Assembly: GCA_017464085.1 (NCBI GenBank) | Contig: JAFUEE010000104.1 | Span: 16,226 to 80,225, forward strand | Length of the DNA stretch: 64,000 nt | Reading direction: 5' to 3' | Source: Pseudomonadota bacterium | Lineage (GTDB): Bacteria > Myxococcota_A > Bradymonadia > UBA4248 | Part shown: positions 1 to 64,000 of the stretch, in pieces | Numbering within the stretch: position 1 is the first letter of the stretch | Layout: each line of letters opens with the position of its first letter | Position numbers and translations under genes: made by a program | The notes under the pieces: model-generated | What the model saw: the letters and a program-made list of their open reading frames with translations, nothing else | What the model was told of the DNA's origin: nothing | Database searches by the model: none

Positions 1-203
1 GTTTTCCCTTTGGTGTGATCATATTCATAAAAGCGCCTTTTGATTTTGATCTTGAAATACAAAACGCTGCAAGCCCGCGATGTTCATGGTCATTCTAAGA
101 AATATAGGCCATGCCTGGGAGGCTTGAACGCTGTGATGATCGCGATGCCATCACAAAATCATCAAATTATAATGATTTTGTATTCCTGACAATCGGTAAC
201 AAA

Positions 204-252
204 AAAGCCCGCTGTCTTCGCATATCAAATGTGGGAGAGCGGGCTTTTGGTG
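204..252 (-). terminator. Putative intrinsic terminator: hairpin GCCCGCT...AGCGGGC flanked by A-run and T-run, downstream of the LysM multidomain gene
   Basis: Inverted repeat gcccgct/agcgggc with A6 upstream and T4 downstream on the + strand, i.e. a T-run follows the hairpin on the minus strand, immediately 3' of the gene ending at 273. Confidence 0.45.
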
Positions 253-272
253 TGGTTATTTACGGCTTGGCA

Positions 273-3191
273 TTACCAGTTGCTCTGTAGGAAGCTGACA
301 ATATTTTTGTATGTAGAAACAGAATAATGCAGGCCGTCAGAGGTCTCGAAGCCGTTGTCTTTCATATAGCTGTAGAGATCGATGACACGCGCGCCTTCGA
401 CGCTGGCGATCTTGTTGTTGAAGTCGACAATCTGTGATTCGGTGACTTTATAACCTTTTTCTTTTGCTTTTGCTTCGTTGATGGGGCCGACATTGACGAT
501 GGTGAGCGAGATGCCGGAATTCATGAGGTCAGTGTATTTTTTGATATAGCTTTCGGCATTGCCGAGGTCGTTGACGCCAAGCAGGATGACATAACTGGTG
601 AGACCAGATTGTTTGGCCTGCGGGAGAGCGTTATTGACTAGCCAGGAATAGCCTTTTCCGACTTCGGCGATGATCTGTCCGGCGGAGAGTCCGCCAAAAG
701 CCTGGAGGCCGACGGTACGGCTGTCGCCGATGACGACGAGTTTGCTTGGATCGGTCGCTGGTTTTTCTTCAGAATTCTGAGCGGGCGCTTCGTTTGCCTG
801 AGCCTGAGCGGGTTCTGCAGAGGCGACAGTGCTTGTGGCTGCCGCAGCGGGTGTGGCGTTGACATCTTCAAAAGTGGCCGCGAGTGCGCCGACACGTTTC
901 AGATTGCTCCGTTCATTGGTGAGCGCCCAGTTGCGCCAGCCCTGCTGGAGGTTGGAAGCGGAGCCTTCTGTATCGGAGAACATGGCGCGGCCCATGCCTG
1001 AATATTTGAACGCATCGCCATAAGCTTTTGGGGCATCGTCGATGGCCGCTTCGAATTCCTTGCGTCTGAGGGAATCCCAGCCGCCGTACATGCCGCAGAT
1101 ATCTTTGTAGTAGAGTTTGAGCCTGGAGACCAGCGTCGTGTAAGCTGCAGATGAATAATTGTCGCCCCAGATGCGAGCGGCTTCCTGTTTGATCCATGTT
1201 TCAGGCATGAGAGCGTCAAACATGTCAGTCGCTTGACCTTGACCATCATAGTATCTGGCATACGAATTTTCTGTGGCGTGTCCGGCGGTTTCATGACCAT
1301 AGACGCGAGCTTCGTCGCCTAGGGATTCGGCCATGGATTTGGCAAAGTTTTCTTCGCCTTTTGCAGTGTTGCATGCATAGAGCTGAACACGGACATCGCC
1401 GCGCAGGGAGCCGCGAATCTCATTGACAAAAGCGTCCACGCTTTGAGAGCCCAGGCTTCCGCGCGGGAAGTTCAGAGAATCCTGCGAGCCGTGATAATAG
1501 AGGCTGAGGTTTTTGATCTTGAGGTGTTCTGGTTCCGCTTCGGCTGATTCGGGTTTGGATTGCGCATATCTGTCGTGCAGGTTTTTATAGACGGTGTTTG
1601 TGAGATTTTTGGCGGCATCAGAAGAGTTCGCCATCATGGCGCTGCCCAGGCTCAGCGCGGTATCGACGGTTTTCGTGGATTTGGCGACACCAGTCGCGAG
1701 GTTGGCAAACTCACGGTTGTTGTTGTTATTATTGTACCCAGCATTGCCGTAGCTGTCTTTTTGTGTGCCGCCATAGAGGGATACCGTGATGCCATTGGGA
1801 TGTGCTTTCTGGATTTCGTTGACTGTATTGTCAGATGTCTCGACATAGCCGGAGGCTTTGGGCTTGTTGTCTGCGACAGGTTCCGGATCGTTTGCGAGCG
1901 AGTTCCCGGCAGGTTCGTTTCCAGCAACGGCAGGTTCATTTCCAGCAGGTTCATTTCCAGCAGGTGTTTCGACTGGAGCCGAGATAAGGGGGGATATTGC
2001 AGGCGCAGCGGGTTCTTGCTGGACTGGCTGTTCAGTTTTGGGTTTGGCAGTGATATTGCCATAGGTTTGGAAGTAAATCTTCGCGACGCCGCCGCGCAAT
2101 CTGCCCATGGCTTCCATGTTGTCCGGCTTTTCAAAATTGACGCACCATTTGTAGGCGGCGTCATATGCGCCCTGCTCGGTGTTTGGCGCGTTTTTCATGG
2201 CATTGAGCACGCCGGTATAGCCTTCAGAGAGCTCGCTTGCCAGGAATTCGAGCTGGCCGGGAATGGAGTTGAGGTCATAGCCGTGAGTCTCGCAGAAATC
2301 GATGAGATTTTGCATTCTGTTGTCGTGCCACTGGCAGAGGCCGTAACTCGTGCCGTTGTCGCCGACGCATGTCGTATCGAAGTTGGATTCGCTCTGGATG
2401 TTGGCCAGAACGCCGCAAGCGCCTGCATTGCTCATGCCGAGGTTTGAGACGATATATGAGAAGATCGAATTCTTGTTTGCAAATACCGCTCTTGGCTTGT
2501 CCAGATCGATATCCGCTCTCCGGTTTGTAATGAGGTCGTCGATTTCGACGGAGTAGATGGATCTGGCAAACTGATAAGGATTGTTCGAATTTGAATAGAA
2601 GTAATTGATGAGATCCTGATTGGTTGTAAAGTCGGGATGTTCTTCCAGGAGTTGCTCAAGCGGGCTCTTCGTGGGCAGGTCGAGTTCGCCTTCAGGGGCG
2701 TTTGATTGCGCGGGCGCGTTTGCTGGGGCGTTGTTTGATTGCGCGGGCGCTTCAGCCGGGGCGTTGTTTGCCTGAGCCGGCGCTTCAGCCGGGGCGTTGT
2801 TTGCCTGAGCTGGCGCTTCAGCCGGGGCGTTGTTTGCCTGAGCCGGCGCTTGCACGGGGGCATCTGCGGTCGCATTGTTGGCCTGGGCGGAATCGTTGAG
2901 TCTGGGGATGTTGAGCATGTCACCCGGATGGATGACAGATTTCGGGGTCATGCCGTTGTATTCGGCGAGGAACTTGTAACCGCCTGGGACGTTGAACTTT
3001 TCGGCGATGGCCCAGAAGCTGTCGCCTGTTTTTACCTTATAGACCTCTGCAGTGACGTACTGCGGGGCATTTTGGGTCATCTGTTCGTCTTTTGCTGAAG
3101 CTTTTGAGGCATTTGCAGAAGCCTGCTGCGCGCCCTGATTGGACACATCCGCTTCGGCTGCTCGCTGGGTCTTGACTGATACGGCTGGCAT
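273..3191 (-). CDS. Multidomain peptidoglycan-targeting protein: N-terminal LysM, 11-aa tandem repeats, phage-tail-type lysozyme-like domain, unknown central region, C-terminal SGNH/GDSL hydrolase; no signal peptide
   Basis: Long ORF with a GGAGG RBS 5 nt before the ATG at 3191, so the protein starts MPAVSV. A LysM-like segment (YKVKTGDSFWAIAEKF...HPGDMLNIP) is followed by NNAPAEAPAQA repeats. The motif ANIQSESNFD...GLCQW resembles the phage tail lysozyme family. The C-terminus has a GDS block (VVIGDSRT), GVNDL, and a DGLHYS-like SGNH signature. Confidence 0.75.
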   Translation of the reverse strand: MPAVSVKTQRAAEADVSNQGAQQASANASKASAKDEQMTQNAPQYVTAEVYKVKTGDSFWAIAEKFNVPGGYKFLAEYNGMTPKSVIHPGDMLNIPRLNDSAQANNATADAPVQAPAQANNAPAEAPAQANNAPAEAPAQANNAPAEAPAQSNNAPANAPAQSNAPEGELDLPTKSPLEQLLEEHPDFTTNQDLINYFYSNSNNPYQFARSIYSVEIDDLITNRRADIDLDKPRAVFANKNSIFSYIVSNLGMSNAGACGVLANIQSESNFDTTCVGDNGTSYGLCQWHDNRMQNLIDFCETHGYDLNSIPGQLEFLASELSEGYTGVLNAMKNAPNTEQGAYDAAYKWCVNFEKPDNMEAMGRLRGGVAKIYFQTYGNITAKPKTEQPVQQEPAAPAISPLISAPVETPAGNEPAGNEPAVAGNEPAGNSLANDPEPVADNKPKASGYVETSDNTVNEIQKAHPNGITVSLYGGTQKDSYGNAGYNNNNNNREFANLATGVAKSTKTVDTALSLGSAMMANSSDAAKNLTNTVYKNLHDRYAQSKPESAEAEPEHLKIKNLSLYYHGSQDSLNFPRGSLGSQSVDAFVNEIRGSLRGDVRVQLYACNTAKGEENFAKSMAESLGDEARVYGHETAGHATENSYARYYDGQGQATDMFDALMPETWIKQEAARIWGDNYSSAAYTTLVSRLKLYYKDICGMYGGWDSLRRKEFEAAIDDAPKAYGDAFKYSGMGRAMFSDTEGSASNLQQGWRNWALTNERSNLKRVGALAATFEDVNATPAAAATSTVASAEPAQAQANEAPAQNSEEKPATDPSKLVVIGDSRTVGLQAFGGLSAGQIIAEVGKGYSWLVNNALPQAKQSGLTSYVILLGVNDLGNAESYIKKYTDLMNSGISLTIVNVGPINEAKAKEKGYKVTESQIVDFNNKIASVEGARVIDLYSYMKDNGFETSDGLHYSVSTYKNIVSFLQSNW
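2701..2865 (-). repeat. In-frame 33-bp coding tandem repeat, about 5 copies, encoding NNAPAEAPAQA
   Basis: Direct repeats of gcgcttcagccggggcgttgtttgcctgagccg are visible in the sequence; the translation gives repeated NNAPAEAPAQA units. Confidence 0.85.
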
Positions 3192-3515
3192 AAAATCCTC
3201 CAAGGTTAAAGTTTAATCGAATCACTGTAAGCGCTACCATTATTTATTATACACAGAATGCGATTTGATGACCAAATAATTTTCATGAATGTCCTGAATT
3301 TATCGTGCGCTCTCTGCGATTAAAGATTTTGTTCTGAGCGCGAATTTTTGGGAGGGGGAAGACTCCCCCTGCGCGGCTATTTCTGCGAAATACGCCGCTA
3401 CCCCCTCGTCGAATCGCAAAGCGCCTTTTCACAATGTTGTGCGGTCAATTTTGTGATTTGCCATCTAATGCTATAAGAGACTTGCCAGGTGAACTTGTGT
3501 GAGAGGGAGGTGAAG
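3192..3515. promoter_or_regulatory. Divergent intergenic promoter region between the LysM-lysozyme gene (-) and the nucleotidyltransferase gene (+); contains REP-like element A1
   Basis: 324-bp non-coding gap between divergently oriented genes. It contains AT-richer stretches (ttgtgatttgccatctaatgctataag) upstream of the + gene. Confidence 0.35.
3352..3410 (+). repeat. REP-like palindromic element, subfamily A copy A1 (GGGGGAAGACTCCCCC-TGCGCGGC-TAT-hairpin-ATA-CGCCGC-TACCCCCTCG)
   Basis: Near-identical copies lie at 9051..9107 (inverted), 22851..22911, 50107..50162 and 4522..4608. The internal hairpin is tatttctgcgaaata. Confidence 0.8.
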
Positions 3516-4520
3516 ATGGCAAAGACAGGCGGTATTTTATTGTGCGCAGGTTTCGGGTCGCGTCTTGCGCCGCTGACGGAGGTCGTGCCCAAGCCGGCGA
3601 TCCCGTTCTGCGGCGTGCCGATGGCGCATTATGCGCGCGCGGCGCTGGAGCGGGCGGGCGTGGCTGAGATGGGGATGAACGTGCATCATCTGCCGGAGCG
3701 CATGATCGAGGCGATGGATGGCGGCCGCTGGATGGATCGCGCGCGGGAAATGCACATATCCCGAGAGGAAGGCGGTATATTGGGCACGGGCGGCGGTGCT
3801 GCAAGGCTCGCAGGGATGATGCCGGACTGCGACCGTTTTGTGATCTATCACGGGGACGTGCTCTGCGGCGCGGACATTTCTGAGGCGCTTGAATCACATA
3901 TTGCGTCGGGCGCGAAAGTGTCGCTCGTCGTGCTTCCGCGTCCGGAAGCGGTCAGGGAGAACGTCAGGCAGTCGCTCGGCATGATCGGCGTCGTGGATCA
4001 TGAGATCGTCTGTATCCGGGACTGGTATAAAAATGACTGTATCATCGAGTTTTCCCCGCGCTGTTTTAGCGGGATACATATTGTGGAGCGCGGCGTGCTG
4101 GAGGCGATCGCGGATCGGGGCAGCGTCTGTCTGGTGACCGAGGTTTACCGGGAGATGCTTGACCGGGGGGAGGCAATCCACGCCTGCGAGCCGTCCGGTG
4201 CTGTATATTTTGCGGATGTGGGAACGCCGGCAACTTATCTGTCGGCACAGCGCGCGTGCCTGAGAAGCCGTGAATATGGCGACGGTCCGGGGCTGCCTGT
4301 CTTGTGCGAAGGAAAGACGCTGTATGACCGCGGGGACCCGAGCGTATCATTCGGCGCGGTGAATATCGGCGATCAAGTCAGGATAGAGGGCAATGTATGC
4401 CTCAACCCGGGGGCGTCAGTTTCAGGCGATGTGTCCTTGCAGGATGAGATGGTGTGCGCGGAAGGCGGCATCAAGCCGGACGGCGCCTGGATATGCGGTG
4501 GAGCGGCACGTGCGCGATGA
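3516..4520 (+). CDS. Sugar-1-phosphate nucleotidyltransferase (NTP-transferase domain plus C-terminal left-handed beta-helix)
   Basis: RBS GGGAGG 5 nt upstream of ATG 3516. The N-terminal motif GGILLCAGFGSRLAPLT is a variant of G-x-G-x-R-L. The C-terminus has hexapeptide-like repeats (VRIEGNVCLNPGASVSGDVSL). Confidence 0.8.
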   Translation: MAKTGGILLCAGFGSRLAPLTEVVPKPAIPFCGVPMAHYARAALERAGVAEMGMNVHHLPERMIEAMDGGRWMDRAREMHISREEGGILGTGGGAARLAGMMPDCDRFVIYHGDVLCGADISEALESHIASGAKVSLVVLPRPEAVRENVRQSLGMIGVVDHEIVCIRDWYKNDCIIEFSPRCFSGIHIVERGVLEAIADRGSVCLVTEVYREMLDRGEAIHACEPSGAVYFADVGTPATYLSAQRACLRSREYGDGPGLPVLCEGKTLYDRGDPSVSFGAVNIGDQVRIEGNVCLNPGASVSGDVSLQDEMVCAEGGIKPDGAWICGGAARAR

Positions 4521-4521
4521 G

Positions 4522-4608
4522 CGCGGCGTATTTGCAACGCCAAATAGCCGCGCGGGGGTAGCGGCGTATTTGCAACGCCAAATAGCCGCGCAGGGGGCGT
4601 TGCCCCCT
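4522..4608 (-). repeat. REP-like element subfamily A, about 1.5 tandem copies (A2), abutting the stop codon of the nucleotidyltransferase gene
   Basis: gcggcgtatttgcaacgccaaatagccgcgc occurs twice, followed by gggggcgttgccccc; it lies between convergent genes. Confidence 0.75.
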
Positions 4609-4652
4609 GAAACAAAAACAGCTTGTAGTGTCTGCGAGTCGCCGACTGGGTG

Positions 4653-5495
4653 TTATTTTTCGAGTGCTTCTTCGAGCATGCTGACGAGCGATTCGACATC
4701 GAAGGTGCTCTGAATTTTGTGGCCGTTGAGGAAGAAGGTCGGCGTGGATTCGACGCCGTTCGTGAGGCCTTCCTTTTTGGCATCGACGACTGAGGCGCGC
4801 ACGGCGGCATCGCGCATGAGCGCGTCGAATTTTTGAGGGTCGGCGCCGATGCTTGCGGCCCATTCGTTCATTCTTTCGAGGGAGAAATCGTCAAAATTCT
4901 CGTAGGACTTGAGGAGGTAGGGCCACGCGAGGCCGAGTTTTGCAGCGGCTTCGACGGCGATGGCGGCCTGGCTTGAATTTTCGTGTGATTTGATCGGGAA
5001 GAGCCGGAGATTGACGGCAATCTTGTCTTTGAACGATGAGTTTTCGAGCGCGTGAATGAGCTTAGGGACGTGTTTCGAGCAGTAAGGGCAGCGTCCGCAT
5101 AGATAGACGGAGAGGACGACTTTTGCATTTGGATTTCCCCAGACGTGTTCGGGAGAAAGGGAGATTTTTGCGGGCGGCAGGATGGAGGCCATGACGAGTG
5201 CGCGCTGATCCAGCGCGTGCTTGATTTCTTCGGTTGTTTTTCCGGATTTAGCGAGCCTGCATGTTTCGTCCGCGAGGCGGCTCGCGAGTTTGCAGGGCTT
5301 TGCGGCCTGGAGGCATTTTTCGATTGTGTCGTCGCAGCAGTCATAGGGGTAGGCGGAGCGCATGACGCTCTGTGCCGTCGCTTTGGCATCTCCCGCGAGG
5401 GCATCGCATGCGGCAGTCTGGGCGACTGCTTGCGCGGAGAAGAGCATTGAGGCGGCGATTATCAAAGAGTTCAGGGATTTCATAGGCTTCACCAT
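4653..5495 (-). CDS. DsbA-family thiol:disulfide oxidoreductase (thioredoxin fold, CPYC active site) with signal peptide and a Cys-rich N-terminal extension
   Basis: N-terminus MKSLNSLIIAASMLFSAQAVA is signal-like. The CxxC motif sits within VYLCGRCPYCSKHVPKL. The C-terminus TPTFFLNGHKI is typical of DsbA-like proteins. An alternative start is at 5483. Confidence 0.75.
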   Translation of the reverse strand: MVKPMKSLNSLIIAASMLFSAQAVAQTAACDALAGDAKATAQSVMRSAYPYDCCDDTIEKCLQAAKPCKLASRLADETCRLAKSGKTTEEIKHALDQRALVMASILPPAKISLSPEHVWGNPNAKVVLSVYLCGRCPYCSKHVPKLIHALENSSFKDKIAVNLRLFPIKSHENSSQAAIAVEAAAKLGLAWPYLLKSYENFDDFSLERMNEWAASIGADPQKFDALMRDAAVRASVVDAKKEGLTNGVESTPTFFLNGHKIQSTFDVESLVSMLEEALEK

Positions 5496-5558
5496 CTGTG
5501 TCGGGGTATTGCCCGGAAAGTCAGGGCGATCAGATATTTAGCGAATCAGCGTGAAAAA

Positions 5559-8015
5559 TCAATTCTGGAGACAGGAAGAGGAGCGCTGCATGTCTTCGTC
5601 CTGCTGAATGATGTCGCGGATGCGGTCTGAGGCGCTCTGTCCGTCGAAGTCCCAAGGGAGTTCGTAGAAGGTGTCGGGTTTGCTGGCGGGATCATAGAAG
5701 TCGAGGTCGCCGGTCCATCGGACGGAGATCATGCCTCTGTAATCGTCGTAAGCGTAGTCAGGCGCGGTGCTCCAGCGTCTGCTGGCCTTGAACTGTGCGC
5801 CGACGCGGACGCCTGCCCAGGCAGGTGACCAGATCTGGAATGCGCCACGCGCAGTCGTGTCGCGCCGGAGGTCGCCGGATGTGAAATAATTCTGTGATTT
5901 TCCGTAATCGTCGTAGGATGCGGCGCCGCTGAGACGAAAAAGGATGTCGCGTTTGGGGATGCGGTAGTCGAGCGCGAGGCTGATGTTCGCGCCGTTGAGG
6001 TCGTACATGTCGCCGACGGAGAACCAGTGCCGGTAGGAAGCGCCCCAGGTGAGCGAGAGCCCTGCATAAAGGCTGTGCCTGCCGCCTGCGCCGATGTCGA
6101 GCTCATCCCTTGTGCGCACGCGTTGCCGAAAGGTCCTGTGGCCGTATCCGGCGAAGATATAGAGCCATTTGTGGATTTCCAGGTCAGCTTCGAGCCTGTG
6201 GCTTGTATAGAACATCAGGGGGCCGTTGTCGTATTTGTCATTTCCGAAGATGTAGAGCATTTCGGGGCGGTAGTAGGCGCCGAACTTGACTGGATCGAGC
6301 TGGAGGACGGTCCCGAGCCGCATAGATGTGTCGAGATAGCTGGAATCGGCGGCGTCTTTAGAGGTGAGCAGCTGTCCGGTGATCTGTCCTTCGAGGACAA
6401 TGCGCGCGAAAGCGGGGCTCCATGGATCGAGCCCGATGCGGAGATCGCCGTCCAGGAAGGGGCTTCCGAGAGATTTGTTCGTGAGCCTGGGATCGCTTGG
6501 GGAGCCGCTGAGCGCATTGGATGCATAGCCGCCGTCGATTTCGGCTTTCCAGGTAAAATTTGGGTCAGCGGAGAGGCCGTTGATCGAGCGCAGTGATTTG
6601 AGCGCCTGTTTGTCAGCGCGTGAAAGCTCGGGGGAAGCGTAGGCATTCTGGAGATGCCCGAGCGCGCTGTCTTTGTCGCTGCGCGCCATGTCGTTGAATG
6701 CGCGGACGAGCTCATGTTTGGCGGAATCTTTTGGCTGTTCGCACTGTGCGCCGTCGAGGATTCTGTCGGCTTCTTCGGGCATGGCCATCTGGATATAGGT
6801 CCATGCAGCCCATGCGCGCGTTTCGCAGTCTTGAGGATTCTGAGTGAGGAGCGCATTGAACGTTCTGAGCGCCCATGGATAGTTTTGCGCGCGCGCGTAT
6901 GCGATGCCGAGGGCGCGTTCGATTTCCGGGGAGCCGTCGCGGTTTTCCTTGAGGAGATCGACCGCGTCGCGCTGGAGGTCTGGGGAGTTCCAGAGCATCT
7001 GTGCTTCTTCGAGGGTCTGTAATCGTGCGGCCTCGAGCGCTTCAGGATCAGCGAGATTGAGCGAAGCGTCGGTCATGGTGTCGGTATCGCCATTGAGTTC
7101 CCATGCGAGCAGGATTTCGGAGCCGTCAAATATTCGGTCCTGCGGTGAGGCGTCCGTCTCAGGGAGGTTCTGGGACACGGGGACTTCCTCGATGAATTCG
7201 CCATCGCTGCAGCATCTGAAGCCGAGCGTGAGCGGCGTCCAGTTCATCGGGATATAGGTGCACTTGTGGTTGCCTTTGGTATCCGCGCAGTTGAACGCGC
7301 CGCCGCGGACTGTCATGCCGCTTCCGTTTGCGGTGTGTTCCCAGATGTTGCCGCTCAGGTCATAGACATCCCATGCGTTGACGCAGTCTTTGAAAGAGCC
7401 TGTGGGCATGAGGTGGAAGCCGTATCTGCCGTAAGTTTCGATGCCGTTGCAGGTCTGCGGATCATATTCATTTCCGTAAACATAGTCATAATTCTGTTCT
7501 CCGCGGCATGCATATTCCCATTCGGAGGGGGCGCATAGGCGTTTTCCAGCGGCATTGCAAGCGGCTTCAGCCGCGCTGTTGTTGTCTCCGATGTTCCAGG
7601 GCATGACGTTCGGGCGTGAGGTGGCGACGGAGCTGTCTGAGCCTGCGGAAGTCTCGGTCGCATCGGGCCGTGAGGCTTCATATTTGTCGATGCAGTAGGT
7701 GTCAGAGATTGCGGCCATGTCGTCCGGGCATGTGAAGACTTTGACGGGCGGTTTGGGATCTGGATTCGGATCAGGGTCGGGGTTCGGATCCGGTTCGGGT
7801 TTCGGATTGGGGTCGATGGTGCAGATGTGCGCCTGGCAGATGAAGTTTTTGCCGCAGTCTTGATCGATGATGCACCTGTACTGGCATTCGCCGAGTTCAT
7901 CGCAGAACATGGGGCTGATGCAGTCCTCATCGCGGTAACATCTCTGTTCGGGGCTGCAGGAAGCGAGCGTGGCAGCGCATAGTGTCAGGCTTATCAGATA
8001 GGGTGTCTTTGACAT
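5559..8015 (-). CDS. Lipoprotein with Cys-rich knot, PDPNPDP linker, FGE-sulfatase (SUMF1-like) domain, TPR-like helical region and a beta-strand-rich C-terminal domain
   Basis: Lipobox LASCS after a signal peptide. FGE hallmark segments are GNEYDPQTCNG, VYDLSGNIWEHT and RGGAFNC. The C-terminal 350 aa are rich in alternating aromatic, Gly, Arg and Asp residues, typical of a beta-barrel or beta-sandwich. Confidence 0.8.
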   Translation of the reverse strand: MSKTPYLISLTLCAATLASCSPEQRCYRDEDCISPMFCDELGECQYRCIIDQDCGKNFICQAHICTIDPNPKPEPDPNPDPDPNPDPKPPVKVFTCPDDMAAISDTYCIDKYEASRPDATETSAGSDSSVATSRPNVMPWNIGDNNSAAEAACNAAGKRLCAPSEWEYACRGEQNYDYVYGNEYDPQTCNGIETYGRYGFHLMPTGSFKDCVNAWDVYDLSGNIWEHTANGSGMTVRGGAFNCADTKGNHKCTYIPMNWTPLTLGFRCCSDGEFIEEVPVSQNLPETDASPQDRIFDGSEILLAWELNGDTDTMTDASLNLADPEALEAARLQTLEEAQMLWNSPDLQRDAVDLLKENRDGSPEIERALGIAYARAQNYPWALRTFNALLTQNPQDCETRAWAAWTYIQMAMPEEADRILDGAQCEQPKDSAKHELVRAFNDMARSDKDSALGHLQNAYASPELSRADKQALKSLRSINGLSADPNFTWKAEIDGGYASNALSGSPSDPRLTNKSLGSPFLDGDLRIGLDPWSPAFARIVLEGQITGQLLTSKDAADSSYLDTSMRLGTVLQLDPVKFGAYYRPEMLYIFGNDKYDNGPLMFYTSHRLEADLEIHKWLYIFAGYGHRTFRQRVRTRDELDIGAGGRHSLYAGLSLTWGASYRHWFSVGDMYDLNGANISLALDYRIPKRDILFRLSGAASYDDYGKSQNYFTSGDLRRDTTARGAFQIWSPAWAGVRVGAQFKASRRWSTAPDYAYDDYRGMISVRWTGDLDFYDPASKPDTFYELPWDFDGQSASDRIRDIIQQDEDMQRSSSCLQN

Positions 8016-8066
8016 GATTTCAACTGTTTTGGGGCGTATGTGATGCGAATTTTGGGGGAGAATAAA

Positions 8067-8903
8067 TCAGGCGTTCTGCACGGCCTGGATAAGCCTTGGC
8101 AGGAGCGGTTCAAATTTGACGCCGTACCAGTGCGCGTCATCGCCCTGAGTATGCTCGATGCATGCGACGGTGTAATCTGCGGCGATTTTGGCCGCATCGA
8201 ATGCGGACTTGCCTTGGAGGAGGGCGCCGACGAATGCGGATGCGTAGACATCGCCTGTGCCATGGCAGCCTTTGGCGATTTTGCGGTGTTCGTAATAGGA
8301 TGACTCCCCGTTTCCGACGACGACAACGCCTGTTTTGTCAGGGGCATAGCCGACGCCTGTGAGGATGACGTTTTTGGCGCCGCTTTTGAGGAGCGCTTTT
8401 GCCAGCGCGTCAATATAGTCGCGGTCGTAGTGCTCGCGGTATTCGATGCCGGTGAGGAAGCATGCCTCGGTGATGTTGGGGAGGATGAAATCCGCAGAGG
8501 AAGCGAGTTTTTTCATGGCCTCGACATAGGCGGTATCGAAAGCGGGGTATAGCTTGCCGTAATCGGCCATGGCGGGATCGACGATGACGGGGGCGTCTTT
8601 TTTGAGGAGTGTCCGTATGATGTCGAGCACGAGGTCGATCTGATGCGTGCTGCCGAGATAGCCGGTATAGATGGCGTCAAAGGTGATTTTTTCTTTGAGC
8701 CAGTGTGCGGCGATTGCGGGGATGTCATCCGTGAGGTCCCGGCATGTGAAGCCGGAAAATCCCGCAGTATGCGTGGACAGGACAGCGGAGGGGAGGATGG
8801 CAGTCTCGAGCCCGCAGGCGGACAGGATGGGGAGTGCGACAGTGAGCGAGCACTGTCCGACGCATGAGATATCTTGGATTGTCAGTATTTTGGCGTAGGG
8901 CAT
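8067..8903 (-). CDS. pdxK: Pyridoxal/pyridoxamine kinase (ribokinase superfamily)
   Basis: Motifs VDPAMAD and GTGD are present and the overall length is 278 aa. An RBS AGGAA lies 7 nt before ATG 8903. Confidence 0.85.
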   Translation of the reverse strand: MPYAKILTIQDISCVGQCSLTVALPILSACGLETAILPSAVLSTHTAGFSGFTCRDLTDDIPAIAAHWLKEKITFDAIYTGYLGSTHQIDLVLDIIRTLLKKDAPVIVDPAMADYGKLYPAFDTAYVEAMKKLASSADFILPNITEACFLTGIEYREHYDRDYIDALAKALLKSGAKNVILTGVGYAPDKTGVVVVGNGESSYYEHRKIAKGCHGTGDVYASAFVGALLQGKSAFDAAKIAADYTVACIEHTQGDDAHWYGVKFEPLLPRLIQAVQNA

Positions 8904-9314
8904 AGCGAAATTCCTGGAATTTTAATGATATGCATAGCTCTGAAAGCGTATCCAGAGCAGACCGGTTTTATTCCAAACAGGTATATGATTCAAGCATTCG
9001 CGCGCGGCATCCTGGACTATTGTGTGAGGTTTTATGAAATATGAAACGTCGAGGGGGTAGCGGCGTATTTCGCAGAAATAGCCGCGCAGGGGGAGTCTTC
9101 CCCCCCCATACAAAAAAGAAAAGTTATCAAGCGTAACCCGTGAAGGGCCGGCCGGAGCGAGTTTAAGTCCGTGAGATAAGGCGCTTGTGCGTGCAAGAAA
9201 ACTGAATGTTGTGAGTCGGTATGGGGCAATAAAAAATTGTTCGCTCTTGAATTATGATGGTTTGCGAGTAAAAGGGTGAGACGGAGTGCTGTTTATGGGC
9301 TGTCAGGAGGTGTT
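8904..9314. promoter_or_regulatory. Divergent promoter region between pdxK (-) and the Cys-rich lipoprotein gene (+); contains REP-like element A3
   Basis: 411-bp non-coding gap with AT-rich segments (ttgaattatgatggtttgcgagtaaaag). An AGGAGG RBS sits at 9305..9310. Confidence 0.35.
9051..9107 (-). repeat. REP-like element subfamily A copy A3 (reverse orientation)
   Basis: gagggggtagcggcgtatttcgcagaaatagccgcgcagggggagtcttccccc is the exact reverse complement of the A1 core. Confidence 0.85.
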
Positions 9315-12300
9315 ATGCGACGGTTGGGATTATGTCTTGCGTGTTGTTTGGTCTTGAATGCCTGTTCGGAAGCGGAGCTGACATGCGCGGATAATACCCG
9401 TAAATGTACGGATGACCATCAAGGAATCCTTCGTTGCGTGGGCGGTGCCTGGGAATGGGCGGAGATGTGCTATAATGACACCGTGTGCGATGACAACAAG
9501 TTTATCTGTGTCCAGGATCCGGATGCGTGCGTGGAAGGGGCGCGCAGATGTTCGAACGACCTGCGGAGGGTGGAAGTCTGCATGGGTGGCAGCTGGGCTC
9601 AGGAACGTGAGTGTTCCGGGACTGAATATTGCGATTCGAACCAGCTCGCGTGCATCACGCCTACGAGCGCTCCGGCTTGTGTCCCGGGAAGTTTTCAGTG
9701 TGTCAACAATGTGATCATGCGCTGCGAGGGCATGGGATGGTCACAGTTTCAGACATGCGCATCGCCTCTGAGGTGCGATGCAGCGAGCGGGACTTGCGTG
9801 AGGGATCAGGAATGCTCTCCGGGTACGAAAAAATGCGATGAGGATCTGAGCCGCACGCTGGTGTGCGCGGATGGCTTCTGGACGCTCGGTCAGTCGTGCG
9901 ATGGCGGGCAATGCGACCAGGCGACGATCGAATGCGCCGTGGGATGTACAGAAGGGGATAAAAAGTGCAGCCCGGGGAAAGACAGCGTGCTCAAGTGCAG
10001 CGGCAATCAGTGGATTTCTGAACAGGCATGCGGCGCTTCGGCATATTGCAATGACCAGAAAGCAGCCTGCGTGGATTTGCCGGTCTGTGTCGAGCACTCG
10101 GCATCCTGCGACCTGAGCGGCGGAAGCGTGAAGGAATGCATCGATGGCAAGTGGCAGACGACGCCATGCACGTCAGGCAGGACGTGCGTGAACGGCAAAT
10201 GCATCGCGACCCTGACGAATGTATGCACGCTCGGGGTCACGGAATGCAAGGACAACAATATCGTCCGATGCGTCGGGGGCATCCCGGAGACGTCGTCGTG
10301 CGGCGATCAGGTCTGCATGGTCAGGGGCGGCAAAGCCGTATGTGAATCACATGTGTGCGATGACGGGGATTCGGCATGTGTATCCGCGACCAGGAAAAAG
10401 ACATGCGAGCAGAACGAATGGCGCGAGATTTCGTGCGGGAGCGGCTACCAGTGTGATGCCGGAAATGGGGAATGTGTCCTGACCGTGTGTACGGAAGGTG
10501 CGATGCGCTGTTCGAACAACGCTGCCGAGAAATGCGTCAATAATGCCTGGCAGGTCGTCAAGGCGTGCGGCTCGGACAACTGCGAGGTCAAGGGCGGGGT
10601 GGCGTCGTGCCAGACAGTCTCTTCGTGCCAGGCGGGGGCTAAGAAATGCAATGGCAATGTCGTGGAGACTTGTTCCGGCAATAAATACACGCAGAGCCAG
10701 GTGTGTGACAGCGCCACGCAGATCTGCAGCGCTTCGGGGACGAACGCTTCGTGTGTGGCGCGTGTCTGTACGGAAGGCGCGTACAAATGCGAAGGTTCGG
10801 CGCTGAAATTCTGCAAGGACAATGTGTGGGTGACCTCGCAGACGTGCTCGGGGGACAAGCCTCTGTGCGATGCGTCCAAGTCGGCCTGCGTGGCCAGGGT
10901 GTGCGAAGAAGGCGCGTTGAAGTGCAGCGGGACGGGCAAGAGCCTGATGGTCTGCAAGGGCAATGCCTGGAAGACGCAGACGGAGTGCTACAAGTCGGGC
11001 AGCACCTGTGTGGTCCGCGCCGGCAAGGCCGCCTGTGAGGCAAAGGTGTGCACGGATGGCGTGACCTGCACGGGCAATACGCTCCGAGTCTGCAGCGGCA
11101 ATGCCTATATCGTCGAGAATGCATGCCTGAACACGGAGACCTGCAGCGTGGAAAGCGCGTCCTGTGAAGCCAATCCCGAATGCGCGTCCGGGGAATATAA
11201 GTGCGAGGGCTCGACACTGTATATGTGCTCTCCGGCGCGTCAGTGGCAGTCGAAGAATACATGCGTGAGCCCGGAAATCTGCGACGCGTCGTCCAAAAAA
11301 TGCGTCGATACGTCGGTGTGCTCGGCCGGAAGCTATTACTGTGACGGCCAGGTGCTCAAAAAGTGTTCGGGCGGCCAGTGGGCGACCGAAGAGACTTGCG
11401 ATATCACATATAGTTGTAATGCGGACAAGAAGGCATGCGTCCTCAAGCCTGTCTGTACGGATGGCGAATACTCGTGCAATGGCAAGACGCCGAGGACTTG
11501 CCAGGGGGGCCAGTGGAAAGACGGCAATCCGTGTTCGGCATCGCAGACATGCAGCGCGTCGCTCAAAAAATGTGTCGAATGCGATGAAAATGATTTCCAG
11601 TGCAGCGGCCAGACGCTTCAGAAATGCGTCTCCGGTGCCTGGGTCACTCATGAAAATTGCTCGTCCGGGCAGACATGCAATGCCAATCTGGAGATGTGTG
11701 TCGAGTGCAGCGGTGACATCAGCCAGTGCAGCGGCCAGACACTGCTGTCGTGCGTGGATTACCACTGGAAGACCGAAAAGGAGTGCGACAATGCCAGTTA
11801 TTGCGATGCATCTCAGAAGAAATGCATCAAGAAAGACGTGTGCACAAATGGCGAATATGCATGCGTGAACAACAGCCTCAATATCTGTACCAATGGCCAG
11901 TGGCAGGAAAAAGAGTCATGCACGGCGGAGATGAATTGTGATGCAAACGCAAGGAAATGCGTGCTCAAGCCCGTCTGCATGCAAGGGGAGGCTGTGTGTG
12001 ACGGCAACAGCCTGAAGACATGTGATGCATCGGGGCAGTGGGCGGTCAATGACTGCGGCATGGATGCGCTCTGCGTGACCGCGAATGCGTCGGCGCAGTG
12101 TGTGTCCAAGATGACGCTGCCCACGTGGTGCAACACGCAGCATGTCAGGGATGACCGCGACCAGGGGTATGGGCGCGTGCTTCTGCCAGACGGCGTCAAG
12201 CCCGAAGATATTTCCGCGCATTTCGTGTGCGGCGATGTGCAGCATCCGGTCAGTTCCTGGACATACGGCAGTGCGGCTGTATATAACAAGGATTGCGATG

Positions 12301-12959
12301 ACTGCGGCAACAACATCGAGTTCATGAGTTATTCGGTGTCGGCGCCTGCGGGCACATATCGCTGCGCGTTTACGTTCGATTTTGGGCCTCAGACCATCGC
12401 CTGCCCGGCGAACAATGATGGGAATGATGCGATTGCGCCGATCGTCTTGAGCGATTCGACACAGCTGACATCCGCTCAGACGAAGGAGATTACAGTCCTT
12501 GCGCCGTCAGAAGATGCGCCGACATGGTGTTATTTCAAGCATTTTGATGAGCCTGGCCAGAATGGATTCCAGGGCACCTGGCGGGCATACGGCAGGATTC
12601 TTCCGCCTGGCCTTGCGACGCCTGCGCAGATCACAGCCCGTCTGATCTGTGGAGCTTCCGATGTGCCTGCAGCGAACTGGACCGTCATGCGCGAAGCGGA
12701 GCAGAATTTGTTCTGCCCTGGTAATGGCTATGAGGCTTGTGGCGCTAACAATCTGGAGTATATGAGCGCGCCTCTGATCGACAATGCGCATATTTTGGAG
12801 CCTGGCAGTTACAGCTGCGCGTTCCGCTTTGATGTTGGCGGCAAGTCTTATGTCTGCTCGACTTATCGCGATGCCTCGAATACAGGCGGGCAGCCGGTTT
12901 TGCTTGTGCCGGGGAAAATTCTCACAAGTGCGGAATCTTGGGGGATCACTGTTCAGTAA
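9315..12959 (+). CDS. Cysteine-rich repeat lipoprotein: about 20 tandem 40-45-aa six-Cys modules followed by a duplicated ~150-aa C-terminal domain
   Basis: AGGAGG RBS lies 4 nt before ATG 9315. Signal and lipobox are LVLNACS. A module of the form C-x-EG-x-x-KC-x-G-x-x-L-x-x-C-x-x-x-x-W-x6-C-x6-C-x5-6-C repeats throughout. The C-terminus has two copies of a domain beginning PTWC. Confidence 0.8.
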   Translation: MRRLGLCLACCLVLNACSEAELTCADNTRKCTDDHQGILRCVGGAWEWAEMCYNDTVCDDNKFICVQDPDACVEGARRCSNDLRRVEVCMGGSWAQERECSGTEYCDSNQLACITPTSAPACVPGSFQCVNNVIMRCEGMGWSQFQTCASPLRCDAASGTCVRDQECSPGTKKCDEDLSRTLVCADGFWTLGQSCDGGQCDQATIECAVGCTEGDKKCSPGKDSVLKCSGNQWISEQACGASAYCNDQKAACVDLPVCVEHSASCDLSGGSVKECIDGKWQTTPCTSGRTCVNGKCIATLTNVCTLGVTECKDNNIVRCVGGIPETSSCGDQVCMVRGGKAVCESHVCDDGDSACVSATRKKTCEQNEWREISCGSGYQCDAGNGECVLTVCTEGAMRCSNNAAEKCVNNAWQVVKACGSDNCEVKGGVASCQTVSSCQAGAKKCNGNVVETCSGNKYTQSQVCDSATQICSASGTNASCVARVCTEGAYKCEGSALKFCKDNVWVTSQTCSGDKPLCDASKSACVARVCEEGALKCSGTGKSLMVCKGNAWKTQTECYKSGSTCVVRAGKAACEAKVCTDGVTCTGNTLRVCSGNAYIVENACLNTETCSVESASCEANPECASGEYKCEGSTLYMCSPARQWQSKNTCVSPEICDASSKKCVDTSVCSAGSYYCDGQVLKKCSGGQWATEETCDITYSCNADKKACVLKPVCTDGEYSCNGKTPRTCQGGQWKDGNPCSASQTCSASLKKCVECDENDFQCSGQTLQKCVSGAWVTHENCSSGQTCNANLEMCVECSGDISQCSGQTLLSCVDYHWKTEKECDNASYCDASQKKCIKKDVCTNGEYACVNNSLNICTNGQWQEKESCTAEMNCDANARKCVLKPVCMQGEAVCDGNSLKTCDASGQWAVNDCGMDALCVTANASAQCVSKMTLPTWCNTQHVRDDRDQGYGRVLLPDGVKPEDISAHFVCGDVQHPVSSWTYGSAAVYNKDCDDCGNNIEFMSYSVSAPAGTYRCAFTFDFGPQTIACPANNDGNDAIAPIVLSDSTQLTSAQTKEITVLAPSEDAPTWCYFKHFDEPGQNGFQGTWRAYGRILPPGLATPAQITARLICGASDVPAANWTVMREAEQNLFCPGNGYEACGANNLEYMSAPLIDNAHILEPGSYSCAFRFDVGGKSYVCSTYRDASNTGGQPVLLVPGKILTSAESWGITVQ

Positions 12960-12963
12960 TTTT

Positions 12964-13042
12964 CCATGCCTTGCGCTTTCGGCGCTACGGCATGGCTCGC
13001 CTGCTATCGCCTTTGGCGATACGCGGCGCTTGTTTTTTTGAT
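12964..13042 (+). terminator. Hairpin cluster and T-run 3' of the Cys-rich lipoprotein gene; includes REP-like hairpin C1 tatcgcctttggcgata
   Basis: ccatgcc...ggcatgg inverted repeat encloses gcgctttcggcgc. This is followed by tatcgcctttggcgata and then cttgttttttt. Confidence 0.45.
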
Positions 13043-13107
13043 GCCGATGCATCTGCTGTCGGCTCAGTTCGATGGCCTCATAGGCCGCTTTTTTGTGGGA
13101 TATAACG

Positions 13108-13788
13108 ATGATCGATATGCCGACTTCCAAAGATGTTCTGATCGCGCCGAGCCTGCTCTCTGCGGATTTTGCTTTTCTCGGTGACGAGGTCCGGAAACTC
13201 AAGGATGCAGGTGCGGACTGGCTTCATTTTGATGTGATGGACGGCCGGTTCGTGCCGAATCTTTCGGTCGGTGTGCCTGTGCTCAAGAGCCTCCGGCGCG
13301 TGACAGACCTGCCGATTGACGTTCACCTGATGATTGTGGAGCCGGACAGCCTTCTCGGGGCGTTTGCAAAAGCCGGTGCGGATACGCTGACAGTCCAGGC
13401 GGAAGCCTGCACTCACTTGCATCGGACGCTTCAGAACATTCATAATCTCGGATGTCGTGCAGGTGTCAGCCTCAATCCTCATACGCCTGTGGATTGCCTG
13501 GCGTATGTCATGGAGCTCGTCGACTTCGTGCTCGTCATGACTGTCAATCCGGGTTTTGGCGGGCAGTCCTATATCGATGCTTGCACGGGAAAGATCGCGG
13601 AGATACGGCGTCGATGGCCGGATGTCTGCATCGAGGTGGATGGCGGCATCAAAGCGGATACAGTCGGCAAGGCGTCCTGCGCTGGCGCGAATGTCTTTGT
13701 ATCCGGTTCCGGCGTGTTTTCGCAGCCCGATTATGGCGCGGCAGTGAAGGAATTGCGCCAGCTGGCACTGCGCGCGCGTGCGCAATGA
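13108..13788 (+). CDS. rpe: Ribulose-phosphate 3-epimerase
   Basis: The segments PSLLSADF, HFDVMDGRFVPN and VDGGI are classic Rpe motifs. The start is chosen at the first ATG (MIDMPTS). Confidence 0.9.
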   Translation: MIDMPTSKDVLIAPSLLSADFAFLGDEVRKLKDAGADWLHFDVMDGRFVPNLSVGVPVLKSLRRVTDLPIDVHLMIVEPDSLLGAFAKAGADTLTVQAEACTHLHRTLQNIHNLGCRAGVSLNPHTPVDCLAYVMELVDFVLVMTVNPGFGGQSYIDACTGKIAEIRRRWPDVCIEVDGGIKADTVGKASCAGANVFVSGSGVFSQPDYGAAVKELRQLALRARAQ

Positions 13789-13927
13789 CAGGTAGACTGG
13801 ATGCATGTCGTTCTGGCGGCGATGATTGGCGCTTGACGATTTTGTACAGTCTGTATAGTAATTAAGTTGCTATTTTTAAGAACTGAATCATCCTGATGAG
13901 GATGAATAAGTAATTGAAGGCTGTAAA

Positions 13928-16246
13928 GTGGCACTGGATAAAGAGAAAATTTTAGCGTCTGCCCAGAAGTACGAGGACAAGTCACAGTATGAGAAGGCGA
14001 TCAGGGAATACCAGAAGATCATCGAGATCGAGCCTAAGAACGAGCGTGTCCTTTTAAATACCGCGTCCTGCTATGACAATTTGGGAAAACGTCAGGAAGC
14101 AGCGCGCTATTATTCCAGAGCCGCCGGTTGCTATCGGACAAAAGGGGCGTATCAGAAAGCGGTAGCGGTGTTCAAGCAGGCGCAGAAATGCCTTCCTGAT
14201 GATGACGTGATCGCGATGGATATGGCCGAGCTCTATACGGCATTAGGCCTTCAGCACGAAGCCATCGGACAGCTTGAGAAATGTCTCGCGCGCAGTGAGC
14301 GGGCAAACGATCGACGGGCCGTGACAAAGATCCTGCAGACGATGGTCAAGGCCGACAGCGAGAATATCCAGACGCGCACGCGCTATGCTCAGGTCATACT
14401 TGAGGATGGTGATGTCGAGGGGGCAACGAGGCAGTACACGCTGGCGCTTGCGCAGCTGCTCAGTAAAGAGCGCTATGTCGATTATATTCAGACATCGCGG
14501 GAATATCTGAAAATCGTTCCCAATGATGCCGATGTGCTTCAGGAGCTCGGAAAAATTTATATCCGTATGGAGCGCTATAATGATGCGCTTGCGCTTCTTT
14601 CCCCGATTCGTTCCGAGGAACGCTCCCCGCAGATACGCGAGCTGTTTATCAATTGCTATATCAAGCTGCACAGGACGACGGATGCTGGGGAAGAGCTCAA
14701 GGCGCTTGCGCGTCAATATGAGGCGGAGGGCGGTCGTTCGGATCTCATTGAGGATGCTTGGCAGCGTGCGCGGAAGCTTCTCCCGAATGATCCTGAAGTT
14801 TCTGAATTTTTTGGTGACGAGCCCCCGTTGCTCTCAGACAGTGCGCTCAACATCGTCAGTCCGGGCATTGAGACAGACCGGACGAATGGTGGTGATTCTC
14901 TGTCGCAGGTGGAGCGCATGCTCGCACAGAAATTCAGCCATTCCATGGAAGCCTATCGTCAGGGAAGGATAAGCGAAGCCAAAACGCTATGCCTGCAGAT
15001 TATCGATTCTGACGAGCAATATATGCCAGCTTTGCAGCTGCTCTCGCAGATCTGTGAAAATGACGGGGATAACCTGACGCTGGCTCAAATTGAGCGCAAA
15101 CTTGCGAAGGCTGTCTTTGATTCAGATCCGGATGCAGCGGTGCGTCATGTCCTCAAAGCGGAAAAATGTACGCCCGGAGCTTGGGAAAATTTCAATCTTT
15201 TGCTCGTCTTTGGATTAGAACCGTCTCGATATGGCCTGAAGGCGCCGAACAGTTTTACGGCGTCTTCTTCCGCAAGGATTGCTGTTTCTCCAGCCCCGAG
15301 CCCGGTGCCTGCCAAACGCCCTGGGCCGCCTCCGCTTCCCGGAAAGCGTACGAAGCCTGCAGTTGATATCTCTCTGGTGGAACGCGCGTTTCAAAATCAG
15401 TCAGCCGGGGAGCGCTATGGTGACGGCTCGAATGCGCCGCATGTCGATGGCAACGAAATCACGCGAAACCCTGCTCTGGATTATATTCCGGAAGACGTTG
15501 AGGATGCGTTTGATGATGCTTTCGACGATTTGCTCAAAACCCCGACGGAACCTGTTCAGGCGGTGTATAGTGAGATGCCTGAATGGATGAATGCATCCAA
15601 TAGCGTTGCTCAGAGAGACGGCGCTCATGAGGATACGTCTCTGAATGAGGCCATTCAGAGACGTGCAGCTCAGACGGCTGTTTCTGGACCTCAGAGCGGT
15701 ATTCCGCTTTCGAAGCCAGGAATCCCGCTTTCGCCTCGCGCACAAGGCATTCCGCTTGCTCAGCGTCCGCAGGCTGTTCCGCTTACGCAGCGCTCGCAGT
15801 CCGGCATTCCGCTCACGCAGCGCTCGCAGCCCGGCATTCCGCTCACGCAGCGCTCGCAGCCCGGCATTCCGCTCACGCAGCGCTCGCAGCCCGGCATTCC
15901 GCTCACGCAGCGCTCGCAGCCCGGCATTCCGCTTGCACAGCGCCCGCAGGCTGTTCCGCTCACGCAGCGCTCGCAGCCCGGCATTCCGCTCACGCAGCGC
16001 TCGCAGCCCGGCATTCCGCTTGCCCAGCCTGCGCCTCCGGTCGCTGAGCCGGCGCCAACTGTCCCTTTGATGGAGGCTGTGGGGATTCCTGATTCTGAAC
16101 GCCATCGGGTTACGGAGGCGATACAGGAAATAGATTTTTATGCTTCTCTGATGCTGATGGATGATGCGCATAATTTGTTGCAGAAATTGATCGACGAATT
16201 TGGGGATGTCGATATCATTCATGAAGCAAAGCTCCGTCTAGGGTGA
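13928..16246 (+). CDS. TPR-repeat protein with a C-terminal Pro/Gln-rich tandem decapeptide array (GIPLTQRSQP xN)
   Basis: GTG start with GAAGG 7 nt upstream. The N-terminal 400 aa have TPR-like periodicity (YEKAIREYQKIIEIEPKNERVLLNTASCYDNLGKRQEA). The C-terminus has an in-frame 30-bp repeat array. Confidence 0.75.
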   Translation: MALDKEKILASAQKYEDKSQYEKAIREYQKIIEIEPKNERVLLNTASCYDNLGKRQEAARYYSRAAGCYRTKGAYQKAVAVFKQAQKCLPDDDVIAMDMAELYTALGLQHEAIGQLEKCLARSERANDRRAVTKILQTMVKADSENIQTRTRYAQVILEDGDVEGATRQYTLALAQLLSKERYVDYIQTSREYLKIVPNDADVLQELGKIYIRMERYNDALALLSPIRSEERSPQIRELFINCYIKLHRTTDAGEELKALARQYEAEGGRSDLIEDAWQRARKLLPNDPEVSEFFGDEPPLLSDSALNIVSPGIETDRTNGGDSLSQVERMLAQKFSHSMEAYRQGRISEAKTLCLQIIDSDEQYMPALQLLSQICENDGDNLTLAQIERKLAKAVFDSDPDAAVRHVLKAEKCTPGAWENFNLLLVFGLEPSRYGLKAPNSFTASSSARIAVSPAPSPVPAKRPGPPPLPGKRTKPAVDISLVERAFQNQSAGERYGDGSNAPHVDGNEITRNPALDYIPEDVEDAFDDAFDDLLKTPTEPVQAVYSEMPEWMNASNSVAQRDGAHEDTSLNEAIQRRAAQTAVSGPQSGIPLSKPGIPLSPRAQGIPLAQRPQAVPLTQRSQSGIPLTQRSQPGIPLTQRSQPGIPLTQRSQPGIPLTQRSQPGIPLAQRPQAVPLTQRSQPGIPLTQRSQPGIPLAQPAPPVAEPAPTVPLMEAVGIPDSERHRVTEAIQEIDFYASLMLMDDAHNLLQKLIDEFGDVDIIHEAKLRLG
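15772..16020 (+). repeat. In-frame 30-bp coding tandem repeat, about 8 copies, encoding QRSQPGIPLT
   Basis: ccggcattccgctcacgcagcgctcgcagc is repeated with minor variants. Confidence 0.85.
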
Positions 16247-16265
16247 GTATCATTGAGCTCTTTAT

Positions 16266-16293
16266 AGCCCGGCTGAAAAGCCGGGCTTTTTTG
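16266..16293 (+). terminator. Canonical rho-independent terminator (GCCCGGC tgaaaa GCCGGGC TTTTTT)
   Basis: Perfect 7-bp GC stem, 6-nt loop and T6 run, 20 nt after the TPR gene stop. Confidence 0.8.
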
Positions 16294-16366
16294 TTCTTTT
16301 AGAGAGGCGCGCTCGCTGCCAATAAGAGCTGCAATGGGGGGCATTGCATTTGGGAAGCATAAAAAA

Positions 16367-16526
16367 GCGCCGCGTATCGGCAGAAAGCCGAAAGCGGCGT
16401 TGCGCAGGCGTATGGCGGCAGCCATAGCCGCGCCTGTGAAAATAAGCGCGCCGCGTATCGGCAGAAAGCCGAGAGCGGCGTTGCGCAGGCGTATGGCGAC
16501 AGCCATAGCTGCGCTTGCAAAAGAAT
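16367..16526. repeat. Intergenic 80-bp direct repeat, 2 copies, each containing REP-like hairpins (gcgtatcgg...; tatggcggcagccata)
   Basis: gcgccgcgtatcggcagaaagccga[a/g]agcggcgttgcgcaggcgtatggcg[g/a]cagccatagc[c/t]gcgc is repeated head-to-tail between convergent genes. The ORFs on both strands here are repeat artefacts. Confidence 0.8.
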
Positions 16527-16588
16527 AAAAAAAGGGCGGCTGAGTGCCGCCCTGTGCGTTAATTGGCTTTAGAGAGCTCTATACGGGC

Positions 16589-19500
16589 TCATTCTCCGCC
16601 AGGCTTCTGCTCCTCAGGCTTCTGCTCCTCAGGCTTCTGCTCCTCAGGTTTCTGATCATCTTTCTTATCATCATTGTTTTGGGCTTTGTCGATGCCATAG
16701 ACCTTGATGTTGTCGAGACGCATCATCTTATAGCCTTCGTCGGTGGCGTTCGTGTCTTCAATGCCCTTGTCGTTGACGATGATCGGCCAGATGTTGTTCT
16801 CTGCGACGGGATCGAGTGTGAGTTTGAGCCATTCGCCTTCCTTGGTGGCGTTCTTCTTATCGTTGATCACGATGGTGCGACCGTCGCCAAAGACGCTCAG
16901 TTCGATCTTGGTGATTTCGAATGCGTCGGTCTTTGTTGTCAGTGAGAAATGACATTTGTCTTTGCCGCCGACTGCGAGATCTGTGCCGAGCGCGCCTACG
17001 ACGCCGTCTTCGCCGGCGACGATCTTGAGCTTGGCGCTCTCGCAGCTGAAAACAAATTTGGCCGCAGCAGCATTCTTGGAGTCAGTGTCTGGCTTGATGT
17101 CAGCCTTGTCGATTGGTGAAGATTTCTTGGTATCCTTATTCCAATACTGATCGAATGTGCTCCAGGATGCGAGCAGTTCGGGGAGCGAGGTGGGCGTAGG
17201 CGCGGGTTTGTCGGTTTCATCCGTGCAGCCCTTGAGCTCTTTGTTCATCAGGCAGACGGGCGAATCGCATTTGCCTTTGCATGCAGTTTTGACCTGGGCT
17301 TCGAAGCATTTTGCGCTATCTTCGTCACTCAGCGGGGCTGACTGATCTACTGGCTTTTCGCAAATATTCACATCCCAGCTTTCGACGGCGGAGCCACCGG
17401 AGCAGACGACGATCGTGTCGTTGTCTTGGCAAGCTTTGTCTTTGCAATGCGTCAGGCATTCCTCGTTGGTCACGCCGTAGCCATTGTTGATGATTTCGGA
17501 GTTGAGGTCACACGTAGGATCGCCGCATGTCGTAAAGGCTTCGCAGTTTTTTTTGCATTCATTGTTGGCAGAAAGGATGATCTGCGTGGCTGTGGCGCCG
17601 GCGTATTCGGTATTGAATTTGCCTTCTTCTGTGCAGACAACGACGCCAGCCCCCTGGCAGCCTGTTTTGTCGCAACGGTTGTTTTTGGCCCAGCTTGAAG
17701 GATCGCTGAACGAACCGCCCAGACATGCCTGGTTAGTGTGATCTTTGATCTGCGCTCCTTCCTTGGCCTCTTTGAGGACCTTTCGGCAAACGCTGTTTTT
17801 GGCCTTGAATTCATCGAGTGATTTGCCGCCACTCAGTTCCATCGTCGGCTTGTCGTTTTCATCTTTATAAGCGATCCATGCGCCGCCGATGGTGTCTTCA
17901 GGTTTTTTGCCGTCGGCCTTGGTCTCTCCGAGAGAACCGGTGCCTGTCCAGCTGCCTTTGACGATCTGCTGCGCGACACAGCCAATGCCTGCGGCCGGGG
18001 CAACGCAGAGCTTGCCGCGCTGGAATTCGCCAGTGCCATCAAGCGTCAGGTTGAGAGACGCATATTTGCTGACTGCGAAGGAAACGGTCTGGCCGGAAAG
18101 CCAATTCAGGCTCAGCTCGCAGAACGTGGAGAGATCGACACTGCCAAGAAGCGGCAACGAGATATTGCCGAGCTTGGAGCAGTCGAGAATATTGGCAAAA
18201 CTGAGGTTGCCGCTGTCGTCGATTGCGCCGATGAATTTGCCGATGACCTGATAGATGAACTCCCCATAAGTGAGATTGAGCGAGAACTTGGTGATCGCAA
18301 GCTGATCGATGCCGTTCGTGAGCTTGGCTTCGGTCCATTTGCCTTCGACGATATTGCCCGGAAGCTCGAGTTTCTTGTCGCCGGTAAACGGAATAAGGGC
18401 ACCGTTATATTTGGCACTGCCTTTAAACTTGCCGGAGTTGCCGTCTTTCTCGAGGGTGAGGTCGCCAGTGAGTGTCAGGTACTGAACGCTGTCGAACACT
18501 TTGCAGAGCTGTTCGGCGATGGCATCCGCGCTGAGGTATTTGTCGAGCAAGGATTTGATGCCCTTTCTGGCCAGCGGCGCGATCTTTTTGCCGATGCTGT
18601 TGATGTGCGTGTAATAATAGAACTTGGCACAGGTGCAGTCGCACTTCGTGTAAAGCTTTTTAAGGCAATCTTTGTCTTCTTTGCCTTTATCATCGAAACA
18701 ATCTTTGTATTTCTGGCCGGAGTTGATCTCGCAGATGCTTTCAAGTTTCGAGACATTGCTGCCATCGGACGGCATACATTTGTTTTTCTTCTGGGAATTT
18801 TCGACACATTTAGTTGTATTGGTATTGTCGCCATCAAAGAAAACATAAGTATCGAGCTCCTCCATGACTTTTTTGGCCGGATCGGCATCGAGGAATTCCT
18901 CGTATTTCGTCATGATCTTGTCGATGCTCTCTTTGACTTTTGAGCCGTCTTTCATCAGAGGCCCGAGGTCGAAGAGGGATTCGGTCTTGTAGCTTTCAGC
19001 AAAGCTGAGCGGGATTTCGGAGAGAAGCACTTTGACATCCATGCGGCGAACTGGCGCGCATTTGCACTTGCCGTCTTTGTCTTTCTGGCTGTTCTTGCAT
19101 GTCGTCAGTCGTTCCGAGTCGTCGCAGGTATTCGGCGTCGTCGGAGAGCCGAAGCGGTTCATGGCGCTGCAGCCGAACACGAGCGGGGAACTGCCGGAAT
19201 CACCAACGGCAAACACGATGTACTTGTCTTTGTGGTTATCGAGGATCAGCTCTTTGGGATAATATTTATTATCGCCTGCTTCTGTCACTTTTTCGAGATC
19301 GCAGATATGGAGCGAATCTTGGGGCTCTGCTTTCAGGCAGTTTGTTTTTCGCGAAGATTCGTTTGCGACGAGGAAGTTCTCGCTGCAGCTGTGATCATCG
19401 GAGGACAGGATGTAATAGCTGACGCCGTTGTAAGCGAGTTTCTGCACGTTCGTGCCGTCGGCTTCGAGCTTGATATGGTTGATTTCCGTGACAGAGGGCG

Positions 19501-22500
19501 TAGGCGGCATATCCTTGACGACAATCTGAATCGTCTCAGGGATCATATTGCCCTCATCGTTGTGGATATTCGGGTACATGACGCTGAGATTGTACGTCGT
19601 CTGCTTCGATCCGGATTTGAAAATGATCGTGGCGATGCCGTTTCTGTCGGTCGGTGATGTCTCGGCATTGAGGGAAGCATCCGCGCCGTCATTGCCTTTG
19701 AGTTTCCAGATGAGCTTGTCGCGGACAGGCGTAATTTCATTGCCATTCTTCCAGACGATCTTGGCTTGGTAATTGATCGTTTCGCCAAGTCCCACGTTTT
19801 CCTGAGGGGAGAGGAAGATAAGGCTCAGGCAGCCCTGTTTGCCTTGCGGACCGGAGGTGTTGAACGCTTCTTTGCAGCATGCCTCCGCAGAATTCTCATC
19901 ACAGTTCTTGAATGTGTTGTCGGAGCATGTGGCGCTGCAAGCGCTTCCCTGATGATATTTGGGGTTGGTGCTGTAACCGTTTACAGTATCGAGGTACTCT
20001 CCGGCGCAGCTCTTGTAGGTTTTGTCGTTCGCATTGCAGGTTTCTGCTTTGCTGCTCGTGGTGCAGGGCTCGACGCATTTTTCCCCATCGAGCTTGGTGC
20101 AGCAGAAATCGCCGTTTTCATTTGTCGTATCGCCATCTGGCAGGTCGACATCGTTGGGGTTGACGCCCGGTATTGTGCCGGTATTGTTCGTGATGGTGAT
20201 CGTGAAGATGAACGGAATGGGTTTCTTTGTCTCTTCATCGATATAATTGGGATGGAAGACACTGACATAATAGAGCGAATTATATCCGGTGCCCGTATAG
20301 AAATAATTGCTTGCAACGCCCTTGGAGTTTGTCACGATCATCGTGTCGTTGAGCGTGGCATTGTTGTTGACGGACTTGCCGCGTGAAATTTTCCAATAAG
20401 TTTTGGTGTCGGCAACGAGCGTCTTGTACTGGTTGTCTTTGATGACTTTGACCTTGAGGTCAAGCGTCTTGACGACCGGTGCGCTGAGGATTTGCTCGAA
20501 CGCGCTGACGTCGTCGGGGAGGACGAGCTTGACATTGCCGAGGTTCGGATCGTAATTCGGCATGCCTCCGGGCGGGATGAGCGCGTCATCTTTATTGGCC
20601 TTGTCGCCTTCGGCAGTAGGCACGCTGAAAGAATTGTTCACAGCGATGACGATCGTGGCTGCTTTTGCATCCTTGTTGACCAGCGTGATCATGTAGGTCG
20701 CATCATAAGCGGTGCCCGCCCAGAACGTGAACTTGGTGTCTTTATTGGCATCGCTGCTCGTGCTGAAGGTGATCTCCGTGTCGGTGTTGCCTTCGGCATC
20801 AAAGGCGCCGTTATTGGAGGGCAGGGAGCCTTTCGTCAGCTTGGCTGTGACATCGAGCGCCTTGAGCTTGCTCGTATCGTTTTTTGAAACGGCGCGCACA
20901 AAAATATCCTGTGTCGTGCTGATGCCGATCGAGAGCTTCTTGCAGGAGCCGTATTCATCCTTTTTGTCATATTTGCATCTGAAGATATAGTCACTGCCGC
21001 AAACTTCATAAAGGCAGGGATCCGGGGCGACATCGGAAGTGCCGTCGCCATCCACGTCAAAGCCGCCGTTATAGAATTCGCTCGAGCAGGAACATTCTCC
21101 GTCCTTCATGGCATCGCATTCGGCTTCCGACACTTTGTTGCCATTCTTGTCCTTGCATGTGACGACTTCGTTGATGACGACATGGATATCATCCGCAATG
21201 CCGTCGCCGTCCACATCCGCCTGAACTTTCTTGCCGTCGCAGGTTTTCAGATCCCACGTGCCGTTGTCGTTTTTCTCAAGCTTGCAGTGGAAGGCGGCAT
21301 TGGGGTCGCAGTCTTTGCCGCTCTGATTTTTGGCAGCATCAGACGTAAAGTCACCGCAGGCTTCGATGATCGATTTGACTGGTTCCGAGTCTTTGTCGAT
21401 CGGTTCGGGGAACATGCTGGCGAGAATCTGCGCGGCATTGCCGCCGTTGATCGTCTCTTTGCCTGTCTCCGAATCAGTCACGACGACATCGGGATCGGTG
21501 AGATCGACTGGGATCTTGATATCATCATTGATGATCACGGCCGGATCGCCCGGCTCTCCGAGCGTGTCGGGAAGCGCGAAGGTGTCGATCTGGTAGGTCA
21601 GGGGGTTGGCGACCTTATGGAAGAAATTGAGGAAATAACGGGCATTGTAAGCCATGCTCGTGTTGATTTCAACCCAGAATTCGCCATTTGCATTGGGATG
21701 GCCGCATGCCACGGCCTTGCCGGTCGCGCTGTCGCCATCCGCTTTATAAGGCTTCTGTCCGGAGGCGTTCTTTTCGCTGACTTCATCGTTGTCAAAGTAG
21801 GATGTGACAAAGCCTGTGTTCGTCGTTGTCGTTTCGACAAAGCTGAAACAGATGGTTTCCTTGGTAAGGTCGCAGGCTGTTTTGGCGTCGTCACCCGTTT
21901 CAGCGCCTGATGCGGCGCATTTGCCATCCAGGCGCACGCCGAGTTTTTTGCTGAAATCGGCATAGAGCTGCTGGTCAAGGCTGTCGAGGTTGACCAGGGC
22001 GGCTTCCGTCATCTTTGTCTCTGCATCGTTAATCTCGCTTGGCACGGTCAGGTCATTTTCGACATCTTTTGTGCCGAGCGTGCAGTCGCTCATTTTGGGA
22101 ATCGTCCGGACATTGATCTCTGCAGAAGCTGGATCGCTGGCATCCGCTGCCCAGAAGTTCAGATAATACATCGGGTTCTTTGAGCTGTACATCGAACCTG
22201 TCTGTACGCGTACAGTGAACGAGCCCTTCTGAACGCCTTTGGGCTTGGAAATGACGGCCATCGAGTCTGTCGGCGGAAACTCCTCTGCATCATAGAGGTC
22301 GCCGGAATCGACGATCAGGCTGCCGTTTGCGCCAGGGGCGCGCTCAAGCGTGATGACGAAGCGAGGCTCTTTCGAGGCGCCCGTCAGCATGCCGTCAAAA
22401 CTGACCTTGAACTCGACCATCTCGTTGATGTGGGCCGTTTCGGACTCGGGAGCGACGGAAAGCTCAAGTTCTTCAAAAACTCCGGAAGGGCCAAGCTCGG

Positions 22501-22711
22501 CCTTGCCCGGCTTGGATTTGGGATTGCTCGACAAGCCATCGCTTTCTACACCGAAAACAAAGGCGTCATTAGTGTCTTTTGGCGCATAACTCGCCCCGTT
22601 GGCGTCGATCGATTCGCCGCGTCTGGAATGTATCTCCTCTGAGTTCGCACATCCAAACAGGGTTGCAAACCATAGGAATAACAATCCTTTGGTGAGTGTT
22701 GATCTTTTCAT
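16589..22711 (-). CDS. Giant cell-surface lipoprotein (~2040 aa) with Cys-rich regions, thrombospondin-type-3-like Ca-binding motifs and a KPEEQ-repeat C-terminal tail
   Basis: AGGAGA RBS 6 nt before ATG 22711. Signal and lipobox are LFGCANS. DVDGDGIADD and DVDGDGTSDV are Ca-binding loops. A 15-bp repeat lies at the 3' end. Confidence 0.85.
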   Translation of the reverse strand: MKRSTLTKGLLFLWFATLFGCANSEEIHSRRGESIDANGASYAPKDTNDAFVFGVESDGLSSNPKSKPGKAELGPSGVFEELELSVAPESETAHINEMVEFKVSFDGMLTGASKEPRFVITLERAPGANGSLIVDSGDLYDAEEFPPTDSMAVISKPKGVQKGSFTVRVQTGSMYSSKNPMYYLNFWAADASDPASAEINVRTIPKMSDCTLGTKDVENDLTVPSEINDAETKMTEAALVNLDSLDQQLYADFSKKLGVRLDGKCAASGAETGDDAKTACDLTKETICFSFVETTTTNTGFVTSYFDNDEVSEKNASGQKPYKADGDSATGKAVACGHPNANGEFWVEINTSMAYNARYFLNFFHKVANPLTYQIDTFALPDTLGEPGDPAVIINDDIKIPVDLTDPDVVVTDSETGKETINGGNAAQILASMFPEPIDKDSEPVKSIIEACGDFTSDAAKNQSGKDCDPNAAFHCKLEKNDNGTWDLKTCDGKKVQADVDGDGIADDIHVVINEVVTCKDKNGNKVSEAECDAMKDGECSCSSEFYNGGFDVDGDGTSDVAPDPCLYEVCGSDYIFRCKYDKKDEYGSCKKLSIGISTTQDIFVRAVSKNDTSKLKALDVTAKLTKGSLPSNNGAFDAEGNTDTEITFSTSSDANKDTKFTFWAGTAYDATYMITLVNKDAKAATIVIAVNNSFSVPTAEGDKANKDDALIPPGGMPNYDPNLGNVKLVLPDDVSAFEQILSAPVVKTLDLKVKVIKDNQYKTLVADTKTYWKISRGKSVNNNATLNDTMIVTNSKGVASNYFYTGTGYNSLYYVSVFHPNYIDEETKKPIPFIFTITITNNTGTIPGVNPNDVDLPDGDTTNENGDFCCTKLDGEKCVEPCTTSSKAETCNANDKTYKSCAGEYLDTVNGYSTNPKYHQGSACSATCSDNTFKNCDENSAEACCKEAFNTSGPQGKQGCLSLIFLSPQENVGLGETINYQAKIVWKNGNEITPVRDKLIWKLKGNDGADASLNAETSPTDRNGIATIIFKSGSKQTTYNLSVMYPNIHNDEGNMIPETIQIVVKDMPPTPSVTEINHIKLEADGTNVQKLAYNGVSYYILSSDDHSCSENFLVANESSRKTNCLKAEPQDSLHICDLEKVTEAGDNKYYPKELILDNHKDKYIVFAVGDSGSSPLVFGCSAMNRFGSPTTPNTCDDSERLTTCKNSQKDKDGKCKCAPVRRMDVKVLLSEIPLSFAESYKTESLFDLGPLMKDGSKVKESIDKIMTKYEEFLDADPAKKVMEELDTYVFFDGDNTNTTKCVENSQKKNKCMPSDGSNVSKLESICEINSGQKYKDCFDDKGKEDKDCLKKLYTKCDCTCAKFYYYTHINSIGKKIAPLARKGIKSLLDKYLSADAIAEQLCKVFDSVQYLTLTGDLTLEKDGNSGKFKGSAKYNGALIPFTGDKKLELPGNIVEGKWTEAKLTNGIDQLAITKFSLNLTYGEFIYQVIGKFIGAIDDSGNLSFANILDCSKLGNISLPLLGSVDLSTFCELSLNWLSGQTVSFAVSKYASLNLTLDGTGEFQRGKLCVAPAAGIGCVAQQIVKGSWTGTGSLGETKADGKKPEDTIGGAWIAYKDENDKPTMELSGGKSLDEFKAKNSVCRKVLKEAKEGAQIKDHTNQACLGGSFSDPSSWAKNNRCDKTGCQGAGVVVCTEEGKFNTEYAGATATQIILSANNECKKNCEAFTTCGDPTCDLNSEIINNGYGVTNEECLTHCKDKACQDNDTIVVCSGGSAVESWDVNICEKPVDQSAPLSDEDSAKCFEAQVKTACKGKCDSPVCLMNKELKGCTDETDKPAPTPTSLPELLASWSTFDQYWNKDTKKSSPIDKADIKPDTDSKNAAAAKFVFSCESAKLKIVAGEDGVVGALGTDLAVGGKDKCHFSLTTKTDAFEITKIELSVFGDGRTIVINDKKNATKEGEWLKLTLDPVAENNIWPIIVNDKGIEDTNATDEGYKMMRLDNIKVYGIDKAQNNDDKKDDQKPEEQKPEEQKPEEQKPGGE
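16592..16650 (-). repeat. 15-bp in-frame tandem repeat x4 (KPEEQ) at the 3' end of the giant lipoprotein gene
   Basis: caggcttctgctcct is repeated 4 times. Confidence 0.8.
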
Positions 22712-22850
22712 ATAGCCTCTCCTTGCACTCGTGTTAAAAAAGGCAAAAAACAAGTCAGATTCTACGATTTTTGCGCTTTTCTGGCAAGTGAGTTACTATA
22801 TTTTGTTTACATGTATTTCAAGCCTGAGAGAATTTTGGCTTTTTTGTGGA

Positions 22851-22911
22851 GGGGGAAGACTCCCCCTGCGCGGCTATTCCTTGCCGGGGCAAGGAATACG
22901 CCGCTACCCCC
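22851..22911 (+). repeat. REP-like element subfamily A copy A4 (variant inner hairpin tattccttgccggggcaaggaata)
   Basis: It shares the gggggaagactccccctgcgcggc...tacgccgctaccccc frame with A1 and A5. The inner stem-loop is replaced by a longer perfect palindrome. Confidence 0.8.
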
Positions 22912-22936
22912 ACTCGAATCGGATGCGCGTCGTCGG

Positions 22937-24136
22937 CTAATATGAGACTGGATCCTCGATGCGATACAGTCGCTTCATGACCTCATTAAAATAGTCCGGA
23001 AGATAATGCGCCCACACCTTGATCGCACATTCGTCGAGATGTGCGCTTGGAAATGATGCAAACGCAAAGATATACTGTACGAGGTACTCGATGTTGCGTG
23101 CCAGATGACCTGTGTATTCCTCCTTGGAGCGCTGGTTCGTGATGCGCGTCTCATGCATGGAATCACCGATTTCCGATTCCAGCAGGTCTCCGAATGACGA
23201 GTATATGATTTCCAGATAGACATCCTGTTCGCCTGTATAGACGAAGTTTTCAAATTCTTTCTGAATGTCGCCGTACCAGAGCCCGCGAGCGCGCATGGCC
23301 TTGACAAGTTTTGGATCGATGGGGTCCCGGACGAGGAGCTCTTTGTTGGGGCGCGCCCGTATGACCAGATTGGTGGCGTTGTAGTTTTTTTTGTGATGCG
23401 GCTCGATTTCGAAAATATCGGACCGCGTCCTGCTTTCGATGAAATCGTAGAGCTTGTTTTCCTGACCGGGTTCGATGATGACTTTGAGCCCGACGACATC
23501 GTTGATCGGCGGGGCAGTGATTCTGGGGAAATTCACGCCGTCCCTGAGGTCATCGACGATGCGCTGCTCTGCGCGTTCAAATTCGTGGATCATTTCCGTC
23601 TCGCTCGTCAGCAGCTGAGACCTCTGGATGCCGAATTGCTTCGCGCGCATGTCGGCATAATCTTCCGCGCGTTTCTTGATGGCGTTGAAAATCATGTCCA
23701 CGATGCGACGTGATGCTTTTTCAGCGAGACGGCGGGCGCGTTTGACGCGTTGTGAGCCGATGAGCCTGTGCTGAGCGCCTTCGCCGGCAAAATACAGTTT
23801 CGCGTGGATCGGGGTCTCAATATAGTAGAGCTCTCGATTTTTGAGATAATTCTGCACGAGCTCGTCGATGTGCTCGTTATGGTAATGCGGATAGCTCACG
23901 AGCGCATCTTTGAGCTCCGCCTTGGTCTTGATCGAGACCTCGGTCGTCGTCTGCCCTGCAAGTTCTGTGAACAGCTGACGCGACCACAAGCTCAGATAGC
24001 GGCTCGCGTAGATGTTGTTGAAATGGATGAGCTTCGTCACATGCTCGGGATCATCCGGGTTGACACGGTTATGAAGCCATCGCCAGAAAAGATCCTCGAG
24101 TTCATTCCGATGGATATAGCCGCCAATCGTTATCAT
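22937..24136 (-). CDS. Hypothetical cytoplasmic protein; weak resemblance to the RelA/SpoT (alarmone synthetase) nucleotidyltransferase motifs
   Basis: AAGGAAG RBS 6 nt before ATG 24136. There is no signal peptide. The segments SQRVKRARRLAEK and DVVGLKVII resemble the R-x-K-x3-S-x3-K and D-x2-G-x-R-x2 motifs of the RSH synthetase domain, but the spacing is atypical. Confidence 0.55.
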   Translation of the reverse strand: MITIGGYIHRNELEDLFWRWLHNRVNPDDPEHVTKLIHFNNIYASRYLSLWSRQLFTELAGQTTTEVSIKTKAELKDALVSYPHYHNEHIDELVQNYLKNRELYYIETPIHAKLYFAGEGAQHRLIGSQRVKRARRLAEKASRRIVDMIFNAIKKRAEDYADMRAKQFGIQRSQLLTSETEMIHEFERAEQRIVDDLRDGVNFPRITAPPINDVVGLKVIIEPGQENKLYDFIESRTRSDIFEIEPHHKKNYNATNLVIRARPNKELLVRDPIDPKLVKAMRARGLWYGDIQKEFENFVYTGEQDVYLEIIYSSFGDLLESEIGDSMHETRITNQRSKEEYTGHLARNIEYLVQYIFAFASFPSAHLDECAIKVWAHYLPDYFNEVMKRLYRIEDPVSY

Positions 24137-24426
24137 ATTGCACTTCCTTGATGAGCGAGTCACGCCAGGCTTCTGCTGACTTGAAACACTCTATAATAAA
24201 TTGGGGCGTTTGACCAGTAAACTGACGCGCATACCATGTGTAAGGTATCTGAATTGTCTCGCTCTGAATGATAATACAGGGGAGATATTTCAGGATAACT
24301 TGAAAATGACTTGATTTGTTCGAGTGATTTGTTAATTGATGCAAAGATATTTGGGTTAATTCTTTCGGTCTGCTTTGGCGGATCTGTCCTGTTCTGCGAG
24401 TGCAGAGTTTTTTATATGGAGGAGAA

Positions 24427-27400
24427 ATGAGACATTCCAGACAATTCAGCGTGCTTGCGCTGTGTGCCATGGCCGCTCTCGGATTTGGCGTGACATCATG
24501 CGATGATGAGGCCGCGTCCGTGACCAGGAGCAAGCTCAATGAGACGTGTAGCCAGGACAAGCCCTGCGAAGAAGGGCTCGTTTGCGGTGACGAAGGCAAA
24601 TGTGTCGAAGAGGCTGGCCAGGAACCCGAGGATAAGGCCGGGCTCGGGGAGGATTGTGGCGAGGAAAAAGCCTGCGAAGAAGGGCTCGTTTGCGGCGATG
24701 AGGGCAAGTGCGTCAACAAAAATGACCAGCCTGCCGAGCCGGATCCCGGCAATATCAATACTGATCCCTGCAAGACAGCCAATTGCCCGGATGGCACGGC
24801 TTGTCTGGATGGCCGGTGCTATGACGAGGCATGCATCACCAATGGCAGTCTCAAGACTTGCGATGGCGGACAGATGTGCGTCAAAGGGGAATGTGTCGAT
24901 GATGGCTGCCAGGACAAGACATGCGATGAAGGTGAAATCTGCTCCAAGGGTATCTGCGAGGATGCGCTGTGCTTGCAAGGTGCGATTATCTGCAATGAAG
25001 GTTCGACTTGTGTCAAAGGCAATTGCATTGACAATGCCTGCCTGAGCAAAACTTGTGATACCGGGCTCACCTGCGTCAAAGGGGATTGTGTCTTTCCGGC
25101 TTGTGTCGGAAAAGAGGCATGCACGGGCGGCAAGGTCTGCAATGCATCCGGGGAGTGCGTGTATGAAGTCTCCCCTGAGCTTTTGGTACAGGCGGATGAC
25201 AAAGAAACGGACGAATATGGCGATACTGCATCAGTCAGCCTTTCGCTCAATCACCCGCCTGTTGCAGATGTGACGCTCGAATGCGAGATCGCCTCTGAAA
25301 GCCCGGTTCCAGAGGCTGAGGTCAACTGCAGCGGCATCCTGTTTAATGCTGCCAACTATAGCGAGCCCCAGGGCGTTACGGTTATCGGGCTTGCAGACAA
25401 CAAGATTGATTCTGATCAGAAATTTAAGCTCACGATGACCACGCGGTCTGAAGATCCAGACTTTAACGGGCTTGTCCAGAGCCTTGATATGGTCAACAAA
25501 AACGTCGACACAGTCGGTGTAAAGCTCAGCGATACCAATCTTCTGACGACTGAAAATGGCGGTACGGCTGTGTTCAGCGTCTCTCTGATCACCAAGCCGG
25601 CTGCGGATGTGACAATCACCATCGCGTCGAGCAATCCTCAATATGGGATAATCGATGGCGCGGAAGAGAATGTCCTCACGGTGACATTTACCCCGGAAGA
25701 CTGGGAAACTCCGAAAGAGATCACGATCAAAGGCGTCGATGACGATGCGCCTAACGGCGATGAAGGTCATAACTATCAGATCACGTTTACCGTCGCTTCT
25801 GAAGATGTCGATTACAACGGGATCGAGGTCAAGCCGATTTCAGTGGTCAACCTCGACAACGATGTCCACGATGTCTTTTTTGACAAGAATGCGATTGAGA
25901 CGCTTGAAGGCGGTGCCCCTGTCAGCGTCACGGCGCGCTTGGGGCTGGAGCCTGTGGGACAGGTCAAGATCGGCCTCAAAGTCATGAACGGCGAAAACGA
26001 AGCCGAGATTGCAGGCGAAAAAGAAATCGTTATCGACAAGTCCAATTACAAGGAAGGCGTTGCGTTTTCAGTTCAAGGTCTCGTGGACAACAAGATTGAC
26101 GGCGATAAGGATTATCAGGTCAGGGTTCGCATCAATTCAAACGATGACGATGCATACGAGGGCTTGGATGACAAGTTCATACCGGGCAAGAATATCGACA
26201 CGGACAAGGCGGATCTGCGGCTGAGCTATACGAGCACGCTTGTCACTGAGGCCGGTTCGACGATTGATATCGGAGTGTCTCTGATGTCTATCCCGACGGC
26301 CCCTGTGACTGTCCGCGTGAAGTCGACCAATGACGATGAGATGCGGGTCTCTCCGTCTGAATTTGAGTTCACGGCTGAGAATTGGAATGTGCCGCAGACG
26401 GTGACCGTGACCGGCCAGGACGATGTCATTGATGACGGCGATCAGATTTCTCAGGCGGTCTTCAGCATCTTTACGGATGATAAGGATTATGCTGCGCTCG
26501 AAGATATCAACCTCGATATCACGACGCAGGATAACGATACGGCCGAGATTGTTGTGGTTTCAGCAGGTCGCGACATTCGCGAAGATTCGCGGGAGACTGT
26601 CGAATTCAAAGTCGTCCTCGGCGCACAGCCTCAGGATGGAAAGGTCATTGTCCGTGCGACTTCGAGCGATGAGTCGGAACTCAAGCTTCTCGGCAATGAT
26701 ACAGTTTCATTCGACAAAGATAACTGGAATACGCCTCAGTCCTTTGTGCTCCAGGTGCAGGATGATAACTATGCCGATGGCACGCAGGTCGTTCATGTCG
26801 ATCTCGAGAGCGCATCTTCCGATACGCTTTTCAACGGCCTTCATGCGCAGACTGAAAATTATAACATTCTTGACAACGAATCCGCGAGCGTCACGCTGAC
26901 GGCAGCCAAAACGCTGTTCAAGCCGGGCGATCAGTACACCACACCCGTGACAGTCGCGCTGAGCGCGCCGCCTATGGAAGATGTCACGGTTACAATCAAT
27001 ACGACGAATGCGACGACGGCCTCTCTCGACAAGACATCGCTCGTCTTTACGACATCGAACTGGAATACGCCGCAGACGATCAATATGACAAACAAAGACC
27101 CGCAGGCGGCTTCAGCCGCGAAGACGATCGAGACGCTCTCGGCGGTCACAACCGGCAAAGGGTCATATAACAATCTGAAGAGCAATGAAGTCAAGCTGAC
27201 GATGTATGCCTTCATCAGCAAGGAATTTTCGTACACGGGGAATGTCCAGCAGATCGACCTCCTGCCCGGCAACTATCGCCTCCAGGTCTGGGGCGCACGC
27301 GGTGGCAATGATACCTATGCTGGTGCGAATGGCGGTTATGCCGTTGGCGTGTATAAGAAAAACGACAAGAAGCCGCTCTATGTGTATGTAGGCGGTCAGG

Positions 27401-27924
27401 GTTCTGCGTGTGCGACGAATGCAGGCGGCGGCTGGAATGGCGGCGGCAATGCAGGCGCGATCGGGTGTTCTGGAGGTGGCGGTGGCGCGACGGATATCCG
27501 TACTGTCGGCGGCGCTTGGAATCTGGCGGCATCGCTTGATTCGAGAATCATTGTCGCCGGCGGCGGCGGCGGTGGCGGCAATACGACTTCGACATGTGTC
27601 GGCGGTGTCGGTGGCGGCACGAATGGTGGCGGCAGCGGCGTTGAAAAGCAGCAGGGCAAAGGCGGCACGCAGACGGCTGGCTATGCCAAAGGCCAAGGCG
27701 GGCATCCCGCTCAGGATGGCGGCGGCGGCGGCGGCGGCTACTGGGGCGGCTACGGCAGTGCGGGCTATGACGACGGCGGTGGCGGTGGTTCCGGCTATGT
27801 GTCGCCGATCCTCACGAGCGCATCGACGACTGCGGGCAATGCTGCGTTCCCGAACACGGCAGGTTCTGGCAATGAAACCGGCCACGCGACCAGCGGCTAT
27901 GCCAAAATCACGCTGATCGACTGA
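24427..27924 (+). CDS. Secreted lipoprotein: Cys-rich EGF-like N-terminal modules, about 7 Calx-beta-like ~105-aa repeats, and a C-terminal glycine-rich (ALK/LTK-type Gly_rich-like) domain
   Basis: Signal and lipobox are GFGVTSC. The motif CEEGLVCGDEGKCV repeats. Each repeated domain ends with a V-x-G-x-DD...DGD...Y-x-G signature. The C-terminus has GGGGGGN and GGGGGGGY runs between conserved blocks (YRLQVWGARGG...YVYVGGQG). Confidence 0.8.
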   Translation: MRHSRQFSVLALCAMAALGFGVTSCDDEAASVTRSKLNETCSQDKPCEEGLVCGDEGKCVEEAGQEPEDKAGLGEDCGEEKACEEGLVCGDEGKCVNKNDQPAEPDPGNINTDPCKTANCPDGTACLDGRCYDEACITNGSLKTCDGGQMCVKGECVDDGCQDKTCDEGEICSKGICEDALCLQGAIICNEGSTCVKGNCIDNACLSKTCDTGLTCVKGDCVFPACVGKEACTGGKVCNASGECVYEVSPELLVQADDKETDEYGDTASVSLSLNHPPVADVTLECEIASESPVPEAEVNCSGILFNAANYSEPQGVTVIGLADNKIDSDQKFKLTMTTRSEDPDFNGLVQSLDMVNKNVDTVGVKLSDTNLLTTENGGTAVFSVSLITKPAADVTITIASSNPQYGIIDGAEENVLTVTFTPEDWETPKEITIKGVDDDAPNGDEGHNYQITFTVASEDVDYNGIEVKPISVVNLDNDVHDVFFDKNAIETLEGGAPVSVTARLGLEPVGQVKIGLKVMNGENEAEIAGEKEIVIDKSNYKEGVAFSVQGLVDNKIDGDKDYQVRVRINSNDDDAYEGLDDKFIPGKNIDTDKADLRLSYTSTLVTEAGSTIDIGVSLMSIPTAPVTVRVKSTNDDEMRVSPSEFEFTAENWNVPQTVTVTGQDDVIDDGDQISQAVFSIFTDDKDYAALEDINLDITTQDNDTAEIVVVSAGRDIREDSRETVEFKVVLGAQPQDGKVIVRATSSDESELKLLGNDTVSFDKDNWNTPQSFVLQVQDDNYADGTQVVHVDLESASSDTLFNGLHAQTENYNILDNESASVTLTAAKTLFKPGDQYTTPVTVALSAPPMEDVTVTINTTNATTASLDKTSLVFTTSNWNTPQTINMTNKDPQAASAAKTIETLSAVTTGKGSYNNLKSNEVKLTMYAFISKEFSYTGNVQQIDLLPGNYRLQVWGARGGNDTYAGANGGYAVGVYKKNDKKPLYVYVGGQGSACATNAGGGWNGGGNAGAIGCSGGGGGATDIRTVGGAWNLAASLDSRIIVAGGGGGGGNTTSTCVGGVGGGTNGGGSGVEKQQGKGGTQTAGYAKGQGGHPAQDGGGGGGGYWGGYGSAGYDDGGGGGSGYVSPILTSASTTAGNAAFPNTAGSGNETGHATSGYAKITLID

Positions 27925-27939
27925 TAGGTTTGTATTTCC

Positions 27940-27960
27940 GGCGCGCGCAGCGCGCCTTTC
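27940..27960 (+). terminator. Putative intrinsic terminator GGCGCGC gca GCGCGCC TTTC
   Basis: 7-bp GC stem with a short T-rich tail, 16 nt after the stop at 27924. Confidence 0.45.
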
Positions 27961-28156
27961 TGGCCGCTATCCCTCAGGGATATGCGGCTTTTTGCATTTT
28001 GCTGAATCTGTCATATCGGTCATGGTGTGGACAATGCGTATCAGATGTGGCAAAAGGGCCGGGGCGTATGGAGTGAAACGAAATAGCCACGGCGCGCGGG
28101 CGCATGACCGCGTGCGGTCAAAGCCGGCGCATAAAATTTAAAAAAATGAGATAGAG

Positions 28157-28804
28157 ATGAAGAAAAAAAAGCAGGTCGGACAGTGGTGGATAAAAGGTGC
28201 GTTGCTCATCGGCATCTGTCTGAATGGAATGCCGGCATGTTCAAATGTCAAGCCGGCTGTGAGCGCTCAGGACGATGCCGCGTTGCAGATGATGGTCGTG
28301 GACAGGTCGCATTTTGAGGTTTCCCATAAGAAACCGTGTTCGCATACGCGCATGTGTCCGGCGCCGCTCGTCTGCGAGAACGGCATGTGTGAGATTCCGC
28401 CTTCGATTACCGGGCGTGCGGATGAGCGGACGCCGCAGGTCTCTTTTGAGACGGATAAAGGGAAGTTCAAGATCTGGCTCGAAGTCGTCGATGATGATTA
28501 CACGATGCAGCGCGGGATGATGATGCGTCGCGGTTGTCAGCCTGGATGGGGCATGCTTTTTGTTTATCCGTCGGAGGGCATGCGTTCATTTTGGATGCAC
28601 AATACGTATATGTCGCTGGACATGGTGTTTATCCGGAGAGACGGTTCTGTCTCCAATGTCATAGAAAATGCCGAGCCGCTCAACGATGTGCCGAGGTACG
28701 AATCGACAGACCGGGTGATGTTCGTGATCGAGCTTCCGGGGGGGAGTGCGGCTGAATATGGCATCAGATCTGGCTCTCGGTTCGATATGTCCGATTTCAG
28801 GTAA
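28157..28804 (+). CDS. DUF192 (COG1430) family protein with signal peptide
   Basis: GMLFVYPSEGMRSFWMHNTYMSLDMVFIRRDGSV matches the conserved DUF192 core (GLM...FWM.NT...LD..F.D..G). Confidence 0.7.
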   Translation: MKKKKQVGQWWIKGALLIGICLNGMPACSNVKPAVSAQDDAALQMMVVDRSHFEVSHKKPCSHTRMCPAPLVCENGMCEIPPSITGRADERTPQVSFETDKGKFKIWLEVVDDDYTMQRGMMMRRGCQPGWGMLFVYPSEGMRSFWMHNTYMSLDMVFIRRDGSVSNVIENAEPLNDVPRYESTDRVMFVIELPGGSAAEYGIRSGSRFDMSDFR

Positions 28805-28922
28805 AGCGTCGGTTCTGCTTTTTTATTAGAATGAATGGAATTTTGTGTGTAAAATTATTATGACATGGCCTGTGAGAGCGGGCTGATTTCTTGTGTCGTG
28901 TGATACAGAATAGGTAAGGATA

Positions 28923-29594
28923 ATGGCTGGTAACCTGACATCTTCACTCGAAGATTATCTTGAGACGATTTATCTGCTTCAGGAAGGCAGGAATCAGGAT
29001 GCGCGCGTGCGCGATATTGCAGCGGCGCGCTCAGTGAAGGCATCATCCGTTTCGCCTGCGCTCAAGCGGCTTTCAGAAATGGGATATCTCAAGTATGAAC
29101 AGCGTGAGTTGATCCGTCTGACGGACTCGGGGCTTGTCGCGGCGCGGCGCGTCTATGCGCGGCATGTGCTGCTGTTTCAGTTTTTCCACGATATTTTGGG
29201 CATGCCAGAGGAAAAGGCGCGCGAGGAGGCTTGCGGACTGGAGCATGCGCTTTCGGACGAGGGCATGGATCGTTTCGTGAGATTTTTTGAGTCCCTGACG
29301 ATGTGCCAGCATGCGAAGGCTTGCGCCGATGTGCCTGAGAATTGTCAGAACTGCACCAGGCATGGCGGCAATCATGTGCATTTTTCGGAAGTCAGGGACG
29401 GAGAAACGGCAGTTGTCTGTCAGATTCAGGCGGACGGGGAGGCGCGGCAGACCATACTTGAAATGGGGATATTGCCAAATGTTTCGCTGCACAGGCGCTT
29501 TTCAACGGAAAGCCATGTGTTTGTCGCGATCGGTCAGCATGAACTTGTGCTGACCAAGGAACAGTGCGCGGCTATTTTGGTGATTCGGAACTGA
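28923..29594 (+). CDS. DtxR/MntR-family metal-dependent transcriptional regulator with C-terminal FeoA/SH3-like domain
   Basis: AAGGA RBS. The N-terminus LEDYLETIYLL...ARVRDIAAARSVKASSVSPALKRL is a winged HTH. The C-terminus VVCQIQADGEARQTILEMGILPNVSL is FeoA-like. An unusual Cys cluster (CQHAKACADVPENCQNCTRH) sits in the metal-binding region. Confidence 0.85.
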   Translation: MAGNLTSSLEDYLETIYLLQEGRNQDARVRDIAAARSVKASSVSPALKRLSEMGYLKYEQRELIRLTDSGLVAARRVYARHVLLFQFFHDILGMPEEKAREEACGLEHALSDEGMDRFVRFFESLTMCQHAKACADVPENCQNCTRHGGNHVHFSEVRDGETAVVCQIQADGEARQTILEMGILPNVSLHRRFSTESHVFVAIGQHELVLTKEQCAAILVIRN

Positions 29595-29764
29595 GCGCTG
29601 CGTCTGCCGGGGAGCTGTTTCGGGGCATGGGGGGCTGTAAACTCCAGAAGGCTTGCGGCATTTTCATGGAATGAGCAGAGGGCGGCCACTTGCTTTGTGC
29701 CAAGCGGCATCTCTGATGGCTGCTTCCCAGAGGCGCCTCATTTTGTCTTTTTTTTAGAGAGGGG

Positions 29765-29792
29765 CGCTTTCTTTTGGTACAAAAGAAAGCGT
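29765..29792. terminator. Bidirectional terminator: perfect 12-bp palindrome CGCTTTCTTTTG gtac CAAAAGAAAGCG flanked by T-runs on both strands
   Basis: Lies between convergent genes (DtxR + and PPC lipoprotein -). It is preceded by T8 and followed by TTTCCC. Confidence 0.6.
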
Positions 29793-29811
29793 TTCCCGGA
29801 GGGCTGGAAGC

Positions 29812-31668
29812 TCAGAAGCTGTCTTCGTCATCGGCTGGAACTGCCGGTTTTTTAGGTTGTTGAGGCGGCGTCTGTGCAGCCTTGATCAGATCGTCGAGAC
29901 CGATCTCATCGCTGTTCTGCGGCGTATTTTGCGTTTTCTGTTGTTCTGTGGCAGAAGGCGCGGCAGGCGCGAGATCTGGCTGAGCAGGCGCAGGCATTTG
30001 CGCGTCTTGTTCAGAATCGGCCTGCGCAGCTTCGGTCTGGACGGTGTTCATCGCGGATTCGTTGGGGGTGAATGAGGCTTTGAGGCGATAGGGCTTGAGG
30101 CAGTTGTCGCCGGCGCCAGAGATGAGGAGCGTGTATGTGCCGTTTGGCGCGTCAAACGCGAGATGTATCGGTTTTGAGAGCTGAGTCGAGCGCGTCTGTG
30201 AGATCTCAAAGCCATCCTGGTCCTGAAGTTTGAGCTGAAGCTCGGCGATATAGCCCGCATCTATGTCGATGTTGAGCGTTCCGACTGGGCCTTGCACATG
30301 TGGGAAACTGGGCAGCGCGATCTTGTAGACATCGATGTCACCAGCGGGGAAGATGTGTCCCGCGAGCTCATGGTCGAGCTCAAGGTGCGTGGCCTGCGCG
30401 GGCGACTGGTTCGGCTCGGTCTCGATACTGAGCGCATCTTCGAGATCGGTGGAAAGCTTATAGGCAAGCGGCCATGCGGTGCTGGCTGTTCCTGGCAGGA
30501 CTTTGAGGAGCAGCGAGCCGTTCTGTGGGGGGGCATCGCAGACGGTCGTGTCCTGAGCGAGAGAGTCCTTCCGGATGCTGCCGTCTTCGGCAATGAGCAC
30601 GAGCTTTGCCTGGCCTTGCTGCGGGCCGACGAGGCGCGCGCGGCCGATCTTGCCTTCGGGCACCATCACGCGGAAGATATCGACATCGGCGTCATCGAGC
30701 AGGGAGAATTCGAGGGATTGAATGTCGCCTTGAAGGATCTGCGCTTTCTCGATGGTGTTGTTCGGTTCGATTTCGTCCGGCATTTTATCGAGCGGGGTTA
30801 CGGTAAAGGTGTATTTCTGCGGTTCCTGGATGTTTTCGAGGCTCTTGATGCGGACGTAGTAATCCTCTTTTTCGGGGATGAGCAGGTCGGAACGGATGTT
30901 CTGCGCGGTCCGGCTGATCTGCGACCAGATGGCTTTGCCCTGGTATTCGATGGCGACTTCGACCGCCGTCTGCGGAAGTTCGAAGGCAAATGAGGCGGGC
31001 GAAGTGAGATGTATCCTGAACAGGTCGATATCGCCTGTGGGGAACAGCGAGCCGTTCACGACTGAGGGGGGATAGGGCGAATTACCTTTTTGGAGATAGA
31101 CGATATCGGGAGATCCGGTTCCGCCGGCGGTTTTCTCGTCGTTGGGTTCCATTTCGAGGTATTCGCCGTATTCAGGGGAGAGCCTTGCGACGGAGACTTT
31201 GTAGCTTGCGTTTTGCTCAGGCGAAAGTCGTCCGCGCACGGTCAGGTAAATCCCCTGCGGGGAGAGCATGATGTTCGGCAGGAGCTCGGGGGCTGCCGGA
31301 CCGGCCGTGTCGTATGAGCGGCTGTCCTTGTCAGTGCCGTTCACGGAAAGGTCCGCGAGGATGTCGAAATCGCTTTCGGGCGTGACCGTGATATCCGCGA
31401 TCGTGCCATTTTTTGCCTGAATCCTGTAGACGTCGACATCATCTCCGGTGAGCGTTCCGGACCATTGCATCGTGTCTCCTGTCATGGCGACAGCGGATGC
31501 CTGAAGCGCCGAATTGTTCGGCTCGATATCCAGGCCGTCCTGTACAGTTTCCTGAATCGACGGCGGCGCCATGTTTTTGAGGCCGGATGGCTTGGGTTCG
31601 TCTTTTTTGGAGCTGCAGCCGGCCGCGAGCAGGGCGGCAGCGATCAAGATAACATTCCGGATGCGCAT
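29812..31668 (-). CDS. Lipoprotein with four pre-peptidase C-terminal (PPC)-like repeats and an acidic low-complexity C-terminus
   Basis: GGAGA RBS 5 nt before ATG 31668. Lipobox LAAGCSS. Four occurrences of E-[PM]-N-[ND]...G-D-[IV]-D-[VLI]-[YF]-[RK]-[IV] (EPNNS...DDVDVYRI, EPNDE...GDIDLFRI, EPNNT...DVDIFRV, EPNQS...GDIDVYKI). Confidence 0.8.
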   Translation of the reverse strand: MRIRNVILIAAALLAAGCSSKKDEPKPSGLKNMAPPSIQETVQDGLDIEPNNSALQASAVAMTGDTMQWSGTLTGDDVDVYRIQAKNGTIADITVTPESDFDILADLSVNGTDKDSRSYDTAGPAAPELLPNIMLSPQGIYLTVRGRLSPEQNASYKVSVARLSPEYGEYLEMEPNDEKTAGGTGSPDIVYLQKGNSPYPPSVVNGSLFPTGDIDLFRIHLTSPASFAFELPQTAVEVAIEYQGKAIWSQISRTAQNIRSDLLIPEKEDYYVRIKSLENIQEPQKYTFTVTPLDKMPDEIEPNNTIEKAQILQGDIQSLEFSLLDDADVDIFRVMVPEGKIGRARLVGPQQGQAKLVLIAEDGSIRKDSLAQDTTVCDAPPQNGSLLLKVLPGTASTAWPLAYKLSTDLEDALSIETEPNQSPAQATHLELDHELAGHIFPAGDIDVYKIALPSFPHVQGPVGTLNIDIDAGYIAELQLKLQDQDGFEISQTRSTQLSKPIHLAFDAPNGTYTLLISGAGDNCLKPYRLKASFTPNESAMNTVQTEAAQADSEQDAQMPAPAQPDLAPAAPSATEQQKTQNTPQNSDEIGLDDLIKAAQTPPQQPKKPAVPADDEDSF

Positions 31669-31726
31669 CAGATTCTCCAAAAACAAGCAAAGCGCCCGAA
31701 GGCGCCCTGCTGAGAAGTTTTATGAT

Positions 31727-32239
31727 TTATTTCGCCTTATAGCGTTTGACGAGTTCGGAGGTGATATCGAAAGACTGGTTGTAGAACACGATGCCGCCTT
31801 CGGTGCGCTCGATGATCATGTCGAGCTTGCGTTCCTTGGCGATATCGGTCGCGATGGTCGTCATCTTTTTCTGGACTTCGCCGAGGAGCTTCTTCTGGAG
31901 CTCGAGCATTTCCTGCTCATAAGTCTGCATTTCTTTCTGAAGCTCGAGCATCATCTGCTGATATTGCTGCGCTTTTTCCTGAAGTTTTTCCTGGCTCAGG
32001 ACGGACGCGCTTTCTTTGATCTCCTGCTGGAAGGCCATGATTTTCTTTTCGGAGGCCTTGAGCTTGGTTTCGCGTGTCTCTTTTTCGGACTTGAGTTTTT
32101 TGAGGACGCCGTTTGTTTCGGTCTGTTCGATCGCGCCCATCATATCGACGATGCCGACGGCGATGTCAGCCATGGCGTTTGCCGCAAATCCGAAAGTGAG
32201 GCCACAAGCGAGCAGTGAGGAAAGCAGCCATTTTTTCAT
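31727..32239 (-). CDS. OmpH/Skp-family periplasmic chaperone
   Basis: Signal peptide MKKWLLSSLLACGLTFGFAANA is followed by coiled-coil-rich sequence with a KLK/ELQ pattern. Size and composition are typical of Skp. Confidence 0.75.
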   Translation of the reverse strand: MKKWLLSSLLACGLTFGFAANAMADIAVGIVDMMGAIEQTETNGVLKKLKSEKETRETKLKASEKKIMAFQQEIKESASVLSQEKLQEKAQQYQQMMLELQKEMQTYEQEMLELQKKLLGEVQKKMTTIATDIAKERKLDMIIERTEGGIVFYNQSFDITSELVKRYKAK

Positions 32240-32439
32240 ATTCATATCTCCTGGAATGAAATGGTTCCTGGTACGCCGTGTGAGGTGTACGATAAAGTCG
32301 CGCATCAATAAGGGTTAGTTGCAGAAAAATCAAGTATTCTCCGCATCTCATTGCTTAAAATGGGGGTGAGGGCCGTTTTATTTCAAAAAATTTTTGAGTG
32401 TAATTGCCGAGCTTGTGCGCGAATCATTTTTTGTGGAGG

Positions 32440-32548
32440 ATTGCCGCTTTCGCCTTTGGCGATACGCGGCATGATTGGCGCGTCCTATCGGCCTGCGGCC
32501 AATACGTCCGCGCAGCGGATTTCGTCGCGTATCGCAGATAGCGGCGAA
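32440..32548. repeat. Cluster of REP-like hairpins, subfamily C (tcgcctttggcga; tatcggcctgcggccaata; tatcgcagata)
   Basis: Three successive TAT-stem-loop-ATA hairpins bracketed by GCGGC-like flanks. They lie between the esterase (-) 3' end and the skp start. Confidence 0.7.
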
Positions 32549-32647
32549 ACAAACGCGCCGTATGCCGCAGGCATAGGCGCGTCCATGTTAAAGGGTTGCG
32601 GGCGTTCATCCGTTCGGCAAGGCTTGCCGGGCGAGGCGCCTGTTTGT

Positions 32648-33379
32648 CTATACGACAAAATCGAGGAAATAGGGGAGCTGCACTCTCCACCAGTTCCAGT
32701 CGTGATTGACATCGGTGCCCCAGAAATCGCACCAAGCGGGGATAGCTTTGGCCTTGAAGATGCGGTCGAGTTCGCCGGTGTCGTGGATCATCTCGTCTTC
32801 CCATGCGCCGCGCCCGCAGCAAGCGATGATCTGGCTATTGCGGTATCTGTCGATGAACCACGGATCGTTGCAGTTGGGGAGATAGAGCAGGGGGGAGTTG
32901 AAGTAGACGTTGTCGTCGCAATAGTCGCCGACGAAATAGGAGAGCTGGTAGCAGCCGCTCAGAGCGATGACGGCGTTGAACACGTCGGGATGGCGCAGGA
33001 AAAAGTTCATGGCGTGGTATCCGCCGAGGGAGCAGCCGGTCGCGAGGATATCGCCGCGCCCGCTGATATTGTAGATGAACGGCGCGACTTCCTGGATGAT
33101 GTAAGCATCGTAATCGTTGTGTCGTCTGGCGCGTTCGGCGGGATGCACGCTGGTGTTGAGCCAGGATTCGTTGTCCGCGCTGCCGACGGTGAAGAGGATG
33201 ATGCGCCCGTCTTCGATGAAGCGCTCGACGGCGCCGACCATTCCGAAATCCTCGAACTCGTAGAAAGATCCGCCGGAGGAGGGGAAGACGAGGACAGGTT
33301 TTCCGGCATGTCCGTACACATAGAGCTCCATGTCTTTGCCGAGCGAAGGGCTGAACCAGCGGTGATATTCTTTTTTCAT
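32648..33379 (-). CDS. Esterase-family hydrolase (putative esterase / esterase D-like alpha/beta hydrolase)
   Basis: Nucleophile elbow GCSLGG. The length and the N-terminal HRWFSPSLGKDMELYVY are typical of the PF00756-type esterase family. An AAGGA RBS is present. Confidence 0.75.
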   Translation of the reverse strand: MKKEYHRWFSPSLGKDMELYVYGHAGKPVLVFPSSGGSFYEFEDFGMVGAVERFIEDGRIILFTVGSADNESWLNTSVHPAERARRHNDYDAYIIQEVAPFIYNISGRGDILATGCSLGGYHAMNFFLRHPDVFNAVIALSGCYQLSYFVGDYCDDNVYFNSPLLYLPNCNDPWFIDRYRNSQIIACCGRGAWEDEMIHDTGELDRIFKAKAIPAWCDFWGTDVNHDWNWWRVQLPYFLDFVV

Positions 33380-33400
33380 GTGAAATCCTTTGTAGGCAAA

Positions 33401-33426
33401 TAAAAACCGGCCTTTGCAAGGCCGGT
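33401..33426 (-). terminator. Intrinsic terminator for the giant TPR gene (CCGGCCTT tgc AAGGCCGG plus T-run on the minus strand)
   Basis: 8-bp stem. The minus strand reads the hairpin followed by TTTTTAT, 25 nt after the stop at 33451. Confidence 0.6.
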
Positions 33427-33450
33427 CTGTATGTTGGATGTCAGAAAGGG

Positions 33451-36400
33451 TTATGCGATGTGTTCGGAGAACGTGCTGGAGACGTAGTAAGCGAGAACGC
33501 TTCTCAGCACGTATGAGACTTCAAATGCCTTGCTGATTTCGTCGATGGTCTTGACATTGCGCTGTTCGGTGATGCGGTCATCGATGCGCGTCTCGGCTCT
33601 CCAGACGGTTCTCATATCGGCAACGATATAGGAAGCGAGGATGTCGCTCGAGAGGAGCATGTCGCGCGTGAAGGTTTCGGCGCATTCGCGGAGCTTGTCG
33701 GCGTCGTAGACAGAGATCTGCGCGCTGAGGTTCTTGAGGTCTTCCTCGGTGAGCGCGGCCTTGATTTTGCTGACGAGAGCCTGAGTCTCCTGCGTGACGG
33801 GGATGACATCTGCAGCGGCGAGGACGGCTTTTGGAAGGATGTCGCGGATTTCAGCGGGAGCAGAAGCGAGGATGCGGACATCCGGGTGGGCGAGTCCGAG
33901 GCCTTTGGCAAGCCAGAACTGAAGCTCGTTGCCGGCAGCTTTCTGGAAGATTTCGGTGCGTATGCAGACGATGAGCGGATCGGCGCTGACGATGACGATG
34001 GCTTCAGGAAGCTCGGAAGAGCGCCAGAGGGCGATGTTTTCGAGTCCGAGGCCGGCGCGCATCTGATGGAAGATCTTCCCGTTGGGCGTGAACTCAGTGA
34101 CTTCGGTTGCACCAGTCGTGACCTGTTCGAGCGATGTGGGTCCGAGCGGCCCGAGTTTCAGGCTGACGGCCTGGAGCGCATCGAGGATGGCGAACTGTTC
34201 GTCGGAGAGGACAGGGAGCGCCTTGGCGATCGAATCGAGTGAGATGGACTCAGTCTTTTCGAACTTGTTCTTGAGATCGTTGAGGGTTTCCTTTGTCTGA
34301 GCGTCGAGCTGTAGCAACGCGCGCAGCGGCGACATGATTGCCCATGCCTGGAGCTCTCGTCCTGCCTGGAGATGTGACTGCGCGAGTTTGAGCGCGTAGT
34401 TGTAGCAGCCCGAGCAATAGGTGATTGCTTTTTCCATCAGCATGCGAGTTTTTTCTTCGTCATCCTGCGGCATCGCGAGCAATTTCTCGATAATCTCTGC
34501 TGAAGGCGCTGTTTCGAGGAGGCGGTAGAGGATCGAGGATGCCTTCTTTGGTTCGTTGAGCTGTTTGGAATAGAGATCCGCGAGTCGGACGAGGATGGCA
34601 TTTTCCTGATCTTTTGGGAGATCGCTCTCGAGGCGACCGTCGAGGAGTTCAGCGAGCTGTTTCCATTCCTGAGTGGCGACGAGCATTCTTTCGAGGCCGT
34701 CGAACGCGCGCGAGAGGCCGGGCTGATAGGAGAGGGCCATATCGTAAGCTTCCGTTGCGCTTTCCGTGGAGATTGACTCGGAGAGTTCGCCGCGTGTGCA
34801 CCAGAGGCTTGCGAGGACGGCAGGATCGACAGTTGTCTTTGTGAGCGTATCGACGAGCTCGAGAGCTTCCTGATAGCGGCCGGCGCGTTTGTAGACTTCG
34901 AGGCTGCGTTCGACGAGGTCAACATTGGATGCGCCGTTGTTGAGAGCGCCTTCATAGTAGATGCCGGCTTCATCGGCATCATTGAAGCAGTCGCTCCAGA
35001 TTTTGCCCATGTCGTAGTAGGTGTTTCCTCTGCGTTTGGTCTGATCCGGCGTGACGAGGAGGCTCTGCTGCAGGCTTGCGAGAGCGAGCAGGGGCTGATT
35101 CAGTTCGGCGTAGCTCTTTGCGATTGCCATGAGTGCATCGTAGTGGAGCGGCGCGATCTTGATTGTTTCGCGAAGGTCGTCGAGAGCATGTGCGTAATCC
35201 TTGCGGTTGTTGGAGAGCAGGCCGCGTTTGAACAGGACTTCGCTCTTAGTCTCTTTATCCAGAGCATTGTTTGTCTTGAGAATCGTGTCGTAAATGCCGT
35301 AAGCCTTGTCGAGGTTTCCGCAATCCTGTTCGAAATCGCCGATAGCCATTGCCACAGGGGCGAAGCTCGGAGCGATCGCATAGGCTCTGCGGAGCAGAGT
35401 TTCGGATTTTGCGTCGTTGCCGCATGCCTGAGCGACCTGAGCGACATCGAACATCAGCTTGGCGATCTTCGGCGCCTGATCGGGCGTCGGGAGCGTGGTG
35501 CGCTCGACTGCGCCGAAAGCGCCGAGGGAGGCTTCATAAGCCTCTTTGAGGTTGTTGCATTTTTCCTCGATAGAAGCGAGCCTCTGCCAGGCTTCGATAT
35601 TGTCGTGATCGACAGCGATGGCTTTCCATGCCCAGATGCGGGCGGCATCATTGGAATCTGCCTTGCAGGAGAGCTCGACGAGTTTCTTGGAACGGTCTGA
35701 CCATGAGAGCTCGCGTTCATTCTCGAGCGGGAGCAGGGCGCTTGTCGAGCGCCAGTTTTTGAGGCGGCGCCCAAGACTTCTGAGGCTGTCTGAGGCTTCG
35801 ACGTTGTTGGCATCGAGGATGCGGGCATTTCTGTAGAATGTTCCGACCTGTGCGGTGCGGTCTTTGTCGTCGCAGACTTCAGCCATGTGGCAGTAGAAGA
35901 TGGCGCCCCAGACCGGATCGACGAGTTTCAGGACGCTTTCGAGCGCATTGAGATAAAGGTCGATGTCGCCTTTTTTGAGCGCCATGCTTGCGAGCCCGAA
36001 GTAGGCATTCTTTTCGGGCGTGCCGGTCTTGTTGATGTTGCGGTATGTCTCGATGGCGGCATCTGTCTGGTCGAGTGCAAGCGCCTGAATGCGAGCGAGT
36101 TCGAAGAGATGGGTTTTGTTGACCGATTTGCTGTTGGGATTTCCGGCCAGCTCACGGATGGTGTCGGCGTATTTGTTCCAATCGCCTGCAGCTCTCAGGC
36201 TTGCGCAATAGCGGTCGATGATTTCGTCGTTATCCGGTTCGAGTTTCTGGAGTTTTTCAACAATCCTGGCGCTCAGCGCGGCATCGTGCAGTTTTTCATC
36301 GACGATTTCGAGTGCAGCATTGTAGATGTCGGAGGCTTCCAGCTCGTCATCATCCACGATGCTGTCAGCGCGTTCGAGCATGATCTGTACAAGATTTGGC

Positions 36401-39400
36401 CAGAGCTTGAGCGCTGTGTAGGCATCTTTGAGCGGCGCATAGCCGATGCCGCAGGCACCTGTCTCTTTGTAGAGTTTTTCGAGTGTTTCGCATGCAGCAT
36501 CAGGCTGTGAGAGCTGATCGCGCTGCAGGCCGGCGATCTGGAGCAGTATTTCCGGACGCTTGTCTTCGCTGGAGAGCTTGAGTTCGAGCTTGAGACGTCT
36601 GAGTTCGACCTCAGGGCCGATATCGGCATCCGTGAGGGCAGCCAGGCCGTTGCGTGCATCCTCGTTTGTCTCGTCGATCTGCAGGATTTCTGCATAGCCG
36701 TCGAAAGCGCTTTCGAGGTCAGAGAGATGATTGTTGGAGATGTCGACGACGCGAAGCCAGAGGGCGATTTTCTGTTCGGGCGTGCAGCCGCCGGCAGAGA
36801 TGCGCTGCTGGATTTCCGAGCGGAGCTGAGCCCATTCTTCGCGTGCTTCGTGCCAGGCGATGAGTGATTCGAGTGATTCGATGCAGCTTGGCTCGATGTG
36901 AAGGATAGTGCGTTCGACATCGACACTGCGCTCGAGGTCGTTTAATGGCCCTTTGTAGAAGTCAGCGAGTTTTCTGTAGAGCGAGAGGCTTGTATCGATT
37001 TCTCCGGATGCGTGCGCTCTGGAGGCAGCGAGCCTGAGCGTCTGAGCATATCTGCCTGCGAGTCTGGGATCTTCCGACCATGCGGCGAGTTTTTCGAGCG
37101 AATCGAGATTTGAGGGTTCAGCAGTGAGCACTGAAGCGTGGAGGGCGAAAGCGCCTGCGATGCTGCCGAGTTTTGTCTCGTAGATGTCTGCGACTGCGGT
37201 CAGTGATGTGGAATCTGCAGAGAATGCGCGTTTTGCGCTTTCGAGCATCGTCACGCAGAGCGGAGCATTTTCGGGGATGTCGGTCTCGGCGATGAGTTTG
37301 GCTTCGAGTTCTGCGGATGGCATGAGGCGATAGCCGATGAAGAGCTCTGTAAGCGCTTCATAGCCGTGTGCGAGAACATTTTTCTGGATGTTGAAGCATT
37401 TGTCGGCGATTTCGGCGCGAAGCGACTTGTCTTCCGTGGCATCCCAGATTTCGCCATAGATGCCGAGGAGCTGTTCGCTGAGGCCTTTTTCGAGCGCGAG
37501 GCGTTCGATATTCTCGAGAAGCTCGGCATTGGCGGGATCCATCGCGAGCAGGCGCTGATATTCTTCGAGTGCGCGAGCGGGATCGTCAAGGCGTGTGAGG
37601 AGGATATCGATGCGTTTCTGAATCGCGGAGCGGCGAATTTCGGGGGCGAACTGAGCGGAAGTCAGGCAGCCGAGGACAGCGACGACTTCTTCCCAGCGGT
37701 TTGTCTGCGGCGCGAGTTTTTCGAGTTCTTCCGCGAGCGCGACGGCTTTCTGGTCATCGAGCGCTGAAGCGAACAGGATTGTGAACGCGAGCGTGTAGTC
37801 GCTGAAGTCTTCGGTATGGATGCGCGCGATGTCGCTCAGGAGCCTGTCACGTTCTTCGACGGTATCAGCTTCGAAAGCGCGGCGTGTCCATGCGGCGCAC
37901 AAATCCTTGCTGTGGTTCTGTGAGCGGCAGAGCGAGACGAAGTCGTTCTCGATGGAGTGGTCTCCGAGCTGCAGGATTCTGCGCATGAGCTGGATGCGTT
38001 GCACGACGTTTGTCTTGGGGATGAAGCGCAGCGTCTGCTTGAGGACATTGCAGCGCTTGTCTGTGTCATCGGTGAGCGTGGCTGCGATTTCGAGCGCAGC
38101 GATGACGATGCCGCGTTCGGATTCGTTGCAGAGCGATTCGAGCGCCGAGAGCGCTGTTTCGTTCGTCGGATCCCAGCAGAGGACGCGGAGATAGGCAGAT
38201 ACTGCCTGTGCGTGAGGCGCGCAGTCAACACTGGCGTCGGCGATACGCATTGCAAGCGATATGCGCTCATCGCGGTTTTCGATTGTGCGGAGCGCCTGTT
38301 CCCAGGCTCCGATCATTTCTGATTCGCGGTGGAGCTTTTCGAGCACTTCGGAGAGGTTTTCAAGGGCGTTGCGATTATCTGGGTCGCAGTCGAGGACGAT
38401 TTCCCAAGCGGCAGCGGTATGCGCAGAGGCCGGGCTGTGCTGCATGAGGTATTTGCCCTTGCTTTCCGCGAGCGGGAGGACATTTTCGGGATCTGCGACG
38501 CGGATCTGCTGTGTCAGGCTGCTGTCGAGCGATTCGAAGTCGCCCTGTTTTGCGTAAACGCGGGAGAGCTCTTCGCTGACATCTGGGTCGCGTGGATCGA
38601 TGGCTTGGACTTTTTTCCAGCAGTCTTCTGCGCGTTCATAATTTTCGAGCTTGTCGAGGTAGAGCGTGCCGAGTTTTGAGAGCAGCTCGCGGCGTGCGGC
38701 CGGACGGCTCGTGAGCGCGAGCAGTGCTTCCATTGAGGTGGCAACGCCCTGATCATCGTCAAGCGCCTCATAGAGGGAGATAATCTTCTTGTGCGTGTCG
38801 ACATCGCTGTTGTCGAGCTCGACGAGTTTCTTGAGCAGCGAGATGGCGACTTCATTGTCGAAGAGCCGTGTTTCGGCGACATCAGCAGCTTTTCTGTAAT
38901 TGTCGATGGCGGCAGCAGTATTATCGGCGCTCAGTGCGGCTTCTGCGCGTTCTTTGTAGAAATTGCAGAGCTGGTCATTGAGGTCGCCCTGGAGGAAGTA
39001 CTGTTCTTTGGCGTGGAGTGCATCTCTGTCGTTGGGGAGCTCGAGAAGGATGGCGTCATAGGCTTCGACCGCGAGTTCATATTCGCCTTTGTTCCAGAGG
39101 ACTTCCGCCGCAGCGCGATGGATGTCGAGTTCGACTTTCTTGTCGAGGCCGGGCATGCGGCTGAGCTTAGCGAGTTTGTCGACGTCCCCATTGAGGCGGC
39201 AGACGCTGATTTCCTGGAGGAGAAGAAGCGGATCGTTCGGTCTGTCTTTGAGGAGGACTTTGAGCGTTTCGGAAGCGCGTTCCGCATCGCTGAGGCCGGA
39301 GATGTAGATCTCGATGACTTCGCGCAGGCCCAGTCTCTGGATATGTCCCCAGTCGGCGCATTTCGTGCGGATGAATTCGGCAAGTTTCTGCCAGCAGGCA

Positions 39401-41028
39401 TGTTCGCGATATGCGGCCATCAGCGAGCTCTGGACTTCGTCGCTGTGTTCCCCGAGATTCCAGAGGTGTTCCCAGTCGCGGATGACGAGTTTCGAGTCGG
39501 AGAGTTCTTGTTCTGCGATATCGACCGCTTTCTGGGTGTAGAGCAGGCGGTCTTCGCTTTCCCAGATGGCATCGACGACCTTGCTGTACATGTCGTGAAT
39601 GGCGCGGAAATCACCGGTAGCGCGCAGCGCGTTGTCCATATAGGTGAGTGCGCTTTCGTTTGAGGGGTCTTCGCGGAGGAGCTGCGCGAATGTTTCCCGT
39701 TCTTTTTCTTTGTTGTCGAGCTTGTCGCCATAGATGCCTGCCATTTCCTTAAGGATGGAGCTTCTGACTTCAGGCAGGTCGGCCCAGGGGGCATACTGGA
39801 GGACGTTCTGCATCATCTGGACGAGTTCGTTCCAGCTTTGCGTGCGGAGGAGGGATCGGGATTCCCTTCTATATGCAGCATTATCCCTGAGGCTTGCTTC
39901 GTTTCTGAGTTCGGGCGGTATTGGCTTGATGACGAATGCCGGGCCTTTTTCAGCGGGTGCATCCTCTGGAAGGCTGTCTTCGTCTTCGTATTCAGGCTCG
40001 GGTTCGGGGATGACTGCGGGCGCCTGTACTGGAGGCGTTGTCAGGAGCAGCGGCTCGGCATTTTCCGAGGGCGGGATATCGTCGATAGAGACTGCATCAT
40101 CGATTTCATCCTTGTCTTTTGCTGTTTCTGGCTGTTCATCGATGACGGGGTCAGGTGTTTCTGGCTGTTCATCGATGACGGGTTCAGGCGTTTCTGCATC
40201 TTCTTCTGCTTTTTCGAGTTCCGGTTCGATGGCAGGTTCAGGTTCGTGCTGAGCTTCGATGTCTTCATGGTTTTCAGCGACGGGTTCAGGAGCAGCGGTG
40301 TGTTCCTCGACGGGTTCAGGCTGATCGGGTGCTTCGTCAAGAGCTTCTGGCTGAGCGGTGTGTTCCTCGACGGGTTCAGGCTGAGCGGCTGTTTCGTCAA
40401 GAGCTTCTGGCGCTTGCGTCTCTCCATGGGCATCTTCGACGGCGGGCTGAGGCTCGCTGGGCAGCGGCATATCGATATCCGGAGCCGAAGGCTCGGCGAT
40501 CGGAGCTTCAGGTTCTGCGGCTGTTTCGACAAGTGGCTGAACGATTTCTGGCGCGACATCGGCTTTGGGCATCTCGCTGGCCGGAACATGTGCCGCACGG
40601 ATAGCCGGCATGCCATGAATCGGGGCACGTCCGGCCGGCGCGCCATGAATTGCAGGGGCGGCAGGGGCGGCAGGCGCGGCAGGCGCGGCTGCATCGGCGC
40701 CAGAGTGGATGGGCGGGCGGACGGACGGTCTTGGCGGCATGGCACCTGGGCGTTGTCCTCTCGCGGCGTTTACAGTGGGGGCTCTCCCGGGGGCAGGCGC
40801 AGGCGCTGCCGGGGCTGCCGGGGCGGGCGTTGCAGGCGCTGCGGGCGCGTTGCCTCGAGCTACAGCCTGCATGCCAGTCTGGGAAAATCTGCCCTGATTG
40901 ATATTGGCGCGGCCCGGTGTGATGGCTGGAAAACGGCCCGAAGGGGGACGCGGATTGCCACGGTCCGGCATTCCCGGTCGATGGTTATCGTTTACGCCGT
41001 TGTTCTGAGGGTCTCTTTCGTCCGTCAT
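33451..41028 (-). CDS. Giant (2525 aa) TPR/helical-repeat protein with a Pro/Ala-rich and acidic low-complexity N-terminal ~400 aa
   Basis: AGGAGA RBS 6 nt before ATG 41028. The N-terminus is rich in PAAPA and PEPVEEHTA repeats. About 2100 aa of TPR-like periodic helical sequence follow (recurring A-x-x-x-Y-x-x-A-L/ALxxDP patterns). No signal peptide. Confidence 0.85.
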   Translation of the reverse strand: MTDERDPQNNGVNDNHRPGMPDRGNPRPPSGRFPAITPGRANINQGRFSQTGMQAVARGNAPAAPATPAPAAPAAPAPAPGRAPTVNAARGQRPGAMPPRPSVRPPIHSGADAAAPAAPAAPAAPAIHGAPAGRAPIHGMPAIRAAHVPASEMPKADVAPEIVQPLVETAAEPEAPIAEPSAPDIDMPLPSEPQPAVEDAHGETQAPEALDETAAQPEPVEEHTAQPEALDEAPDQPEPVEEHTAAPEPVAENHEDIEAQHEPEPAIEPELEKAEEDAETPEPVIDEQPETPDPVIDEQPETAKDKDEIDDAVSIDDIPPSENAEPLLLTTPPVQAPAVIPEPEPEYEDEDSLPEDAPAEKGPAFVIKPIPPELRNEASLRDNAAYRRESRSLLRTQSWNELVQMMQNVLQYAPWADLPEVRSSILKEMAGIYGDKLDNKEKERETFAQLLREDPSNESALTYMDNALRATGDFRAIHDMYSKVVDAIWESEDRLLYTQKAVDIAEQELSDSKLVIRDWEHLWNLGEHSDEVQSSLMAAYREHACWQKLAEFIRTKCADWGHIQRLGLREVIEIYISGLSDAERASETLKVLLKDRPNDPLLLLQEISVCRLNGDVDKLAKLSRMPGLDKKVELDIHRAAAEVLWNKGEYELAVEAYDAILLELPNDRDALHAKEQYFLQGDLNDQLCNFYKERAEAALSADNTAAAIDNYRKAADVAETRLFDNEVAISLLKKLVELDNSDVDTHKKIISLYEALDDDQGVATSMEALLALTSRPAARRELLSKLGTLYLDKLENYERAEDCWKKVQAIDPRDPDVSEELSRVYAKQGDFESLDSSLTQQIRVADPENVLPLAESKGKYLMQHSPASAHTAAAWEIVLDCDPDNRNALENLSEVLEKLHRESEMIGAWEQALRTIENRDERISLAMRIADASVDCAPHAQAVSAYLRVLCWDPTNETALSALESLCNESERGIVIAALEIAATLTDDTDKRCNVLKQTLRFIPKTNVVQRIQLMRRILQLGDHSIENDFVSLCRSQNHSKDLCAAWTRRAFEADTVEERDRLLSDIARIHTEDFSDYTLAFTILFASALDDQKAVALAEELEKLAPQTNRWEEVVAVLGCLTSAQFAPEIRRSAIQKRIDILLTRLDDPARALEEYQRLLAMDPANAELLENIERLALEKGLSEQLLGIYGEIWDATEDKSLRAEIADKCFNIQKNVLAHGYEALTELFIGYRLMPSAELEAKLIAETDIPENAPLCVTMLESAKRAFSADSTSLTAVADIYETKLGSIAGAFALHASVLTAEPSNLDSLEKLAAWSEDPRLAGRYAQTLRLAASRAHASGEIDTSLSLYRKLADFYKGPLNDLERSVDVERTILHIEPSCIESLESLIAWHEAREEWAQLRSEIQQRISAGGCTPEQKIALWLRVVDISNNHLSDLESAFDGYAEILQIDETNEDARNGLAALTDADIGPEVELRRLKLELKLSSEDKRPEILLQIAGLQRDQLSQPDAACETLEKLYKETGACGIGYAPLKDAYTALKLWPNLVQIMLERADSIVDDDELEASDIYNAALEIVDEKLHDAALSARIVEKLQKLEPDNDEIIDRYCASLRAAGDWNKYADTIRELAGNPNSKSVNKTHLFELARIQALALDQTDAAIETYRNINKTGTPEKNAYFGLASMALKKGDIDLYLNALESVLKLVDPVWGAIFYCHMAEVCDDKDRTAQVGTFYRNARILDANNVEASDSLRSLGRRLKNWRSTSALLPLENERELSWSDRSKKLVELSCKADSNDAARIWAWKAIAVDHDNIEAWQRLASIEEKCNNLKEAYEASLGAFGAVERTTLPTPDQAPKIAKLMFDVAQVAQACGNDAKSETLLRRAYAIAPSFAPVAMAIGDFEQDCGNLDKAYGIYDTILKTNNALDKETKSEVLFKRGLLSNNRKDYAHALDDLRETIKIAPLHYDALMAIAKSYAELNQPLLALASLQQSLLVTPDQTKRRGNTYYDMGKIWSDCFNDADEAGIYYEGALNNGASNVDLVERSLEVYKRAGRYQEALELVDTLTKTTVDPAVLASLWCTRGELSESISTESATEAYDMALSYQPGLSRAFDGLERMLVATQEWKQLAELLDGRLESDLPKDQENAILVRLADLYSKQLNEPKKASSILYRLLETAPSAEIIEKLLAMPQDDEEKTRMLMEKAITYCSGCYNYALKLAQSHLQAGRELQAWAIMSPLRALLQLDAQTKETLNDLKNKFEKTESISLDSIAKALPVLSDEQFAILDALQAVSLKLGPLGPTSLEQVTTGATEVTEFTPNGKIFHQMRAGLGLENIALWRSSELPEAIVIVSADPLIVCIRTEIFQKAAGNELQFWLAKGLGLAHPDVRILASAPAEIRDILPKAVLAAADVIPVTQETQALVSKIKAALTEEDLKNLSAQISVYDADKLRECAETFTRDMLLSSDILASYIVADMRTVWRAETRIDDRITEQRNVKTIDEISKAFEVSYVLRSVLAYYVSSTFSEHIA
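40100..40400 (-). repeat. In-frame coding tandem repeats (39-bp x2 and ~60-bp x2) encoding acidic PETPDPVIDEQ / EALDEAPDQPEPVEEHTAQP units
   Basis: tttctggctgttcatcgatgacgggktcaggygtttctg is duplicated. cgacgggttcaggctgakcgg...caagagcttctggc is duplicated. Confidence 0.75.
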
Positions 41029-41592
41029 TTCTGCTCTCCTGAGAATAGAATTGAATGAGGCCGTTTAGGGCCAAAAGAAAGACGGCGTATTGTATTACTT
41101 TTTTACAGTTTGCTCAATTGATTTAAGGATAATGCGCGATATTGGCTGATTTTTGGGCATGGGATATTTCCCAAGGCTGTGCGGCCGGCGTATCGCTTTG
41201 CGATAGCCGGCCGTTGCGTCGCGTGCCGAAGGCAGCGACGCGCCAGAAATGCGAATTTTTGTGATTACGATGTCCAGCGGGAGAGTGGAAACTCATGCGG
41301 AAATTTGATCATTGTGAAGTGATGCTTTGTGGACGGCGCGGATGGCAGCGAAAAAAGAGTGGCCGTGGTTCGCGGTTTGGGCTTGATTTTTGTGAAGGCG
41401 TGATAATTTTCGTGCGCCGCCATCCGTATGATGTTGCGGATGATGCTTTTTATGAGACGAAAAACTGATAATCTGTTATGAATAATAGTTCGGACAGACA
41501 TTGGCGCTGAGCCGGTTCTGGCTGCCAACAACGATACTGGATATTTGCGCCGACGGCGCGCCAATATTCACCCGTGCATACAGGAGACAATC
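41029..41592. promoter_or_regulatory. 564-bp divergent promoter region between the two TPR genes; contains REP-like palindrome C3
   Basis: Long non-coding gap with AT-rich core (tgatgctttttatgagacgaaaaactgataatctgttatgaataatag). The only ORF here (99 aa) is low-complexity and unsupported. Confidence 0.4.
41181..41244. repeat. REP-like element subfamily C copy C3 (GCGGCCGGCGTATCGCTTTGCGATAGCCGGCC plus second hairpin)
   Basis: 28-mer nearly identical to copy C4 at 51468. A second imperfect hairpin is cgtcgcgtgccgaaggcagcgacg. Confidence 0.75.
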
Positions 41593-43503
41593 ATGGGATT
41601 TTTTGACAAGCTTCTTGGACGTGATTCCGCGTGGTACCTCGAACGATCAGACAAGAGCGTGGAAGACGGCAATTTTGGCGATGCGATGCATAATATCCGC
41701 AAAGCCCGCGAGCTCGTGCAGACTGACAAGGAACGTGAGGATGTCGATGCGAAAGAGTCGGCGCTCAAGACGCGTATCTATAAAAATGCCTATGAGCAGG
41801 CGAAAAAGTATCTGAAGGGCGGCCAGAAAGAGGCGGCCCAGAATGCGATTGATCGCGCGGCTCGTTTCGTTCAGACGGATGAAGAGCGCGACGCGCTCAA
41901 TCAGCTTGTCGACGAGAGCCACGATCAGAAGGAGGGGGAGAAGATCGTCGAAGCCCGTGTCGAGGGGGAAGAAGCAGTGGATTCGCTCAATGCGGATGAC
42001 AAATGGAATCTGTATGTCCGCTCGCTTCCTTTTGCGAAGGCCCAGCGTTTTGACGAGCTCGGGGACGATTTCAAGAAAGCCTGGATTGCGCTTCAGGAGG
42101 GCAATTTTGACGAGGCCGTCAGCGGCATGAAGGAAGTCTATCAGGCGCATCCAGAAGATGCGCTCGTGATGTGTGAATATGGCCGTGCGCATTTTGGAAA
42201 GGGTAATTTTGGAGAGGCCGACGAGCTTCTCGAAAAGTCGGACAGCAAGGAGGCCTCGATCGACACGAAACTGCTCCGCGTGGAGGTTTTGTGGGCGATG
42301 AAGCGGTATGCGGATGCCGAGACAGTCCTTCAGGCGGCGCATGATATGGATCCGGAGAATATCCAGGTTCTCGCGCGCATCGCGCAGCACGGGCTGATTT
42401 CTAAGGATTATGAATCGGGCATCGCGGCAGTTGAGGCATTGCTCGATTCGATACCTAACGATATTTCAGTGCAGCGCCTTGCTGGCCGGCTGTATATGGA
42501 AAGCGGGGACGAGGAGAGGGCGCTCGAGTGCTATGAGACCGTCAACCGTCTGTACTGGCAGGTGAATCCCCAGACGAAAAAGATTACATTTGATCAGAAT
42601 TCAGCAGCCGCGGCAGCATCGATCTACTTCAAGCGCGGTGAGCGTCTTGAGCGCGCCGTGGAGCTTCTTGAGGCGATTCGCGCGAATTCGGAAGGGGAGA
42701 CGCATATCGCGATCTGCGAGCAGCTTGCGGCTGTTTATGACAAGATGGGGAAAAAGAGCAAATGCGACGAGGTCCTCTCGGAATCCCTTCGCTTTATGGA
42801 CGATCTTCTCGACCGTGTGCGCGGTCCTGAACGCGCGATGCTTCAGCTTCAGTATTCCGAGACGTGCGACCGTCTTGGGGACAAGGAAAAAGAAACGGAG
42901 ATGCTGGAAGCTGCGCGCAAGTTTTTCGTGGCCGATGCGGAAAAAGGGCAGGTCGTCGCTGAATTTTATGTCGATCTGATTGACAAGAAGCTGTCCGGGA
43001 CGCCGTTCCCGAAATCCTCAGAGATGCAGGAGCGGATGATTGAGTTTGCAAGGGCCAAAGGGCTAGAGGTCCGCGCGCGCAATGCAGGCAGCCAGGCGGC
43101 GTCATCCGGGGAGGTCGTTTCTCATGCAGCGGGGCAGTCTGTTTCGGGGACTGATGGACACGAGATGACAGAAGAAGAAAAAACGGCATATCGCCAGGAA
43201 ATCGCGCGGGCAGAAGACCTGATCAAGCGCATGGCAGCAGCGGGCGGTTCGTCCTCCAGATCGATCGTGGCTCAGCCGGCACAGTCGGAGGCTTCCGAGA
43301 GCGAAGATGCCGGTGCTGAGGCTGAGGACAGCGAGGCGTCATCCTCTGTCATCTCCGGAGAGCCGGGGAGCGCAGCGCCTTCGTCAGCATCTGATGATCC
43401 GAACGATATCCTCAGGCGCATGGCAGCAATGGCCGGCAGTGCCTCTACGACGCTTGTGTATGGCAGCGGGGAGGATGATTCCGAGGGGGATGAGGAGGCT
43501 TGA
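41593..43503 (+). CDS. TPR-repeat protein (636 aa) with acidic Ser/Glu-rich C-terminus
   Basis: AGGAGA RBS 5 nt before ATG 41593. TPR-like helical repeats run throughout. The C-terminus is SEASESEDAGAEAEDSEASSS. Confidence 0.75.
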   Translation: MGFFDKLLGRDSAWYLERSDKSVEDGNFGDAMHNIRKARELVQTDKEREDVDAKESALKTRIYKNAYEQAKKYLKGGQKEAAQNAIDRAARFVQTDEERDALNQLVDESHDQKEGEKIVEARVEGEEAVDSLNADDKWNLYVRSLPFAKAQRFDELGDDFKKAWIALQEGNFDEAVSGMKEVYQAHPEDALVMCEYGRAHFGKGNFGEADELLEKSDSKEASIDTKLLRVEVLWAMKRYADAETVLQAAHDMDPENIQVLARIAQHGLISKDYESGIAAVEALLDSIPNDISVQRLAGRLYMESGDEERALECYETVNRLYWQVNPQTKKITFDQNSAAAAASIYFKRGERLERAVELLEAIRANSEGETHIAICEQLAAVYDKMGKKSKCDEVLSESLRFMDDLLDRVRGPERAMLQLQYSETCDRLGDKEKETEMLEAARKFFVADAEKGQVVAEFYVDLIDKKLSGTPFPKSSEMQERMIEFARAKGLEVRARNAGSQAASSGEVVSHAAGQSVSGTDGHEMTEEEKTAYRQEIARAEDLIKRMAAAGGSSSRSIVAQPAQSEASESEDAGAEAEDSEASSSVISGEPGSAAPSSASDDPNDILRRMAAMAGSASTTLVYGSGEDDSEGDEEA

Positions 43504-43505
43504 CC

Positions 43506-44807
43506 ATGAGTGCGATGGATTATGCCGGTCGGCGTGAACGCCTTGCCAAAGCGCTGCTTCCGAAGTCTGCAGCTATTTTGATGAATCCAGAACCGGCGCA
43601 CAAGACGGGTGACCAGGATTATGCCTATCGCGCTGATTCCAACATGCTCTATTTCAGCGGGATGGACGAGCCAGGTGCTGTCGCTGTGATATTGAGCGCG
43701 GATCAGCAGAAGCGCATGGTTATGTTCGTGCTTCCGCGTGATCCGGAGCGCGAGCGCTGGGTTGGGCCGCGCTATGGCTGCGAGGGCGCAGTGTCCCGGT
43801 TTGGTGCGGATGAGGCGTTCGATATCGCGACGCTGAAGGACAAGCTCAAGGAGCTTCTGTTCTCTCTCGACAATGTCTACTTTGATTTTTCGCAGTCAGC
43901 TTCGCTTTCGCCGTTGCTTTTCAGCGTCGTGGAGATGCTGCGGCATCGCGGGCGCCATGCTTCGGAAGGCCCCAGGTCATTCGTCGATCTCCGAGATATT
44001 GCTGGGGAGATGCGCCGCATCAAAGATGCGGCCGAGATCGAGGCGATGAAGCGTGCAGCAGCTGTGAGCGTGGAAGGGTTTAAGGATGTCTGCAGGATGC
44101 TCAGGCCCGGTATAGGCGAATGGGAAGTCGAAGCGACGCTTCAGCACGGTTTTCGCGCGCGCGGTGCAATCGGAGAGAGCTTCGGCTCGATCTGCGCAGG
44201 CGGCGCGCATGCGACGACGTTGCACTATGAAGCCAATCGCGACAGGCTTGCGGATGGTGACCTGATACTGATCGATGCTGGTGCTGAGGTCGATTATTAT
44301 GCCGGCGATATTTCACGCACCTATCCTGTGAACGGCCGCTTTACGGAAGCGCAGCGGGAAATCTATGAGCTCGTGCTCAAGGCTCAGAAAGAAGGAATCA
44401 AGATGTGCGTTGTCGGCAACCACATGAAGAGCCCGCATGAACGTGTGCGGGAAGTGTTTGCGGAAGGGCTTCACGCGCTCGGCATCATTGCTGAGCCGCC
44501 GAAGGAGATCTTGGAAAAGAATCTGGACTTTGCATACTATTTCCACGGCACCAGCCATTATCTCGGCATGGATACGCATGATGTGGGCATTGCCTACGGC
44601 CGTGGCGATGATGCGCCGGCTATGCTGCAGCCCGGGGTGGTGATCACCGTCGAGCCGGGGCTTTATTTTACGGTGGATGATGTGCGCGTGCCTGAAAAAT
44701 ATCGTGGCATTGGTGTCCGCATTGAGGATGACGTGCTCATTACGGAAAATGGGCCAGTGGTGCTCACGGCTGATCTTCCCAAAGAAATCGCGGATATCGA
44801 AAAATAA
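43506..44807 (+). CDS. pepP: Xaa-Pro aminopeptidase (aminopeptidase P, M24B)
   Basis: GAGGAGG RBS 7 nt upstream. The stop of the upstream TPR gene abuts the start (operonic). M24 metal-ligand context: DLILIDAGAEVDYYAGDISRT, HGTSHYLGMDTHD, VITVEPGLY. Confidence 0.9.
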   Translation: MSAMDYAGRRERLAKALLPKSAAILMNPEPAHKTGDQDYAYRADSNMLYFSGMDEPGAVAVILSADQQKRMVMFVLPRDPERERWVGPRYGCEGAVSRFGADEAFDIATLKDKLKELLFSLDNVYFDFSQSASLSPLLFSVVEMLRHRGRHASEGPRSFVDLRDIAGEMRRIKDAAEIEAMKRAAAVSVEGFKDVCRMLRPGIGEWEVEATLQHGFRARGAIGESFGSICAGGAHATTLHYEANRDRLADGDLILIDAGAEVDYYAGDISRTYPVNGRFTEAQREIYELVLKAQKEGIKMCVVGNHMKSPHERVREVFAEGLHALGIIAEPPKEILEKNLDFAYYFHGTSHYLGMDTHDVGIAYGRGDDAPAMLQPGVVITVEPGLYFTVDDVRVPEKYRGIGVRIEDDVLITENGPVVLTADLPKEIADIEK

Positions 44808-44808
44808 T

Positions 44809-44836
44809 AAAAAGGCGCCGAAAGGCGCTTTTTTAT
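44809..44836. terminator. Bidirectional intrinsic terminator (A-run GGCGCC gaaa GGCGC T-run) shared by convergent pepP and the 362-aa gene
   Basis: aaaaaggcgccgaaaggcgctttttt. Confidence 0.7.
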
Positions 44837-44845
44837 TGACTGAAG

Positions 44846-45934
44846 CTATCCGACATAATGAAAGATATAGACTCCGAGGTTTTGCTTCTGAGCCTGGCGC
44901 AGGATTGAGAGGAAGGCGCCGAAAGCGTTCAGGTCGTGGTATTCGAGCCTGGATGCTCGATGGAGCTGTTTTGTGATCGCATTGCCGTCTGCAAGCGTGT
45001 CGTAGGCTGCCTGATAGGCTTTGTCGAAGCGGAATCTCTGGCGGAATTCTTTGGTGAGCGCTTCGGGCAATTTTTCATTTGGCGCGAATGCGCATAGAAA
45101 CTCGTCGTAAAACTTGTGATGCTGTGAGAAGAGCAGATCCCTGAACAGAGCGTCTTTGAGCGCGCCCTCTGCAACGTCAGCGAGCAGTGATGTGCTCGCT
45201 TCATTTGCAAGCGCGAAGTCATGGCTGACTTGGATATCCGAATCGCTGGCCATGTGCTGGAGGCGGAAAATCCGTTCTGAATTGAAACCGATGTAGGGAA
45301 AACTGATGCCGTAAGCAAAGTCGTAGAGATCTTTTGCAGGCAGTGTCTCACGGACAAGTGGCGTGTGTATGTCGAGGTTTGGGTTGAGGACAGAGCGTAT
45401 GCCGTTCAGAAATTCAGTCTGTTTGAATGATCTTGCCTGCGGAAGGGGCGGCTGGGAATCGGGCAGAAGAAGATCGAAGATGGCGTTGGATTCGCGAATG
45501 AGCGTGAGAAAAGCCTGTGTGCGCCAGTAGTCGCAGAGGGCTGAGTTTTCGAGCATTTCCCACGATTTTGTGTTCGGGCTCCGGATGCTTTCGAGGTAGT
45601 AGAGATAGCGCTGGCAGATATCATCAATTTTTCTGTAACCGTCGTAGGCATCCCGCATGGCGATCGAGGTCACGATGCTTTCGATGAGCTGCCGCAAGGG
45701 TTCATCATCTCTGCGGTGGTCGAAACTGATGAAAGCCGGGCGCAGCAGTTCTTCAAACAGGTGGATACGAATTGTCCCGACAACGGTTCGCATCTGCATG
45801 TGCTGTGGTTGCACAGTGATGGCCGGAGGCTGTGACGGCGCGTCTTGTTTTGGGGGCACGGGGACTTTGGAAGACGAAGAAGATTTCGACGCTTTTGGCT
45901 GTAATCCTTTGGTTTTATTGGAATTTTTTGCCAT
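44846..45934 (-). CDS. Hypothetical protein (362 aa) with Ser/Lys/Pro-rich N-terminus; no recognisable domain
   Basis: Long ORF with ATG start. There is no signal peptide and no recognisable motifs. Confidence 0.55.
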   Translation of the reverse strand: MAKNSNKTKGLQPKASKSSSSSKVPVPPKQDAPSQPPAITVQPQHMQMRTVVGTIRIHLFEELLRPAFISFDHRRDDEPLRQLIESIVTSIAMRDAYDGYRKIDDICQRYLYYLESIRSPNTKSWEMLENSALCDYWRTQAFLTLIRESNAIFDLLLPDSQPPLPQARSFKQTEFLNGIRSVLNPNLDIHTPLVRETLPAKDLYDFAYGISFPYIGFNSERIFRLQHMASDSDIQVSHDFALANEASTSLLADVAEGALKDALFRDLLFSQHHKFYDEFLCAFAPNEKLPEALTKEFRQRFRFDKAYQAAYDTLADGNAITKQLHRASRLEYHDLNAFGAFLSILRQAQKQNLGVYIFHYVG

Positions 45935-46170
45935 ATATAGTCCCGGTTATGAAAAGGCCATTTGGGGCTGAAAGATTGGATATTTGTACGGTTTTTCAGA
46001 TGTTTGCACAGCCTGGCTGCGCTTGTACAGCATGTTTGTCACACACATGCGCTTACCGGAATTTTCTTCTGTGATCAAAGCAAGCGCATGGTTTCGACAA
46101 TAGTCTGTGCAGAGCTTCGGGCATGCATCAGAAATGCCCGGCCATGTCATGAACACGGTCGGGCATTGTA

Positions 46171-47031
46171 TCAGTCGAGCCTCATGTTGTCGATAAGCCT
46201 GACGGCACCGACTTTGACCGCGAGCAGCATGATTGCGTGTTCGGGGACGGTATCCGTAAAGATATCGAGTGAATCCGGATCAGCGATGGAGATATACTGG
46301 ATTGCCGTATCCTTTTGTGCCTGAATGATGTCCTGCGCGGCCTGAGTGAGCTCGCGGACCGATCTGGCGCCATTTTGGAAGCGTTCGCGTGCGGCTTTGA
46401 GTCCCTGTGACAGCGAAAGCGCCTGTTTCCTCTGATCTGGCGTGAGCCTGACATTGCGCGAACTCATCGCGAGACCGTCAGCTTCCCTGACGAGCGGCAT
46501 GCCGATGATCTTGGTGGGGCAGCCGAGATCCTGAGCCATTCGTCTGAGGATCGTGAGCTGCTGGTAGTCTTTTTCGCCAAAGAAAGCATAGTCGGCGCGG
46601 CTGAGCCAGAGAAGCTTCGTGACGACAGTGGCGACCCCCCGGAAGTGGCCAGGGCGTGTGGCGCCGCAAAGTATATTGCCCATTTTGCTGACTTCGACCC
46701 ATGTGGAGTCCTGGCCGTTCGGATAGAGCGTTTCCACAGTCGGGATGAACAGCACGTCAGCGCCGCAGGACTGGCATTTTTCGAGATCTGCCTGCTCGTC
46801 ACGCGGATAGGTCGCATAATCTTCGGTGGGGCCGAACTGCGTCGGATTGACGAAATCACTGACAATGACGACATCGGCTTTCTGGCGCGCGGCGCGGATC
46901 AGGGAGAGATGGCCTTCATGAAGGTATCCCATGGTGGGAACAAGGCCGATGGTTTTGCCAGATTTCTGGGCTTGGTGCGCGAATTCTGAGAGTTTCTGGG
47001 CATCTCGGATGATTTGTGTCTGTACAGTCAT
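46171..47031 (-). CDS. panC: Pantoate--beta-alanine ligase (pantothenate synthetase)
   Basis: GLVPTMGYLHEGHLSLI (HxGH motif). GAGGAGG RBS 8 nt upstream of ATG 47031. The longer 375-aa ORF is an upstream read-through artefact. Confidence 0.9.
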   Translation of the reverse strand: MTVQTQIIRDAQKLSEFAHQAQKSGKTIGLVPTMGYLHEGHLSLIRAARQKADVVIVSDFVNPTQFGPTEDYATYPRDEQADLEKCQSCGADVLFIPTVETLYPNGQDSTWVEVSKMGNILCGATRPGHFRGVATVVTKLLWLSRADYAFFGEKDYQQLTILRRMAQDLGCPTKIIGMPLVREADGLAMSSRNVRLTPDQRKQALSLSQGLKAARERFQNGARSVRELTQAAQDIIQAQKDTAIQYISIADPDSLDIFTDTVPEHAIMLLAVKVGAVRLIDNMRLD

Positions 47032-47045
47032 GGTGTCGGCCCTCC

Positions 47046-47843
47046 TCAGTGATAGGATTCTTTGTCGCTCGGATAGGTGCCGTCTTTGACGCATGAGACG
47101 TATGATTTGAAGGCATCGATGACCATATCTCCGAGATTTCCGAACTGACGGACGAATTTTGCTTTTTTGCCGAGAGAAAGCCCGAGCATATCTTGTAGGA
47201 CGAGGACTTGGCCAGCCGTGTCCGGACCGGCGCCGATGCCGATGACGGGAACAGAGAGGGCTTTCTGGACTCTCTCGGCGAGGGATCTGGGCACGCATTC
47301 GAGGACGATCGAAAATGCGCCGGCTTTTTCGAGTGCCAAAGCGTCATTGAAGAGCGTTTCCGCATCTTTGTCGGCTTTTCCCTGGACGTGGTAGCCAGAG
47401 AGCGTATTGACAGACTGCGGTGTCAGGCCGAGATGCCCCATGACGGGGACGCCGGCATCTACGAGTCTTTTGACAAGCGGAACACATCGCATGCCGCCTT
47501 CAAGCTTGACGGCATGGCAGCCGGATTCTTTGAGAATGCGAATGCCCGCGCGAACGCCGTCATCGTCAGATGCCTGATAGCTTCCGAAAGGCATGTCGGT
47601 GACAACGAAAGGGGTGGTGCATCCGCGCATGACGCACTGCGCGTGGTAAATCACGTCATCAAGCGTGACCGCGAGCGTGCTGCCGCGCCCCTGCATGACG
47701 TTGCCAAGGCTGTCGCCGATGAGGATCATGTCGATGCCTGCCGCTTCGACAAGTCGCGCGAACGTTGCATCATACGTGGTGATCATGGTGATTTTTTCGC
47801 CAGATTCTTTTTTTCTATACAGATCAGCAATGGTGAGTGACAT
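47046..47843 (-). CDS. panB: 3-methyl-2-oxobutanoate hydroxymethyltransferase (ketopantoate hydroxymethyltransferase)
   Basis: ITMITTYDATFARLVEAAGIDMILIGDSLGNVMQG. GGGAG RBS. The gene sits immediately upstream of panC (operon). Confidence 0.9.
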   Translation of the reverse strand: MSLTIADLYRKKESGEKITMITTYDATFARLVEAAGIDMILIGDSLGNVMQGRGSTLAVTLDDVIYHAQCVMRGCTTPFVVTDMPFGSYQASDDDGVRAGIRILKESGCHAVKLEGGMRCVPLVKRLVDAGVPVMGHLGLTPQSVNTLSGYHVQGKADKDAETLFNDALALEKAGAFSIVLECVPRSLAERVQKALSVPVIGIGAGPDTAGQVLVLQDMLGLSLGKKAKFVRQFGNLGDMVIDAFKSYVSCVKDGTYPSDKESYH

Positions 47844-47918
47844 GAACAAAACTCCCTATTTTATAAGAAAAGCCCTCTGAATCGCATTGTCTTCGGCGAT
47901 GCAGAGGGCGAGATAGGC

Positions 47919-48524
47919 TCATGACTTGAGGTTAAGCAGATGGCCGCTTCGCTGCTGTTTGGTGCGCAGATAGCGGTCATTGAATTCATTTGGTTCGATG
48001 ATGATGGGTTCTCTTCCGGAGACGACGATATTGTAGGAGCGCAGGCCGTCGATTTTTCGCGGGTTGTTCGTATAGAGATCGATCGATTTGACGCCGAGGG
48101 CGCGGATCATGGCGGCAGCGACATCATAGGAGCGGAGGTCGTCGTCAAAACCGAGATGGATGTTTGCATCGACGGTATCAAGCCCCTGTTCCTGGAGATG
48201 GTATGCGGCAATCTTGTTCGCGAGTCCGATGCCTCGCCCTTCTTGGCGCATATAGAGGATAAGCGCCTTCGGAAGTTGCGCGAAATGGCGCTGGGCCGCT
48301 TCGAGCTGCTGGCGGCAGTCGCATCTCAGGGAGTGGAAGACATCGCCCGTCAGGCATTCGGAATGCAGCCGGGTAGGGACATTTTCCTGATCACGAAGAT
48401 CGCCGCGAACAATCGCGACATCGTCGATACGCTCTGCGCCTCGGCTGAATGCCACAATCGTAAACGAGCCGAACTGCGTGGGGAGTTCGGCCTGTGCAAA
48501 TATTTCAAGCGATATTTCGCCCAT
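47919..48524 (-). CDS. ribA: GTP cyclohydrolase II
   Basis: RLHSECLTGDVFHSLRCDCRQQL is the zinc/GTP-binding signature. The gene is ~200 aa and standalone, with no DHBP synthase domain. AAGGA RBS. Confidence 0.9.
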   Translation of the reverse strand: MGEISLEIFAQAELPTQFGSFTIVAFSRGAERIDDVAIVRGDLRDQENVPTRLHSECLTGDVFHSLRCDCRQQLEAAQRHFAQLPKALILYMRQEGRGIGLANKIAAYHLQEQGLDTVDANIHLGFDDDLRSYDVAAAMIRALGVKSIDLYTNNPRKIDGLRSYNIVVSGREPIIIEPNEFNDRYLRTKQQRSGHLLNLKS

Positions 48525-48628
48525 TTTGTAATCCTTTGGTAAAGATGCAGAGATAAGTAAAGATACTTACCGGGGGCGAAACTTCTAACGACTTTTCTGG
48601 TTTTATCAAGTATTTTTGCGCAAAAGGC

Positions 48629-50002
48629 TCAATAAACGCTGTCTGGGTCGATGGGCGGATTTTCAAACAGGGTGTATTGCCCGAGCCATTTGAGCTCAAC
48701 GGTCCCCGTCTTTCCGCTTCTCTGCTTGGCGATGATGATTTCCGAGATGCCGGGTTTCTGTGACTGTTTGTTGTAATAGTCGTCTCTATAGATGAAGTTG
48801 ATGACGTCGGCGTCCTGCTCGATGGCGCCGGATTCACGGAGGTCCTGGAGCATCGGTCGTTTGTCGTTTCTTGCTTCGACGCCTCGGTTGAGCTGTGCGA
48901 GCGCGATGATCGGGAGCTTGAGCTCTTTGGAAAGCCCTTTCAGCGAGCGGCTGATTTCAGAAATCTCCTGCTCACGAGAGGGCGTGTAAGTGCTTCCGGT
49001 CATGAGTTGAAGGTAGTCGATGACGATCAGGCCGAGATCATGTTCTGTTTTGAGCCTGCGCGCTTTGGCAGCGAGTTTTGTGATCGAGATGGCCGGCGTT
49101 TCGTCGACAAAAATCGGCGCGTGCATGAGTTCCTCCATGCTTCGTACAAGCCGTGCCCATTCCTGATCTGTCATTTTTCCGGTGCGTATGGATTCTCCGG
49201 TGACCCTTGCGCGCGAGGAGAGCAGTCGGTTGCCGAGCTCTTCCTTTGTCATTTCAAGTGAGAAGAAGGCAGATGGGACGCGCTTGTCGACAGCCGCATT
49301 GGCGAGGAAATTGAGTGCCAGAGCCGTTTTGCCCATAGCGGGGCGTGCGGCGAGAATGGTCAGCGTGCCGGGCTTGAACCCGGCTGTCATCGCATCGTAA
49401 TCTCTGAAGCCGGAGCTGACGCCGGGCAGCTGGTCTTTGTTTTCGTGCAGAGTCTCGAGCAGCTGGAACGTCGACTCCATGACTTCTTTTGCGGTGTAGT
49501 AGGAGCGGTTTGCGTCGGCGATCGTGAGCTGAAAGACTTTCTGGTTGAGGTCGTTGATGAAATCAGTGACGGAATCCATCGGGAGCTGGGCTTGAACACG
49601 GGCTTTGTCCGAGATCTGTATGACTGTTCTGAGCAGCGCGGTATCCTTGATGAGCCTTGCGTATCTGATCACGTTCTGTGCAGAAGGCAGGCGCTGGACA
49701 AGATTTGTTAGGTAGCCGATGCCGCCTGCGTCGTCGAGTAGCTTCAGGTTTTGCAGCTGCCCGTACAGCGTCGCAAGATCGACAGGCTTGTTTGCCTCAT
49801 GCAGTGTCTTGATGGCGATGAAAATCTGTCGGTTGAGCTCGTTGTAGAAGTCATCCGGTGTGATTGTTTCGTTGACGGTGTCGATGGTCGAGCTGTCGAG
49901 CAGCATGCTGCCGAGTACGGAAAGCTCCGCCTCGGAATTTTGGGGGATTTTGAGGGCGTTGTCTGGCTTGTTTTCAGGTTTCTGGGGTCTTTGGGATGGC
50001 AT
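48629..50002 (-). CDS. dnaB: Replicative DNA helicase DnaB
   Basis: The N-terminal primase-interaction region has EAELSVLGSMLLD. Walker A AARPAMGKTALALNF. DnaB C-terminal motifs are present. The start is taken at the internal ATG 50002; the 569-aa ORF extension is non-coding read-through. Confidence 0.9.
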   Translation of the reverse strand: MPSQRPQKPENKPDNALKIPQNSEAELSVLGSMLLDSSTIDTVNETITPDDFYNELNRQIFIAIKTLHEANKPVDLATLYGQLQNLKLLDDAGGIGYLTNLVQRLPSAQNVIRYARLIKDTALLRTVIQISDKARVQAQLPMDSVTDFINDLNQKVFQLTIADANRSYYTAKEVMESTFQLLETLHENKDQLPGVSSGFRDYDAMTAGFKPGTLTILAARPAMGKTALALNFLANAAVDKRVPSAFFSLEMTKEELGNRLLSSRARVTGESIRTGKMTDQEWARLVRSMEELMHAPIFVDETPAISITKLAAKARRLKTEHDLGLIVIDYLQLMTGSTYTPSREQEISEISRSLKGLSKELKLPIIALAQLNRGVEARNDKRPMLQDLRESGAIEQDADVINFIYRDDYYNKQSQKPGISEIIIAKQRSGKTGTVELKWLGQYTLFENPPIDPDSVY

Positions 50003-50106
50003 AATCGAGACCTGTATGCATGGTATTTCAATGCTGCTTGTGGGCAAATGGGGATGCCCAGGGAGTGAGGGTCTGTATCGAGGGCGTTTGAGGACGCTGG
50101 GCATTT

Positions 50107-50162
50107 TGGCTTGGGTGGGGGAAGACTCCCCCTTCGCGGCTATTTGCTTTGCAAATACGCCG
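50107..50162 (+). repeat. REP-like element subfamily A copy A5 (inner hairpin tatttgctttgcaaata)
   Basis: gggggaagactcccccttcgcggctatttgctttgcaaatacgccgctaccccctcg lies between dnaB and the M20 amidohydrolase gene. Confidence 0.8.
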
Positions 50163-50249
50163 CTACCCCCTCGATTTTGTAGTGATTTGCGGGGCGTATA
50201 ACAAGCTTCTGTGGTTGTGGCAAGCCGGAAGTGGGAGTTGCCGTGAGCC

Positions 50250-51386
50250 TCAGGTCTTGTCAAGTGCGCGCAGGAGCATGTCCATGGCTTCGACTGCCGG
50301 CAGAAGGGCTTCTTCGTCGAGGAAGAAGTCCTCTGCATGCGAGGGCGGGATGGCGTCTCTGTCTTTCGGGCGTATTCCCATCATGGCAAAGAAGGACGGG
50401 ATTCTTTCTGAAAAATAGGAAAAGTCTTCGCTAGCGAGGTTCATTTTGACCTCGATGCCGACATCTTTCCAGCAATTTCGGGCGATTGTCGTGAGATCGT
50501 GGTCATTGATGACGGGGAGGGCGCCGTAAAATCGCTCGACGGTTGTATGTGTGCCGAACTGCAGGTCTATGGCTGCCGCGCAGTTCCTGATGAGATCGGC
50601 CATCTGGTCAAGATTTTTGCGCGAGGGGGCGCGTATGATGCCTTCGAGGTCGGCGCTCGGGGCGATGACGTTGAAGGCATGCCCGGCAGTGAGCTGGCAG
50701 AACGATATGACTTCCATGTCGATTTTCCGCTGTCTTGCCTTTGCGAGATAGACGGCCTGCACGAGCGCGGCTGCCGCGAGCATGGCGTCGTGCCCGCGTT
50801 CTGGATATGCGGCGTGGCTGGCATCGCCTTGGATGTGAATGACGAAGCGTCCGCTCGCGGCCCATAAACAGCCGTCACAGATGCCCATGAGGCCGGTCTG
50901 GAGCGTGGGGTCTGTGTGGAGCGCGACCATTCGCGAGATGTTGAATGTTTCGAGGAAACCTGTCTGGCACATAGCGTCTGCGCCTGTCGGCTTTTCGCCG
51001 GGCGCGCCTTCTTCGTTGGGCTGGAAGACGAAGGCGACGGTGTGCGAGAGTGGGGCGCTTGCGATCTTTTCTGCCACGCCGAGCGCGACGGTCATGTGGC
51101 CGTCATGGCCGCAGGCGTGCATGCAGCCGTTCGTGGACGCGAAAGGCAGGCCTGTCTTTTCCGAGATCGGGAGCGCGTCCATGTCTGCGCGGTAACCGAT
51201 GGCTGGCAGTTCCGGATCTTTGCCTTTTGCGAGCGCGACGATGCCGGTCTCCGCAATGCCTCGATGGACTTCAAGGCCGAGTGCGCAGAGGTGTTCCGCG
51301 AGGAAATCCGATGTCCAGTGTTCCTGAAAACCGAGTTCTGGATGCTGGTGGAGCGTTCGTCGGATGTGAACGAGTTTTTCTTTCAT
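50250..51386 (-). CDS. M20D-family amidohydrolase (N-acyl-L-amino acid amidohydrolase / hippuricase-like)
   Basis: HQHPELGFQE...ACGHDGHMTVALGVAE and the overall architecture match M20D. The start is the internal ATG 51386 (MKEKLVHIRR). Confidence 0.85.
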   Translation of the reverse strand: MKEKLVHIRRTLHQHPELGFQEHWTSDFLAEHLCALGLEVHRGIAETGIVALAKGKDPELPAIGYRADMDALPISEKTGLPFASTNGCMHACGHDGHMTVALGVAEKIASAPLSHTVAFVFQPNEEGAPGEKPTGADAMCQTGFLETFNISRMVALHTDPTLQTGLMGICDGCLWAASGRFVIHIQGDASHAAYPERGHDAMLAAAALVQAVYLAKARQRKIDMEVISFCQLTAGHAFNVIAPSADLEGIIRAPSRKNLDQMADLIRNCAAAIDLQFGTHTTVERFYGALPVINDHDLTTIARNCWKDVGIEVKMNLASEDFSYFSERIPSFFAMMGIRPKDRDAIPPSHAEDFFLDEEALLPAVEAMDMLLRALDKT

Positions 51387-51693
51387 AGATGTGCCATTTG
51401 TTGTAACTAGGCGGAATGCACGGATTGCATTTCGGAGAAGGATCTGGAGGGTCGAAACGGTGTGGCGGCGGCGTATCGCTTGCGATAGCCGGCGCGGCGA
51501 AGCCGTATCGCCGTCAGGCGATAGGCGAGTCAAAATAGATGGAATAATTCCGATTGGGCAAATGTTTTAACGACAGAAATTCTGATATGCCATATAGGGG
51601 TATATTAGAAGACATGTAGTTATTTTTCTTGCATCGTAGGTCTGTTTGAGTAAAAATGCCCAGGGGGACTAGAGCATAGGAGGCATTATTTTT
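51387..51693. promoter_or_regulatory. Upstream region of the RND efflux operon containing REP-like palindrome C4 (candidate operator)
   Basis: 307-bp gap. A GTATCGCTTGCGATAG inverted repeat lies at ~51473..51488. An AT-rich promoter-like stretch is at 51540..51690. An AGGAGG RBS is at 51678. Confidence 0.4.
51465..51526. repeat. REP-like element subfamily C copy C4 (GGCGGCGTATCGCTTGCGATAGCCGGCG plus second hairpin tatcgccgtcaggcgata)
   Basis: Near-identical to copy C3 at 41181. Confidence 0.75.
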
Positions 51694-52983
51694 ATGCGAA
51701 ATACGAAAATATTGAAGGCAGGCATCCTCTTGGCGCTTTCGCTGGGACTTTTTATGTCCGGATGCCAAAAAGAAGAAGAGTCGTCCGGCGCAATGAGCGA
51801 GACTGTGCTCGATGTTGCGGTTGAGACGACGACAGTGACGACGACGAGCTTTACGCGCAAGCGCGCTTATGTGGGCAATGTGTCTGCGGCCAAGCAGGTG
51901 AAGGTGATTCCGCTTGCGACAGAGCGCATTCTTGAGTTTCCGTGGGAAAATGGTGATTTTGTCGAGAAAGATGCCGTGATCGCGCTGATCAGGAATGAGG
52001 TCAACAAAAAGGGCCTTGAGGCGTTCAACGCGCAGATTCGCAGCGTGGATGCGCAGCTGAAGGCGGCGCAACGCGAGCTCGCGCGTGTGAAGAGCATGTA
52101 TGAGTCGAACATCGTGAGCCGCCAGCAGTATGACCAGGCTAGCGATGGCGTGACGACGCTTCAGGCGACGAAACAGCAGCTGCTTGCGACACAGGAACAG
52201 ACGAAGCTGAGCTTGAACTATGCAAAGGTGATTGCGCCGATATCGGGCGTGATCAGCAACAAGAGCGCGGAAGTGGGCGATATCGCTTCATCGGCGATGC
52301 CGCTTTGCATCCTCAATGACATGGAGACGCTCAAGGTGACGCTCAACGTGAACGAAGAGGATACGCCCTATCTTAAGCTTGGCAAAGAAGTCAGCCTCCG
52401 CTTTGACGCGTATCCCGGGCAGGAATTCACGGCGCACATCACGCGCATCATGCCGTATGTGAATGCTTCCTCGCGCACGAACACGGTCGAGGCTGAGTTT
52501 AAGAATGAGCGCGTGGCATCTACGAATCAGTATAAATTCAAGCCAGGCATGTATTCACGCGCGGAACTGAGCCTTGAGACGACGAACGATGCGATCGTGA
52601 TCCCGCCCAAGGCTGCGATTTTGGATCCCGAGCTTTTGGCGCAGCAGAAGCTGGGACAGACGCTCCGCAGGGTCTATGTCCTTCAGCCCGACATGACGGC
52701 AAAGGCCGTCGATATCGAAGTCGGCGAATATAGCGGGAATGTGCTTGAGGTCTTGAAAGGCCTGAAAAATGGCGACAAGCTGATTGTTCGCGGCCAGCAT
52801 GCGCTCAAAGACGGCGACAGGGTCCACGAGGTCAATTCTGGAAATACGGCGGTGGCCAATGTTCAGCCTTCGGCTGCTGAGCCTGTTCCGGCACCGGCGG
52901 CGGAGAATATTCCGGCACCTCAGGATACACCGGCAGCTGCGGCAGTCGTGGAACCGGCGAAGGCTCCTGTTGAGGGTTCGTGA
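51694..52983 (+). CDS. RND efflux membrane fusion protein (periplasmic adaptor, HlyD/AcrA family), lipoprotein
   Basis: AGGAGG RBS. Lipobox LFMSGCQ. Coiled-coil hairpin region (QLKAAQRELARVKSMYES...). Barrel-sandwich and beta-barrel segments. Confidence 0.85.
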   Translation: MRNTKILKAGILLALSLGLFMSGCQKEEESSGAMSETVLDVAVETTTVTTTSFTRKRAYVGNVSAAKQVKVIPLATERILEFPWENGDFVEKDAVIALIRNEVNKKGLEAFNAQIRSVDAQLKAAQRELARVKSMYESNIVSRQQYDQASDGVTTLQATKQQLLATQEQTKLSLNYAKVIAPISGVISNKSAEVGDIASSAMPLCILNDMETLKVTLNVNEEDTPYLKLGKEVSLRFDAYPGQEFTAHITRIMPYVNASSRTNTVEAEFKNERVASTNQYKFKPGMYSRAELSLETTNDAIVIPPKAAILDPELLAQQKLGQTLRRVYVLQPDMTAKAVDIEVGEYSGNVLEVLKGLKNGDKLIVRGQHALKDGDRVHEVNSGNTAVANVQPSAAEPVPAPAAENIPAPQDTPAAAAVVEPAKAPVEGS

Positions 52984-53203
52984 GATCACGTCCGGGCGCA
53001 GCAGGCCCTTTGACTGACTCGGGGCAGTCCATCAAAGGGTGGGCAGACCCGAGGGCCGAGGCATTCAGATGAGGCGCGCAGAAATTGAGTTTGCGCGCCT
53101 TTTTAGATTTTTGCGCAAGCCGGGCGCGGTGTTCCTTCCGTATTAATATTGAATAAGTGCGCTTGTCTGTGGACGGTGCGCTTTAATCCATATAGAGGCC
53201 ATA

Positions 53204-56200
53204 ATGAGTATACCTGGGTATTCCGTAAAGAACCGCGTCACGATGACGATGTTGTTCATCTTCGTCATCCTGCTCGGTATTTTGTCGTTTAACAGGCTCC
53301 AGCTTGATCTGTATCCGGATATGGATATTCCTTATATCATTGCGATGACGACATACGTCGGAGCCAGCCCTGCCGATATCGAGACGCTGATCTCTCGCCC
53401 GATTGAGGAGACGGCCGTTTCCGTGACCGGCGTTAAAAATGTCATGTCGACCTCCAAGCAGAACGTCAGCATGGTCACGCTGGAGTTCGACTGGGGCTAT
53501 GATATGAAACAGGCCGAGATCGATACCCGAAACAAGCTCGACCTGGTGAAAGGCACCCTGCCGGATGCAGTGGATGCCGTGTACGTCATCGCGATGGACC
53601 CGTCGATGCAGCCGATCGTCATGTTCAACCTGACGGGCGATCTGCCGGCATCGGAAATCCGTCATATCGCTGATAAGCGCATCAAGCCAAGGCTTGAGCG
53701 CGTCGAAGGCATCTCTTCGGTAGATATCGGCGGCGGGGAGCTTCGCCAGATTCATGTCCGCCTCAACCCGCAGAAACTTGAGGCTTATAACATCTCTGCG
53801 ACGGCTGTTTATGGCGTGATCGCGGCGGAGAACTCGCAGTCCGTCGGCGGCTATATCGAGGCGTCCGGGCGCGACCTGAGCATCCAGACGGCTGGCAAGT
53901 TCAAGTCCGTCGAGGAAATCGGGGAAGCGCTGATCAGCGCCGGTGCGGATGAAAAGGGCAATATGATCCCGATCCGTCTGCGCGATGTCGCGGAGATCGA
54001 AGATTCAGTCGAAGAGTCACGGCGCTTTACAGAATCGAACGGCAAGACATCCGTGCTGATGCTTGTCAGCAAGCAGTCCGGCGCGAATACGGTCGATGCC
54101 GCGAACGGCGTGCTCGAGGCGCTGCCCGTGATCATGAAGGATGAGCCTGAACTGGATTATAAGCTCATCAACAACCAGGCGGAGTTCATCCAGAAATCGA
54201 TTTCAAACCTCGAAGAGACATGTGTGCTCGCGGTCGTGATCGTGTTCTTCGTGCTGTTGGCATTCTTCCGCAGTGTCACGACATCGCTGATCGTTGCGAC
54301 GGCAATCCCAGTTTCTTTGCTCGGCACATTCGCGTTCATGGCGGGCCTTGGCATGACGCTCAACGTCATTTCGCTCGCCGGTCTTTCTCTGGCAGTCGGT
54401 ATGCTCGTCGACAACGCGATCGTCACGCTCGAAAATATCTTCAGGCATCACGAAGAGGGCGACACGGCATTCCAGTCGTGCGTTCGCGGTGCGCGCGAGA
54501 TCATGATGGCCATCACGGCCTCGACGCTGACGACGATTGCCGTGTTCTTGCCCATCCTGTTCGTGCCGGGAATCGCGGGCATGATGTTCCGCGACATGTC
54601 CCTGACAATCTGCGGCGCGCTCGTCATCTCCCTGCTCGTGGCAGTGACGTTCGTCCCGATGCTCGCTTATTACATGCTCAGCAGCCCCAGATTTGCCAAA
54701 TCTGTGCAGAAAAATTCCAAACAGGAAGTCGATAATCTTGAGGAACTCGATGAAGCAGAAGCAGGCACCTTCATGAACCGCCTCCGCAAGGGATACGAGA
54801 ATTTCCTTCGCTCTGCAATCAGGCATCGCTGGGGTGTCCTGGTATTTGTCGTAGGGCTGTTTGCCGTTTCGTGCTGGGGATTTACAAAAATCCCGATGGA
54901 ATTCATGCCCAACTCGGACGACTCCTTCATGTCCGTGAAGATTCAGACCGAAATGGGGACGGACGCGCGTTCGACGTATGAAGTCGCCAAGGATGTCGCC
55001 AAGATTATCGAGCAGGTCGTTCCTGCCGATGAGCGCAAGATGATCAGCATCGACTCCGGTGCATCAGACTCCGGTATGAGCTCAATTTTCTCGAACGGCG
55101 TCAACTCTGCGACGATCCGCGTCAAGCTCGTCGATCCGAAATTCCGCGATCGCGGCGTCAATGAGATCATGGACAAGACGCGTGCGGCGCTCAAAGACGT
55201 GCCCGGTCTGACCTATCAGGTCGCAGGCCGTGGCGGCCCTGGCGGCGGCAATGGCGGCGATATTGATATCGAAGTCTATCTCGATGATATCCAGGTCACG
55301 CGAGAAATCACTAACCGAATCAAGCGCTATGCGCTCACCCGTCCGGATATCGCCGAAGTCAAGCTCTCTGTCGATGAGCAGAAACCGCAGATCCAGATCG
55401 ACTATGACCGCGAAAAGATGTCCGAGCTCGGCCTGACGACAAATACCGTCTCGACGCTTGTGACTATCTTCTTCCGCGGGCTTGAAGCCAGCCAGTACCT
55501 CGAAGACGGCGATGAATATGATATCGTCGTGCGCTATGACCGCTCCTTCCGCAATGATATTCACGAAGTCGAGAATATGCCGATTCAGACGCAGTCCGGC
55601 GGTGTTGTCCCCCTGAGCACGGTCGCGCATGTCTATGAAAACCTCGCTCCGACGCAGATTGACCGCAAAAATCAGCAGCGATATCAGAAAGTCAGCCTGA
55701 CGCTCGCGAACACTTATGTGGATGAGAATGGCAAGGTTCAGAAGAAAGACCTCAAAAAGACGATCGATGAGATGGAAGCCTATCTGCACGAGCAGATGGA
55801 AATCGACAAGAACAAGCCGGATGGGGAGAAGATTGAGTGGTTCTACAGCATTTCCGGTACGGCCGAGAACTTTATGGACTCCTTCAAATATCTGATTGTC
55901 GCGCTCGGCATCTCGATTATTCTGGTCTTCATGGTCATGGCCTCGCAGTTTGAGAGCTATCGCGAGCCGTTCATCGTGCTCTTTACGATCCCGCTTGCAG
56001 TCATCGGCGTCGTCGGTATCTTTGCGATTACTGGGCGTACCATCGATATGGCAGGCCTGATCGGTCTGATCATGCTGGCCGGCATCGTCGTCAACAACGG
56101 TATCGTTTTGGTCGATGCGGCTAACCAGAACCGCGACCGGGGCATGGACAAGGTCACGGCAGTCGTCAACGCTGGCCGCACGCGTATGCGCCCGGTCTTG

Positions 56201-56524
56201 ATGACGGCGCTCACGACGATCCTTTCGATGATCCCGCTCGCGGCGCAGATCGGCGAAGGTTCCGAAATCTGGTCCGGCATGGGCACGTCCGTCATCGGCG
56301 GCTTGACGCTCTCGACCTTCTTCACGCTCTTCTTCGTGCCCGTGATGTACACGTTCCTCGCTTCGAAGAACCGCGAGATCCAGGAATTTGAAGTTGAAGA
56401 TGACCGCTCTCTGGCTGAGATTCATCAGGCTGAGGCCAGAGCACGTCAGAAAGCCGAAGCTGAAAAAGCTGCTGAGGCGCAGGAACTGGCTGACAGCAGA
56501 AAACCGGTTGGAGACAATGCTTAA
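53204..56524 (+). CDS. RND efflux transporter permease (AcrB/HAE1-type, 12 TMS)
   Basis: Length 1106 aa. Characteristic N-terminus MTMLFIFVILLGILSFNRLQLDLYPDMDIPYI. Conserved TMS4 region AVGMLVDNAIV. Duplicated internal architecture. Confidence 0.9.
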   Translation: MSIPGYSVKNRVTMTMLFIFVILLGILSFNRLQLDLYPDMDIPYIIAMTTYVGASPADIETLISRPIEETAVSVTGVKNVMSTSKQNVSMVTLEFDWGYDMKQAEIDTRNKLDLVKGTLPDAVDAVYVIAMDPSMQPIVMFNLTGDLPASEIRHIADKRIKPRLERVEGISSVDIGGGELRQIHVRLNPQKLEAYNISATAVYGVIAAENSQSVGGYIEASGRDLSIQTAGKFKSVEEIGEALISAGADEKGNMIPIRLRDVAEIEDSVEESRRFTESNGKTSVLMLVSKQSGANTVDAANGVLEALPVIMKDEPELDYKLINNQAEFIQKSISNLEETCVLAVVIVFFVLLAFFRSVTTSLIVATAIPVSLLGTFAFMAGLGMTLNVISLAGLSLAVGMLVDNAIVTLENIFRHHEEGDTAFQSCVRGAREIMMAITASTLTTIAVFLPILFVPGIAGMMFRDMSLTICGALVISLLVAVTFVPMLAYYMLSSPRFAKSVQKNSKQEVDNLEELDEAEAGTFMNRLRKGYENFLRSAIRHRWGVLVFVVGLFAVSCWGFTKIPMEFMPNSDDSFMSVKIQTEMGTDARSTYEVAKDVAKIIEQVVPADERKMISIDSGASDSGMSSIFSNGVNSATIRVKLVDPKFRDRGVNEIMDKTRAALKDVPGLTYQVAGRGGPGGGNGGDIDIEVYLDDIQVTREITNRIKRYALTRPDIAEVKLSVDEQKPQIQIDYDREKMSELGLTTNTVSTLVTIFFRGLEASQYLEDGDEYDIVVRYDRSFRNDIHEVENMPIQTQSGGVVPLSTVAHVYENLAPTQIDRKNQQRYQKVSLTLANTYVDENGKVQKKDLKKTIDEMEAYLHEQMEIDKNKPDGEKIEWFYSISGTAENFMDSFKYLIVALGISIILVFMVMASQFESYREPFIVLFTIPLAVIGVVGIFAITGRTIDMAGLIGLIMLAGIVVNNGIVLVDAANQNRDRGMDKVTAVVNAGRTRMRPVLMTALTTILSMIPLAAQIGEGSEIWSGMGTSVIGGLTLSTFFTLFFVPVMYTFLASKNREIQEFEVEDDRSLAEIHQAEARARQKAEAEKAAEAQELADSRKPVGDNA

Positions 56525-56619
56525 TTAAATGCGTTCCGGCATGAAATAGAAGCCAGATGACTTTGCGTTCCATGCCGGAGAAGCTTATTGACCTTCGAGC
56601 TCAATGGAGTTCAAGATAT

Positions 56620-58344
56620 ATGAATATCAGACATAAGAAGCTTTTGATCGGTTCTGTGGTGCTGGCCGCAGGCATGGCAGCCACGACGTCTTATGCTCAG
56701 GATGCAGCGCCTGGTGCTTCGGGAACCAAAGAACTGACATGGCAGGATATCAACGCCAATGATTCCAGGGATTTTTATGATCCATCGGTCATTGATCCGA
56801 GCGTAGGCGCTCAGACGGATAAGAATGCTCAGGCTGCGCGCAGCACGCTTGAGGCGACGCACGATGCCGATCTTCCGGAGCGTCCGCATGTCCAGCAGGG
56901 ATTGCCCGGGGAGAATTTTTTGGCGGCTCAGGTCGAGCAGATTTCCGAGCTCAGCGAGATCAAGCCGGGGCCGGCAATGACGCTCAAAGAAGCACTGCTG
57001 ATGGCCGATGAAAAGAACATCGACCTTGCGAGCGCGCGCGTACAGCTCGATACGGCGCGTGCTCAGCTCAAGCAGGCGTGGGCGATGCTCTTGCCGAACA
57101 TCTCCGCCTCTCTCTCGTGGGCGCATCTCGGCACGCCGGTTGATGGCACGGCTTCGACGCGTTCCGCCGTCTCGAGCGTCGGACAGACGTTTTCCAAAAT
57201 CGGGGAGCAGATGGGCGGCTCGACAGATCCGACAGCAGCCCTGATGTCCGGCGCGATCAAGCAGCTCGGCGATGGCATGGTCACCGCTTCCGAGCAGATC
57301 CCGAGCGCGATGGTTCAGGATTCGCTCGCTTTTGGCGTCACTGTCGGTCTCTCGATCGTCAATGTCGCCGGATGGTTCCAGCTCCGCATGCTCGATGAAG
57401 CGACCAGCATCACCGAACTCGGCATCGAGAATGGACGTCAGCAGCTCCTCGCAGGCGTTGCACAGGCTTATATGGCGGCTTTGCTCTGCGGGGAAGTCGT
57501 CAAGGTCCAGCGCGTCCAGCTCAAATCCGCACTCGATCAGCTCTCGCTGGCTCAGGGCCGCTATGATCGCGGCGCCGATGTCAAGCTCTCCGTCATTCAG
57601 GCTCAGTTTGCCGTCGAAAAACAGCGCCAGTCCTTGATTGATGCCATCTGGTCTTATGAAACGGCTCGCGATGCGCTCGCGAATCTCCTCAATACGGACG
57701 GCCTGCCCGTGCCTCAGCCCACGCATCTCAAAGGCGTCGGCATCACGAGTGATGAAGAGCTCGAAAATGAAGCACTCGCGGCCAACAGGACACTTAAAAT
57801 CAACCGCATGACTCAGGATGTCAACCGCCTCAACCTCAACGCGGCCATTGCCGGCTTCTTCCCGACTGTTTCAGGCTTCTGGAAATATGATTACACCTGG
57901 AGCGATGTCTGGATGAACGGCAAGAATGACTGGTCTGGGTCCGGCTCCTGGACGATGGGCGTCTCGATTTCCATCCCTCTTTTCGATTATTCAAAATTCG
58001 GTGTGCTCGACGAGCGGAAAGCGTCGATGCTTTCTACCGATCTCGCAATCCAGTCTACCGAAAATTCGACGCGCATGGCCGTTCGCAAAGCCAAACGCGA
58101 ATATTATTCGGCACTGTTCAGCGTCGATAATGCCAAGCGCCAGGTCGAGCTCGCGCGCGAAGCCCTCCAGCTCAATGAAGCGGCTTACAAAAACGGCGCA
58201 TCGACTTTCATCGATGTCAGCAATGCGCGCAACAATGTCGCATCCGCTTCGATCGCATACATCACATCCGGCATTCAGTCCGAGCTCTCTCTGATCTCCC
58301 TGATCTCGACACTCGGACGCGATATCATGGAAGTCGTGTACTAG
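56620..58344 (+). CDS. Outer membrane efflux protein (TolC-like OMF) of the RND system
   Basis: Signal peptide MNIRHKKLLIGSVVLAAGMAATTSYA. Two repeated OEP halves (LKEALLMADEKNIDLASAR...; RQVELAREALQLNEAAYKNGASTFIDVSNAR). Confidence 0.85.
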   Translation: MNIRHKKLLIGSVVLAAGMAATTSYAQDAAPGASGTKELTWQDINANDSRDFYDPSVIDPSVGAQTDKNAQAARSTLEATHDADLPERPHVQQGLPGENFLAAQVEQISELSEIKPGPAMTLKEALLMADEKNIDLASARVQLDTARAQLKQAWAMLLPNISASLSWAHLGTPVDGTASTRSAVSSVGQTFSKIGEQMGGSTDPTAALMSGAIKQLGDGMVTASEQIPSAMVQDSLAFGVTVGLSIVNVAGWFQLRMLDEATSITELGIENGRQQLLAGVAQAYMAALLCGEVVKVQRVQLKSALDQLSLAQGRYDRGADVKLSVIQAQFAVEKQRQSLIDAIWSYETARDALANLLNTDGLPVPQPTHLKGVGITSDEELENEALAANRTLKINRMTQDVNRLNLNAAIAGFFPTVSGFWKYDYTWSDVWMNGKNDWSGSGSWTMGVSISIPLFDYSKFGVLDERKASMLSTDLAIQSTENSTRMAVRKAKREYYSALFSVDNAKRQVELAREALQLNEAAYKNGASTFIDVSNARNNVASASIAYITSGIQSELSLISLISTLGRDIMEVVY

Positions 58345-58402
58345 AAGAGCCTTCAATCAGGCTTGAAGCGCTGCAGTCCGATGGGCTGTGGCGCTTTTTT
58401 TT

Positions 58403-58476
58403 GCGCGCCGCTATCCGCGTGAACGCGGATACGCGCCGCCTTTCGGCCTATTGCCGCTTTGCGGCAATACGGCGCG
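58403..58476. repeat. REP-like element subfamily B copy B1: two hairpins tatccgcgtgaacgcggata and tattgccgctttgcggcaata
   Basis: Near-identical to copy B2 at 62209..62278. It lies 3' of the GLUG lipoprotein gene. Confidence 0.85.
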
Positions 58477-58657
58477 TTATTTCATATCAACTGCGGGAAG
58501 CAATCGCACGATGCGACAAATCAGCACTGCGGGAAGCAATCGCGCGCAACGAAAGATGATGCAGGATGGCTTGAGGCAGTCGCGTCAGGAAATGCTCAGA
58601 CGCAGAGCTGCGGCAGCGCATCGGCGCATGTTTTGCCGCAGGCTTCGCGAGAACTGG

Positions 58658-61600
58658 TCAGTGGCAGTTGTTCGGGGTGATGCCAGGCATCGGCAGGGTA
58701 TAGGTGCCATAACCAGGAATAGAGCAAGTCTTTGACAGCCAGTTGCCATTGGAACAGTTGGCTTTGAGCGCATTGAGCATCGCCGTGCCATTGGTCGTGG
58801 GCGTGTTGTTGCTCAGTGTGAATAGCGAAGACGTGCTTGTGTAGTTCTTATCTGTGGCCGTTTGATATGTCTGATTATAGACGAAGTTGGGGGCAGTTTG
58901 ACTGAACGTTTGTGAGCCGTAGCAGACAGCAGCAGTATTTTGCGAGTTCGTAAAGACAGAGGCTATCCAGTTGCAGTTGAGGGTTGAACCAGACGAATGG
59001 GAAGCGTCGGAGGTGCCGACCAAGCCGCTCTTTGTGTCACCCGACAGGCGTGCTACAGCAAAGCTGTTCTGGATGGATATTGACTGCGTGTTTGTAGCGA
59101 TATAGCCGACGAGACCCCCGGCAGGATAGCCCGATATGTTCCCGAAGGCGCCAGATTTGATTATGGATGTGCCGGTTTTTTGTTCACCGATGAGACCGCC
59201 GGATGCGCCCCCGCAGGTGATATTGCTGTTATAATAGGACGCCTGGATGCTTCCGCCTGTGAATGAGCCTGCCAGACCGCCGCAAGTGCCCATCGCTGAG
59301 AGGATACATGTGGCATAGGAACGCGTAATTACTAAGCCACTGCTTATGCCGATGAGACCGCCATAATAGTTTCTTGATGCACCGTTCACATTGCCTGAGG
59401 CGTGTGAATCGCTGATGGAGCCGCCTCCACCCTGACCGATGAGGCCGCCGGCGATTCCGCTTGCAGCTACTGTTTTGCTGGATGCGCTGCTGTTCGTGAC
59501 GCTTGTTCCTGACAGCATCCCGATGATGCCGCCTGATATCTGCGCAGTAGCCGTAACGGATGCGCTTGAGGTGACGTTTGAAACGCTTCCGTTCTCTATC
59601 ATGCCGATCATGCCGCCGACTTTGTTTTTCCCAGAAACTGTGCCGCTGACGGTGATGTTGGAAAATTCTGCATGAGTGGCCTTTCCTGCCAGACCGCCGA
59701 CAGTATCGTAACTGGATGAAATGCTGACTGAGAGTTTCAGGTCTTGGAATTTCGCCTTGTTTGAGCTTTCGGCCTTGATTAATCCAAAGATACCGCAATA
59801 CTCGGCATTGCATTTCAGTGTGCCCGATAGCGTTTTGTCATTGCCGAGAATTGTTCCCGAAAAAGGATGAGCGCCTGTACCTGTGCCGACCCAGCTATTC
59901 TGGGTGCCGAGATCGATGTTGCGCGTCAGCGCAAAGGTGGCGTTATCATTGTCGGAAGGCCAGTTTTTGCCTTCATTGATCGCATTGCGGAAGCTCAAAA
60001 AATCTTCGGCCGAAGAGATGCATGCGGCTTTGACATTGTTGATTGTCGTATATCCGCCCGGGCATTTGCATGTCTTATTCTGGCAAGTTTCGCCATGAGC
60101 GCAGGCATTGCCGTGGCTGCCGCAGTGGCTATCGCTGTCTGGTTCGCAGGTGTTGTTGTAGAGATGATAGCTGGCTTTGCACGCAGTGGCTCTGCATTGC
60201 TTGTCTGTGCACGTGCCGTTTGCCCATCCGGTGATGAGCGCCGCGCAGGCGTTGTCATGACTGCCGCAGTTGGCCTGGGAGTCCGGTTCGCAGGTGTTGT
60301 TATATAGATGTGCGCTGGCGTTGCATGAATTAATCTTGCATTGGCCAGATGAATCACAGGTGCTGCTCGAAACATTGGAAAGCGCGCTGCAGTCTGTGCA
60401 CGAGATGCCGCAGTGATTTGTTTCATTAATGCACTGGTTGTTGTATAGGCAGCTGTTGTTGCAGGTCGATTTGACACAAGTGCCGGCTTGGCAGAACTCA
60501 TCCTTTGCTGCGCATGTGTGACCGCAGCTGCCGCAATTGTTCGAGTCTGTATTAAAATTGGATGTGGGGATACAGTTCGGAAGGTCGGGCGTGCCGCAAT
60601 TGGTATATCCAGCTTCGCACTGGAATTGGCATTTGCCCTTCAAACATGTGTTGGAGGTCGCATGGCTTTGCGGATGGTTGGCGCAGACATAGCCGCATGA
60701 GCCGCAGTTCTGAGCATCTGCGGCATACAGGTTCACGCACGCATTTGCGCAGAGCGTTTCCGATGAGTTTGGGCAGGAAGTCTGTATGCATTGACCGTTC
60801 AGGCAATTCTGACCTGAGGCACATGTCTTATAATTCTGGCACTGGGCATCTGCGCCGCAGAAGGTGTTGTCCGATTGCGGGTCGATGCAGACTGCGGTGT
60901 AAGAGTCGCGCATGCATCGGATCATGCTGGAATCGCAGTCATCTTTGCATTCCCCGTTCGAGCAGAGTTGCCCAGGCGCGCATGGAGATGGCGGATCGCC
61001 GCATGCGGATGGCGAATCCTGTTCGCAGGTTTTGCCGGACAGGTGATATCCCGCAGCGCACGACAGAGGTACGCAGGTCATGTCCGTGCAGGTGCCAAAC
61101 GCCCAGCCTTGAATGATATTTTTGCACTGGAGATTATGTTCGCCGCAATTGTCGATGCTGTCCGGTTCGCATTGATTTTGATAGAGGTGCTGCCCTGCGT
61201 CGCATTCGGTGCGGGGCACACATTTGCCGTCTTTGATTTCATAGATGCTTTCGCATTTCGTGACCACGCATTCGGTCTTGAAGCATTCGTTTTCGCGGCA
61301 TACGCCGCCGGAACATTCGGAATCGCTCTGGCATTCCTTATGGCTGTTGACCAGCTCGCATCCGCCGGAAATCCATCCCGCGCGTTCGGTGCAGATGTTG
61401 CCGTGGCTGCCGCAGTTGTTCAGGTCATCGGGTTCGCATTGACCGTTATAGTAGTGCATGCCGATGTCGCAGCCGATCCTTGCCTCGCATTTGCCATTGA
61501 AGAGGTCGTATCCTTTGGCGCTGTCGCAGGCTGTTGCGGAGCACAGGCTGTTGCGGCATTCCCCGTCAATCCAGCCGCTGATCATATTCTGGCAAACGTT

Positions 61601-62128
61601 GCCGTGGCTGCCGCAGTTATAGATGTCGTCTTCTTCGCAGATGCCTTTGTATAGATGCTGGTCAGGGCTACATTCTGTCAGTGCATTGCATTTTCCTGCA
61701 TTGACCGTGTACCCTTCTTGGCAGCTGTCTGCATGACATTTGCCAGACCGGCATGAGCCTGTTTCCCAGCCCGGGATTTCGTGCGCGCAGCTGTAATCAT
61801 GTTGTCCGCAGTTTTCAAGATCGTCCGGCTCGCAGTGCCCGTTGTAGATATGTTCGTCCTGTTCGCATTGGATGGCAGTGCAGTAAAATAGGCCACTGTC
61901 GTCTTGCGCGCAAACCGGCACATCAGACGGGCACATGCCTGTACTGAAGTTTTTCTCGTAATTTTGGCTGTCGCAAGATTCGGCTGTGCAATCTTGAGAC
62001 TTGATATAGCTGAGTTTGCCGGCCTGGTCTTTGGGCGGGCATGGGTCGCCATAGCGCTCGATATCGTCCAGGGCGCAGCTGTTGAGGATAACTATGCTCG
62101 ATATATAAAACAGAATTCTTTTATGCAT
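58658..62128 (-). CDS. Lipoprotein with N-terminal Cys-rich ~48-aa repeats (HxYNGxCEPDDxxNCGSHGNxC...) and C-terminal GLUG-motif repeat domain
   Basis: GGAG RBS. Signal and lipobox are ILNSCALDD. At least 6 Cys-rich modules. The C-terminal 450 aa carry repeated GG[LIM][IAV]G motifs (VGGLAGKA, GGMIGMI, GGIIGML, GGLIGQG, GGLIGIS, GGLAGSF, GGLIGEQ, GGLVGYI) typical of the GLUG motif family. Confidence 0.8.
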   Translation of the reverse strand: MHKRILFYISSIVILNSCALDDIERYGDPCPPKDQAGKLSYIKSQDCTAESCDSQNYEKNFSTGMCPSDVPVCAQDDSGLFYCTAIQCEQDEHIYNGHCEPDDLENCGQHDYSCAHEIPGWETGSCRSGKCHADSCQEGYTVNAGKCNALTECSPDQHLYKGICEEDDIYNCGSHGNVCQNMISGWIDGECRNSLCSATACDSAKGYDLFNGKCEARIGCDIGMHYYNGQCEPDDLNNCGSHGNICTERAGWISGGCELVNSHKECQSDSECSGGVCRENECFKTECVVTKCESIYEIKDGKCVPRTECDAGQHLYQNQCEPDSIDNCGEHNLQCKNIIQGWAFGTCTDMTCVPLSCAAGYHLSGKTCEQDSPSACGDPPSPCAPGQLCSNGECKDDCDSSMIRCMRDSYTAVCIDPQSDNTFCGADAQCQNYKTCASGQNCLNGQCIQTSCPNSSETLCANACVNLYAADAQNCGSCGYVCANHPQSHATSNTCLKGKCQFQCEAGYTNCGTPDLPNCIPTSNFNTDSNNCGSCGHTCAAKDEFCQAGTCVKSTCNNSCLYNNQCINETNHCGISCTDCSALSNVSSSTCDSSGQCKINSCNASAHLYNNTCEPDSQANCGSHDNACAALITGWANGTCTDKQCRATACKASYHLYNNTCEPDSDSHCGSHGNACAHGETCQNKTCKCPGGYTTINNVKAACISSAEDFLSFRNAINEGKNWPSDNDNATFALTRNIDLGTQNSWVGTGTGAHPFSGTILGNDKTLSGTLKCNAEYCGIFGLIKAESSNKAKFQDLKLSVSISSSYDTVGGLAGKATHAEFSNITVSGTVSGKNKVGGMIGMIENGSVSNVTSSASVTATAQISGGIIGMLSGTSVTNSSASSKTVAASGIAGGLIGQGGGGSISDSHASGNVNGASRNYYGGLIGISSGLVITRSYATCILSAMGTCGGLAGSFTGGSIQASYYNSNITCGGASGGLIGEQKTGTSIIKSGAFGNISGYPAGGLVGYIATNTQSISIQNSFAVARLSGDTKSGLVGTSDASHSSGSTLNCNWIASVFTNSQNTAAVCYGSQTFSQTAPNFVYNQTYQTATDKNYTSTSSLFTLSNNTPTTNGTAMLNALKANCSNGNWLSKTCSIPGYGTYTLPMPGITPNNCH

Positions 62129-62208
62129 ACAAAACTCCGATAAGCCCCCCCGAATGGCGGAGAATAGTCAGCTTTTGTGTTCATATCAATGGGAAAACAG
62201 GCGCTTGG

Positions 62209-62278
62209 CGCGCCGCTATCCGCGTGAACGCGGATACGCGCCGCCTTTCGGCCTATTGCCGATTTGCGGCAATACGGC
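62209..62278. repeat. REP-like element subfamily B copy B2
   Basis: cgccgctatccgcgtgaacgcggatacgcgccgcctttcggcctattgccgatttgcggcaatacggc lies 3' of the partial paralogue gene. Confidence 0.85.
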
Positions 62279-62498
62279 CTTCATGAAGGAGTCCGATGAG
62301 GAGTGCTAAATCGCATGTCCTCATCAGATTGCTGTTATTGGTACATGATAAGGCTTGGTGCTATGATCAAAAAATGCTTCTATGTGCCTTCAAGTGTCTA
62401 GATGCGCAGAGTATTGAGCAGTCAGGCGGAAAAGCATGAGAATACCAAAATGGCAAAAAATCCCCGGAACTCCCGGGGATTCTGATCATTACTATGGG

Positions 62499-64000
62499 TC
62501 AGTGACAGTTGGCAGGGCTGAGATCTGGTGGGATTGATAGGGTATAAGTGGCCGGGCCTGCCAGACCGTTGCTGAGCGTGCAGGACTGTGCTGTCCATTT
62601 GCTGGAGCATTCGTTCTTGAGTACATTCAGGATATGTGAGCCTTCCCACATGAGTGTGTGGTTAGAGAGAGGGCTTATGTTTGCATACTCTCTGTTGGTG
62701 GCTGAGGAATACGTTGCCTCGTAAACAAAATTTGGTCCGTTTTGCTTGAATGTTTTTTCACCATTGAGCACGGCACCTTTGGCGTTAGATTGCCCTTTAA
62801 AGACAGCGCCGATCCAGTTGCAATCCAGAATAGATGCGCCATCGGCCGGCGCGTTGGAGCTGCCAATCATGCCGCCTGTGGTGGTTCCAGTCAGATCGAC
62901 TGCTGTAATGTTGTTCTGAAGCTTCAGTGTTTTGGCTTCTTTGTCGACAGTGCCGATCAGGCCGCCAGATGTGCTGCCTGAGACAATCCCGAATGCGCCG
63001 GAATTATAGATTGTCGTTTCTGAATAGGCTCTGCCAACGAGGCCTCCGTTAGAACCGCTGCCGTCGACAGTGCCGTCATGATAGGAAGACTTGATGGTAA
63101 CTCTTGATGTAGAACCTGCGATGCCACCGCTTGCACTGTCTGAGCCAACCAAGCCTGTCGAATAACAATTGGTTATTGAGCCTTCTGATGCAAAGCCGGA
63201 AATTCCACCTGCTTGGAAGCCTGTAATTGTTCCTGTAGAGTATGAGTTTGTGATGCTTACACCGTTAGAACTTTTTCCCGCAATTCCGCCTGCCTGGCTT
63301 CCGTTGGCTGTCACAGCTCCTGAGGTGTTGCAGTGTGTAATATTGGTACCTTGAACTTCTCCGACAATGCCGCCAGCGCTTTGGTCAGATGCGGTAACAC
63401 TGCTACTGGATGAGCATGTATCTATCTCTCCTGGTGCAAAATATCCAACAATGCCGCCGACATAGGATTTGCCATTGATTACGCCTGTCGATGTGAGATT
63501 ATGGAGATTGGTATAAGTTGCATGACCGATAATTCCACCGACATAATTACTGCTGGAATTGACTGTAACCGTACTGCGTATCCCTAGGATATTTGTAGAT
63601 GATGTATCTTTTCCTGCTGCATAACCGAAGATACCGCATTTGTCACTACTGCAATTGAGAGAGCCAGAGATTGTCGCGTTGCTGAGACCGTAGAAATTTC
63701 CAATAAATGGATTGCTGCTTGTACCGACGCCTATCCAGTTGTTTTGAGTTCCTAGGCTGATACTTCGCGTGAGCGCATAAGATTTATTTGTATTGTCGGA
63801 TGGCCAGGTTTTGCCGCTATTGATTGCATTTCGGAAGCTCAAAAAATCTTCGACAGAAGAGATGCATGCGGCTTTGCCGCCATTGACTGTCGTATATCCG
63901 CCCGGGCATTTGCATGTCTTATTCTGGCAAGTTTCGCCATTTTGGCATTTATTTCCATGGCTGCCGCAGTTTGTGCTGCTGTCGAGTTCGCAGGCATAGC
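62499..64000 (-). CDS. Tandem paralogue of the Cys-rich/GLUG lipoprotein, 5'-truncated by the window edge
   Basis: Minus-strand translation is open from 62499 to the window end. The last ~160 nt are near-identical at DNA level to 59995..60160 (CKCPGGYTT...ACISS.EDFLSFRNAIN). The C-terminus has GLUG-type GG[IL]xG repeats. The annotated 447-aa ORF starts at a TTG that is an internal Leu. Confidence 0.75.
   Translation of the reverse strand, partial: YACELDSSTNCGSHGNKCQNGETCQNKTCKCPGGYTTVNGGKAACISSVEDFLSFRNAINSGKTWPSDNTNKSYALTRSISLGTQNNWIGVGTSSNPFIGNFYGLSNATISGSLNCSSDKCGIFGYAAGKDTSSTNILGIRSTVTVNSSSNYVGGIIGHATYTNLHNLTSTGVINGKSYVGGIVGYFAPGEIDTCSSSSSVTASDQSAGGIVGEVQGTNITHCNTSGAVTANGSQAGGIAGKSSNGVSITNSYSTGTITGFQAGGISGFASEGSITNCYSTGLVGSDSASGGIAGSTSRVTIKSSYHDGTVDGSGSNGGLVGRAYSETTIYNSGAFGIVSGSTSGGLIGTVDKEAKTLKLQNNITAVDLTGTTTGGMIGSSNAPADGASILDCNWIGAVFKGQSNAKGAVLNGEKTFKQNGPNFVYEATYSSATNREYANISPLSNHTLMWEGSHILNVLKNECSSKWTAQSCTLSNGLAGPATYTLSIPPDLSPANCH

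Follow-up and report, generated by a model that had tools for sequence, protein, structure and literature searches.

What is a domain with the fold of a formylglycine-generating enzyme (FGE) doing in a predicted envelope lipoprotein that continues into an outer-membrane barrel, with no sulfatase encoded around it? The question is raised by an ORF of 818 aa plus stop (5559..8015) in a 64-kb stretch of DNA, which was analysed as a whole and is called the window here. The ORF begins with ATG and is real according to its translation, which places it on the minus strand, as are all features given below; the motifs GNEYDPQTCNG, SGNIWEHT and RGGAFNC, quoted in a preliminary description of this DNA, are located at aa 181-191, 221-228 and 237-243, respectively. 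The architecture given there, i.e., lipobox, 8-Cys knot, Pro-rich linker, FGE fold, TPR domain and β-barrel, is upheld, with the barrel now modelled with 14 strands. AF2 models give both folds, FGE and TPR-barrel, at high confidence, and Foldseek finds structural matches. Please note that the full-length AF2 run on 21 sequences has pLDDT <50 in the FGE part and also in the last 13 residues; the FGE part was re-modelled separately (AF2, aa 20-300, 109 sequences). Full-length homologues fall into about 20 clusters, with 47-79% identity to the 818-aa protein. Judged from the sequence comparisons described below, the ORF is a fusion of two proteins that are made from adjacent genes in most Myxococcota.

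The N-terminal end carries a signal peptide and the lipobox L-A-S-C (aa 1-20; 7956..8015), which can be read off the translation; Cys20, with Ser at +2, is the predicted lipidated residue and is near-invariant in homologues. It is followed by a knot of eight Cys (C26, C32, C38, C44, C48, C54, C60 and C65; aa 26-65; 7821..7940), all conserved in the homologue alignment and modelled by AF2 as small β-hairpins with a pLDDT of about 90, and then by a Pro-rich spacer of the PDPNPDP type (aa 68-91; 7743..7814), recognized from the translation and the homologue alignment and containing DPNPKPEPDPNPDPDPNPDPKPP at aa 68-90. Lipobox, small Cys knot and PDPNPDP linker had each been claimed before, and each is present. 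The spacer varies in length and content between homologues, and in some of them it contains additional Cys-rich inserts. On the far side of the FGE-fold domain lies a variable acidic interdomain linker (aa 276-323; 7047..7190) with low pLDDT and poor conservation in the homologue alignment; this linker is the junction of two otherwise separate genes, which are found apart in, for example, loci L007 and L008.

Between the two linkers sits a compact FGE-fold (C-type-lectin-like) domain of 184 aa (aa 92-275; 7191..7742), identified by Pfam, profile alignment, AF2 and Foldseek. The FGE-sulfatase fold named in the preliminary description is borne out, since PF03781 matches above threshold (E 9e-13, 48.8 bits versus a cut-off of 23.3) and AF2 and Foldseek agree: the model of aa 20-300 has a pLDDT of 91.5 and matches FGE, pFGE, CalU17, ToxD, OvsA and EgtB, the matches to FGEs having a Foldseek probability of 1.0. 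In catalytic FGE, the site is built from the Cu(I)-binding cysteines C336 and C341 of the human enzyme, within the motif GGS[YF][LM]CHxSYC. This pair is broken in the window protein. When profile-aligned to human FGE and pFGE, the protein places C243 at C336 and a non-Cys residue at C341, and its next Cys, C252, falls on the structural C346; the Ser333 position is the invariant Ala240 of RGGAFNC in both the homologue and the human FGE alignments. No indels occur in the domain among 21 homologues, where the non-intact Cu-site pattern is constant. The domain has 11 invariant Cys, among which C153-C268 and C170-C252 are the equivalents of the FGE structural disulfides C218-C365 and C235-C346, and we infer these two pairings by homology. 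The W299-equivalent Trp is invariant and so are H227, D245 and H250; the conservation of these residues together with the C336-equivalent Cys leaves room for a different catalytic or metal site. The closest solved relative is the inactive paralogue pFGE/SUMF2 (E 2e-13).

The earlier claim that no sulfatase is encoded nearby holds for the window: a six-frame search of all ORFs with PS00523 and a CxPxRxxxxTG regex gave no sulfatase signature in the 64 kb, barring one chance-like match in a 77-aa ORF, and Pfam assigned no sulfatase family to the 14 largest or neighbouring ORFs. By its residues, the domain is not a canonical FGE; the broken Cys pair, the likeness to pFGE and the sulfatase-free window support the suggestion that the FGE scaffold is put to a non-canonical use in the envelope. 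Homologues are publicly annotated as 'formylglycine-generating enzyme' or 'SUMF1/EgtB/PvdO family'. For these genes, the public label 'formylglycine-generating enzyme required for sulfatase activity' is very probably a misannotation.

The second half of the protein begins with a periplasmic TPR domain (aa 324-478; 6582..7046), which appears in the AF2 model as helical repeats of about nine helices and has conserved C397 and C425; TPR Pfam families match 46 of 52 relatives, and TPR_Slam (PF24575) matches two of the 52. It leads into a 14-stranded outer-membrane β-barrel (aa 487-771; 5703..6557; AF2 model) with short periplasmic turns and an invariant Arg-rich GYGHRTFRQxVRTRxExD at strands 7-8. 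The chain continues past the barrel into a C-terminal extension defined from homologue alignments (aa 772-818; 5562..5702), consisting of an acidic helix and an invariant S-S-S-C815 (ERIRDIIQQDEDMQRSSSCLQN). C815 sits three residues before the protein end and is one of only nine invariant positions among the 52 relatives (about 30% identity); no other segment of the family is as conserved as this extension, which stands in for the usual aromatic C-terminal OMP signal. The preliminary description had not mentioned this tail, RIRDIIQQDEDMQRSSSCLQN, the most conserved feature of the protein.

Searching with aa 330-818 gave 252 representatives, mostly stand-alone proteins of ~500-550 aa that share the TPR domain, the barrel and the tail. 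This TPR-barrel family is not covered by any model in Pfam or NCBIfam. An NCBIfam scan of the 52 members matched solely TPR-containing models, probably driven by the TPR part, and a family-profile search of PDB sequences returned TPR proteins only, i.e., no barrel relative and no Slam structure.

The preliminary description saw no partner gene and treated the gene as an isolated oddity, and neither point survives. A gene for a secreted DsbA-like oxidoreductase of 280 aa (Thioredoxin_4/DSBA; 4653..5495), recognized by Pfam and from related loci, lies directly downstream on the same strand, 63 bp from the fused gene. Pfam matches its product to Thioredoxin_4 (E 9e-19) and DSBA (E 2e-7), and its translation has an N-terminal signal-like sequence and C-G-R-C-P-Y-C with a CPYC active site, besides an N-terminal Cys motif, 'YPYDxCDxT...C'; these motifs are conserved across 63 homologues, the active site as CxRCPfC. 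A genome scan was run with a 13-sequence alignment, and the comparison of gene context covers 71 related loci, all from uncultured Myxococcota and relatives. The DsbA-like gene follows the TPR-barrel in 52 of the 59 loci with sufficient downstream sequence, and the window gene unites in one ORF two neighbouring members of a conserved five-gene cassette. The usual order is FGE-lipoprotein, TPR-barrel, a membrane-anchored rhodanese without the catalytic Cys (consensus VYGDG), a MauE/DoxX membrane protein in which the motif SCGCFAS (CGC) is conserved, and the DsbA-like protein with a CPYC/CPFC active site. In the 59 loci with sufficient upstream sequence, the FGE gene is fused to the TPR-barrel in 14, separate and directly upstream in 33, and downstream in five; rhodanese, MauE and DsbA all come after the TPR-barrel in 46 of the 59 loci with sufficient downstream sequence. 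The animal-gut lineage of the window retains, out of rhodanese, MauE/DoxX and DsbA-like genes, only the DsbA-like one.

The sequences of the rhodanese-like, MauE/DoxX and DsbA-like genes suggest a private set for disulfide formation in the periplasm. Some loci have a VKOR-DsbA fusion besides, making the cassette DsbA an extra, dedicated one. The loci without an upstream FGE gene contain no alternative cargo, which makes the barrel seem a fixed partner and not a translocon for general use. One locus (L055) has a truncated remnant with the Cys knot alone. Single-linkage clustering of flanking ORFs, in which the GC-rich DNA interferes through shadow ORFs on the antisense strand, gave nothing convincing as a sixth conserved gene beyond the five families. 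The literature search found no description of this cassette, which is seemingly an undescribed, conserved envelope operon.

Are the two halves joined by a disulfide? Cys counts, anchored on the conserved C..DC motif, bear on this point. The count is even in 17 of 18 fused mature proteins (the window protein has 22 mature Cys), whereas it is odd in 49 of 62 FGE-only lipoproteins and in 74 of 97 stand-alone TPR-barrels, where the commonest value is three. An odd count in each separate half and an even one in the fusions suggest a disulfide between the FGE half and the TPR-barrel half; the parity pattern, counted on sequences that are related to one another, would equally fit one free thiol per half.

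Taken together, we favour the reading that a non-enzymatic FGE-like module is held or exported by a dedicated Slam-like barrel and is folded by its own disulfide machinery, and we give this reading a probability of roughly 0.45. The protein would be exported and lipidated, the DsbA-like enzyme would oxidise its 22 mature cysteines, and one of the resulting disulfides would probably tie the FGE half to the TPR/tail half. The TPR-barrel half would then serve as the dedicated outer-membrane anchor or translocon for the FGE-like half, acting in cis in the fusion and in trans where the genes are separate, much as autotransporters compare with two-partner secretion. The FGE-like domain itself would be a binding scaffold and not a formylglycine-generating enzyme. 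Against the export part of this reading, the FGE half could be retained in the periplasm. A more far-reaching version, which we think unlikely, is that Myxococcota own a Slam-like (type 11-like) system in two-gene and autotransporter-like fused forms, in which the MauE/DsbA-folded FGE lipoprotein is latched covalently to the SSSC tail and the FGE groove is a disulfide clamp.

The alternative that we take most seriously, possible though doubtful in our opinion, is a periplasm-facing redox or metal module, i.e., an enzyme or a thiol/metal site at Cys243 with H227, D245 and H250, for which the barrel would be a solute channel and the partners a redox relay rather than folding helpers; thiol oxidation or the handling of thiophilic metal or sulfur species would be examples of such chemistry. 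The invariant C336-equivalent Cys and W299-equivalent Trp with invariant His and Asp close by would suit such a site, although the Cu site no longer has its canonical two Cys and Ser333 has been replaced. Every downstream partner family is thiol- or sulfur-related, yet the rhodanese has no catalytic Cys (VYGDG consensus). The neighbours in L008 are an ArsR-type regulator, a CdhD-like protein with a ferredoxin, an ArsP_1 permease and DsbD_2, ZnuA/ABC-3 is near the cassette in L007, and a ZIP transporter is found in L037; these flanking metal genes, however, vary between loci. That all soluble parts are periplasmic would be simplest for a fusion via a periplasmic TPR, and periplasmic PvdO is among the fold relatives, as are the sulfoxide and selenoxide synthases. 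Against an obligatory relay, the gut lineage has lost rhodanese and MauE and kept the fused gene and DsbA, which fits folding helpers better. We consider it improbable, and clearly more so, that the C-terminal Cys of the barrel protein is a target that the FGE-like domain modifies or captures. The tail ...QRSSSC(L/V)Q would then be a built-in substrate or mimic lodged in the FGE peptide groove, where it would be oxidised or where Cys243 would hold it by a mixed disulfide. The two proteins are gene-adjacent or fused, the tail Cys is invariant family-wide and the Cys parity is odd plus odd; in FGE crystal complexes, moreover, active-site cysteines are in mixed disulfide with the substrate Cys. 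The Cys of that mixed disulfide is C341, precisely the absent one, the tail has no CxPxR-like motif, and the FGE part and the last 13 residues are those with pLDDT <50 in the full-length model.

Two further readings were rejected. A TPR-barrel half working as an exopolysaccharide export porin of the BcsC/PgaA/PelB/AlgK-AlgE type, with the FGE-like lectin-fold half binding or modifying the polymer, is very improbable. BcsC is the top Foldseek match of the full model (E 9e-11), with PelBC and PgaA also listed, but its TM-scores are low (0.24-0.31); the NCBIfam PgaA and BcsC models match 11-13 of the 52 family members, but these matches probably stem from the TPR part. Authors in the T11SS field have pointed to a possible parallel, evolutionary or structural, of exopolysaccharide porins with the Slam type, and PgaA-type porins are 16-stranded (PMC8406197); the barrel here has 14 strands in the AF2 model as against the 16 to 18 of this type, and the cassette has no conserved gene for a glycosyltransferase or synthase. 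Least probable of all is an ordinary formylglycine-generating enzyme acting on sulfatases encoded in other parts of the genome. It would agree with the above-threshold Pfam FGE-sulfatase match and the public homologue annotations, but it is contradicted by the missing second Cu-binding Cys and the Ala at Ser333, by a domain about 70-100 residues shorter than in catalytic FGEs, by the envelope lipid anchor and the outer-membrane barrel fusion, by 64 kb without a sulfatase signature, and by conserved partners that are disulfide enzymes, not sulfatases.

If the favoured reading of a barrel-held, non-enzymatic FGE-like module is true, Slam/T11SS-like lipoprotein handling would reach beyond Proteobacteria into a phylum whose model species is reportedly without T11SS, and the cassette would offer a natural fused-versus-split pair for studying how a barrel handles its partner. 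It would also define an unannotated outer-membrane protein family of more than 250 representative clusters with an unusual invariant Cys-bearing tail, and add one more non-enzymatic use of the FGE fold.

How does this compare with known systems? Catalytic FGEs (human SUMF1 and those of S. coelicolor, T. curvata and M. tuberculosis) share with the window domain the fold, the W299 and C336 equivalents and the structural disulfides; the window domain differs in having no C341 equivalent, in S333 being replaced by Ala, in about 20 residues deleted before the RGG motif, and in being lipid-anchored in the envelope without sulfatase context. In pFGE/SUMF2, Tsi3, PorK/GldK and the domain reported here alike, the FGE fold is present but the catalytic Cys pair is not intact. 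PorK/GldK is an FGE-fold, outer-membrane-associated T9SS ring lipoprotein, i.e., a part of a secretion machine, and the window protein has a weak NCBIfam GldK match. Tsi3, a T6SS immunity protein, is a non-enzymatic FGE-fold protein acting by protein binding (10.1101/2021.05.21.445229). What sets the window domain apart from pFGE, Tsi3 and PorK/GldK is its small size of only 184 aa, the retention of the C336 equivalent together with both structural FGE disulfides, a further five invariant Cys, and its pairing with or fusion to a barrel.

The likeness to Slam/T11SS, whose defining features are taken from PMC5449769 and PMC8406197, lies in a periplasmic TPR domain at the N-terminal end and a C-terminal barrel of 14 strands (here by AF2), and in an adjoining gene for a lipobox-bearing lipoprotein, the lipoboxes being visible in the FGE-lipoproteins. 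PF04575 (SlipAM, formerly DUF560) is the only recurrent non-TPR Pfam family, found in six of the 52 members; its best match among the relatives has E 0.002 and, at 18.2 bits, stays below the cut-off of 22, in an alignment in which the barrel end is co-linear with the profile end (positions 205-287 of 288). No member of the TPR-barrel family, however, reaches the Pfam threshold for PF04575, and the window protein has no match to it even at E<=1. A tblastn search of plasmids for annotated Slam genes with a family member gave one chance match only. Known Slam cargo has a C-terminal 8-stranded barrel (PMC5449769), whereas the lipoprotein here consists of the Cys knot and one or two FGE-fold domains. 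The TPR-barrel family differs further by its added invariant Cys-containing C-terminal tail, by lipoprotein and barrel that may share one polypeptide, and by its own accompanying DsbA/MauE/rhodanese-like genes. T11SS has been described as proteobacterial and as absent from M. xanthus (PMC8406197), whereas the hosts here are Myxococcota.

The likeness to autotransporters and LptD is one of analogy only, without sequence or fold membership, and the window protein has no Pfam autotransporter or LptD match. The barrel here has 14 strands rather than 12 or 26, and a TPR domain separates passenger and barrel. Lipidated autotransporters such as NalP and SphB1 are single chains that begin with a lipidated passenger and end with a barrel; autotransporters and two-partner secretion are fused and split forms of one export principle; and in LptD, DsbA-dependent disulfides link post-barrel C-terminal Cys residues to the N-terminal periplasmic domain. 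The pairs MauE/MauD and DsbB/DsbA, finally, have their counterpart in the cassette MauE/DoxX protein with SCGCFAS and the DsbA-family CPYC/CPFC protein. In contrast to these pairs, the DsbA-like protein of the cassette is extended by an N-terminal segment with four Cys, the set includes a membrane-anchored rhodanese domain that is catalytically dead, and all of it is tied to one client pair.

The FGE-like lipoprotein is encoded by an ORF with an ATG start at positions 5559..8015; translation of the window upheld the coordinates and the 818 codons of the preliminary description and places the gene on the minus strand. The N-terminus, MSKTPYLISLTLCAATLAS-C20, is a lipobox with Ser at +2, and downstream of it come eight Cys at aa 26-65 and then the spacer DPNPKPEPDPNPDPDPNPDPKPP. 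The motifs GNEYDPQTCNG (aa 181-191), SGNIWEHT (aa 221-228), and RGGAFNC (aa 237-243) are all present. Pfam gave an FGE-sulfatase match (aa 148-230, E 9e-13), weak TPR matches (aa 367-436), and no significant match in the last 350 aa; NCBIfam gave weak matches only, chiefly to TPR-containing models. In a full-length AlphaFold2 model (input of 21 homologues), aa 75-322 are poorly modelled, whereas a helical repeat domain (aa 324-478) and 14 β-strands (aa 487-771) reach pLDDT 80-90, followed by a short helix (aa 796-811). Turns linking even- to odd-numbered strands are short, at 2-7 residues, as periplasmic turns should be, which puts both the TPR domain and the C-terminus on the periplasmic side. 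Foldseek searches of the full model against the PDB, which matched OmpG (TM 0.66 on target) and BcsC, itself a TPR-plus-barrel protein (E 9e-11, TM only 0.24-0.31), agree with a predicted TPR-plus-barrel protein. Every element of the proposed architecture, i.e., motifs, lipobox, eight Cys, spacer, FGE-sulfatase match, TPR, and barrel, was recovered, and that architecture is real.

The FGE-like domain is exactly 184 residues with zero indels in the 21 full-length homologues, and it contains 11 invariant cysteines. The FGE part (aa 20-300), rebuilt from a 109-sequence alignment, has pLDDT 91.5 and matches CalU17, bacterial and human FGE, pFGE, ToxD, OvsA, EgtB, and PvdO with probability 1.0; by profile search, the best solved relative is pFGE/SUMF2, an inactive paralogue (E 2e-13). 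Residue correspondences were read from the printed profile alignment to human FGE, with known human numbering applied. We take the catalytic Cys of human FGE to be C336 and C341, and its structural disulfides to be C218-C365 and C235-C346. Both structural pairs have equivalents (C153 and C268; C170 and C252), W225 corresponds to the conserved W299, and A240 replaces the conserved S333 ahead of C336. C243 is the equivalent of the first catalytic Cys, C336, but a non-Cys residue stands at the position of C341, so the Cu-binding pair, whose integrity the preliminary description had left to be checked, is not intact; compared with FGE, ~20 residues are also missing ahead of the RGG motif. The absence of a sulfatase nearby was borne out: all frames of the 64-kb window are free of sulfatase signatures, and none of 14 large or neighbouring ORFs is a sulfatase by Pfam. 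The public homologue names [quoted passage not shown] and "SUMF1/EgtB/PvdO family nonheme iron enzyme" are very probably misleading.

A whole-protein search returned mostly 470-630 aa lipoproteins that lack the barrel and carry one or two FGE domains along with the Cys knot. Querying 1.84 billion representative proteins with aa 330-818 gave 252 matches, which, bar a few fused ones, are stand-alone proteins of ~500-550 aa that align from the TPR domain to the last residue of the window protein and share its tail, the extension after the barrel (e.g., ...RVQDLLRQDEQVQRSSSCVQ). In two loci (L007, L008), the FGE-only gene is followed, directly or after one intervening gene, by a stand-alone TPR-barrel gene, and downstream of this lie genes for a rhodanese, MauE/DoxX, and a DsbA-like Thioredoxin_4 protein. 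The window gene is a fusion of an FGE-lipoprotein and a TPR-barrel.

Scanning one genome per species with a pattern drawn from the tail gave 66 loci, all from metagenome-assembled genomes, labelled Myxococcota, Myxococcales, Bradymonadales, Polyangia, Anaeromyxobacter, or 'Deltaproteobacteria', with one each labelled Oligoflexales, Bdellovibrionales, and Acidobacteriota. The closest relatives of the window locus are from animal gut: water-buffalo rectum (83% identity), goat omasum, and cattle colon. Gene order was counted by phmmer annotation of six-frame ORFs in 71 non-redundant loci. Among the 59 loci with at least 2.6 kb past the TPR-barrel, a DsbA-like gene lies downstream on the same strand in 52, a rhodanese in 49, MauE in 47, and all three in 46. 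Upstream (at least 1.8 kb available, n=59), the FGE part is fused to the TPR-barrel in 14 loci and is a separate gene directly upstream in 33; the FGE gene is downstream in five and absent in seven. Of the seven fused gut-type loci that are complete, six (the window, L001, L002, L010, L012, L019) have the DsbA-like gene only, a pattern also found in the unfused L045, and the seventh (L006) lacks all three partners; in the fused L009 only DsbA is seen, the contig stopping ~1 kb past the barrel. By the same phmmer annotation, the 64-kb window has no rhodanese or MauE homologue anywhere. Its DsbA-like gene (4653..5495) starts 63 bp past the fusion gene's stop codon, and co-transcription of the two would be compatible with the sequence, because no terminator-like site was found on the minus strand from 8903 to 4653. 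We regard the architecture and operon of this system as solidly shown. Beyond the cassette itself, five Myxococcales MAG loci (L050, L062, L065, L072, L074) have a second rhodanese and MauE/DoxX pair, without DsbA, 4-9 kb downstream.

The partners, assigned to families with confirmation by Pfam, were aligned with 55-63 homologues. The rhodanese has an N-terminal membrane anchor and a conserved VPCPE motif, and its active-site Cys is replaced (consensus VvVyGDG). MauE/DoxX conserves SCGCFAS, and the DsbA-like protein has a CxRCP(F/Y)C site and an N-terminal 'hpYDxCDxT...CL' four-Cys segment; the window copy has both, as CGRCPYC and YPYDCCDDTIEKC. The DsbA-like protein looks dedicated to the FGE-lipoprotein/TPR-barrel system. 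Some loci have a VKOR-DsbA fusion just ahead of the cassette, so in their genomes the cassette DsbA is not the sole disulfide oxidase; in L037 (802..2781) this fusion gene lies there together with a ZIP metal transporter, both Pfam-checked in this locus only. Similar extra upstream DsbA matches occur in L041, L061, and L069, which suggests a clustered envelope thiol-oxidation region around some cassettes. In the split-form L008 (13153..15317), genes for an ArsR-type regulator, a CdhD-like protein, and a small ferredoxin come after the cassette, an order resembling arsR-hgcA-hgcB of mercury methylation, with Thioredoxin_3, an ArsP_1 permease, and DsbD_2 on the opposite side; this association is not kept in other loci.

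The most conserved segment of the window protein is ERIRDIIQQDEDMQRSSSCLQN, and the tail Cys is among only nine invariant positions in 52 relatives of ~30% identity; the tail stands where outer-membrane barrels usually have an aromatic C-terminal signature. Counting Cys after the lipobox Cys, anchored on the conserved C..DC motif, the mature number is even in 17 of 18 fused proteins and odd in 49 of 62 FGE-only lipoproteins and 74 of 97 stand-alone TPR-barrels, which is effectively one conserved pattern rather than many independent observations, because the sequences are related. The commonest count in stand-alone TPR-barrels is three, the equivalents of C397, C425, and C815. The window protein has 8 + 11 + 3 = 22 mature Cys, and seven of the 11 in the FGE domain are left after the two pairs assigned by homology; one Cys in each half, FGE and TPR/tail, would thus be without an internal partner. 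A disulfide joining the two halves would fit, and one free thiol in each half would fit the parity data equally well.

Elsewhere in the window, a 1227-aa predicted lipoprotein (9276..12959, plus strand) with ~25 tandem Cys-rich repeats of ~45 aa and no Pfam match, along with other large Cys-rich ORFs, suggests a very disulfide-rich secretome. A 1194-aa ORF (24340..27921, plus) matches the ALK/LTK glycine-rich domain PF12810 over its C-terminal 220 aa (E 6e-33); this domain is known chiefly from the ectodomains of animal receptor tyrosine kinases, and a strong bacterial match is unusual. The giant ORFs at 16589..22753 and 33454..41064 (both minus) are a 2054-aa lipoprotein with no Pfam match and a C-terminal KPEEQ repeat and a 2537-aa protein with scattered TPR repeats. 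A 976-aa protein (273..3203, minus) with LysM, a phage-tail-lysozyme domain, a GDSL-like lipase region, and tandem 'QANNAPAEAPA' repeats could act as an exoenzyme in predation or cell-wall lysis, and a TPR protein (13928..16246, plus) has ~ten tandem 'GIPLTQRSQP' decapeptides in its C-terminal half. GC content is ~49-58%, and nearly all 2-kb bins of 1..64000 have positive GC skew, the cumulative skew climbing with no switch.

An ordinary FGE, as the fold and names would have it, is disfavoured by the incomplete Cys pair. That the tail Cys acts as a built-in substrate or substrate mimic is attractive but weak, since C341, the FGE Cys that makes the mixed disulfide with substrate, is missing. 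A periplasm-facing redox or metal module draws on the invariant C243, W225, H227, D245, and H250, on cassette partners that are all thiol-related, and on the metal or metalloid genes adjoining some cassettes; however, other loci do not share these neighbours, the rhodanese lacks its catalytic Cys, and rhodanese and MauE have been lost from the gut lineage, and we consider such a module plausible but less likely than the pairing favoured below. An exopolysaccharide porin, to which the BcsC match might point, is disfavoured because the number of strands does not fit, TM-scores are low, and synthase genes are lacking.

Our literature search found no description of the cassette or of this TPR-barrel family. 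Slam/T11SS outer-membrane proteins have a periplasmic TPR domain, a barrel of 14 strands, and a lipobox gene next to their own (PMC5449769; PMC8406197), a defining architecture that the TPR-barrel half has in common with them; T11SS has been described as proteobacterial and as absent from M. xanthus. In Pfam scans, the one family besides TPR that recurred was PF04575 SlipAM (six of 52 relatives, best E 0.002). In one family member, P0128, the last strands (aa 398-476) align to the profile end (positions 205-287 of 288), leaving the tail over as a family-specific extension. We call the family Slam-like rather than a member, since the score (18.2 bits) is below the Pfam threshold of 22 and Pfam finds no PF04575 match in the window protein. 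What is new here is the Slam-like TPR-barrel with its tail, the FGE-fold partner, the natural fused and split forms, and the private disulfide pathway. Unlike Slam, whose known cargo carries an 8-stranded barrel domain, the FGE-lipoprotein has none; no alternative cargo turns up in loci that lack an FGE gene; and lipoprotein and barrel can be fused. A dedicated, stable pairing of the two halves is therefore favoured. In the mechanism we infer, the barrel half would anchor or export the FGE-like half, whose many disulfides would be formed by the DsbA-like enzyme (together, in loci that have them, with MauE and the rhodanese-like protein), and the FGE fold would serve as a binding scaffold. Non-enzymatic FGE-fold proteins include pFGE and PorK/GldK. 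Tsi3 is likewise a documented case (10.1101/2021.05.21.445229). The dedicated pairing also has parallels in known envelope systems, all as analogy only. The lipidated autotransporters NalP and SphB1 are a topological precedent; in LptD, DsbA-dependent disulfides tie C-terminal Cys residues to the N-terminal periplasmic domain; and autotransporters stand to two-partner secretion as the fused form does to the split.

Follow-up and report, generated by a model that had tools for sequence, protein, structure and literature searches.

A deeply divergent RSH-like family of single-gene proteins in Bradymonadia and other poorly studied bacterial lineages

The gene and its flanking signals

The stretch of the Bradymonadia contig JAFUEE010000104.1 analyzed here (the window, 64,000 nucleotides) carries on its minus strand an open reading frame that begins with an ATG at position 24136 and ends with a stop codon at 22937-22939, encoding a protein of 399 amino acids (Table 1). 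The protein is identical to MBQ9243134.1, listed as a 'hypothetical protein' of a Proteobacteria MAG. A GTG further upstream, at 24163, would lengthen the frame to 408 amino acids; the homologs, however, all begin with M-I-T-I, and the start was therefore set at the ATG. The open reading frame is real. The initial annotation of this DNA had described it as having a good ribosome-binding site and no signal peptide, and this description holds, the last point because the N-terminus is not hydrophobic. Upstream, the match to a Sigma-70-like promoter suggests that the gene may have a promoter of its own.

Downstream of the stop codon lie two adjacent hairpins, the first with a 7-bp stem (22850-22867) and the second with a 16-bp stem containing one bulge (22870-22904); the perfect 11-bp core of the latter was computed, and its bulge and 5 outer bp come from reading the sequence. 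No U-tract accompanies them on the minus strand, and they probably form a 3′-end structure. They had been taken for a REP-like element, a reading that was not confirmed, each hairpin occurring only once within the window. No riboswitch was found when the gene and the intergenic regions on either side of it were scanned with Rfam. The neighboring genes encode lipoproteins, a DUF192 protein, a DtxR-FeoA regulator and a TPR protein. Elsewhere in the family, a 2-oxoacid:ferredoxin oxidoreductase cluster adjoins the gene in two lineages, an adjacency that is absent from 80 other loci.

Table 1. Positions in the window of the gene, its flanking signals and the segments of the encoded protein.
Feature	Position	Strand	Basis
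Two adjacent hairpins, 33 nt 3′ of stop codon	22850..22904		Sequence reading and hairpin search
CDS, 399-aa protein, stop codon included	22937..24136	-	Homologs align from M1
Conserved C-terminal coil, residues 371-383	22988..23026	-	Secondary structure and family conservation
Helix pair after β5, residues 319-336	23129..23182	-	Secondary structure and conservation
Syn4-like strand, residues 306-314, β5	23195..23221	-	Alignment and conservation
Insertion 2, residues 263-304: three short helices, β4 to β5	23225..23350	-	Secondary structure, alignment
G-loop/Syn3-like segment, residues 247-258, β3-β4 turn	23363..23398	-	Alignment and conservation
Syn2-like motif, residues 211-221, strand β2	23474..23506	-	Alignment and conservation
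Insertion 1, residues 168-209: extended helix and helix 179-198	23510..23635	-	Secondary structure, alignment
Syn1-like motif, residues 127-143, strand β1 and start of long basic helix	23708..23758	-	Secondary structure, alignment and conservation
N-terminal region, residues 1-123	23768..24136	-	Secondary structure and family conservation
Ribosome-binding site AAGGAAG, 6 nt 5′ of ATG	24143..24149	-	Read from sequence
Sigma-70-like promoter match, TTTACT-17-TATTAT, 9/12	24193..24221	-	Consensus match only

Conserved motifs and the relationship to RSH synthetases

The three motifs on which an RSH-like identity had been proposed are all present, namely SQRVKRARRLAEK at residues 128-140, DVVGLKVII at residues 213-221, and the EIIYSS and HETRI segments at residues 309-314 and 328-332. 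Lack of conservation in orthologs, which would have spoken against that identity, was not found: counted over 54 family members, with identity down to ~20%, the motif residues are near-invariant, and the motifs are therefore more than chance. The conserved basic residues are R130 (52/54), K132, R136 and K140 (53/54 each), and R143 (51/54), followed by D213 and G216 in all 54 members, K218 in 51, Y252 in 50 and H328 in 53, while E309 is kept in 52 and is Asp in the other two.

Set against the RSH motifs, the Syn1-like region (G-S-x-R130-x-K132-R-x-x-R136-L-A-E-K140-x-x-R143) has the same spacing as the triphosphate-binding R-x-K-x3-S-x3-K-x2-R, with Arg (R136) in place of Ser and each position kept in 51-53 of the 54 members. 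The Syn2-like motif (I-N-D213-V-x-G216-x-K218-V-I-I) retains the Asp and Gly of D-x-x-G-x-R without exception, and Lys occupies the position of the adenine-stacking Arg. In the G-loop/Syn3-like segment (H247-x4-Y252-N-A254-T-N256-L), the Tyr of G-Y-x-S-x-H is kept, Ser is replaced by Ala, Gly or Asp, and His is replaced by Asn in 41/54 and kept in 8/54, with a divergent clade, part of it Acidobacteriota, retaining the canonical Y-x-[SG]-x-H. The Syn4-like strand (V-x-L-E309-I-I311-x-S-S) keeps the Glu of E-x-Q-x-R-T, with Gln changed to Ile in 49/54 and R-T to x-[ST], and the Tyr-Lys of RSH Syn5 is not kept in the family. When residue roles are taken from the RelP and FaRel2 structures (PMC5794853, PMC11782079), every residue that binds the donor-NTP triphosphate proves near-invariant (R130, K132, K140 and R143, with R136 replacing Ser), as are the putative Mg2+ ligands D213 and E309 and the G-loop Tyr, Y252, whose RSH counterpart stacks on the acceptor base. 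These conserved residues would be expected to cluster in one pocket.

The order of secondary structure elements (β1, long helix, β2, helix, β3, β4, β5, helices) is the SAS topology with two insertions, and gives the central mixed β-sheet of β1-β5 framed by helices that defines the RSH synthetase fold in SAS1, SAS2 and RelP. The insertions, of ~57 and ~34 amino acids, explain the longer motif spacing that the initial annotation had noted, where 73 residues separate K140 from D213 (16 in RelQ) and 57 separate Y252 from E309 (23 in RelQ). Insertion 1 separates the Syn1 helix from the Syn2 strand and has no equivalent in RelQ, RelP or Rel. Insertion 2 contains a conserved R284-G285. The N-terminal region, made up of helices 10-21, 29-60, 72-81 and 88-99 and strands 65-71 and 109-117, has no sequence counterpart in known RSH proteins, and its K72 is invariant in all 54 members. 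The helix pair that follows β5 (L-E320-S-E322-I-G324-x3-H328-E329-x-R331-I-x3-Q335-R336) is the best-conserved block of the family and stands in place of the RSH Syn5 helix, whose ribose-binding His may have its equivalent in the His of this pair. A C-terminal coil specific to the family (P-I-K-L-W375-x-R-Y378-L-P380-D-Y-F) may contribute to the active site or close over it as a plug.

The relationship to RSH enzymes emerges only at the level of profiles. Neither a single-sequence phmmer search of the PDB nor hmmsearch with a shallow family profile (A1) gave an RSH match; with the deeper profile (A2), the best match among 177,635 PDB sequences was SAS2/YwaC (E = 7.6e-4), aligning inDvaGiKvi on IHDIAGVRII and YnatnL on YRSLHL. 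Comparison of A2 by hhalign with an alignment of 20 RSH sequences, assembled from relA/spoT of E. coli and RSH genes of plasmids, brought Syn2, Syn3 and Syn4 into register at a score of 30.9-32.3 (P about 1e-3), against 14.1 +/- 2.4 and a maximum of 22.0 for 150 column-shuffled controls. Since hhalign left the 57-aa gap unopened, it did not place Syn1, and the Syn1 register comes instead from a RelQ-type HMM, which places tGRvKkiesilEKvkRk on SQRVKRARRLAEKASRR. All the RSH synthetase motifs are thereby co-linear in order. Foldseek against the PDB ranked RSH proteins first and second, without significance.

Standard domain models do not see this relationship. PF04607 gave no match at E <= 10 for the 399-aa protein, nor at E <= 1 for any of the 54 members, whereas eight diverse plasmid RSH proteins run as controls scored E 1e-15 to 1e-35. 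An NCBIfam scan of the protein gave no match, and Pfam returned only a sub-threshold match to DUF7893 (17.3 bits vs a cutoff of 27, residues 286-359) that recurs in 7/54 members at E <= 1; no mention of DUF7893 was found in the literature. A tblastn comparison of 20 RSH proteins with the window and with 88 loci of the family revealed neither a canonical RSH gene in the vicinity nor any BLAST-level similarity to the family itself. Pol-beta-type NTases, among them MenT, TENT5, Pol lambda, LnuA and cGLR, also count among the nearest known systems. The G[SG] loop and following [DE]h[DE]h catalytic strand of this type (MenT/AbiEii/CD-NTase/TENT) are absent. The catalytic core of the protein is very probably a deeply divergent homolog of the RSH synthetase domain with the fold of RelQ/RelP. 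The initial reading as a highly divergent RSH-like member therefore stands, carried by the A2 match to YwaC and the hhalign score against shuffles, while its toxSAS/CapRel defense component is not supported, as discussed below. The other alternative it named, a novel nucleotide-second-messenger synthetase, is still a candidate.

Compared with RelQ/SAS1 (YjbM) and RelP/SAS2 (YwaC), the protein is twice as long (399 vs about 210 aa), owing to the insertions, the N-terminal region and the conserved C-terminal coil. It further differs in the Arg-to-Lys change of Syn2, the Gln-to-Ile change and loss of R-T in Syn4, the diverged Syn5 and the failure of PF04607 to detect it, and it occurs in Myxococcota, Desulfobacterota and Acidobacteriota, not Firmicutes. 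The long RSH enzymes Rel, RelA and SpoT, which PF04607 likewise sets apart from it, have HD hydrolase, TGS, ACT and ribosome-binding domains that are lacking here.

Predicted activity and its alternatives

On the strength of the conserved residues, we consider it fairly likely that the protein is an RSH-like pyrophosphokinase that is catalytically active and has a physiological function rather than that of a toxin. As a stand-alone alarmone-synthetase-like pyrophosphokinase, it would bind NTP-Mg2+ in the RSH donor site and move the beta,gamma-pyrophosphate from the NTP to a hydroxyl, most likely the 3′-OH of a purine nucleotide; pyrophosphokinase activity, taken by itself, has a little better than an even chance. 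A (pp)pGpp or (pp)pApp product is possible, but this assignment is tentative. Two adenine-contacting residues are replaced (the Arg of D-x-x-G-x-R by K218 and the Gln of E-x-Q by I311), the acceptor motifs have diverged apart from the Tyr (S/H of Syn3, R-T of Syn4, Y-K of Syn5), and the family adds the N-terminal region with its invariant K72, the two insertions and the C-terminal W-x-x-Y-L-P-D-Y segment, which together suggest that donor-base and acceptor specificity probably differ from those of a classical (p)ppGpp synthetase. We regard it as rather doubtful that the family is an unrecognized branch of the RSH superfamily with a product unlike that of known members. Here, a new specificity pocket would be made up of K218 and I311, the rebuilt acceptor side and the family-specific, invariant K72, E329, R336 and Y378, and the product might be a nucleotide pyrophosphorylated with the use of a non-adenine donor or a non-guanine acceptor, or else a metabolite or an RNA that carries the pyrophosphate.

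It is also unlikely that the RSH-like fold serves a different chemistry, either with an NTP in the donor site and an acceptor that is not a nucleotide (a metabolite, the side chain of a protein or the end of an RNA) or through nucleotidyl or single phosphoryl transfer. This would fit the concentration of divergence in the acceptor-side motifs, including the whole Q-R-T of Syn4, and a new acceptor site could be built from the invariant, family-specific K72, E320/E322, E329, R331, R336 and Y378, with contributions from the ~250 residues outside the SAS core. It would also fit the way in which the acceptor specificity of known RSH enzymes is set, by a charge patch adjoining the conserved Tyr (PMC11782079), and the oxidoreductase cluster found beside the gene in two lineages. 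However, the purine-stacking G-loop Tyr is retained in nearly all members and the divergent clade keeps Y-x-[SG]-x-H, the oxidoreductase adjacency is missing from the 80 other loci, and the RSH literature examined records no RSH-fold enzyme with a non-ribose acceptor.

A non-catalytic NTP- or alarmone-binding pseudoenzyme or sensor descended from an RSH synthetase is improbable. Some RSH synthetase domains are catalytically weak or dead, e.g., the SpoT synthetase, and the canonical Q/R/T of Syn4 and Arg of Syn2 have been lost here; yet both metal-binding/catalytic acidic residues and the five basic triphosphate ligands have stayed near-invariant over a long divergence, the pattern expected of a working active site. 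The family lends itself well to biochemical study: the protein, of 47 kDa, is soluble and the product of a single gene, and its predicted catalytic residues are clear (D213, E309, R130, K132, K140 and Y252). If its product is (p)ppGpp or (pp)pApp, an orphan alarmone source would be added to the phyla concerned. Any other product would amount to a nucleotide signal or modification new to science, made in Bradymonadia, Syntrophales, Desulfobacterales and Thermoanaerobaculales.

Distribution, genomic context and the toxin question

RSH enzymes are central producers of bacterial alarmones. Sequence HMMs underlie their census, which counts 30 SAS subfamilies (Jimmy et al., 2020; PMC7229694). The 399-aa protein belongs to a new, unannotated, deeply divergent RSH-like family that escapes such models while keeping the triphosphate and Mg2+ residues of the donor site, and the diversity recorded so far for RSH-type pyrophosphokinases is therefore not complete. 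The family consists of single-gene proteins of constant length, ~400 aa, from the four groups just named, which include poorly studied anaerobic and predatory lineages. Profile A1 found 375 matches among GTDB species representatives, all in Myxococcota and Desulfobacterota lineages and one of them on the 2.9-Mb chromosome OY970063.1, and there is an additional divergent clade whose named members are Acidobacteriota. The family is small, with only 225 clusters among 1.84 billion representatives, where complete members are again ~400 aa and many matches are fragments.

Close relatives retain the gene with 73-88% identity, while the lipoprotein genes beside it share ~30% identity or are missing. 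The neighbors have housekeeping or surface-protein functions and include no integrase or defense gene. The 'typical accessory context' of the initial annotation is contradicted by both observations. No conserved neighbor or antitoxin was found in 66 loci, nor in six further contexts; the commonest adjacent family appears in 12 of the 64 loci that have a downstream neighbor, on the opposite strand. The gene is chromosomal and monocistronic and has been inherited vertically, which points to a role in physiological signaling or metabolism over one as a toxin.

These data bear directly on the proposal that the protein is a toxSAS or CapRel-like fused toxin-antitoxin for phage defense, in which a terminal domain would restrain the growth-arresting synthetase toxin in cis until a phage trigger frees it. 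Beyond the missing antitoxin, PADLOC and PHROGs gave no match for the protein, and Foldseek against the viral structures of BFVD found no relative. Conservation is even along the whole protein, with the C-terminus at 0.49 and the core at 0.46-0.60, where CapRel, a fused toxSAS-antitoxin, carries a hypervariable sensor domain. The family pI is about 6.2, near neutral, and the distribution is coherent by lineage rather than patchy, outside any prophage, defense island or mobile location, which further separates the family from CapRel and from the tRNA-pyrophosphorylating toxSAS FaRel2. We consider a toxin or defense role highly improbable, and such a label should not be placed on every divergent RSH-like protein. 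The (pp)pApp synthetases Tas1 and the exported SaSAS differ as well, since the protein here is much larger and lacks a secretion signal and a T6SS or immunity-gene context.

A chance resemblance of the motifs, in a protein unrelated to RSH/NTase enzymes, is extremely improbable, despite the silence of standard domain databases and of the BLAST-level comparison, as three independent methods agree on RSH synthetases, hhalign with the backing of its shuffled control, and five motifs follow one another in the RSH order, Syn1 with an exact match of its internal spacing.

Relationship to the RelA/SpoT-type synthetases

Three independent tests support a relation of the 399-aa window protein and its homologues to the RelA/SpoT homologue (RSH) synthetases, bearing out the central proposal of the initial annotation, a divergent RSH-synthetase-like protein, by the tests it had suggested. 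The ranked structure list is headed by the small alarmone synthetases (SAS) SAS1/YjbM (score 9.3; 142 residues, 3.2 Å, 15% identity) and SAS2/YwaC (9.2), followed by RelP (9.1; 18% identity), SpoT (7qps_B, 7.7; 7qpr_A, 7.6), CapRel (7.6) and B. subtilis Rel (6yxa_A, 7.4; 8acu_B, 7.3), with SaSAS (7.0), Tas1 (5.6) and RelA (5.5) lower and Pol-beta-type nucleotidyltransferases reaching 6.5 at most. Foldseek placed CapRel first (E 0.03) and SAS1 second (E 0.06), both non-significant. Single-sequence and shallow-profile searches of PDB sequences with the window protein gave no matches; the profile of the deeper family alignment (54 members), searched against 177,635 distinct PDB sequences, had SAS2/YwaC as its top match (E = 7.6e-4), aligning I-N-D-V-A-G-x-K-V-I on IHDIAGVRII and Y-N-A-T-N-L on YRSLHL. 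The same alignment was compared by hhalign with 20 synthetase sequences, comprising B. subtilis RelQ (100% identical in sequence to PDB 5DED/5F2V), RelQ relatives, S. pneumoniae and S. mutans RelQ, E. coli RelA and SpoT, and nine plasmid-borne RSH proteins. It scored 30.9-32.3 (P about 1e-3, 143-150 columns), against 14.1 ± 2.4 (maximum 22.0) for 150 column-shuffled versions. In this comparison the synthetase motifs Syn2, Syn3 and Syn4 match up, Syn4 following Syn3 after a 34-residue gap. The Syn1 segment of a RelQ-type HMM, tGRvKkiesilEKvkRk, falls on SQRVKRARRLAEKASRR in almost all members.

Pfam, NCBIfam, PADLOC and PHROGs searches of the window protein returned no significant match. The sole Pfam match, to DUF7893, is sub-threshold (17.3 bits; cutoff 27), covers beta5 and the Syn5-like helices, and recurs in 7/54 family members at E <= 1; DUF7893, on which no literature was found, may be another unrecognised RSH-like family. 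The Pfam RSH synthetase domain PF04607 matches none of the 54 members at E <= 1, while eight diverse plasmid RSH proteins, used as a positive control, match at 1e-15 to 1e-35, so that the family is a remote homologue outside the current RSH sequence definition. Since the defining sequence model does not recognise it and some of the motif residues that define the domain are lacking, we class the window protein as a remote homologue that works like an RSH synthetase, and do not assign it to PF04607 or to a named SAS subfamily. The census of RSH proteins by Jimmy et al., 2020 (PMC7229694) is HMM-based, and the family was therefore probably left out of it.

Predicted fold and active site

DSSP on the predicted model of the window protein gives a strand (124-131), a long helix (134-167), a helix (179-198), a strand (215-220), a helix (226-236), two strands (240-249 and 252-261), three short helices between 265 and 301, a strand (306-313) and two helices (315-337 and 344-359). 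As modelled, the order matches the SAS topology (beta1, alpha, beta2, alpha, beta3, beta4, beta5, alpha, alpha) plus two insertions. Counted against RelQ, the one that separates the Syn1 helix from beta2 is about 57 aa long and the one that separates beta4 from beta5 about 34 aa. Further family additions are residues 1-123 at the N-terminus and, at the C-terminus, the conserved coil P-I-K-L-W-x-R-Y-L-P-D-Y-F.

The segments initially likened to RSH motifs are present as SQRVKRARRLAEK (residues 128-140), DVVGLKVII (213-221), EIIYSS (309-314) and HETRI (328-332), and their motif residues are near-invariant across the 54 sequences, the most divergent of which are 20% identical to the window protein. 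D213, G216, E329 and the family-specific K72 occur in 54/54, K132, R136, K140, H328 and R336 in 53, R130 and E309 in 52 (the latter plus 2 Asp), R143, K218 and R331 in 51, and Y252 in 50.

The site of S. aureus RelP has Arg78 and Arg112 stacking on the donor adenine, phosphate contacts from Lys80, Ser84, Lys88 and Arg91, Mg2+ coordinated by Asp107 and Glu174, a ribose contact from His190, and an acceptor-guanine contact from the G-loop residue Tyr151 (PMC5794853). The corresponding contacts in FaRel2 are R64, K66, S70, K74 and R77 (triphosphate), D90 (Mg2+), R95, Q147 and G93 (adenine), and Y128 (acceptor) (PMC11782079). The family repeats the triphosphate ligands with exactly the same spacing as R130-K132-R136-K140-R143, where Ser has become Arg, and retains D213 and E309 of the Mg2+ site, G216, and the acceptor tyrosine as Y252. 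In contrast, the stacking Arg is replaced by Lys (K218) and the Gln of E-x-Q by Ile (I311), the R-T of Syn4 and Y-K of Syn5 are missing from the acceptor motifs, and the Ser/His of Syn3 is mostly Ala/Asn, although a divergent clade retains Y-x-[SG]-x-H. In known RSH enzymes, a charge patch beside the conserved Tyr sets acceptor specificity (PMC11782079). With ligand residues kept and base and acceptor residues changed, the family appears to have preserved the NTP-Mg2+ chemistry and to have rebuilt both base recognition and the acceptor site. From the sequence, we infer that the active-site residues cluster in space. The mechanism we favour is NTP-Mg2+-dependent pyrophosphoryl transfer by a stand-alone enzyme, which would act on a purine-nucleotide-like acceptor, with substrates that probably differ from those of the classical (p)ppGpp synthetases.

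Gene structure and family distribution

The 399-aa reading frame is confirmed on the minus strand, and its product is a 100% match to MBQ9243134.1, annotated as 'hypothetical protein' in a Proteobacteria MAG. The gene appears monocistronic: it and the downstream lipoprotein gene each have a promoter-like site, and hairpins lie beyond its stop. An Rfam scan of the gene and both intergenic regions gave no element. The hairpins beyond its stop, initially read as a REP-like element, lack a U-tract on both strands and have no second copy within the window, and so do not represent a REP family here.

Features of the 399-aa gene and its neighbourhood in window coordinates
Feature	Position	Strand	Remarks
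ORF	22937..24163	minus	408 aa when begun at upstream GTG
399-aa CDS	24136..22937	minus	ATG at 24136; start shared with all homologues (M-I-T-I)
Ribosome-binding site AAGGAAG	24143-24149	minus	6 nt 5' of ATG, from sequence
Promoter-like site of 399-aa gene	24221-24193	minus	Sequence match
Promoter-like site 5' of downstream lipoprotein gene	22787-22759	minus	Sequence match; separate, better
Two adjacent hairpins	22850-22904		Perfect or near-perfect; 3' of 399-aa stop, before giant lipoprotein gene
DUF7893 match	23060-23281	minus	Residues 286-359
2040-aa predicted lipoprotein	16589-22711	minus	Cys-rich; PEEQK repeat at end
1165-aa predicted lipoprotein	24427-27924	plus	C-terminal ~220 residues: ALK/LTK glycine-rich domain (PF12810, E = 5.7e-33)
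DtxR-type iron-dependent repressor	28923-29594	plus	Fused C-terminal FeoA domain; adjoins DUF192 lipoprotein gene

Family members are not numerous, differ little in length and come from a small number of lineages. A word-indexed search of 5.8 billion proteins yielded 84 relatives, nearly all full length (397-453 aa), all unnamed and none with a Pfam domain, at 60-99% identity in MAGs of Proteobacteria/Bradymonadia and 41-46% in those of Desulfobacterales and Syntrophaceae. HMMER, run exhaustively against 1.84 billion cluster representatives, detected only 225 clusters (E <= 1e-3), the full-length matches all about 390-425 aa. In a scan of one genome per GTDB species, 375 loci encode a relative; the best 80 come from Myxococcota, Bradymonadales, Syntrophales, Syntrophus and Desulfobacterales MAGs, apart from a handful of odd bin labels (one Bacteroidaceae, one Methanoregula). 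Searching with a profile built from the most divergent members added the divergent clade (398 proteins in all, those listed 405-478 aa), whose few named members are Acidobacteriota/Thermoanaerobaculales.

Genomic context and the toxin/defence reading

The gene's neighbours in the window are two giant lipoproteins, DUF192, the DtxR-FeoA regulator and a TPR protein, with no defence or mobile-element genes among them. The 'accessory context' initially proposed is not supported: close relatives have the gene at 73-88% identity, whereas their flanking lipoprotein is either missing or about 30% identical. Across 66 loci (species representatives), each neighbouring family is seen at 14 loci at most, the commonest adjacent gene being a D-Ala-D-Ala-carboxypeptidase-like ORF on the opposite strand (12/64 loci with a downstream neighbour), and six further contexts of distant members contain unrelated housekeeping genes. 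The protein is evenly conserved throughout (the commonest residue has a mean frequency of 0.38-0.60 in every segment and 0.49 at the C-terminus), the family median pI is 6.2, and BFVD holds no viral fold relatives. These observations are out of keeping with a toxSAS, a CapRel-like fused toxin-antitoxin or a defence gene, as first suggested, and fit a vertically inherited physiological enzyme.

The 2040-aa predicted lipoprotein has no Pfam match, and with homologues in related MAGs at only about 30% identity it is diverging much more quickly than the 399-aa gene beside it. The glycine-rich domain of the 1165-aa lipoprotein is best known in animal receptor kinases; one close relative (locus L020) has no such gene at the corresponding position, and keeps both the DtxR-FeoA and DUF192 genes beside the 399-aa gene. 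In two lineages far apart, at loci L005/L006 (2698-7068; the group of family-search protein P0069) and L100/L101 (about 1-5200; Acidobacteriota clade), the family gene and a cluster for 2-oxoacid:ferredoxin oxidoreductase (POR_N, TPP_enzyme_C, POR gamma and ferredoxin, with NuoE/F-like genes added in Acidobacteriota) are divergently transcribed, an arrangement found at 0/80 other genome loci. A further family-search protein, P0212 (439 aa), has an N-terminus like that of mandelate racemase/enolase (MR_MLE_C, E = 3e-18) followed by the family's C-terminal ~100 residues (E-x-I-L-T-T ... ESEFG ... GRYLPD), and may be a genuine fusion or else the product of a chimeric contig or gene call.

Follow-up and report, generated by a model that had tools for sequence, protein, structure and literature searches.

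Tandem genes for predicted Cys-rich/GLUG lipoproteins and a REP-like double hairpin in an uncultured gut Myxococcota bacterium

Several surface gene families of bacteria, including Treponema tpr and Neisseria pilE/pilS, are driven by gene conversion. REP elements (repetitive extragenic palindromes) are imperfect palindromes of about 20-40 nt that form stable stem-loops, carry a conserved, unpaired terminal tag (GTAG or CGTC) and occur in multiple, dispersed, extragenic copies; an associated RAYT gene, for an IS200/IS605-like Y1 transposase, has REPs on its flanks. In E. coli, REP/BIME sequences have roles in transcript-end protection, backup termination and insulation. REP superfamilies tagged GTAG and CGTC have been described (Di Nocera et al. 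2013, PMC3733652), and head-to-tail dimers as well as heterodimers with different stems are found among the known REP families (PMC3733652). These families stay highly similar by turnover at the level of the family, without locus-specific function (PMC3733652, PMC3116915). REP-RAYT systems (Nunvar et al. 2010, PMC2817692) and REPINs, two inverted REPs forming one long hairpin (Bertels & Rainey 2011, PMC3116915), have been described as well. In a term search, the 2013 REP survey mentions neither Myxococcota nor Deltaproteobacteria by name (PMC3733652). On the protein side, GLUG repeats are found in the IgA1 proteases of S. pneumoniae (ZmpA; 6XJA, 6XJB, 7UVL) and G. haemolysans (7UVK) and in BACOVA_03286 of Bacteroides ovatus (3N6Z).

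Here we analysed a stretch of 64,000 nt, referred to as the window, in which a preliminary description had proposed the recent joint duplication of a lipoprotein gene and a hairpin element at its 3' side. We find that the genes are old tandem paralogues, and that the double hairpin belongs to a dispersed intergenic repeat family and was copied separately from them.

The gene array and its predicted products

Gene 1 (58658..62128, minus strand) is an intact ORF of 1156 aa encoding a predicted Cys-rich/GLUG lipoprotein, and its exact protein is present on ENA/NCBI contigs. It converges with a TolC-like gene (56557..58344, plus strand) that is followed by a predicted intrinsic terminator (58365..58405, plus strand; 15-pair stem and T run in a terminator scan). 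On its other side lies the 3' part of gene 2 (62499..64000, minus strand), comprising the C-terminal 499 codons in a frame open to the window end; the full gene runs 2.5 kb further. The two genes are tandem paralogues, as had been described (BLASTP, 44% identity across 504 aa, E=2e-124). Extension of the contig, proposed earlier as a way to count the paralogues, reveals a third tandem member: contig L060, which matches the window at 100% along 11,502 nt, extends it by 12 kb and contains gene 3 (1879 aa). The genes stand in the order gene 3, gene 2, gene 1, and the window covers no more than the last one and a half of them.

A degraded downstream copy, considered in the preliminary description as an argument against its own reading, was found in part. 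Gene 2 has an in-frame TAA at codon 140 in the window strain (L060 9875-9877, outside the window), and on L060 it reads as ORF139, the TAA, 41 codons and P0125 in a single frame. A second strain, L063, which is 98% identical to the window strain, has TAC (Tyr) at this codon and carries a 19-nt deletion in gene 2, so the gene is disrupted differently in each strain. Between the strains, both genes are under purifying selection, with pN/pS 0.14 and 0.27; the value of 0.14 belongs to gene 1, the most constrained of the three genes of the array.

Gene 2 is followed by a predicted intrinsic terminator (62455..62483, minus strand) that begins 16 nt past the stop codon and folds as an 11-bp GC-rich stem followed by U6. 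Homologous terminators stand after gene 3 (L060 9310-9342) and after the gene 2 orthologue of a related species (L061); the 3' ends and terminators of genes 3 and 2 are 78% identical over 116 nt. By consensus scan, gene 1 has a predicted sigma-70-like promoter, TTGATA-N17-TATTCT (62161..62189, minus strand). Both hexamers and a GGAG Shine-Dalgarno sequence are invariant in the window and in two further species (L061, L062), while the surrounding spacer has diverged.

The gene 1 product combines a lipobox signal peptide with a modular stalk rich in Cys (103 Cys), a beta-helix of the GLUG type and, at the C-terminus, a short tail that ends in NCH. Its N-terminus reads MHKRILFYISSIVILNSC and has a lipoprotein signal ending in ILNSC; those of the other five homologues examined end in LSGC, FSGC or ASGC. 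The lipobox L(S/N)(G/S)C was reported for all six, and the array proteins, having a signal peptide and a lipobox Cys, are predicted from their sequences to be lipoproteins. The Pfam GLUG model (PF07581) matches genes 1 and 2 with 30.1 and 46.9 bits at a cut-off of 20.5 (5e-7 for gene 1). An AF2 model of aa 697-1156 of gene 1 is a beta-helix with a pLDDT of 85, rising above 95 across residues 10-300 of the modelled 460-aa segment, and its best PDB matches are GLUG beta-helices, 3N6Z (BACOVA_03286) and 6XJA (IgA1 protease). GLUG repeats above the gathering score are thus combined with a parallel beta-helix, the fold being that of the model. This beta-helix head may act in adhesion or ligand binding. 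The ZmpB model gave a partial match of 13.8 bits over the GLUG region only, and the HExxH motif that marks the catalytic domain of IgA1 proteases and M26 zinc metalloproteases (ZmpA/B/C) is absent from all six homologues examined. The NCBIfam model of MXAN_6577-like Cys-rich proteins (NF041328) matches gene 1 weakly, with 43 bits against a cut-off of 100, and relatives of the stalk carry PF21671 (CPL1-like).

The double hairpin and its dispersed family

Copy 1 of the double hairpin (58400..58473, minus strand) occupies the space between gene 1 and the convergent TolC-like gene, directly adjoining the terminator of the latter. Copy 2 (62205..62278, minus strand) lies between the gene 2 terminator and the gene 1 promoter, with the ATG of gene 1 following 76 nt downstream. 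The near-identical element reported about 180-220 bp past each stop codon is indeed there: it is 74 nt long and stands 184 nt past the stop of gene 1 and 220 nt past that of gene 2. The two copies share 72 of 74 bases (97%) in direct orientation, 3805 nt apart, where chance predicts no such pair. The element folds as two hairpins on either strand (z = -4.2 to -4.5; copy 1, z = -4.3). Logan contigs break at 58432, inside copy 1. The borders of both copies are sharp, and their flanks do not align. Downstream of gene 3 there is no element on L060, although its 3' end and terminator are shared with gene 2, and none lies downstream of two homologues in other genomes (P0001, P0002). Since copy 2 comes after the gene 2 terminator and upstream of the conserved gene 1 promoter, in terms of transcripts it is no 3' element of gene 2.

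Two REP-like units, joined head-to-tail, make up the element; each is a hairpin of 20-35 nt with the frame N4-CGTAT-stem-loop-stem-ATAG-N4'. The unit frame is also present at about 10 other intergenic sites of the window, and perfect TAT-stem-loop-stem-ATA units occur 8 times in the window versus 0.18 expected. Among the window sites checked, A-type clusters included, a crude map places 11/16 between genes and 5/16 inside ORFs, at least two of these ORFs looking spurious or over-extended. A-type units read GTAG-CGGCGTATTT..AAATAGCCG with the GTAG unpaired; in B-type units, such as those of the doublet, CGTAT/ATAG lies partly inside the stem and there is no unpaired GTAG. The A-type unit with its GTAG tag was found at 52 loci of Myxococcota MAGs. 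B-type doublets were found at 13 metagenome loci with flanking ORFs unlike the lipoprotein family; ten ORFs were scanned at five of the 13, among them ClpB/DsbA, MTHFR, a Ser/Thr kinase, a P-type ATPase and a methylase. At one further locus (L038), a doublet lies between clpB and a DsbA-like gene. Doublets in these unrelated contexts have the same first hairpin. A covariance model built from five copies (25 pairs, 4 covarying, 96.7% paired) scores copy 1 at 93 bits and matches full-length doublets at many related MAG sites and further weaker ones in the window. The double hairpin thus belongs to a multi-copy, dispersed, intergenic REP-like family of this clade. Within the ~76 kb analysed for this species, the exact B subtype has just two copies, both beside the lipoprotein family, and we therefore infer B-type dispersal within this genome from its relatives. 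A tblastn search of about 0.5 Mb of related loci and the window gave no match to a RAYT, a weak negative obtained with an E. coli YafM query.

In L061 (5024-5093) and L062 (136-209), orthologues of copy 2 precede the gene 1 orthologue, with about 86-87% identity, and in all three species the element stands 16-38 nt upstream of the invariant -35 box. The set of five sequences behind the model, which includes L061, L062 and L038, contains the four covarying pairs. Copy 1 is specific to the window species; near the 3' end of the TolC-like gene, L061 and L062 have a doublet of another subtype with different stems. Across species, copy 2 is about 86% identical versus about 69% for the adjacent coding DNA, a conservation that could point to a locus-specific function and not merely to a resident repeat. 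The loops differ between strains: in L063 both copies are of the short form, and in the window strain both are of the +4-nt form. This shared 4-nt indel state within each strain indicates copy-to-copy conversion. Both loop forms recur across the element family, and parallel slippage in the hairpin loop could also produce a shared state.

History of the locus

Comparison of genes 1 and 2 over their shared 491 codons gives identities of 56% for DNA, 45% for protein and 41% for third codon positions, the last being near saturation. L061 has both paralogues in the same order beside the same RND efflux operon, the efflux genes being 82% identical to those of the window. Since both paralogues are present in this related species, the gene duplication is old and predates the split from L061. 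DNA blocks of more than 85% identity had been described between the genes. This is true of a core of about 100-120 nt at 86-89%, which contains a perfect run of 53 nt, and does not extend to the block then named (59995-60160 versus 63838-64000; 79.6%, 133/167) or to the whole genes. The best long match (84.4% over 205 nt) joins 59948..60150 of gene 1 (minus strand), where the last Cys module meets the beta-helix cap, with 63792..63994 of gene 2 (minus strand). Third-position identity between the genes is 0.70-0.81 in this tract versus 0.25-0.45 elsewhere; third positions of gene 1 in the tract are 0.81 identical to gene 2 versus 0.50 to its own orthologue, its indel state is gene 2-like, and the clustering of identity is significant by permutation (p<0.0005). 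Gene conversion between genes 1 and 2, along a tract of about 200 nt, is therefore real, and the recombination between paralogues suggested earlier has taken place.

The preliminary description went further and took gene and 3' element as one unit, duplicated recently as a segment and forming a recombination-prone contingency locus for surface variation. Such a locus would agree with tandem paralogues that each have an element 184-220 nt past the stop, with the adjacent third paralogue, with the conversion tract, with the unequal number of 48-aa modules among paralogues and with the inactivation of gene 2 by a TAA in one strain and a 19-nt deletion in the other. However, a recent segmental duplication implies similar divergence and continuous homology of gene and flank, whereas the genes are 56% and the element 97% identical and the flanks of the element are unrelated. 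Moreover, the gene duplication is older than the L061 split, gene 3 has no element, copy 2 lies past the gene 2 terminator, and the same element type stands beside unrelated genes. Nor did the region yield a simple-sequence tract, invertible segment or cassette mechanism of the kind that gives contingency or phase-variable loci their high-frequency switching. The repeated Cys-rich units of about 48 aa are borne out as a 48-aa (144-nt) spacing of some modules, and not as a high-identity tandem DNA repeat, none being significant in 58300-64000 (TRF); inverted repeats are absent from the same interval, and a G7 tract in the gene 1 leader has equal length in two strains. With purifying selection between strains in addition, a recent joint duplication is highly improbable.

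The doublet might also be a selected, locus-specific cis element of gene 1, such as a protein-binding site, insulator or backup terminator upstream of the promoter, a second copy having been recruited 3' of the gene. The kept position of copy 2 in three species, its identity above that of neighbouring coding DNA, the compensatory stem changes in the five-sequence set (L038 included) and the same orientation of the two copies flanking gene 1 argue in this direction. We nevertheless regard it as unlikely, as doublets sharing the first hairpin are found in numerous unrelated settings, REP families stay similar without any locus-specific function (PMC3733652, PMC3116915), and the L061/L062 doublet near the TolC-like gene is another subtype. 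Far less credible is a recombination cassette in which the 74-nt direct repeats, 3805 nt apart and 97% identical, would allow the 3.8-kb unit of B element and gene 1 to be deleted or amplified, with on/off or dosage variation as the outcome. Even though the equal indel state in both copies per strain implies exchange between them, the retrieved assemblies contain no deletion or amplification junction contig, and gene 1 is intact and under stronger constraint than the other two. Repeats of 74 nt are also on the short side for RecA-dependent exchange to be efficient.

Most probably, three genes for outer-surface lipoproteins form an old tandem array at this locus of an uncultured gut member of the Myxococcota, each product having a lipobox, a stalk of disulfide-rich modules and a GLUG parallel beta-helix, and the array is accompanied by a separately copied doublet of a dispersed REP-like family. 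With old paralogues and a hairpin that stems from a dispersed repeat family and was copied independently of the genes, the locus is for the most part ordinary. Under this explanation, copy 2 would be an old resident of the spacer between gene 2 terminator and gene 1 promoter, and copy 1, beside the TolC-like gene, would either have been added recently as a secondary copy or have arisen by conversion of a REP site already resident there. Copy-to-copy or family-templated conversion would have kept the two alike. The copying itself may have been carried out by a RAYT-type transposase or by recombination. By analogy with E. coli, the hairpins may protect transcript ends, provide backup termination or insulate convergent and tandem genes from each other.

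Comparison with known systems

Like Treponema tpr and Neisseria pilE/pilS, the array contains clustered, tandem surface-protein paralogues with a mosaic conversion tract between them. In contrast to those systems, there is only one short and not very recent tract (84-89%), silent cassettes are lacking, and outside the tract the genes have diverged to saturation and evolve under purifying selection. With the IgA1 proteases and BACOVA_03286, the array proteins share GLUG repeats and a predicted parallel beta-helix, at a sequence identity of just 14-18% to these chains. Unlike the IgA1 proteases, they have neither an M26 metalloprotease domain nor HExxH, and a Cys-rich lipoprotein stalk takes the place of an LPXTG or protease scaffold as the carrier of the beta-helix. 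The stalk resembles the myxobacterial Cys-rich repeat proteins (NF041328, PF21671) in its CxxDxxxNCGxHGxxC-type spacing, although the matches are weak and score far under the curated cut-offs; it is fused to a GLUG beta-helix here and to Stig1, LRR5 or DUF285 heads in relatives.

Like REP/BIME sequences, the hairpins are short palindromes (20-35 nt), imperfect and GC-rich, that keep a conserved frame and contain a bulged base. They are present in multiple, mainly extragenic copies, lying between convergent or unidirectional genes, and occur as singletons, dimers and tandem clusters whose stem variants keep pairing; the A-type units of the window carry an unpaired GTAG. They differ in their host, a gut Myxococcota lineage, in the GTAT/ATAG of the B-type, which is part of the stem and not an unpaired GTAG, in the head-to-tail doublet, whereas HH dimers predominate in known families, and from REP-RAYT systems in that no RAYT gene has been seen here so far. 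With REPINs the doublet shares a discrete repeated unit of two REPs, sharp borders and copying within a genome. It is not itself a REPIN: in place of two inverted REPs in one long hairpin, it joins two different units head-to-tail, each of which folds alone.

The tandem lipoprotein genes and the age of their duplication

Gene 1 (58658..62128, minus strand) is an intact ORF of 1156 amino acids (aa) with a lipoprotein signal (..ILNSC) at its N-terminus and 103 cysteines in a modular arrangement, some modules being spaced by 48 aa. Gene 2, on the same strand, has its stop side at 62499 and stays open to the end of the window, where 499 of its codons are seen. The two proteins are 44% identical across 504 aa (BLASTP, E=2e-124) and both match Pfam GLUG with scores above the gathering cut-off. 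Across the 491 common codons aligned, identity amounts to 56% for DNA, 45% for protein and 41% at third positions, the latter close to saturation.

The preliminary description had proposed a search for further paralogues beyond 64000. The 140-kb ENA contig L060, found via the homologous protein P0125, matches the window at 100% across 11,502 nt, adds 11,954 nt and indeed carries a third tandem paralogue, gene 3. Read in gene orientation, the array starts with a TonB-dependent receptor, LrgA and LrgB, followed by the Cys-rich gene 3 (1879 aa), a 139-aa ORF, gene 2 (annotated as 1151 aa), copy 2 of a 74-nt hairpin element, gene 1 and copy 1 of the element; at the far end, on the opposite strand, lie a TolC-like gene (56557..58344) and then an AcrB-like gene. 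Gene 3 (L060 3655-9294) encodes 196 Cys and at least nine 48-aa modules in succession and is homologous to gene 2 in its C-terminal end (..ANCH) and terminator; a REP-like doublet is found upstream of it (L060 3382-3452). Look-ups with the gene 1 and TolC-like proteins yielded only contigs broken at the elements, and a megablast search of the plasmid collection with 58300-64000 matched nothing.

In the related species represented by L061 the gene order is that of the window: gene 2 orthologue (1402 aa), element, gene 1 orthologue (1171 aa) and efflux operon. The efflux genes are 82% identical to those of the window and the lipoprotein genes about 69-70%. The gene 1 part of this arrangement is also present in a third species, L062, so that the gene duplication is older than these species splits. 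In L063, a second strain of the window species, gene 1 and the TolC-like gene are fragmented; a biological origin of this was rejected, the cause being N gaps in the scaffold.

AlphaFold2 modelled gene 1 residues 697-1156 (60-sequence alignment) as a parallel beta-helix with a disordered tail, with a mean pLDDT of 85 and values >95 over residues 10-300 of the modelled part. A sequence search of the PDB with the GLUG half found nothing, and a fold search was used instead. Its top matches were 3n6z, which is BACOVA_03286 ('putative IgA1 protease'), and the beta-helix found in IgA1 proteases of streptococci (6xja, 7uvl), followed by tailspikes and pectate-lyase-like enzymes. The HExxH motif is present in none of the homologues; hence the GLUG lipoproteins are not proteases. 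The stalk weakly matches MXAN_6577-like and CPL1-like Cys-rich models, and in relatives a stalk of this type bears other heads. From architecture only, we infer a possible surface binding role of the lipoprotein.

Further large ORFs with internally repeated Cys-rich units are located at 24400-27924 and 9276-12959 (e.g. repeats at 24534-24738, 24852-25092 and 10760-11493), and this genome appears to be rich in secreted proteins of the Cys-rich kind. At 16589-22753, 33451-41028, 2667-2864, 15746-16028 and 40144-40404 there are ORFs of very large size (2054 and 2525 aa) as well as ORFs with in-frame repeats at a period of 30 or 33 nt; these periodic repeats are low-complexity, linker-like arrays.

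Gene conversion and the state of gene 2

Blocks of >85% DNA identity had been reported between genes 1 and 2. For the block named this was overstated, its identity being 79.6% (133/167). The best long match likewise falls short with 84.4% over 205 nt, and only a core of about 100 nt reaches 86-89%. Within a tract at 59948-60150 of gene 1 and 63792-63994 of gene 2, third-position identity is 0.70-0.81, as compared to 0.25-0.45 elsewhere in the two genes, and gene 1 is closer to gene 2 than to its own orthologue (third-position identity 0.50). Here gene 1 is missing a 4-aa insertion of both its orthologues and reads PGGYTT, as in gene 2. The tract includes a perfect run of 53 nt, and its clustering of identity exceeds 2000 of 2000 codon shuffles. 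By these sequence signatures, the tract is evidently a product of gene conversion from a gene 2-type donor. The tract supports the general idea of exchange between paralogues put forward in the preliminary description, though its extent is small.

The 139-aa ORF ahead of annotated gene 2 is homologous to the gene 1 N-terminus (signal, lipobox and first modules) and shares its frame with gene 2, only a TAA and 41 codons intervening. This TAA (L060 9875-9877, about 2.1 kb past the window end) is codon 140 of gene 2, which is TAC (Tyr) in other strains, including L063, and in P0179/P0180. Gene 2 of the window strain (1332 codons) therefore has a nonsense mutation at codon 140, splitting it into a signal-bearing fragment of 139 aa and a remainder of 1151 aa. 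The shortened product is found in four contigs from three sources. In L063, gene 2 has a 19-nt deletion instead, at the position of L060 11056. Comparison of the two strains gives a pN/pS of 0.27 in gene 2, against 0.14 in gene 1 and 0.07-0.11 in the efflux genes. Degradation of the downstream gene copy beyond the window, which was named before as speaking against the original interpretation, is in part borne out by the stop codon, but a long-dead pseudogene was rejected, given the pN/pS of 0.27 and disruptions that differ by strain. Gene 2 has thus been inactivated recently and independently in the two strains.

The 74-nt element and its REP-like family

The observation that paralogous Cys-rich/GLUG genes each have a near-identical hairpin element downstream is largely real. 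The 74-nt sequence occurs in direct orientation at 58400-58473 (copy 1) and 62205-62278 (copy 2), with 72/74 positions the same, 184 nt after the stop codon of gene 1 and 220 nt after that of gene 2. Both hairpin cores are absent from the rest of the window, with 0 expected in shuffles, and on either strand each copy folds as a pair of strong hairpins (z about -4.3). A recent joint duplication of gene and element, as originally proposed, is nevertheless refuted. An element identity of 97% is incompatible with co-duplication of genes that are 56% identical; the flanks are unrelated, the two intergenic regions being alignable across the element only, with identity ending abruptly at both borders; and the gene duplication predates the species splits.

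Genes 3 and 2 have their last codons and the intrinsic terminator in common (78% across 116 nt), and the downstream side of gene 3 is without the element. No downstream element was found in the more distant homologues (L002, L003) either. The gene 2 terminator (62455-62483) starts 16 nt past the stop, consists of an 11-bp stem and U6, and is kept after gene 3 and in L061. The interval from copy 2 to the gene 1 ATG holds a predicted promoter, TTGATA-N17-TATTCT, and a predicted GGAG ribosome-binding site, both unchanged in three species while the spacer around them diverges. Since copy 2 lies between terminator and promoter, in terms of transcripts it does not count as a 3' element of gene 2.

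Between the gene 1 stop and copy 1, a 36-nt tandem direct repeat (ACTGCGGGAAGCAATCGC..; 58490-58557) with copies 81% identical, each containing a small hairpin, has no counterpart downstream of gene 2. A C7 run (62145-62151), G7 when read along the gene, stands in the gene 1 leader after the predicted -10 box and before the Shine-Dalgarno sequence; it is not in L061 or L062 and is of equal length in the second strain. Independent short-read assemblies stop in or just past the elements: three Logan contigs within copy 1, at 58432, and the ENA scaffold L001 a little beyond copy 2, at 62335. Both ends are consistent with repeat-induced graph branching; 58432 is the exact point at which a 31-mer de Bruijn graph would merge the two copies.

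On the gene strand, unit 1 reads GGCC-G-TAT-TGCCGC-loop-GCGGCA-ATA-GGCC and unit 2 GCGGCGC-G-TAT-CCGCG-TTCA-CGCGG-ATA-GCGGCGC; they stand head-to-tail, each with a bulged G 5' of TAT. The frame N4-CGTAT-stem-loop-stem-ATAG-N4' recurs in further hairpin repeats that lie between genes of the window (3345-3411, 4512-4618, 9047-9122, 16367-16522, 22833-22900, 50108-50173, 51468-51533), some of them with an unpaired GTAG tag, and perfect hairpins framed by TAT..ATA number 8 in the window versus 0.18 in shuffles. The tagged A-type clusters (3345-3411, 4512-4618, 9047-9122, 22833-22900, 50108-50173) have the form GTAG-CGGCGTATTT..AAATAGCCGCG and adjoin a GGGGGA(G/A)NCTTCCCCC hairpin, in both orientations. 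At 16367-16522 there are two 75-nt copies in tandem, 92% identical at 81-nt spacing, of another REP-like doublet (GCGCCGCGTATCGGC..; GGCGTATGGC..GCCATAGCC); more doublet-like matches are at 51468-51533, 41185-41246, 12992-13054 and 28061-28134.

A covariance model from five copies of the B-type, the subtype of copies 1 and 2, has 25 pairs with 96.7% of cells paired and compensatory changes at four pairs, and slid controls collapse. With it, B-type doublets are recovered in L061 and L062 at the site orthologous to copy 2, ahead of the gene 1 orthologues, and in L038 in the gap from clpB to a DsbA-like gene, as well as many further full-length doublets with weaker scores and other stems. Among the window sites checked (model matches and A-type clusters), 11/16 are intergenic and 5/16 lie within ORFs on a crude map; at least two of these ORFs seem spurious or drawn too long. 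The exact 20-mer of hairpin 1 (TATCCGCGTGAACGCGGATA) was matched by 0 of 185,579 species genomes and 0 JGI metagenomes, so the exact subtype is specific to this species, and dispersal was therefore tested with looser patterns. A gapped pattern that joined the first hairpin to the beginning of the second matched 13 loci in metagenomes, with tandem clusters at some of them. Among 50 ORFs flanking these loci, not one was like the lipoprotein family; ten of them (five loci), scanned against Pfam, include ClpB, DsbA, MTHFR, a WG-repeat protein, tetrapyrrole methylase, Ser/Thr kinase, P-type ATPase and Eco57I-like methylase. The A-type pattern was found at 52 loci in MAGs labelled Myxococcota/Myxococcales, one from water-buffalo rectum, which places the organism in that group; in NCBI, MAGs of this species go under 'Proteobacteria bacterium' (IJ165, IJ268 locus tags). 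Rfam at gathering threshold reported no family in the whole window, hence no known structured RNA accounts for the hairpins. A tRNA/tmRNA scan found none, and a RAYT search with an approximate YafM query gave no match in about 0.5 Mb of related loci and the window, a weak negative.

History of the two copies and comparison with known systems

Copy 2 keeps its position in three species, with an identity of about 86-87%. The doublet that L061 and L062 have close to the 3' end of the TolC-like gene is of another subtype, so that copy 1 is either a secondary copy particular to this lineage or a resident site overwritten with copy 2 sequence. Copy 1 was also considered as a possible strict positional orthologue of that doublet, but the spacer is unalignable. 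In L061 and L062 the gene 1 orthologue is separated from the TolC-like gene by a gene for an AAA_14/DUF4143 ATPase (9081-10439 and 4493-4882, respectively); the window species is without it, and the spacer there is remodelled and otherwise unalignable. In L063 (98% identical) both copies are present, each with a short loop in the first hairpin (TATTGCCGCA-GGCAATA). The window copies have four extra bases at this loop, AAGC in copy 1 and AATC in copy 2. The simplest reading of these loop sequences is conversion after the strain split, with the other copy or further members of the family as donor. Parallel slippage possibly produced the matching states as well, both loop forms recurring across the element family.

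We conclude that the locus is an old tandem surface-lipoprotein family with limited gene conversion, combined with independently copied, homogenised REP-like palindromes. As 74-nt direct repeats bracket the intact gene 1 and the loop states are concerted per strain, one might go further and propose that the copies actively exchange sequence and make gene 1 an excisable or amplifiable cassette, copy 2 being in addition a conserved terminator/promoter insulator. We regard this as very improbable; if true, a REP family would here act at the level of a locus on the dosage of a surface protein, in a phylum from which REP systems seem undescribed so far. The main value of the analysis is a correction: a 97%-identical hairpin by two paralogues mimics a duplicated gene-plus-element unit and is instead an intergenic palindrome copied on its own. 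Moreover, a REP-like CGTAT..ATAG family with several stem subtypes, tandem clusters and signs of copy-to-copy homogenisation between strains is seemingly widespread in uncultured gut and environmental Myxococcota. In the arrays of large lipoproteins of these bacteria, a modular stalk rich in disulfides is joined to a GLUG beta-helix like that of IgA1 proteases, with no protease; the arrays show conversion between paralogues and one member inactivated strain-specifically. Neither point changes the current understanding of REP elements and surface-protein families.

Both phenomena at this locus are known, and the host belongs to a little-studied gut Myxococcota lineage. With IgA1 proteases the lipoproteins have the beta-helix fold in common, but they are without the protease. 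For known REP families, head-to-tail dimers, heterodimers of different stems and tandem clusters have been described, as has placement between convergent or unidirectional genes (PMC3733652; PMC2817692). The elements of the window share this dimer, heterodimer, cluster and gene-gap anatomy, and the 74-nt doublet, as judged from its sequence, is REP/BIME-like.
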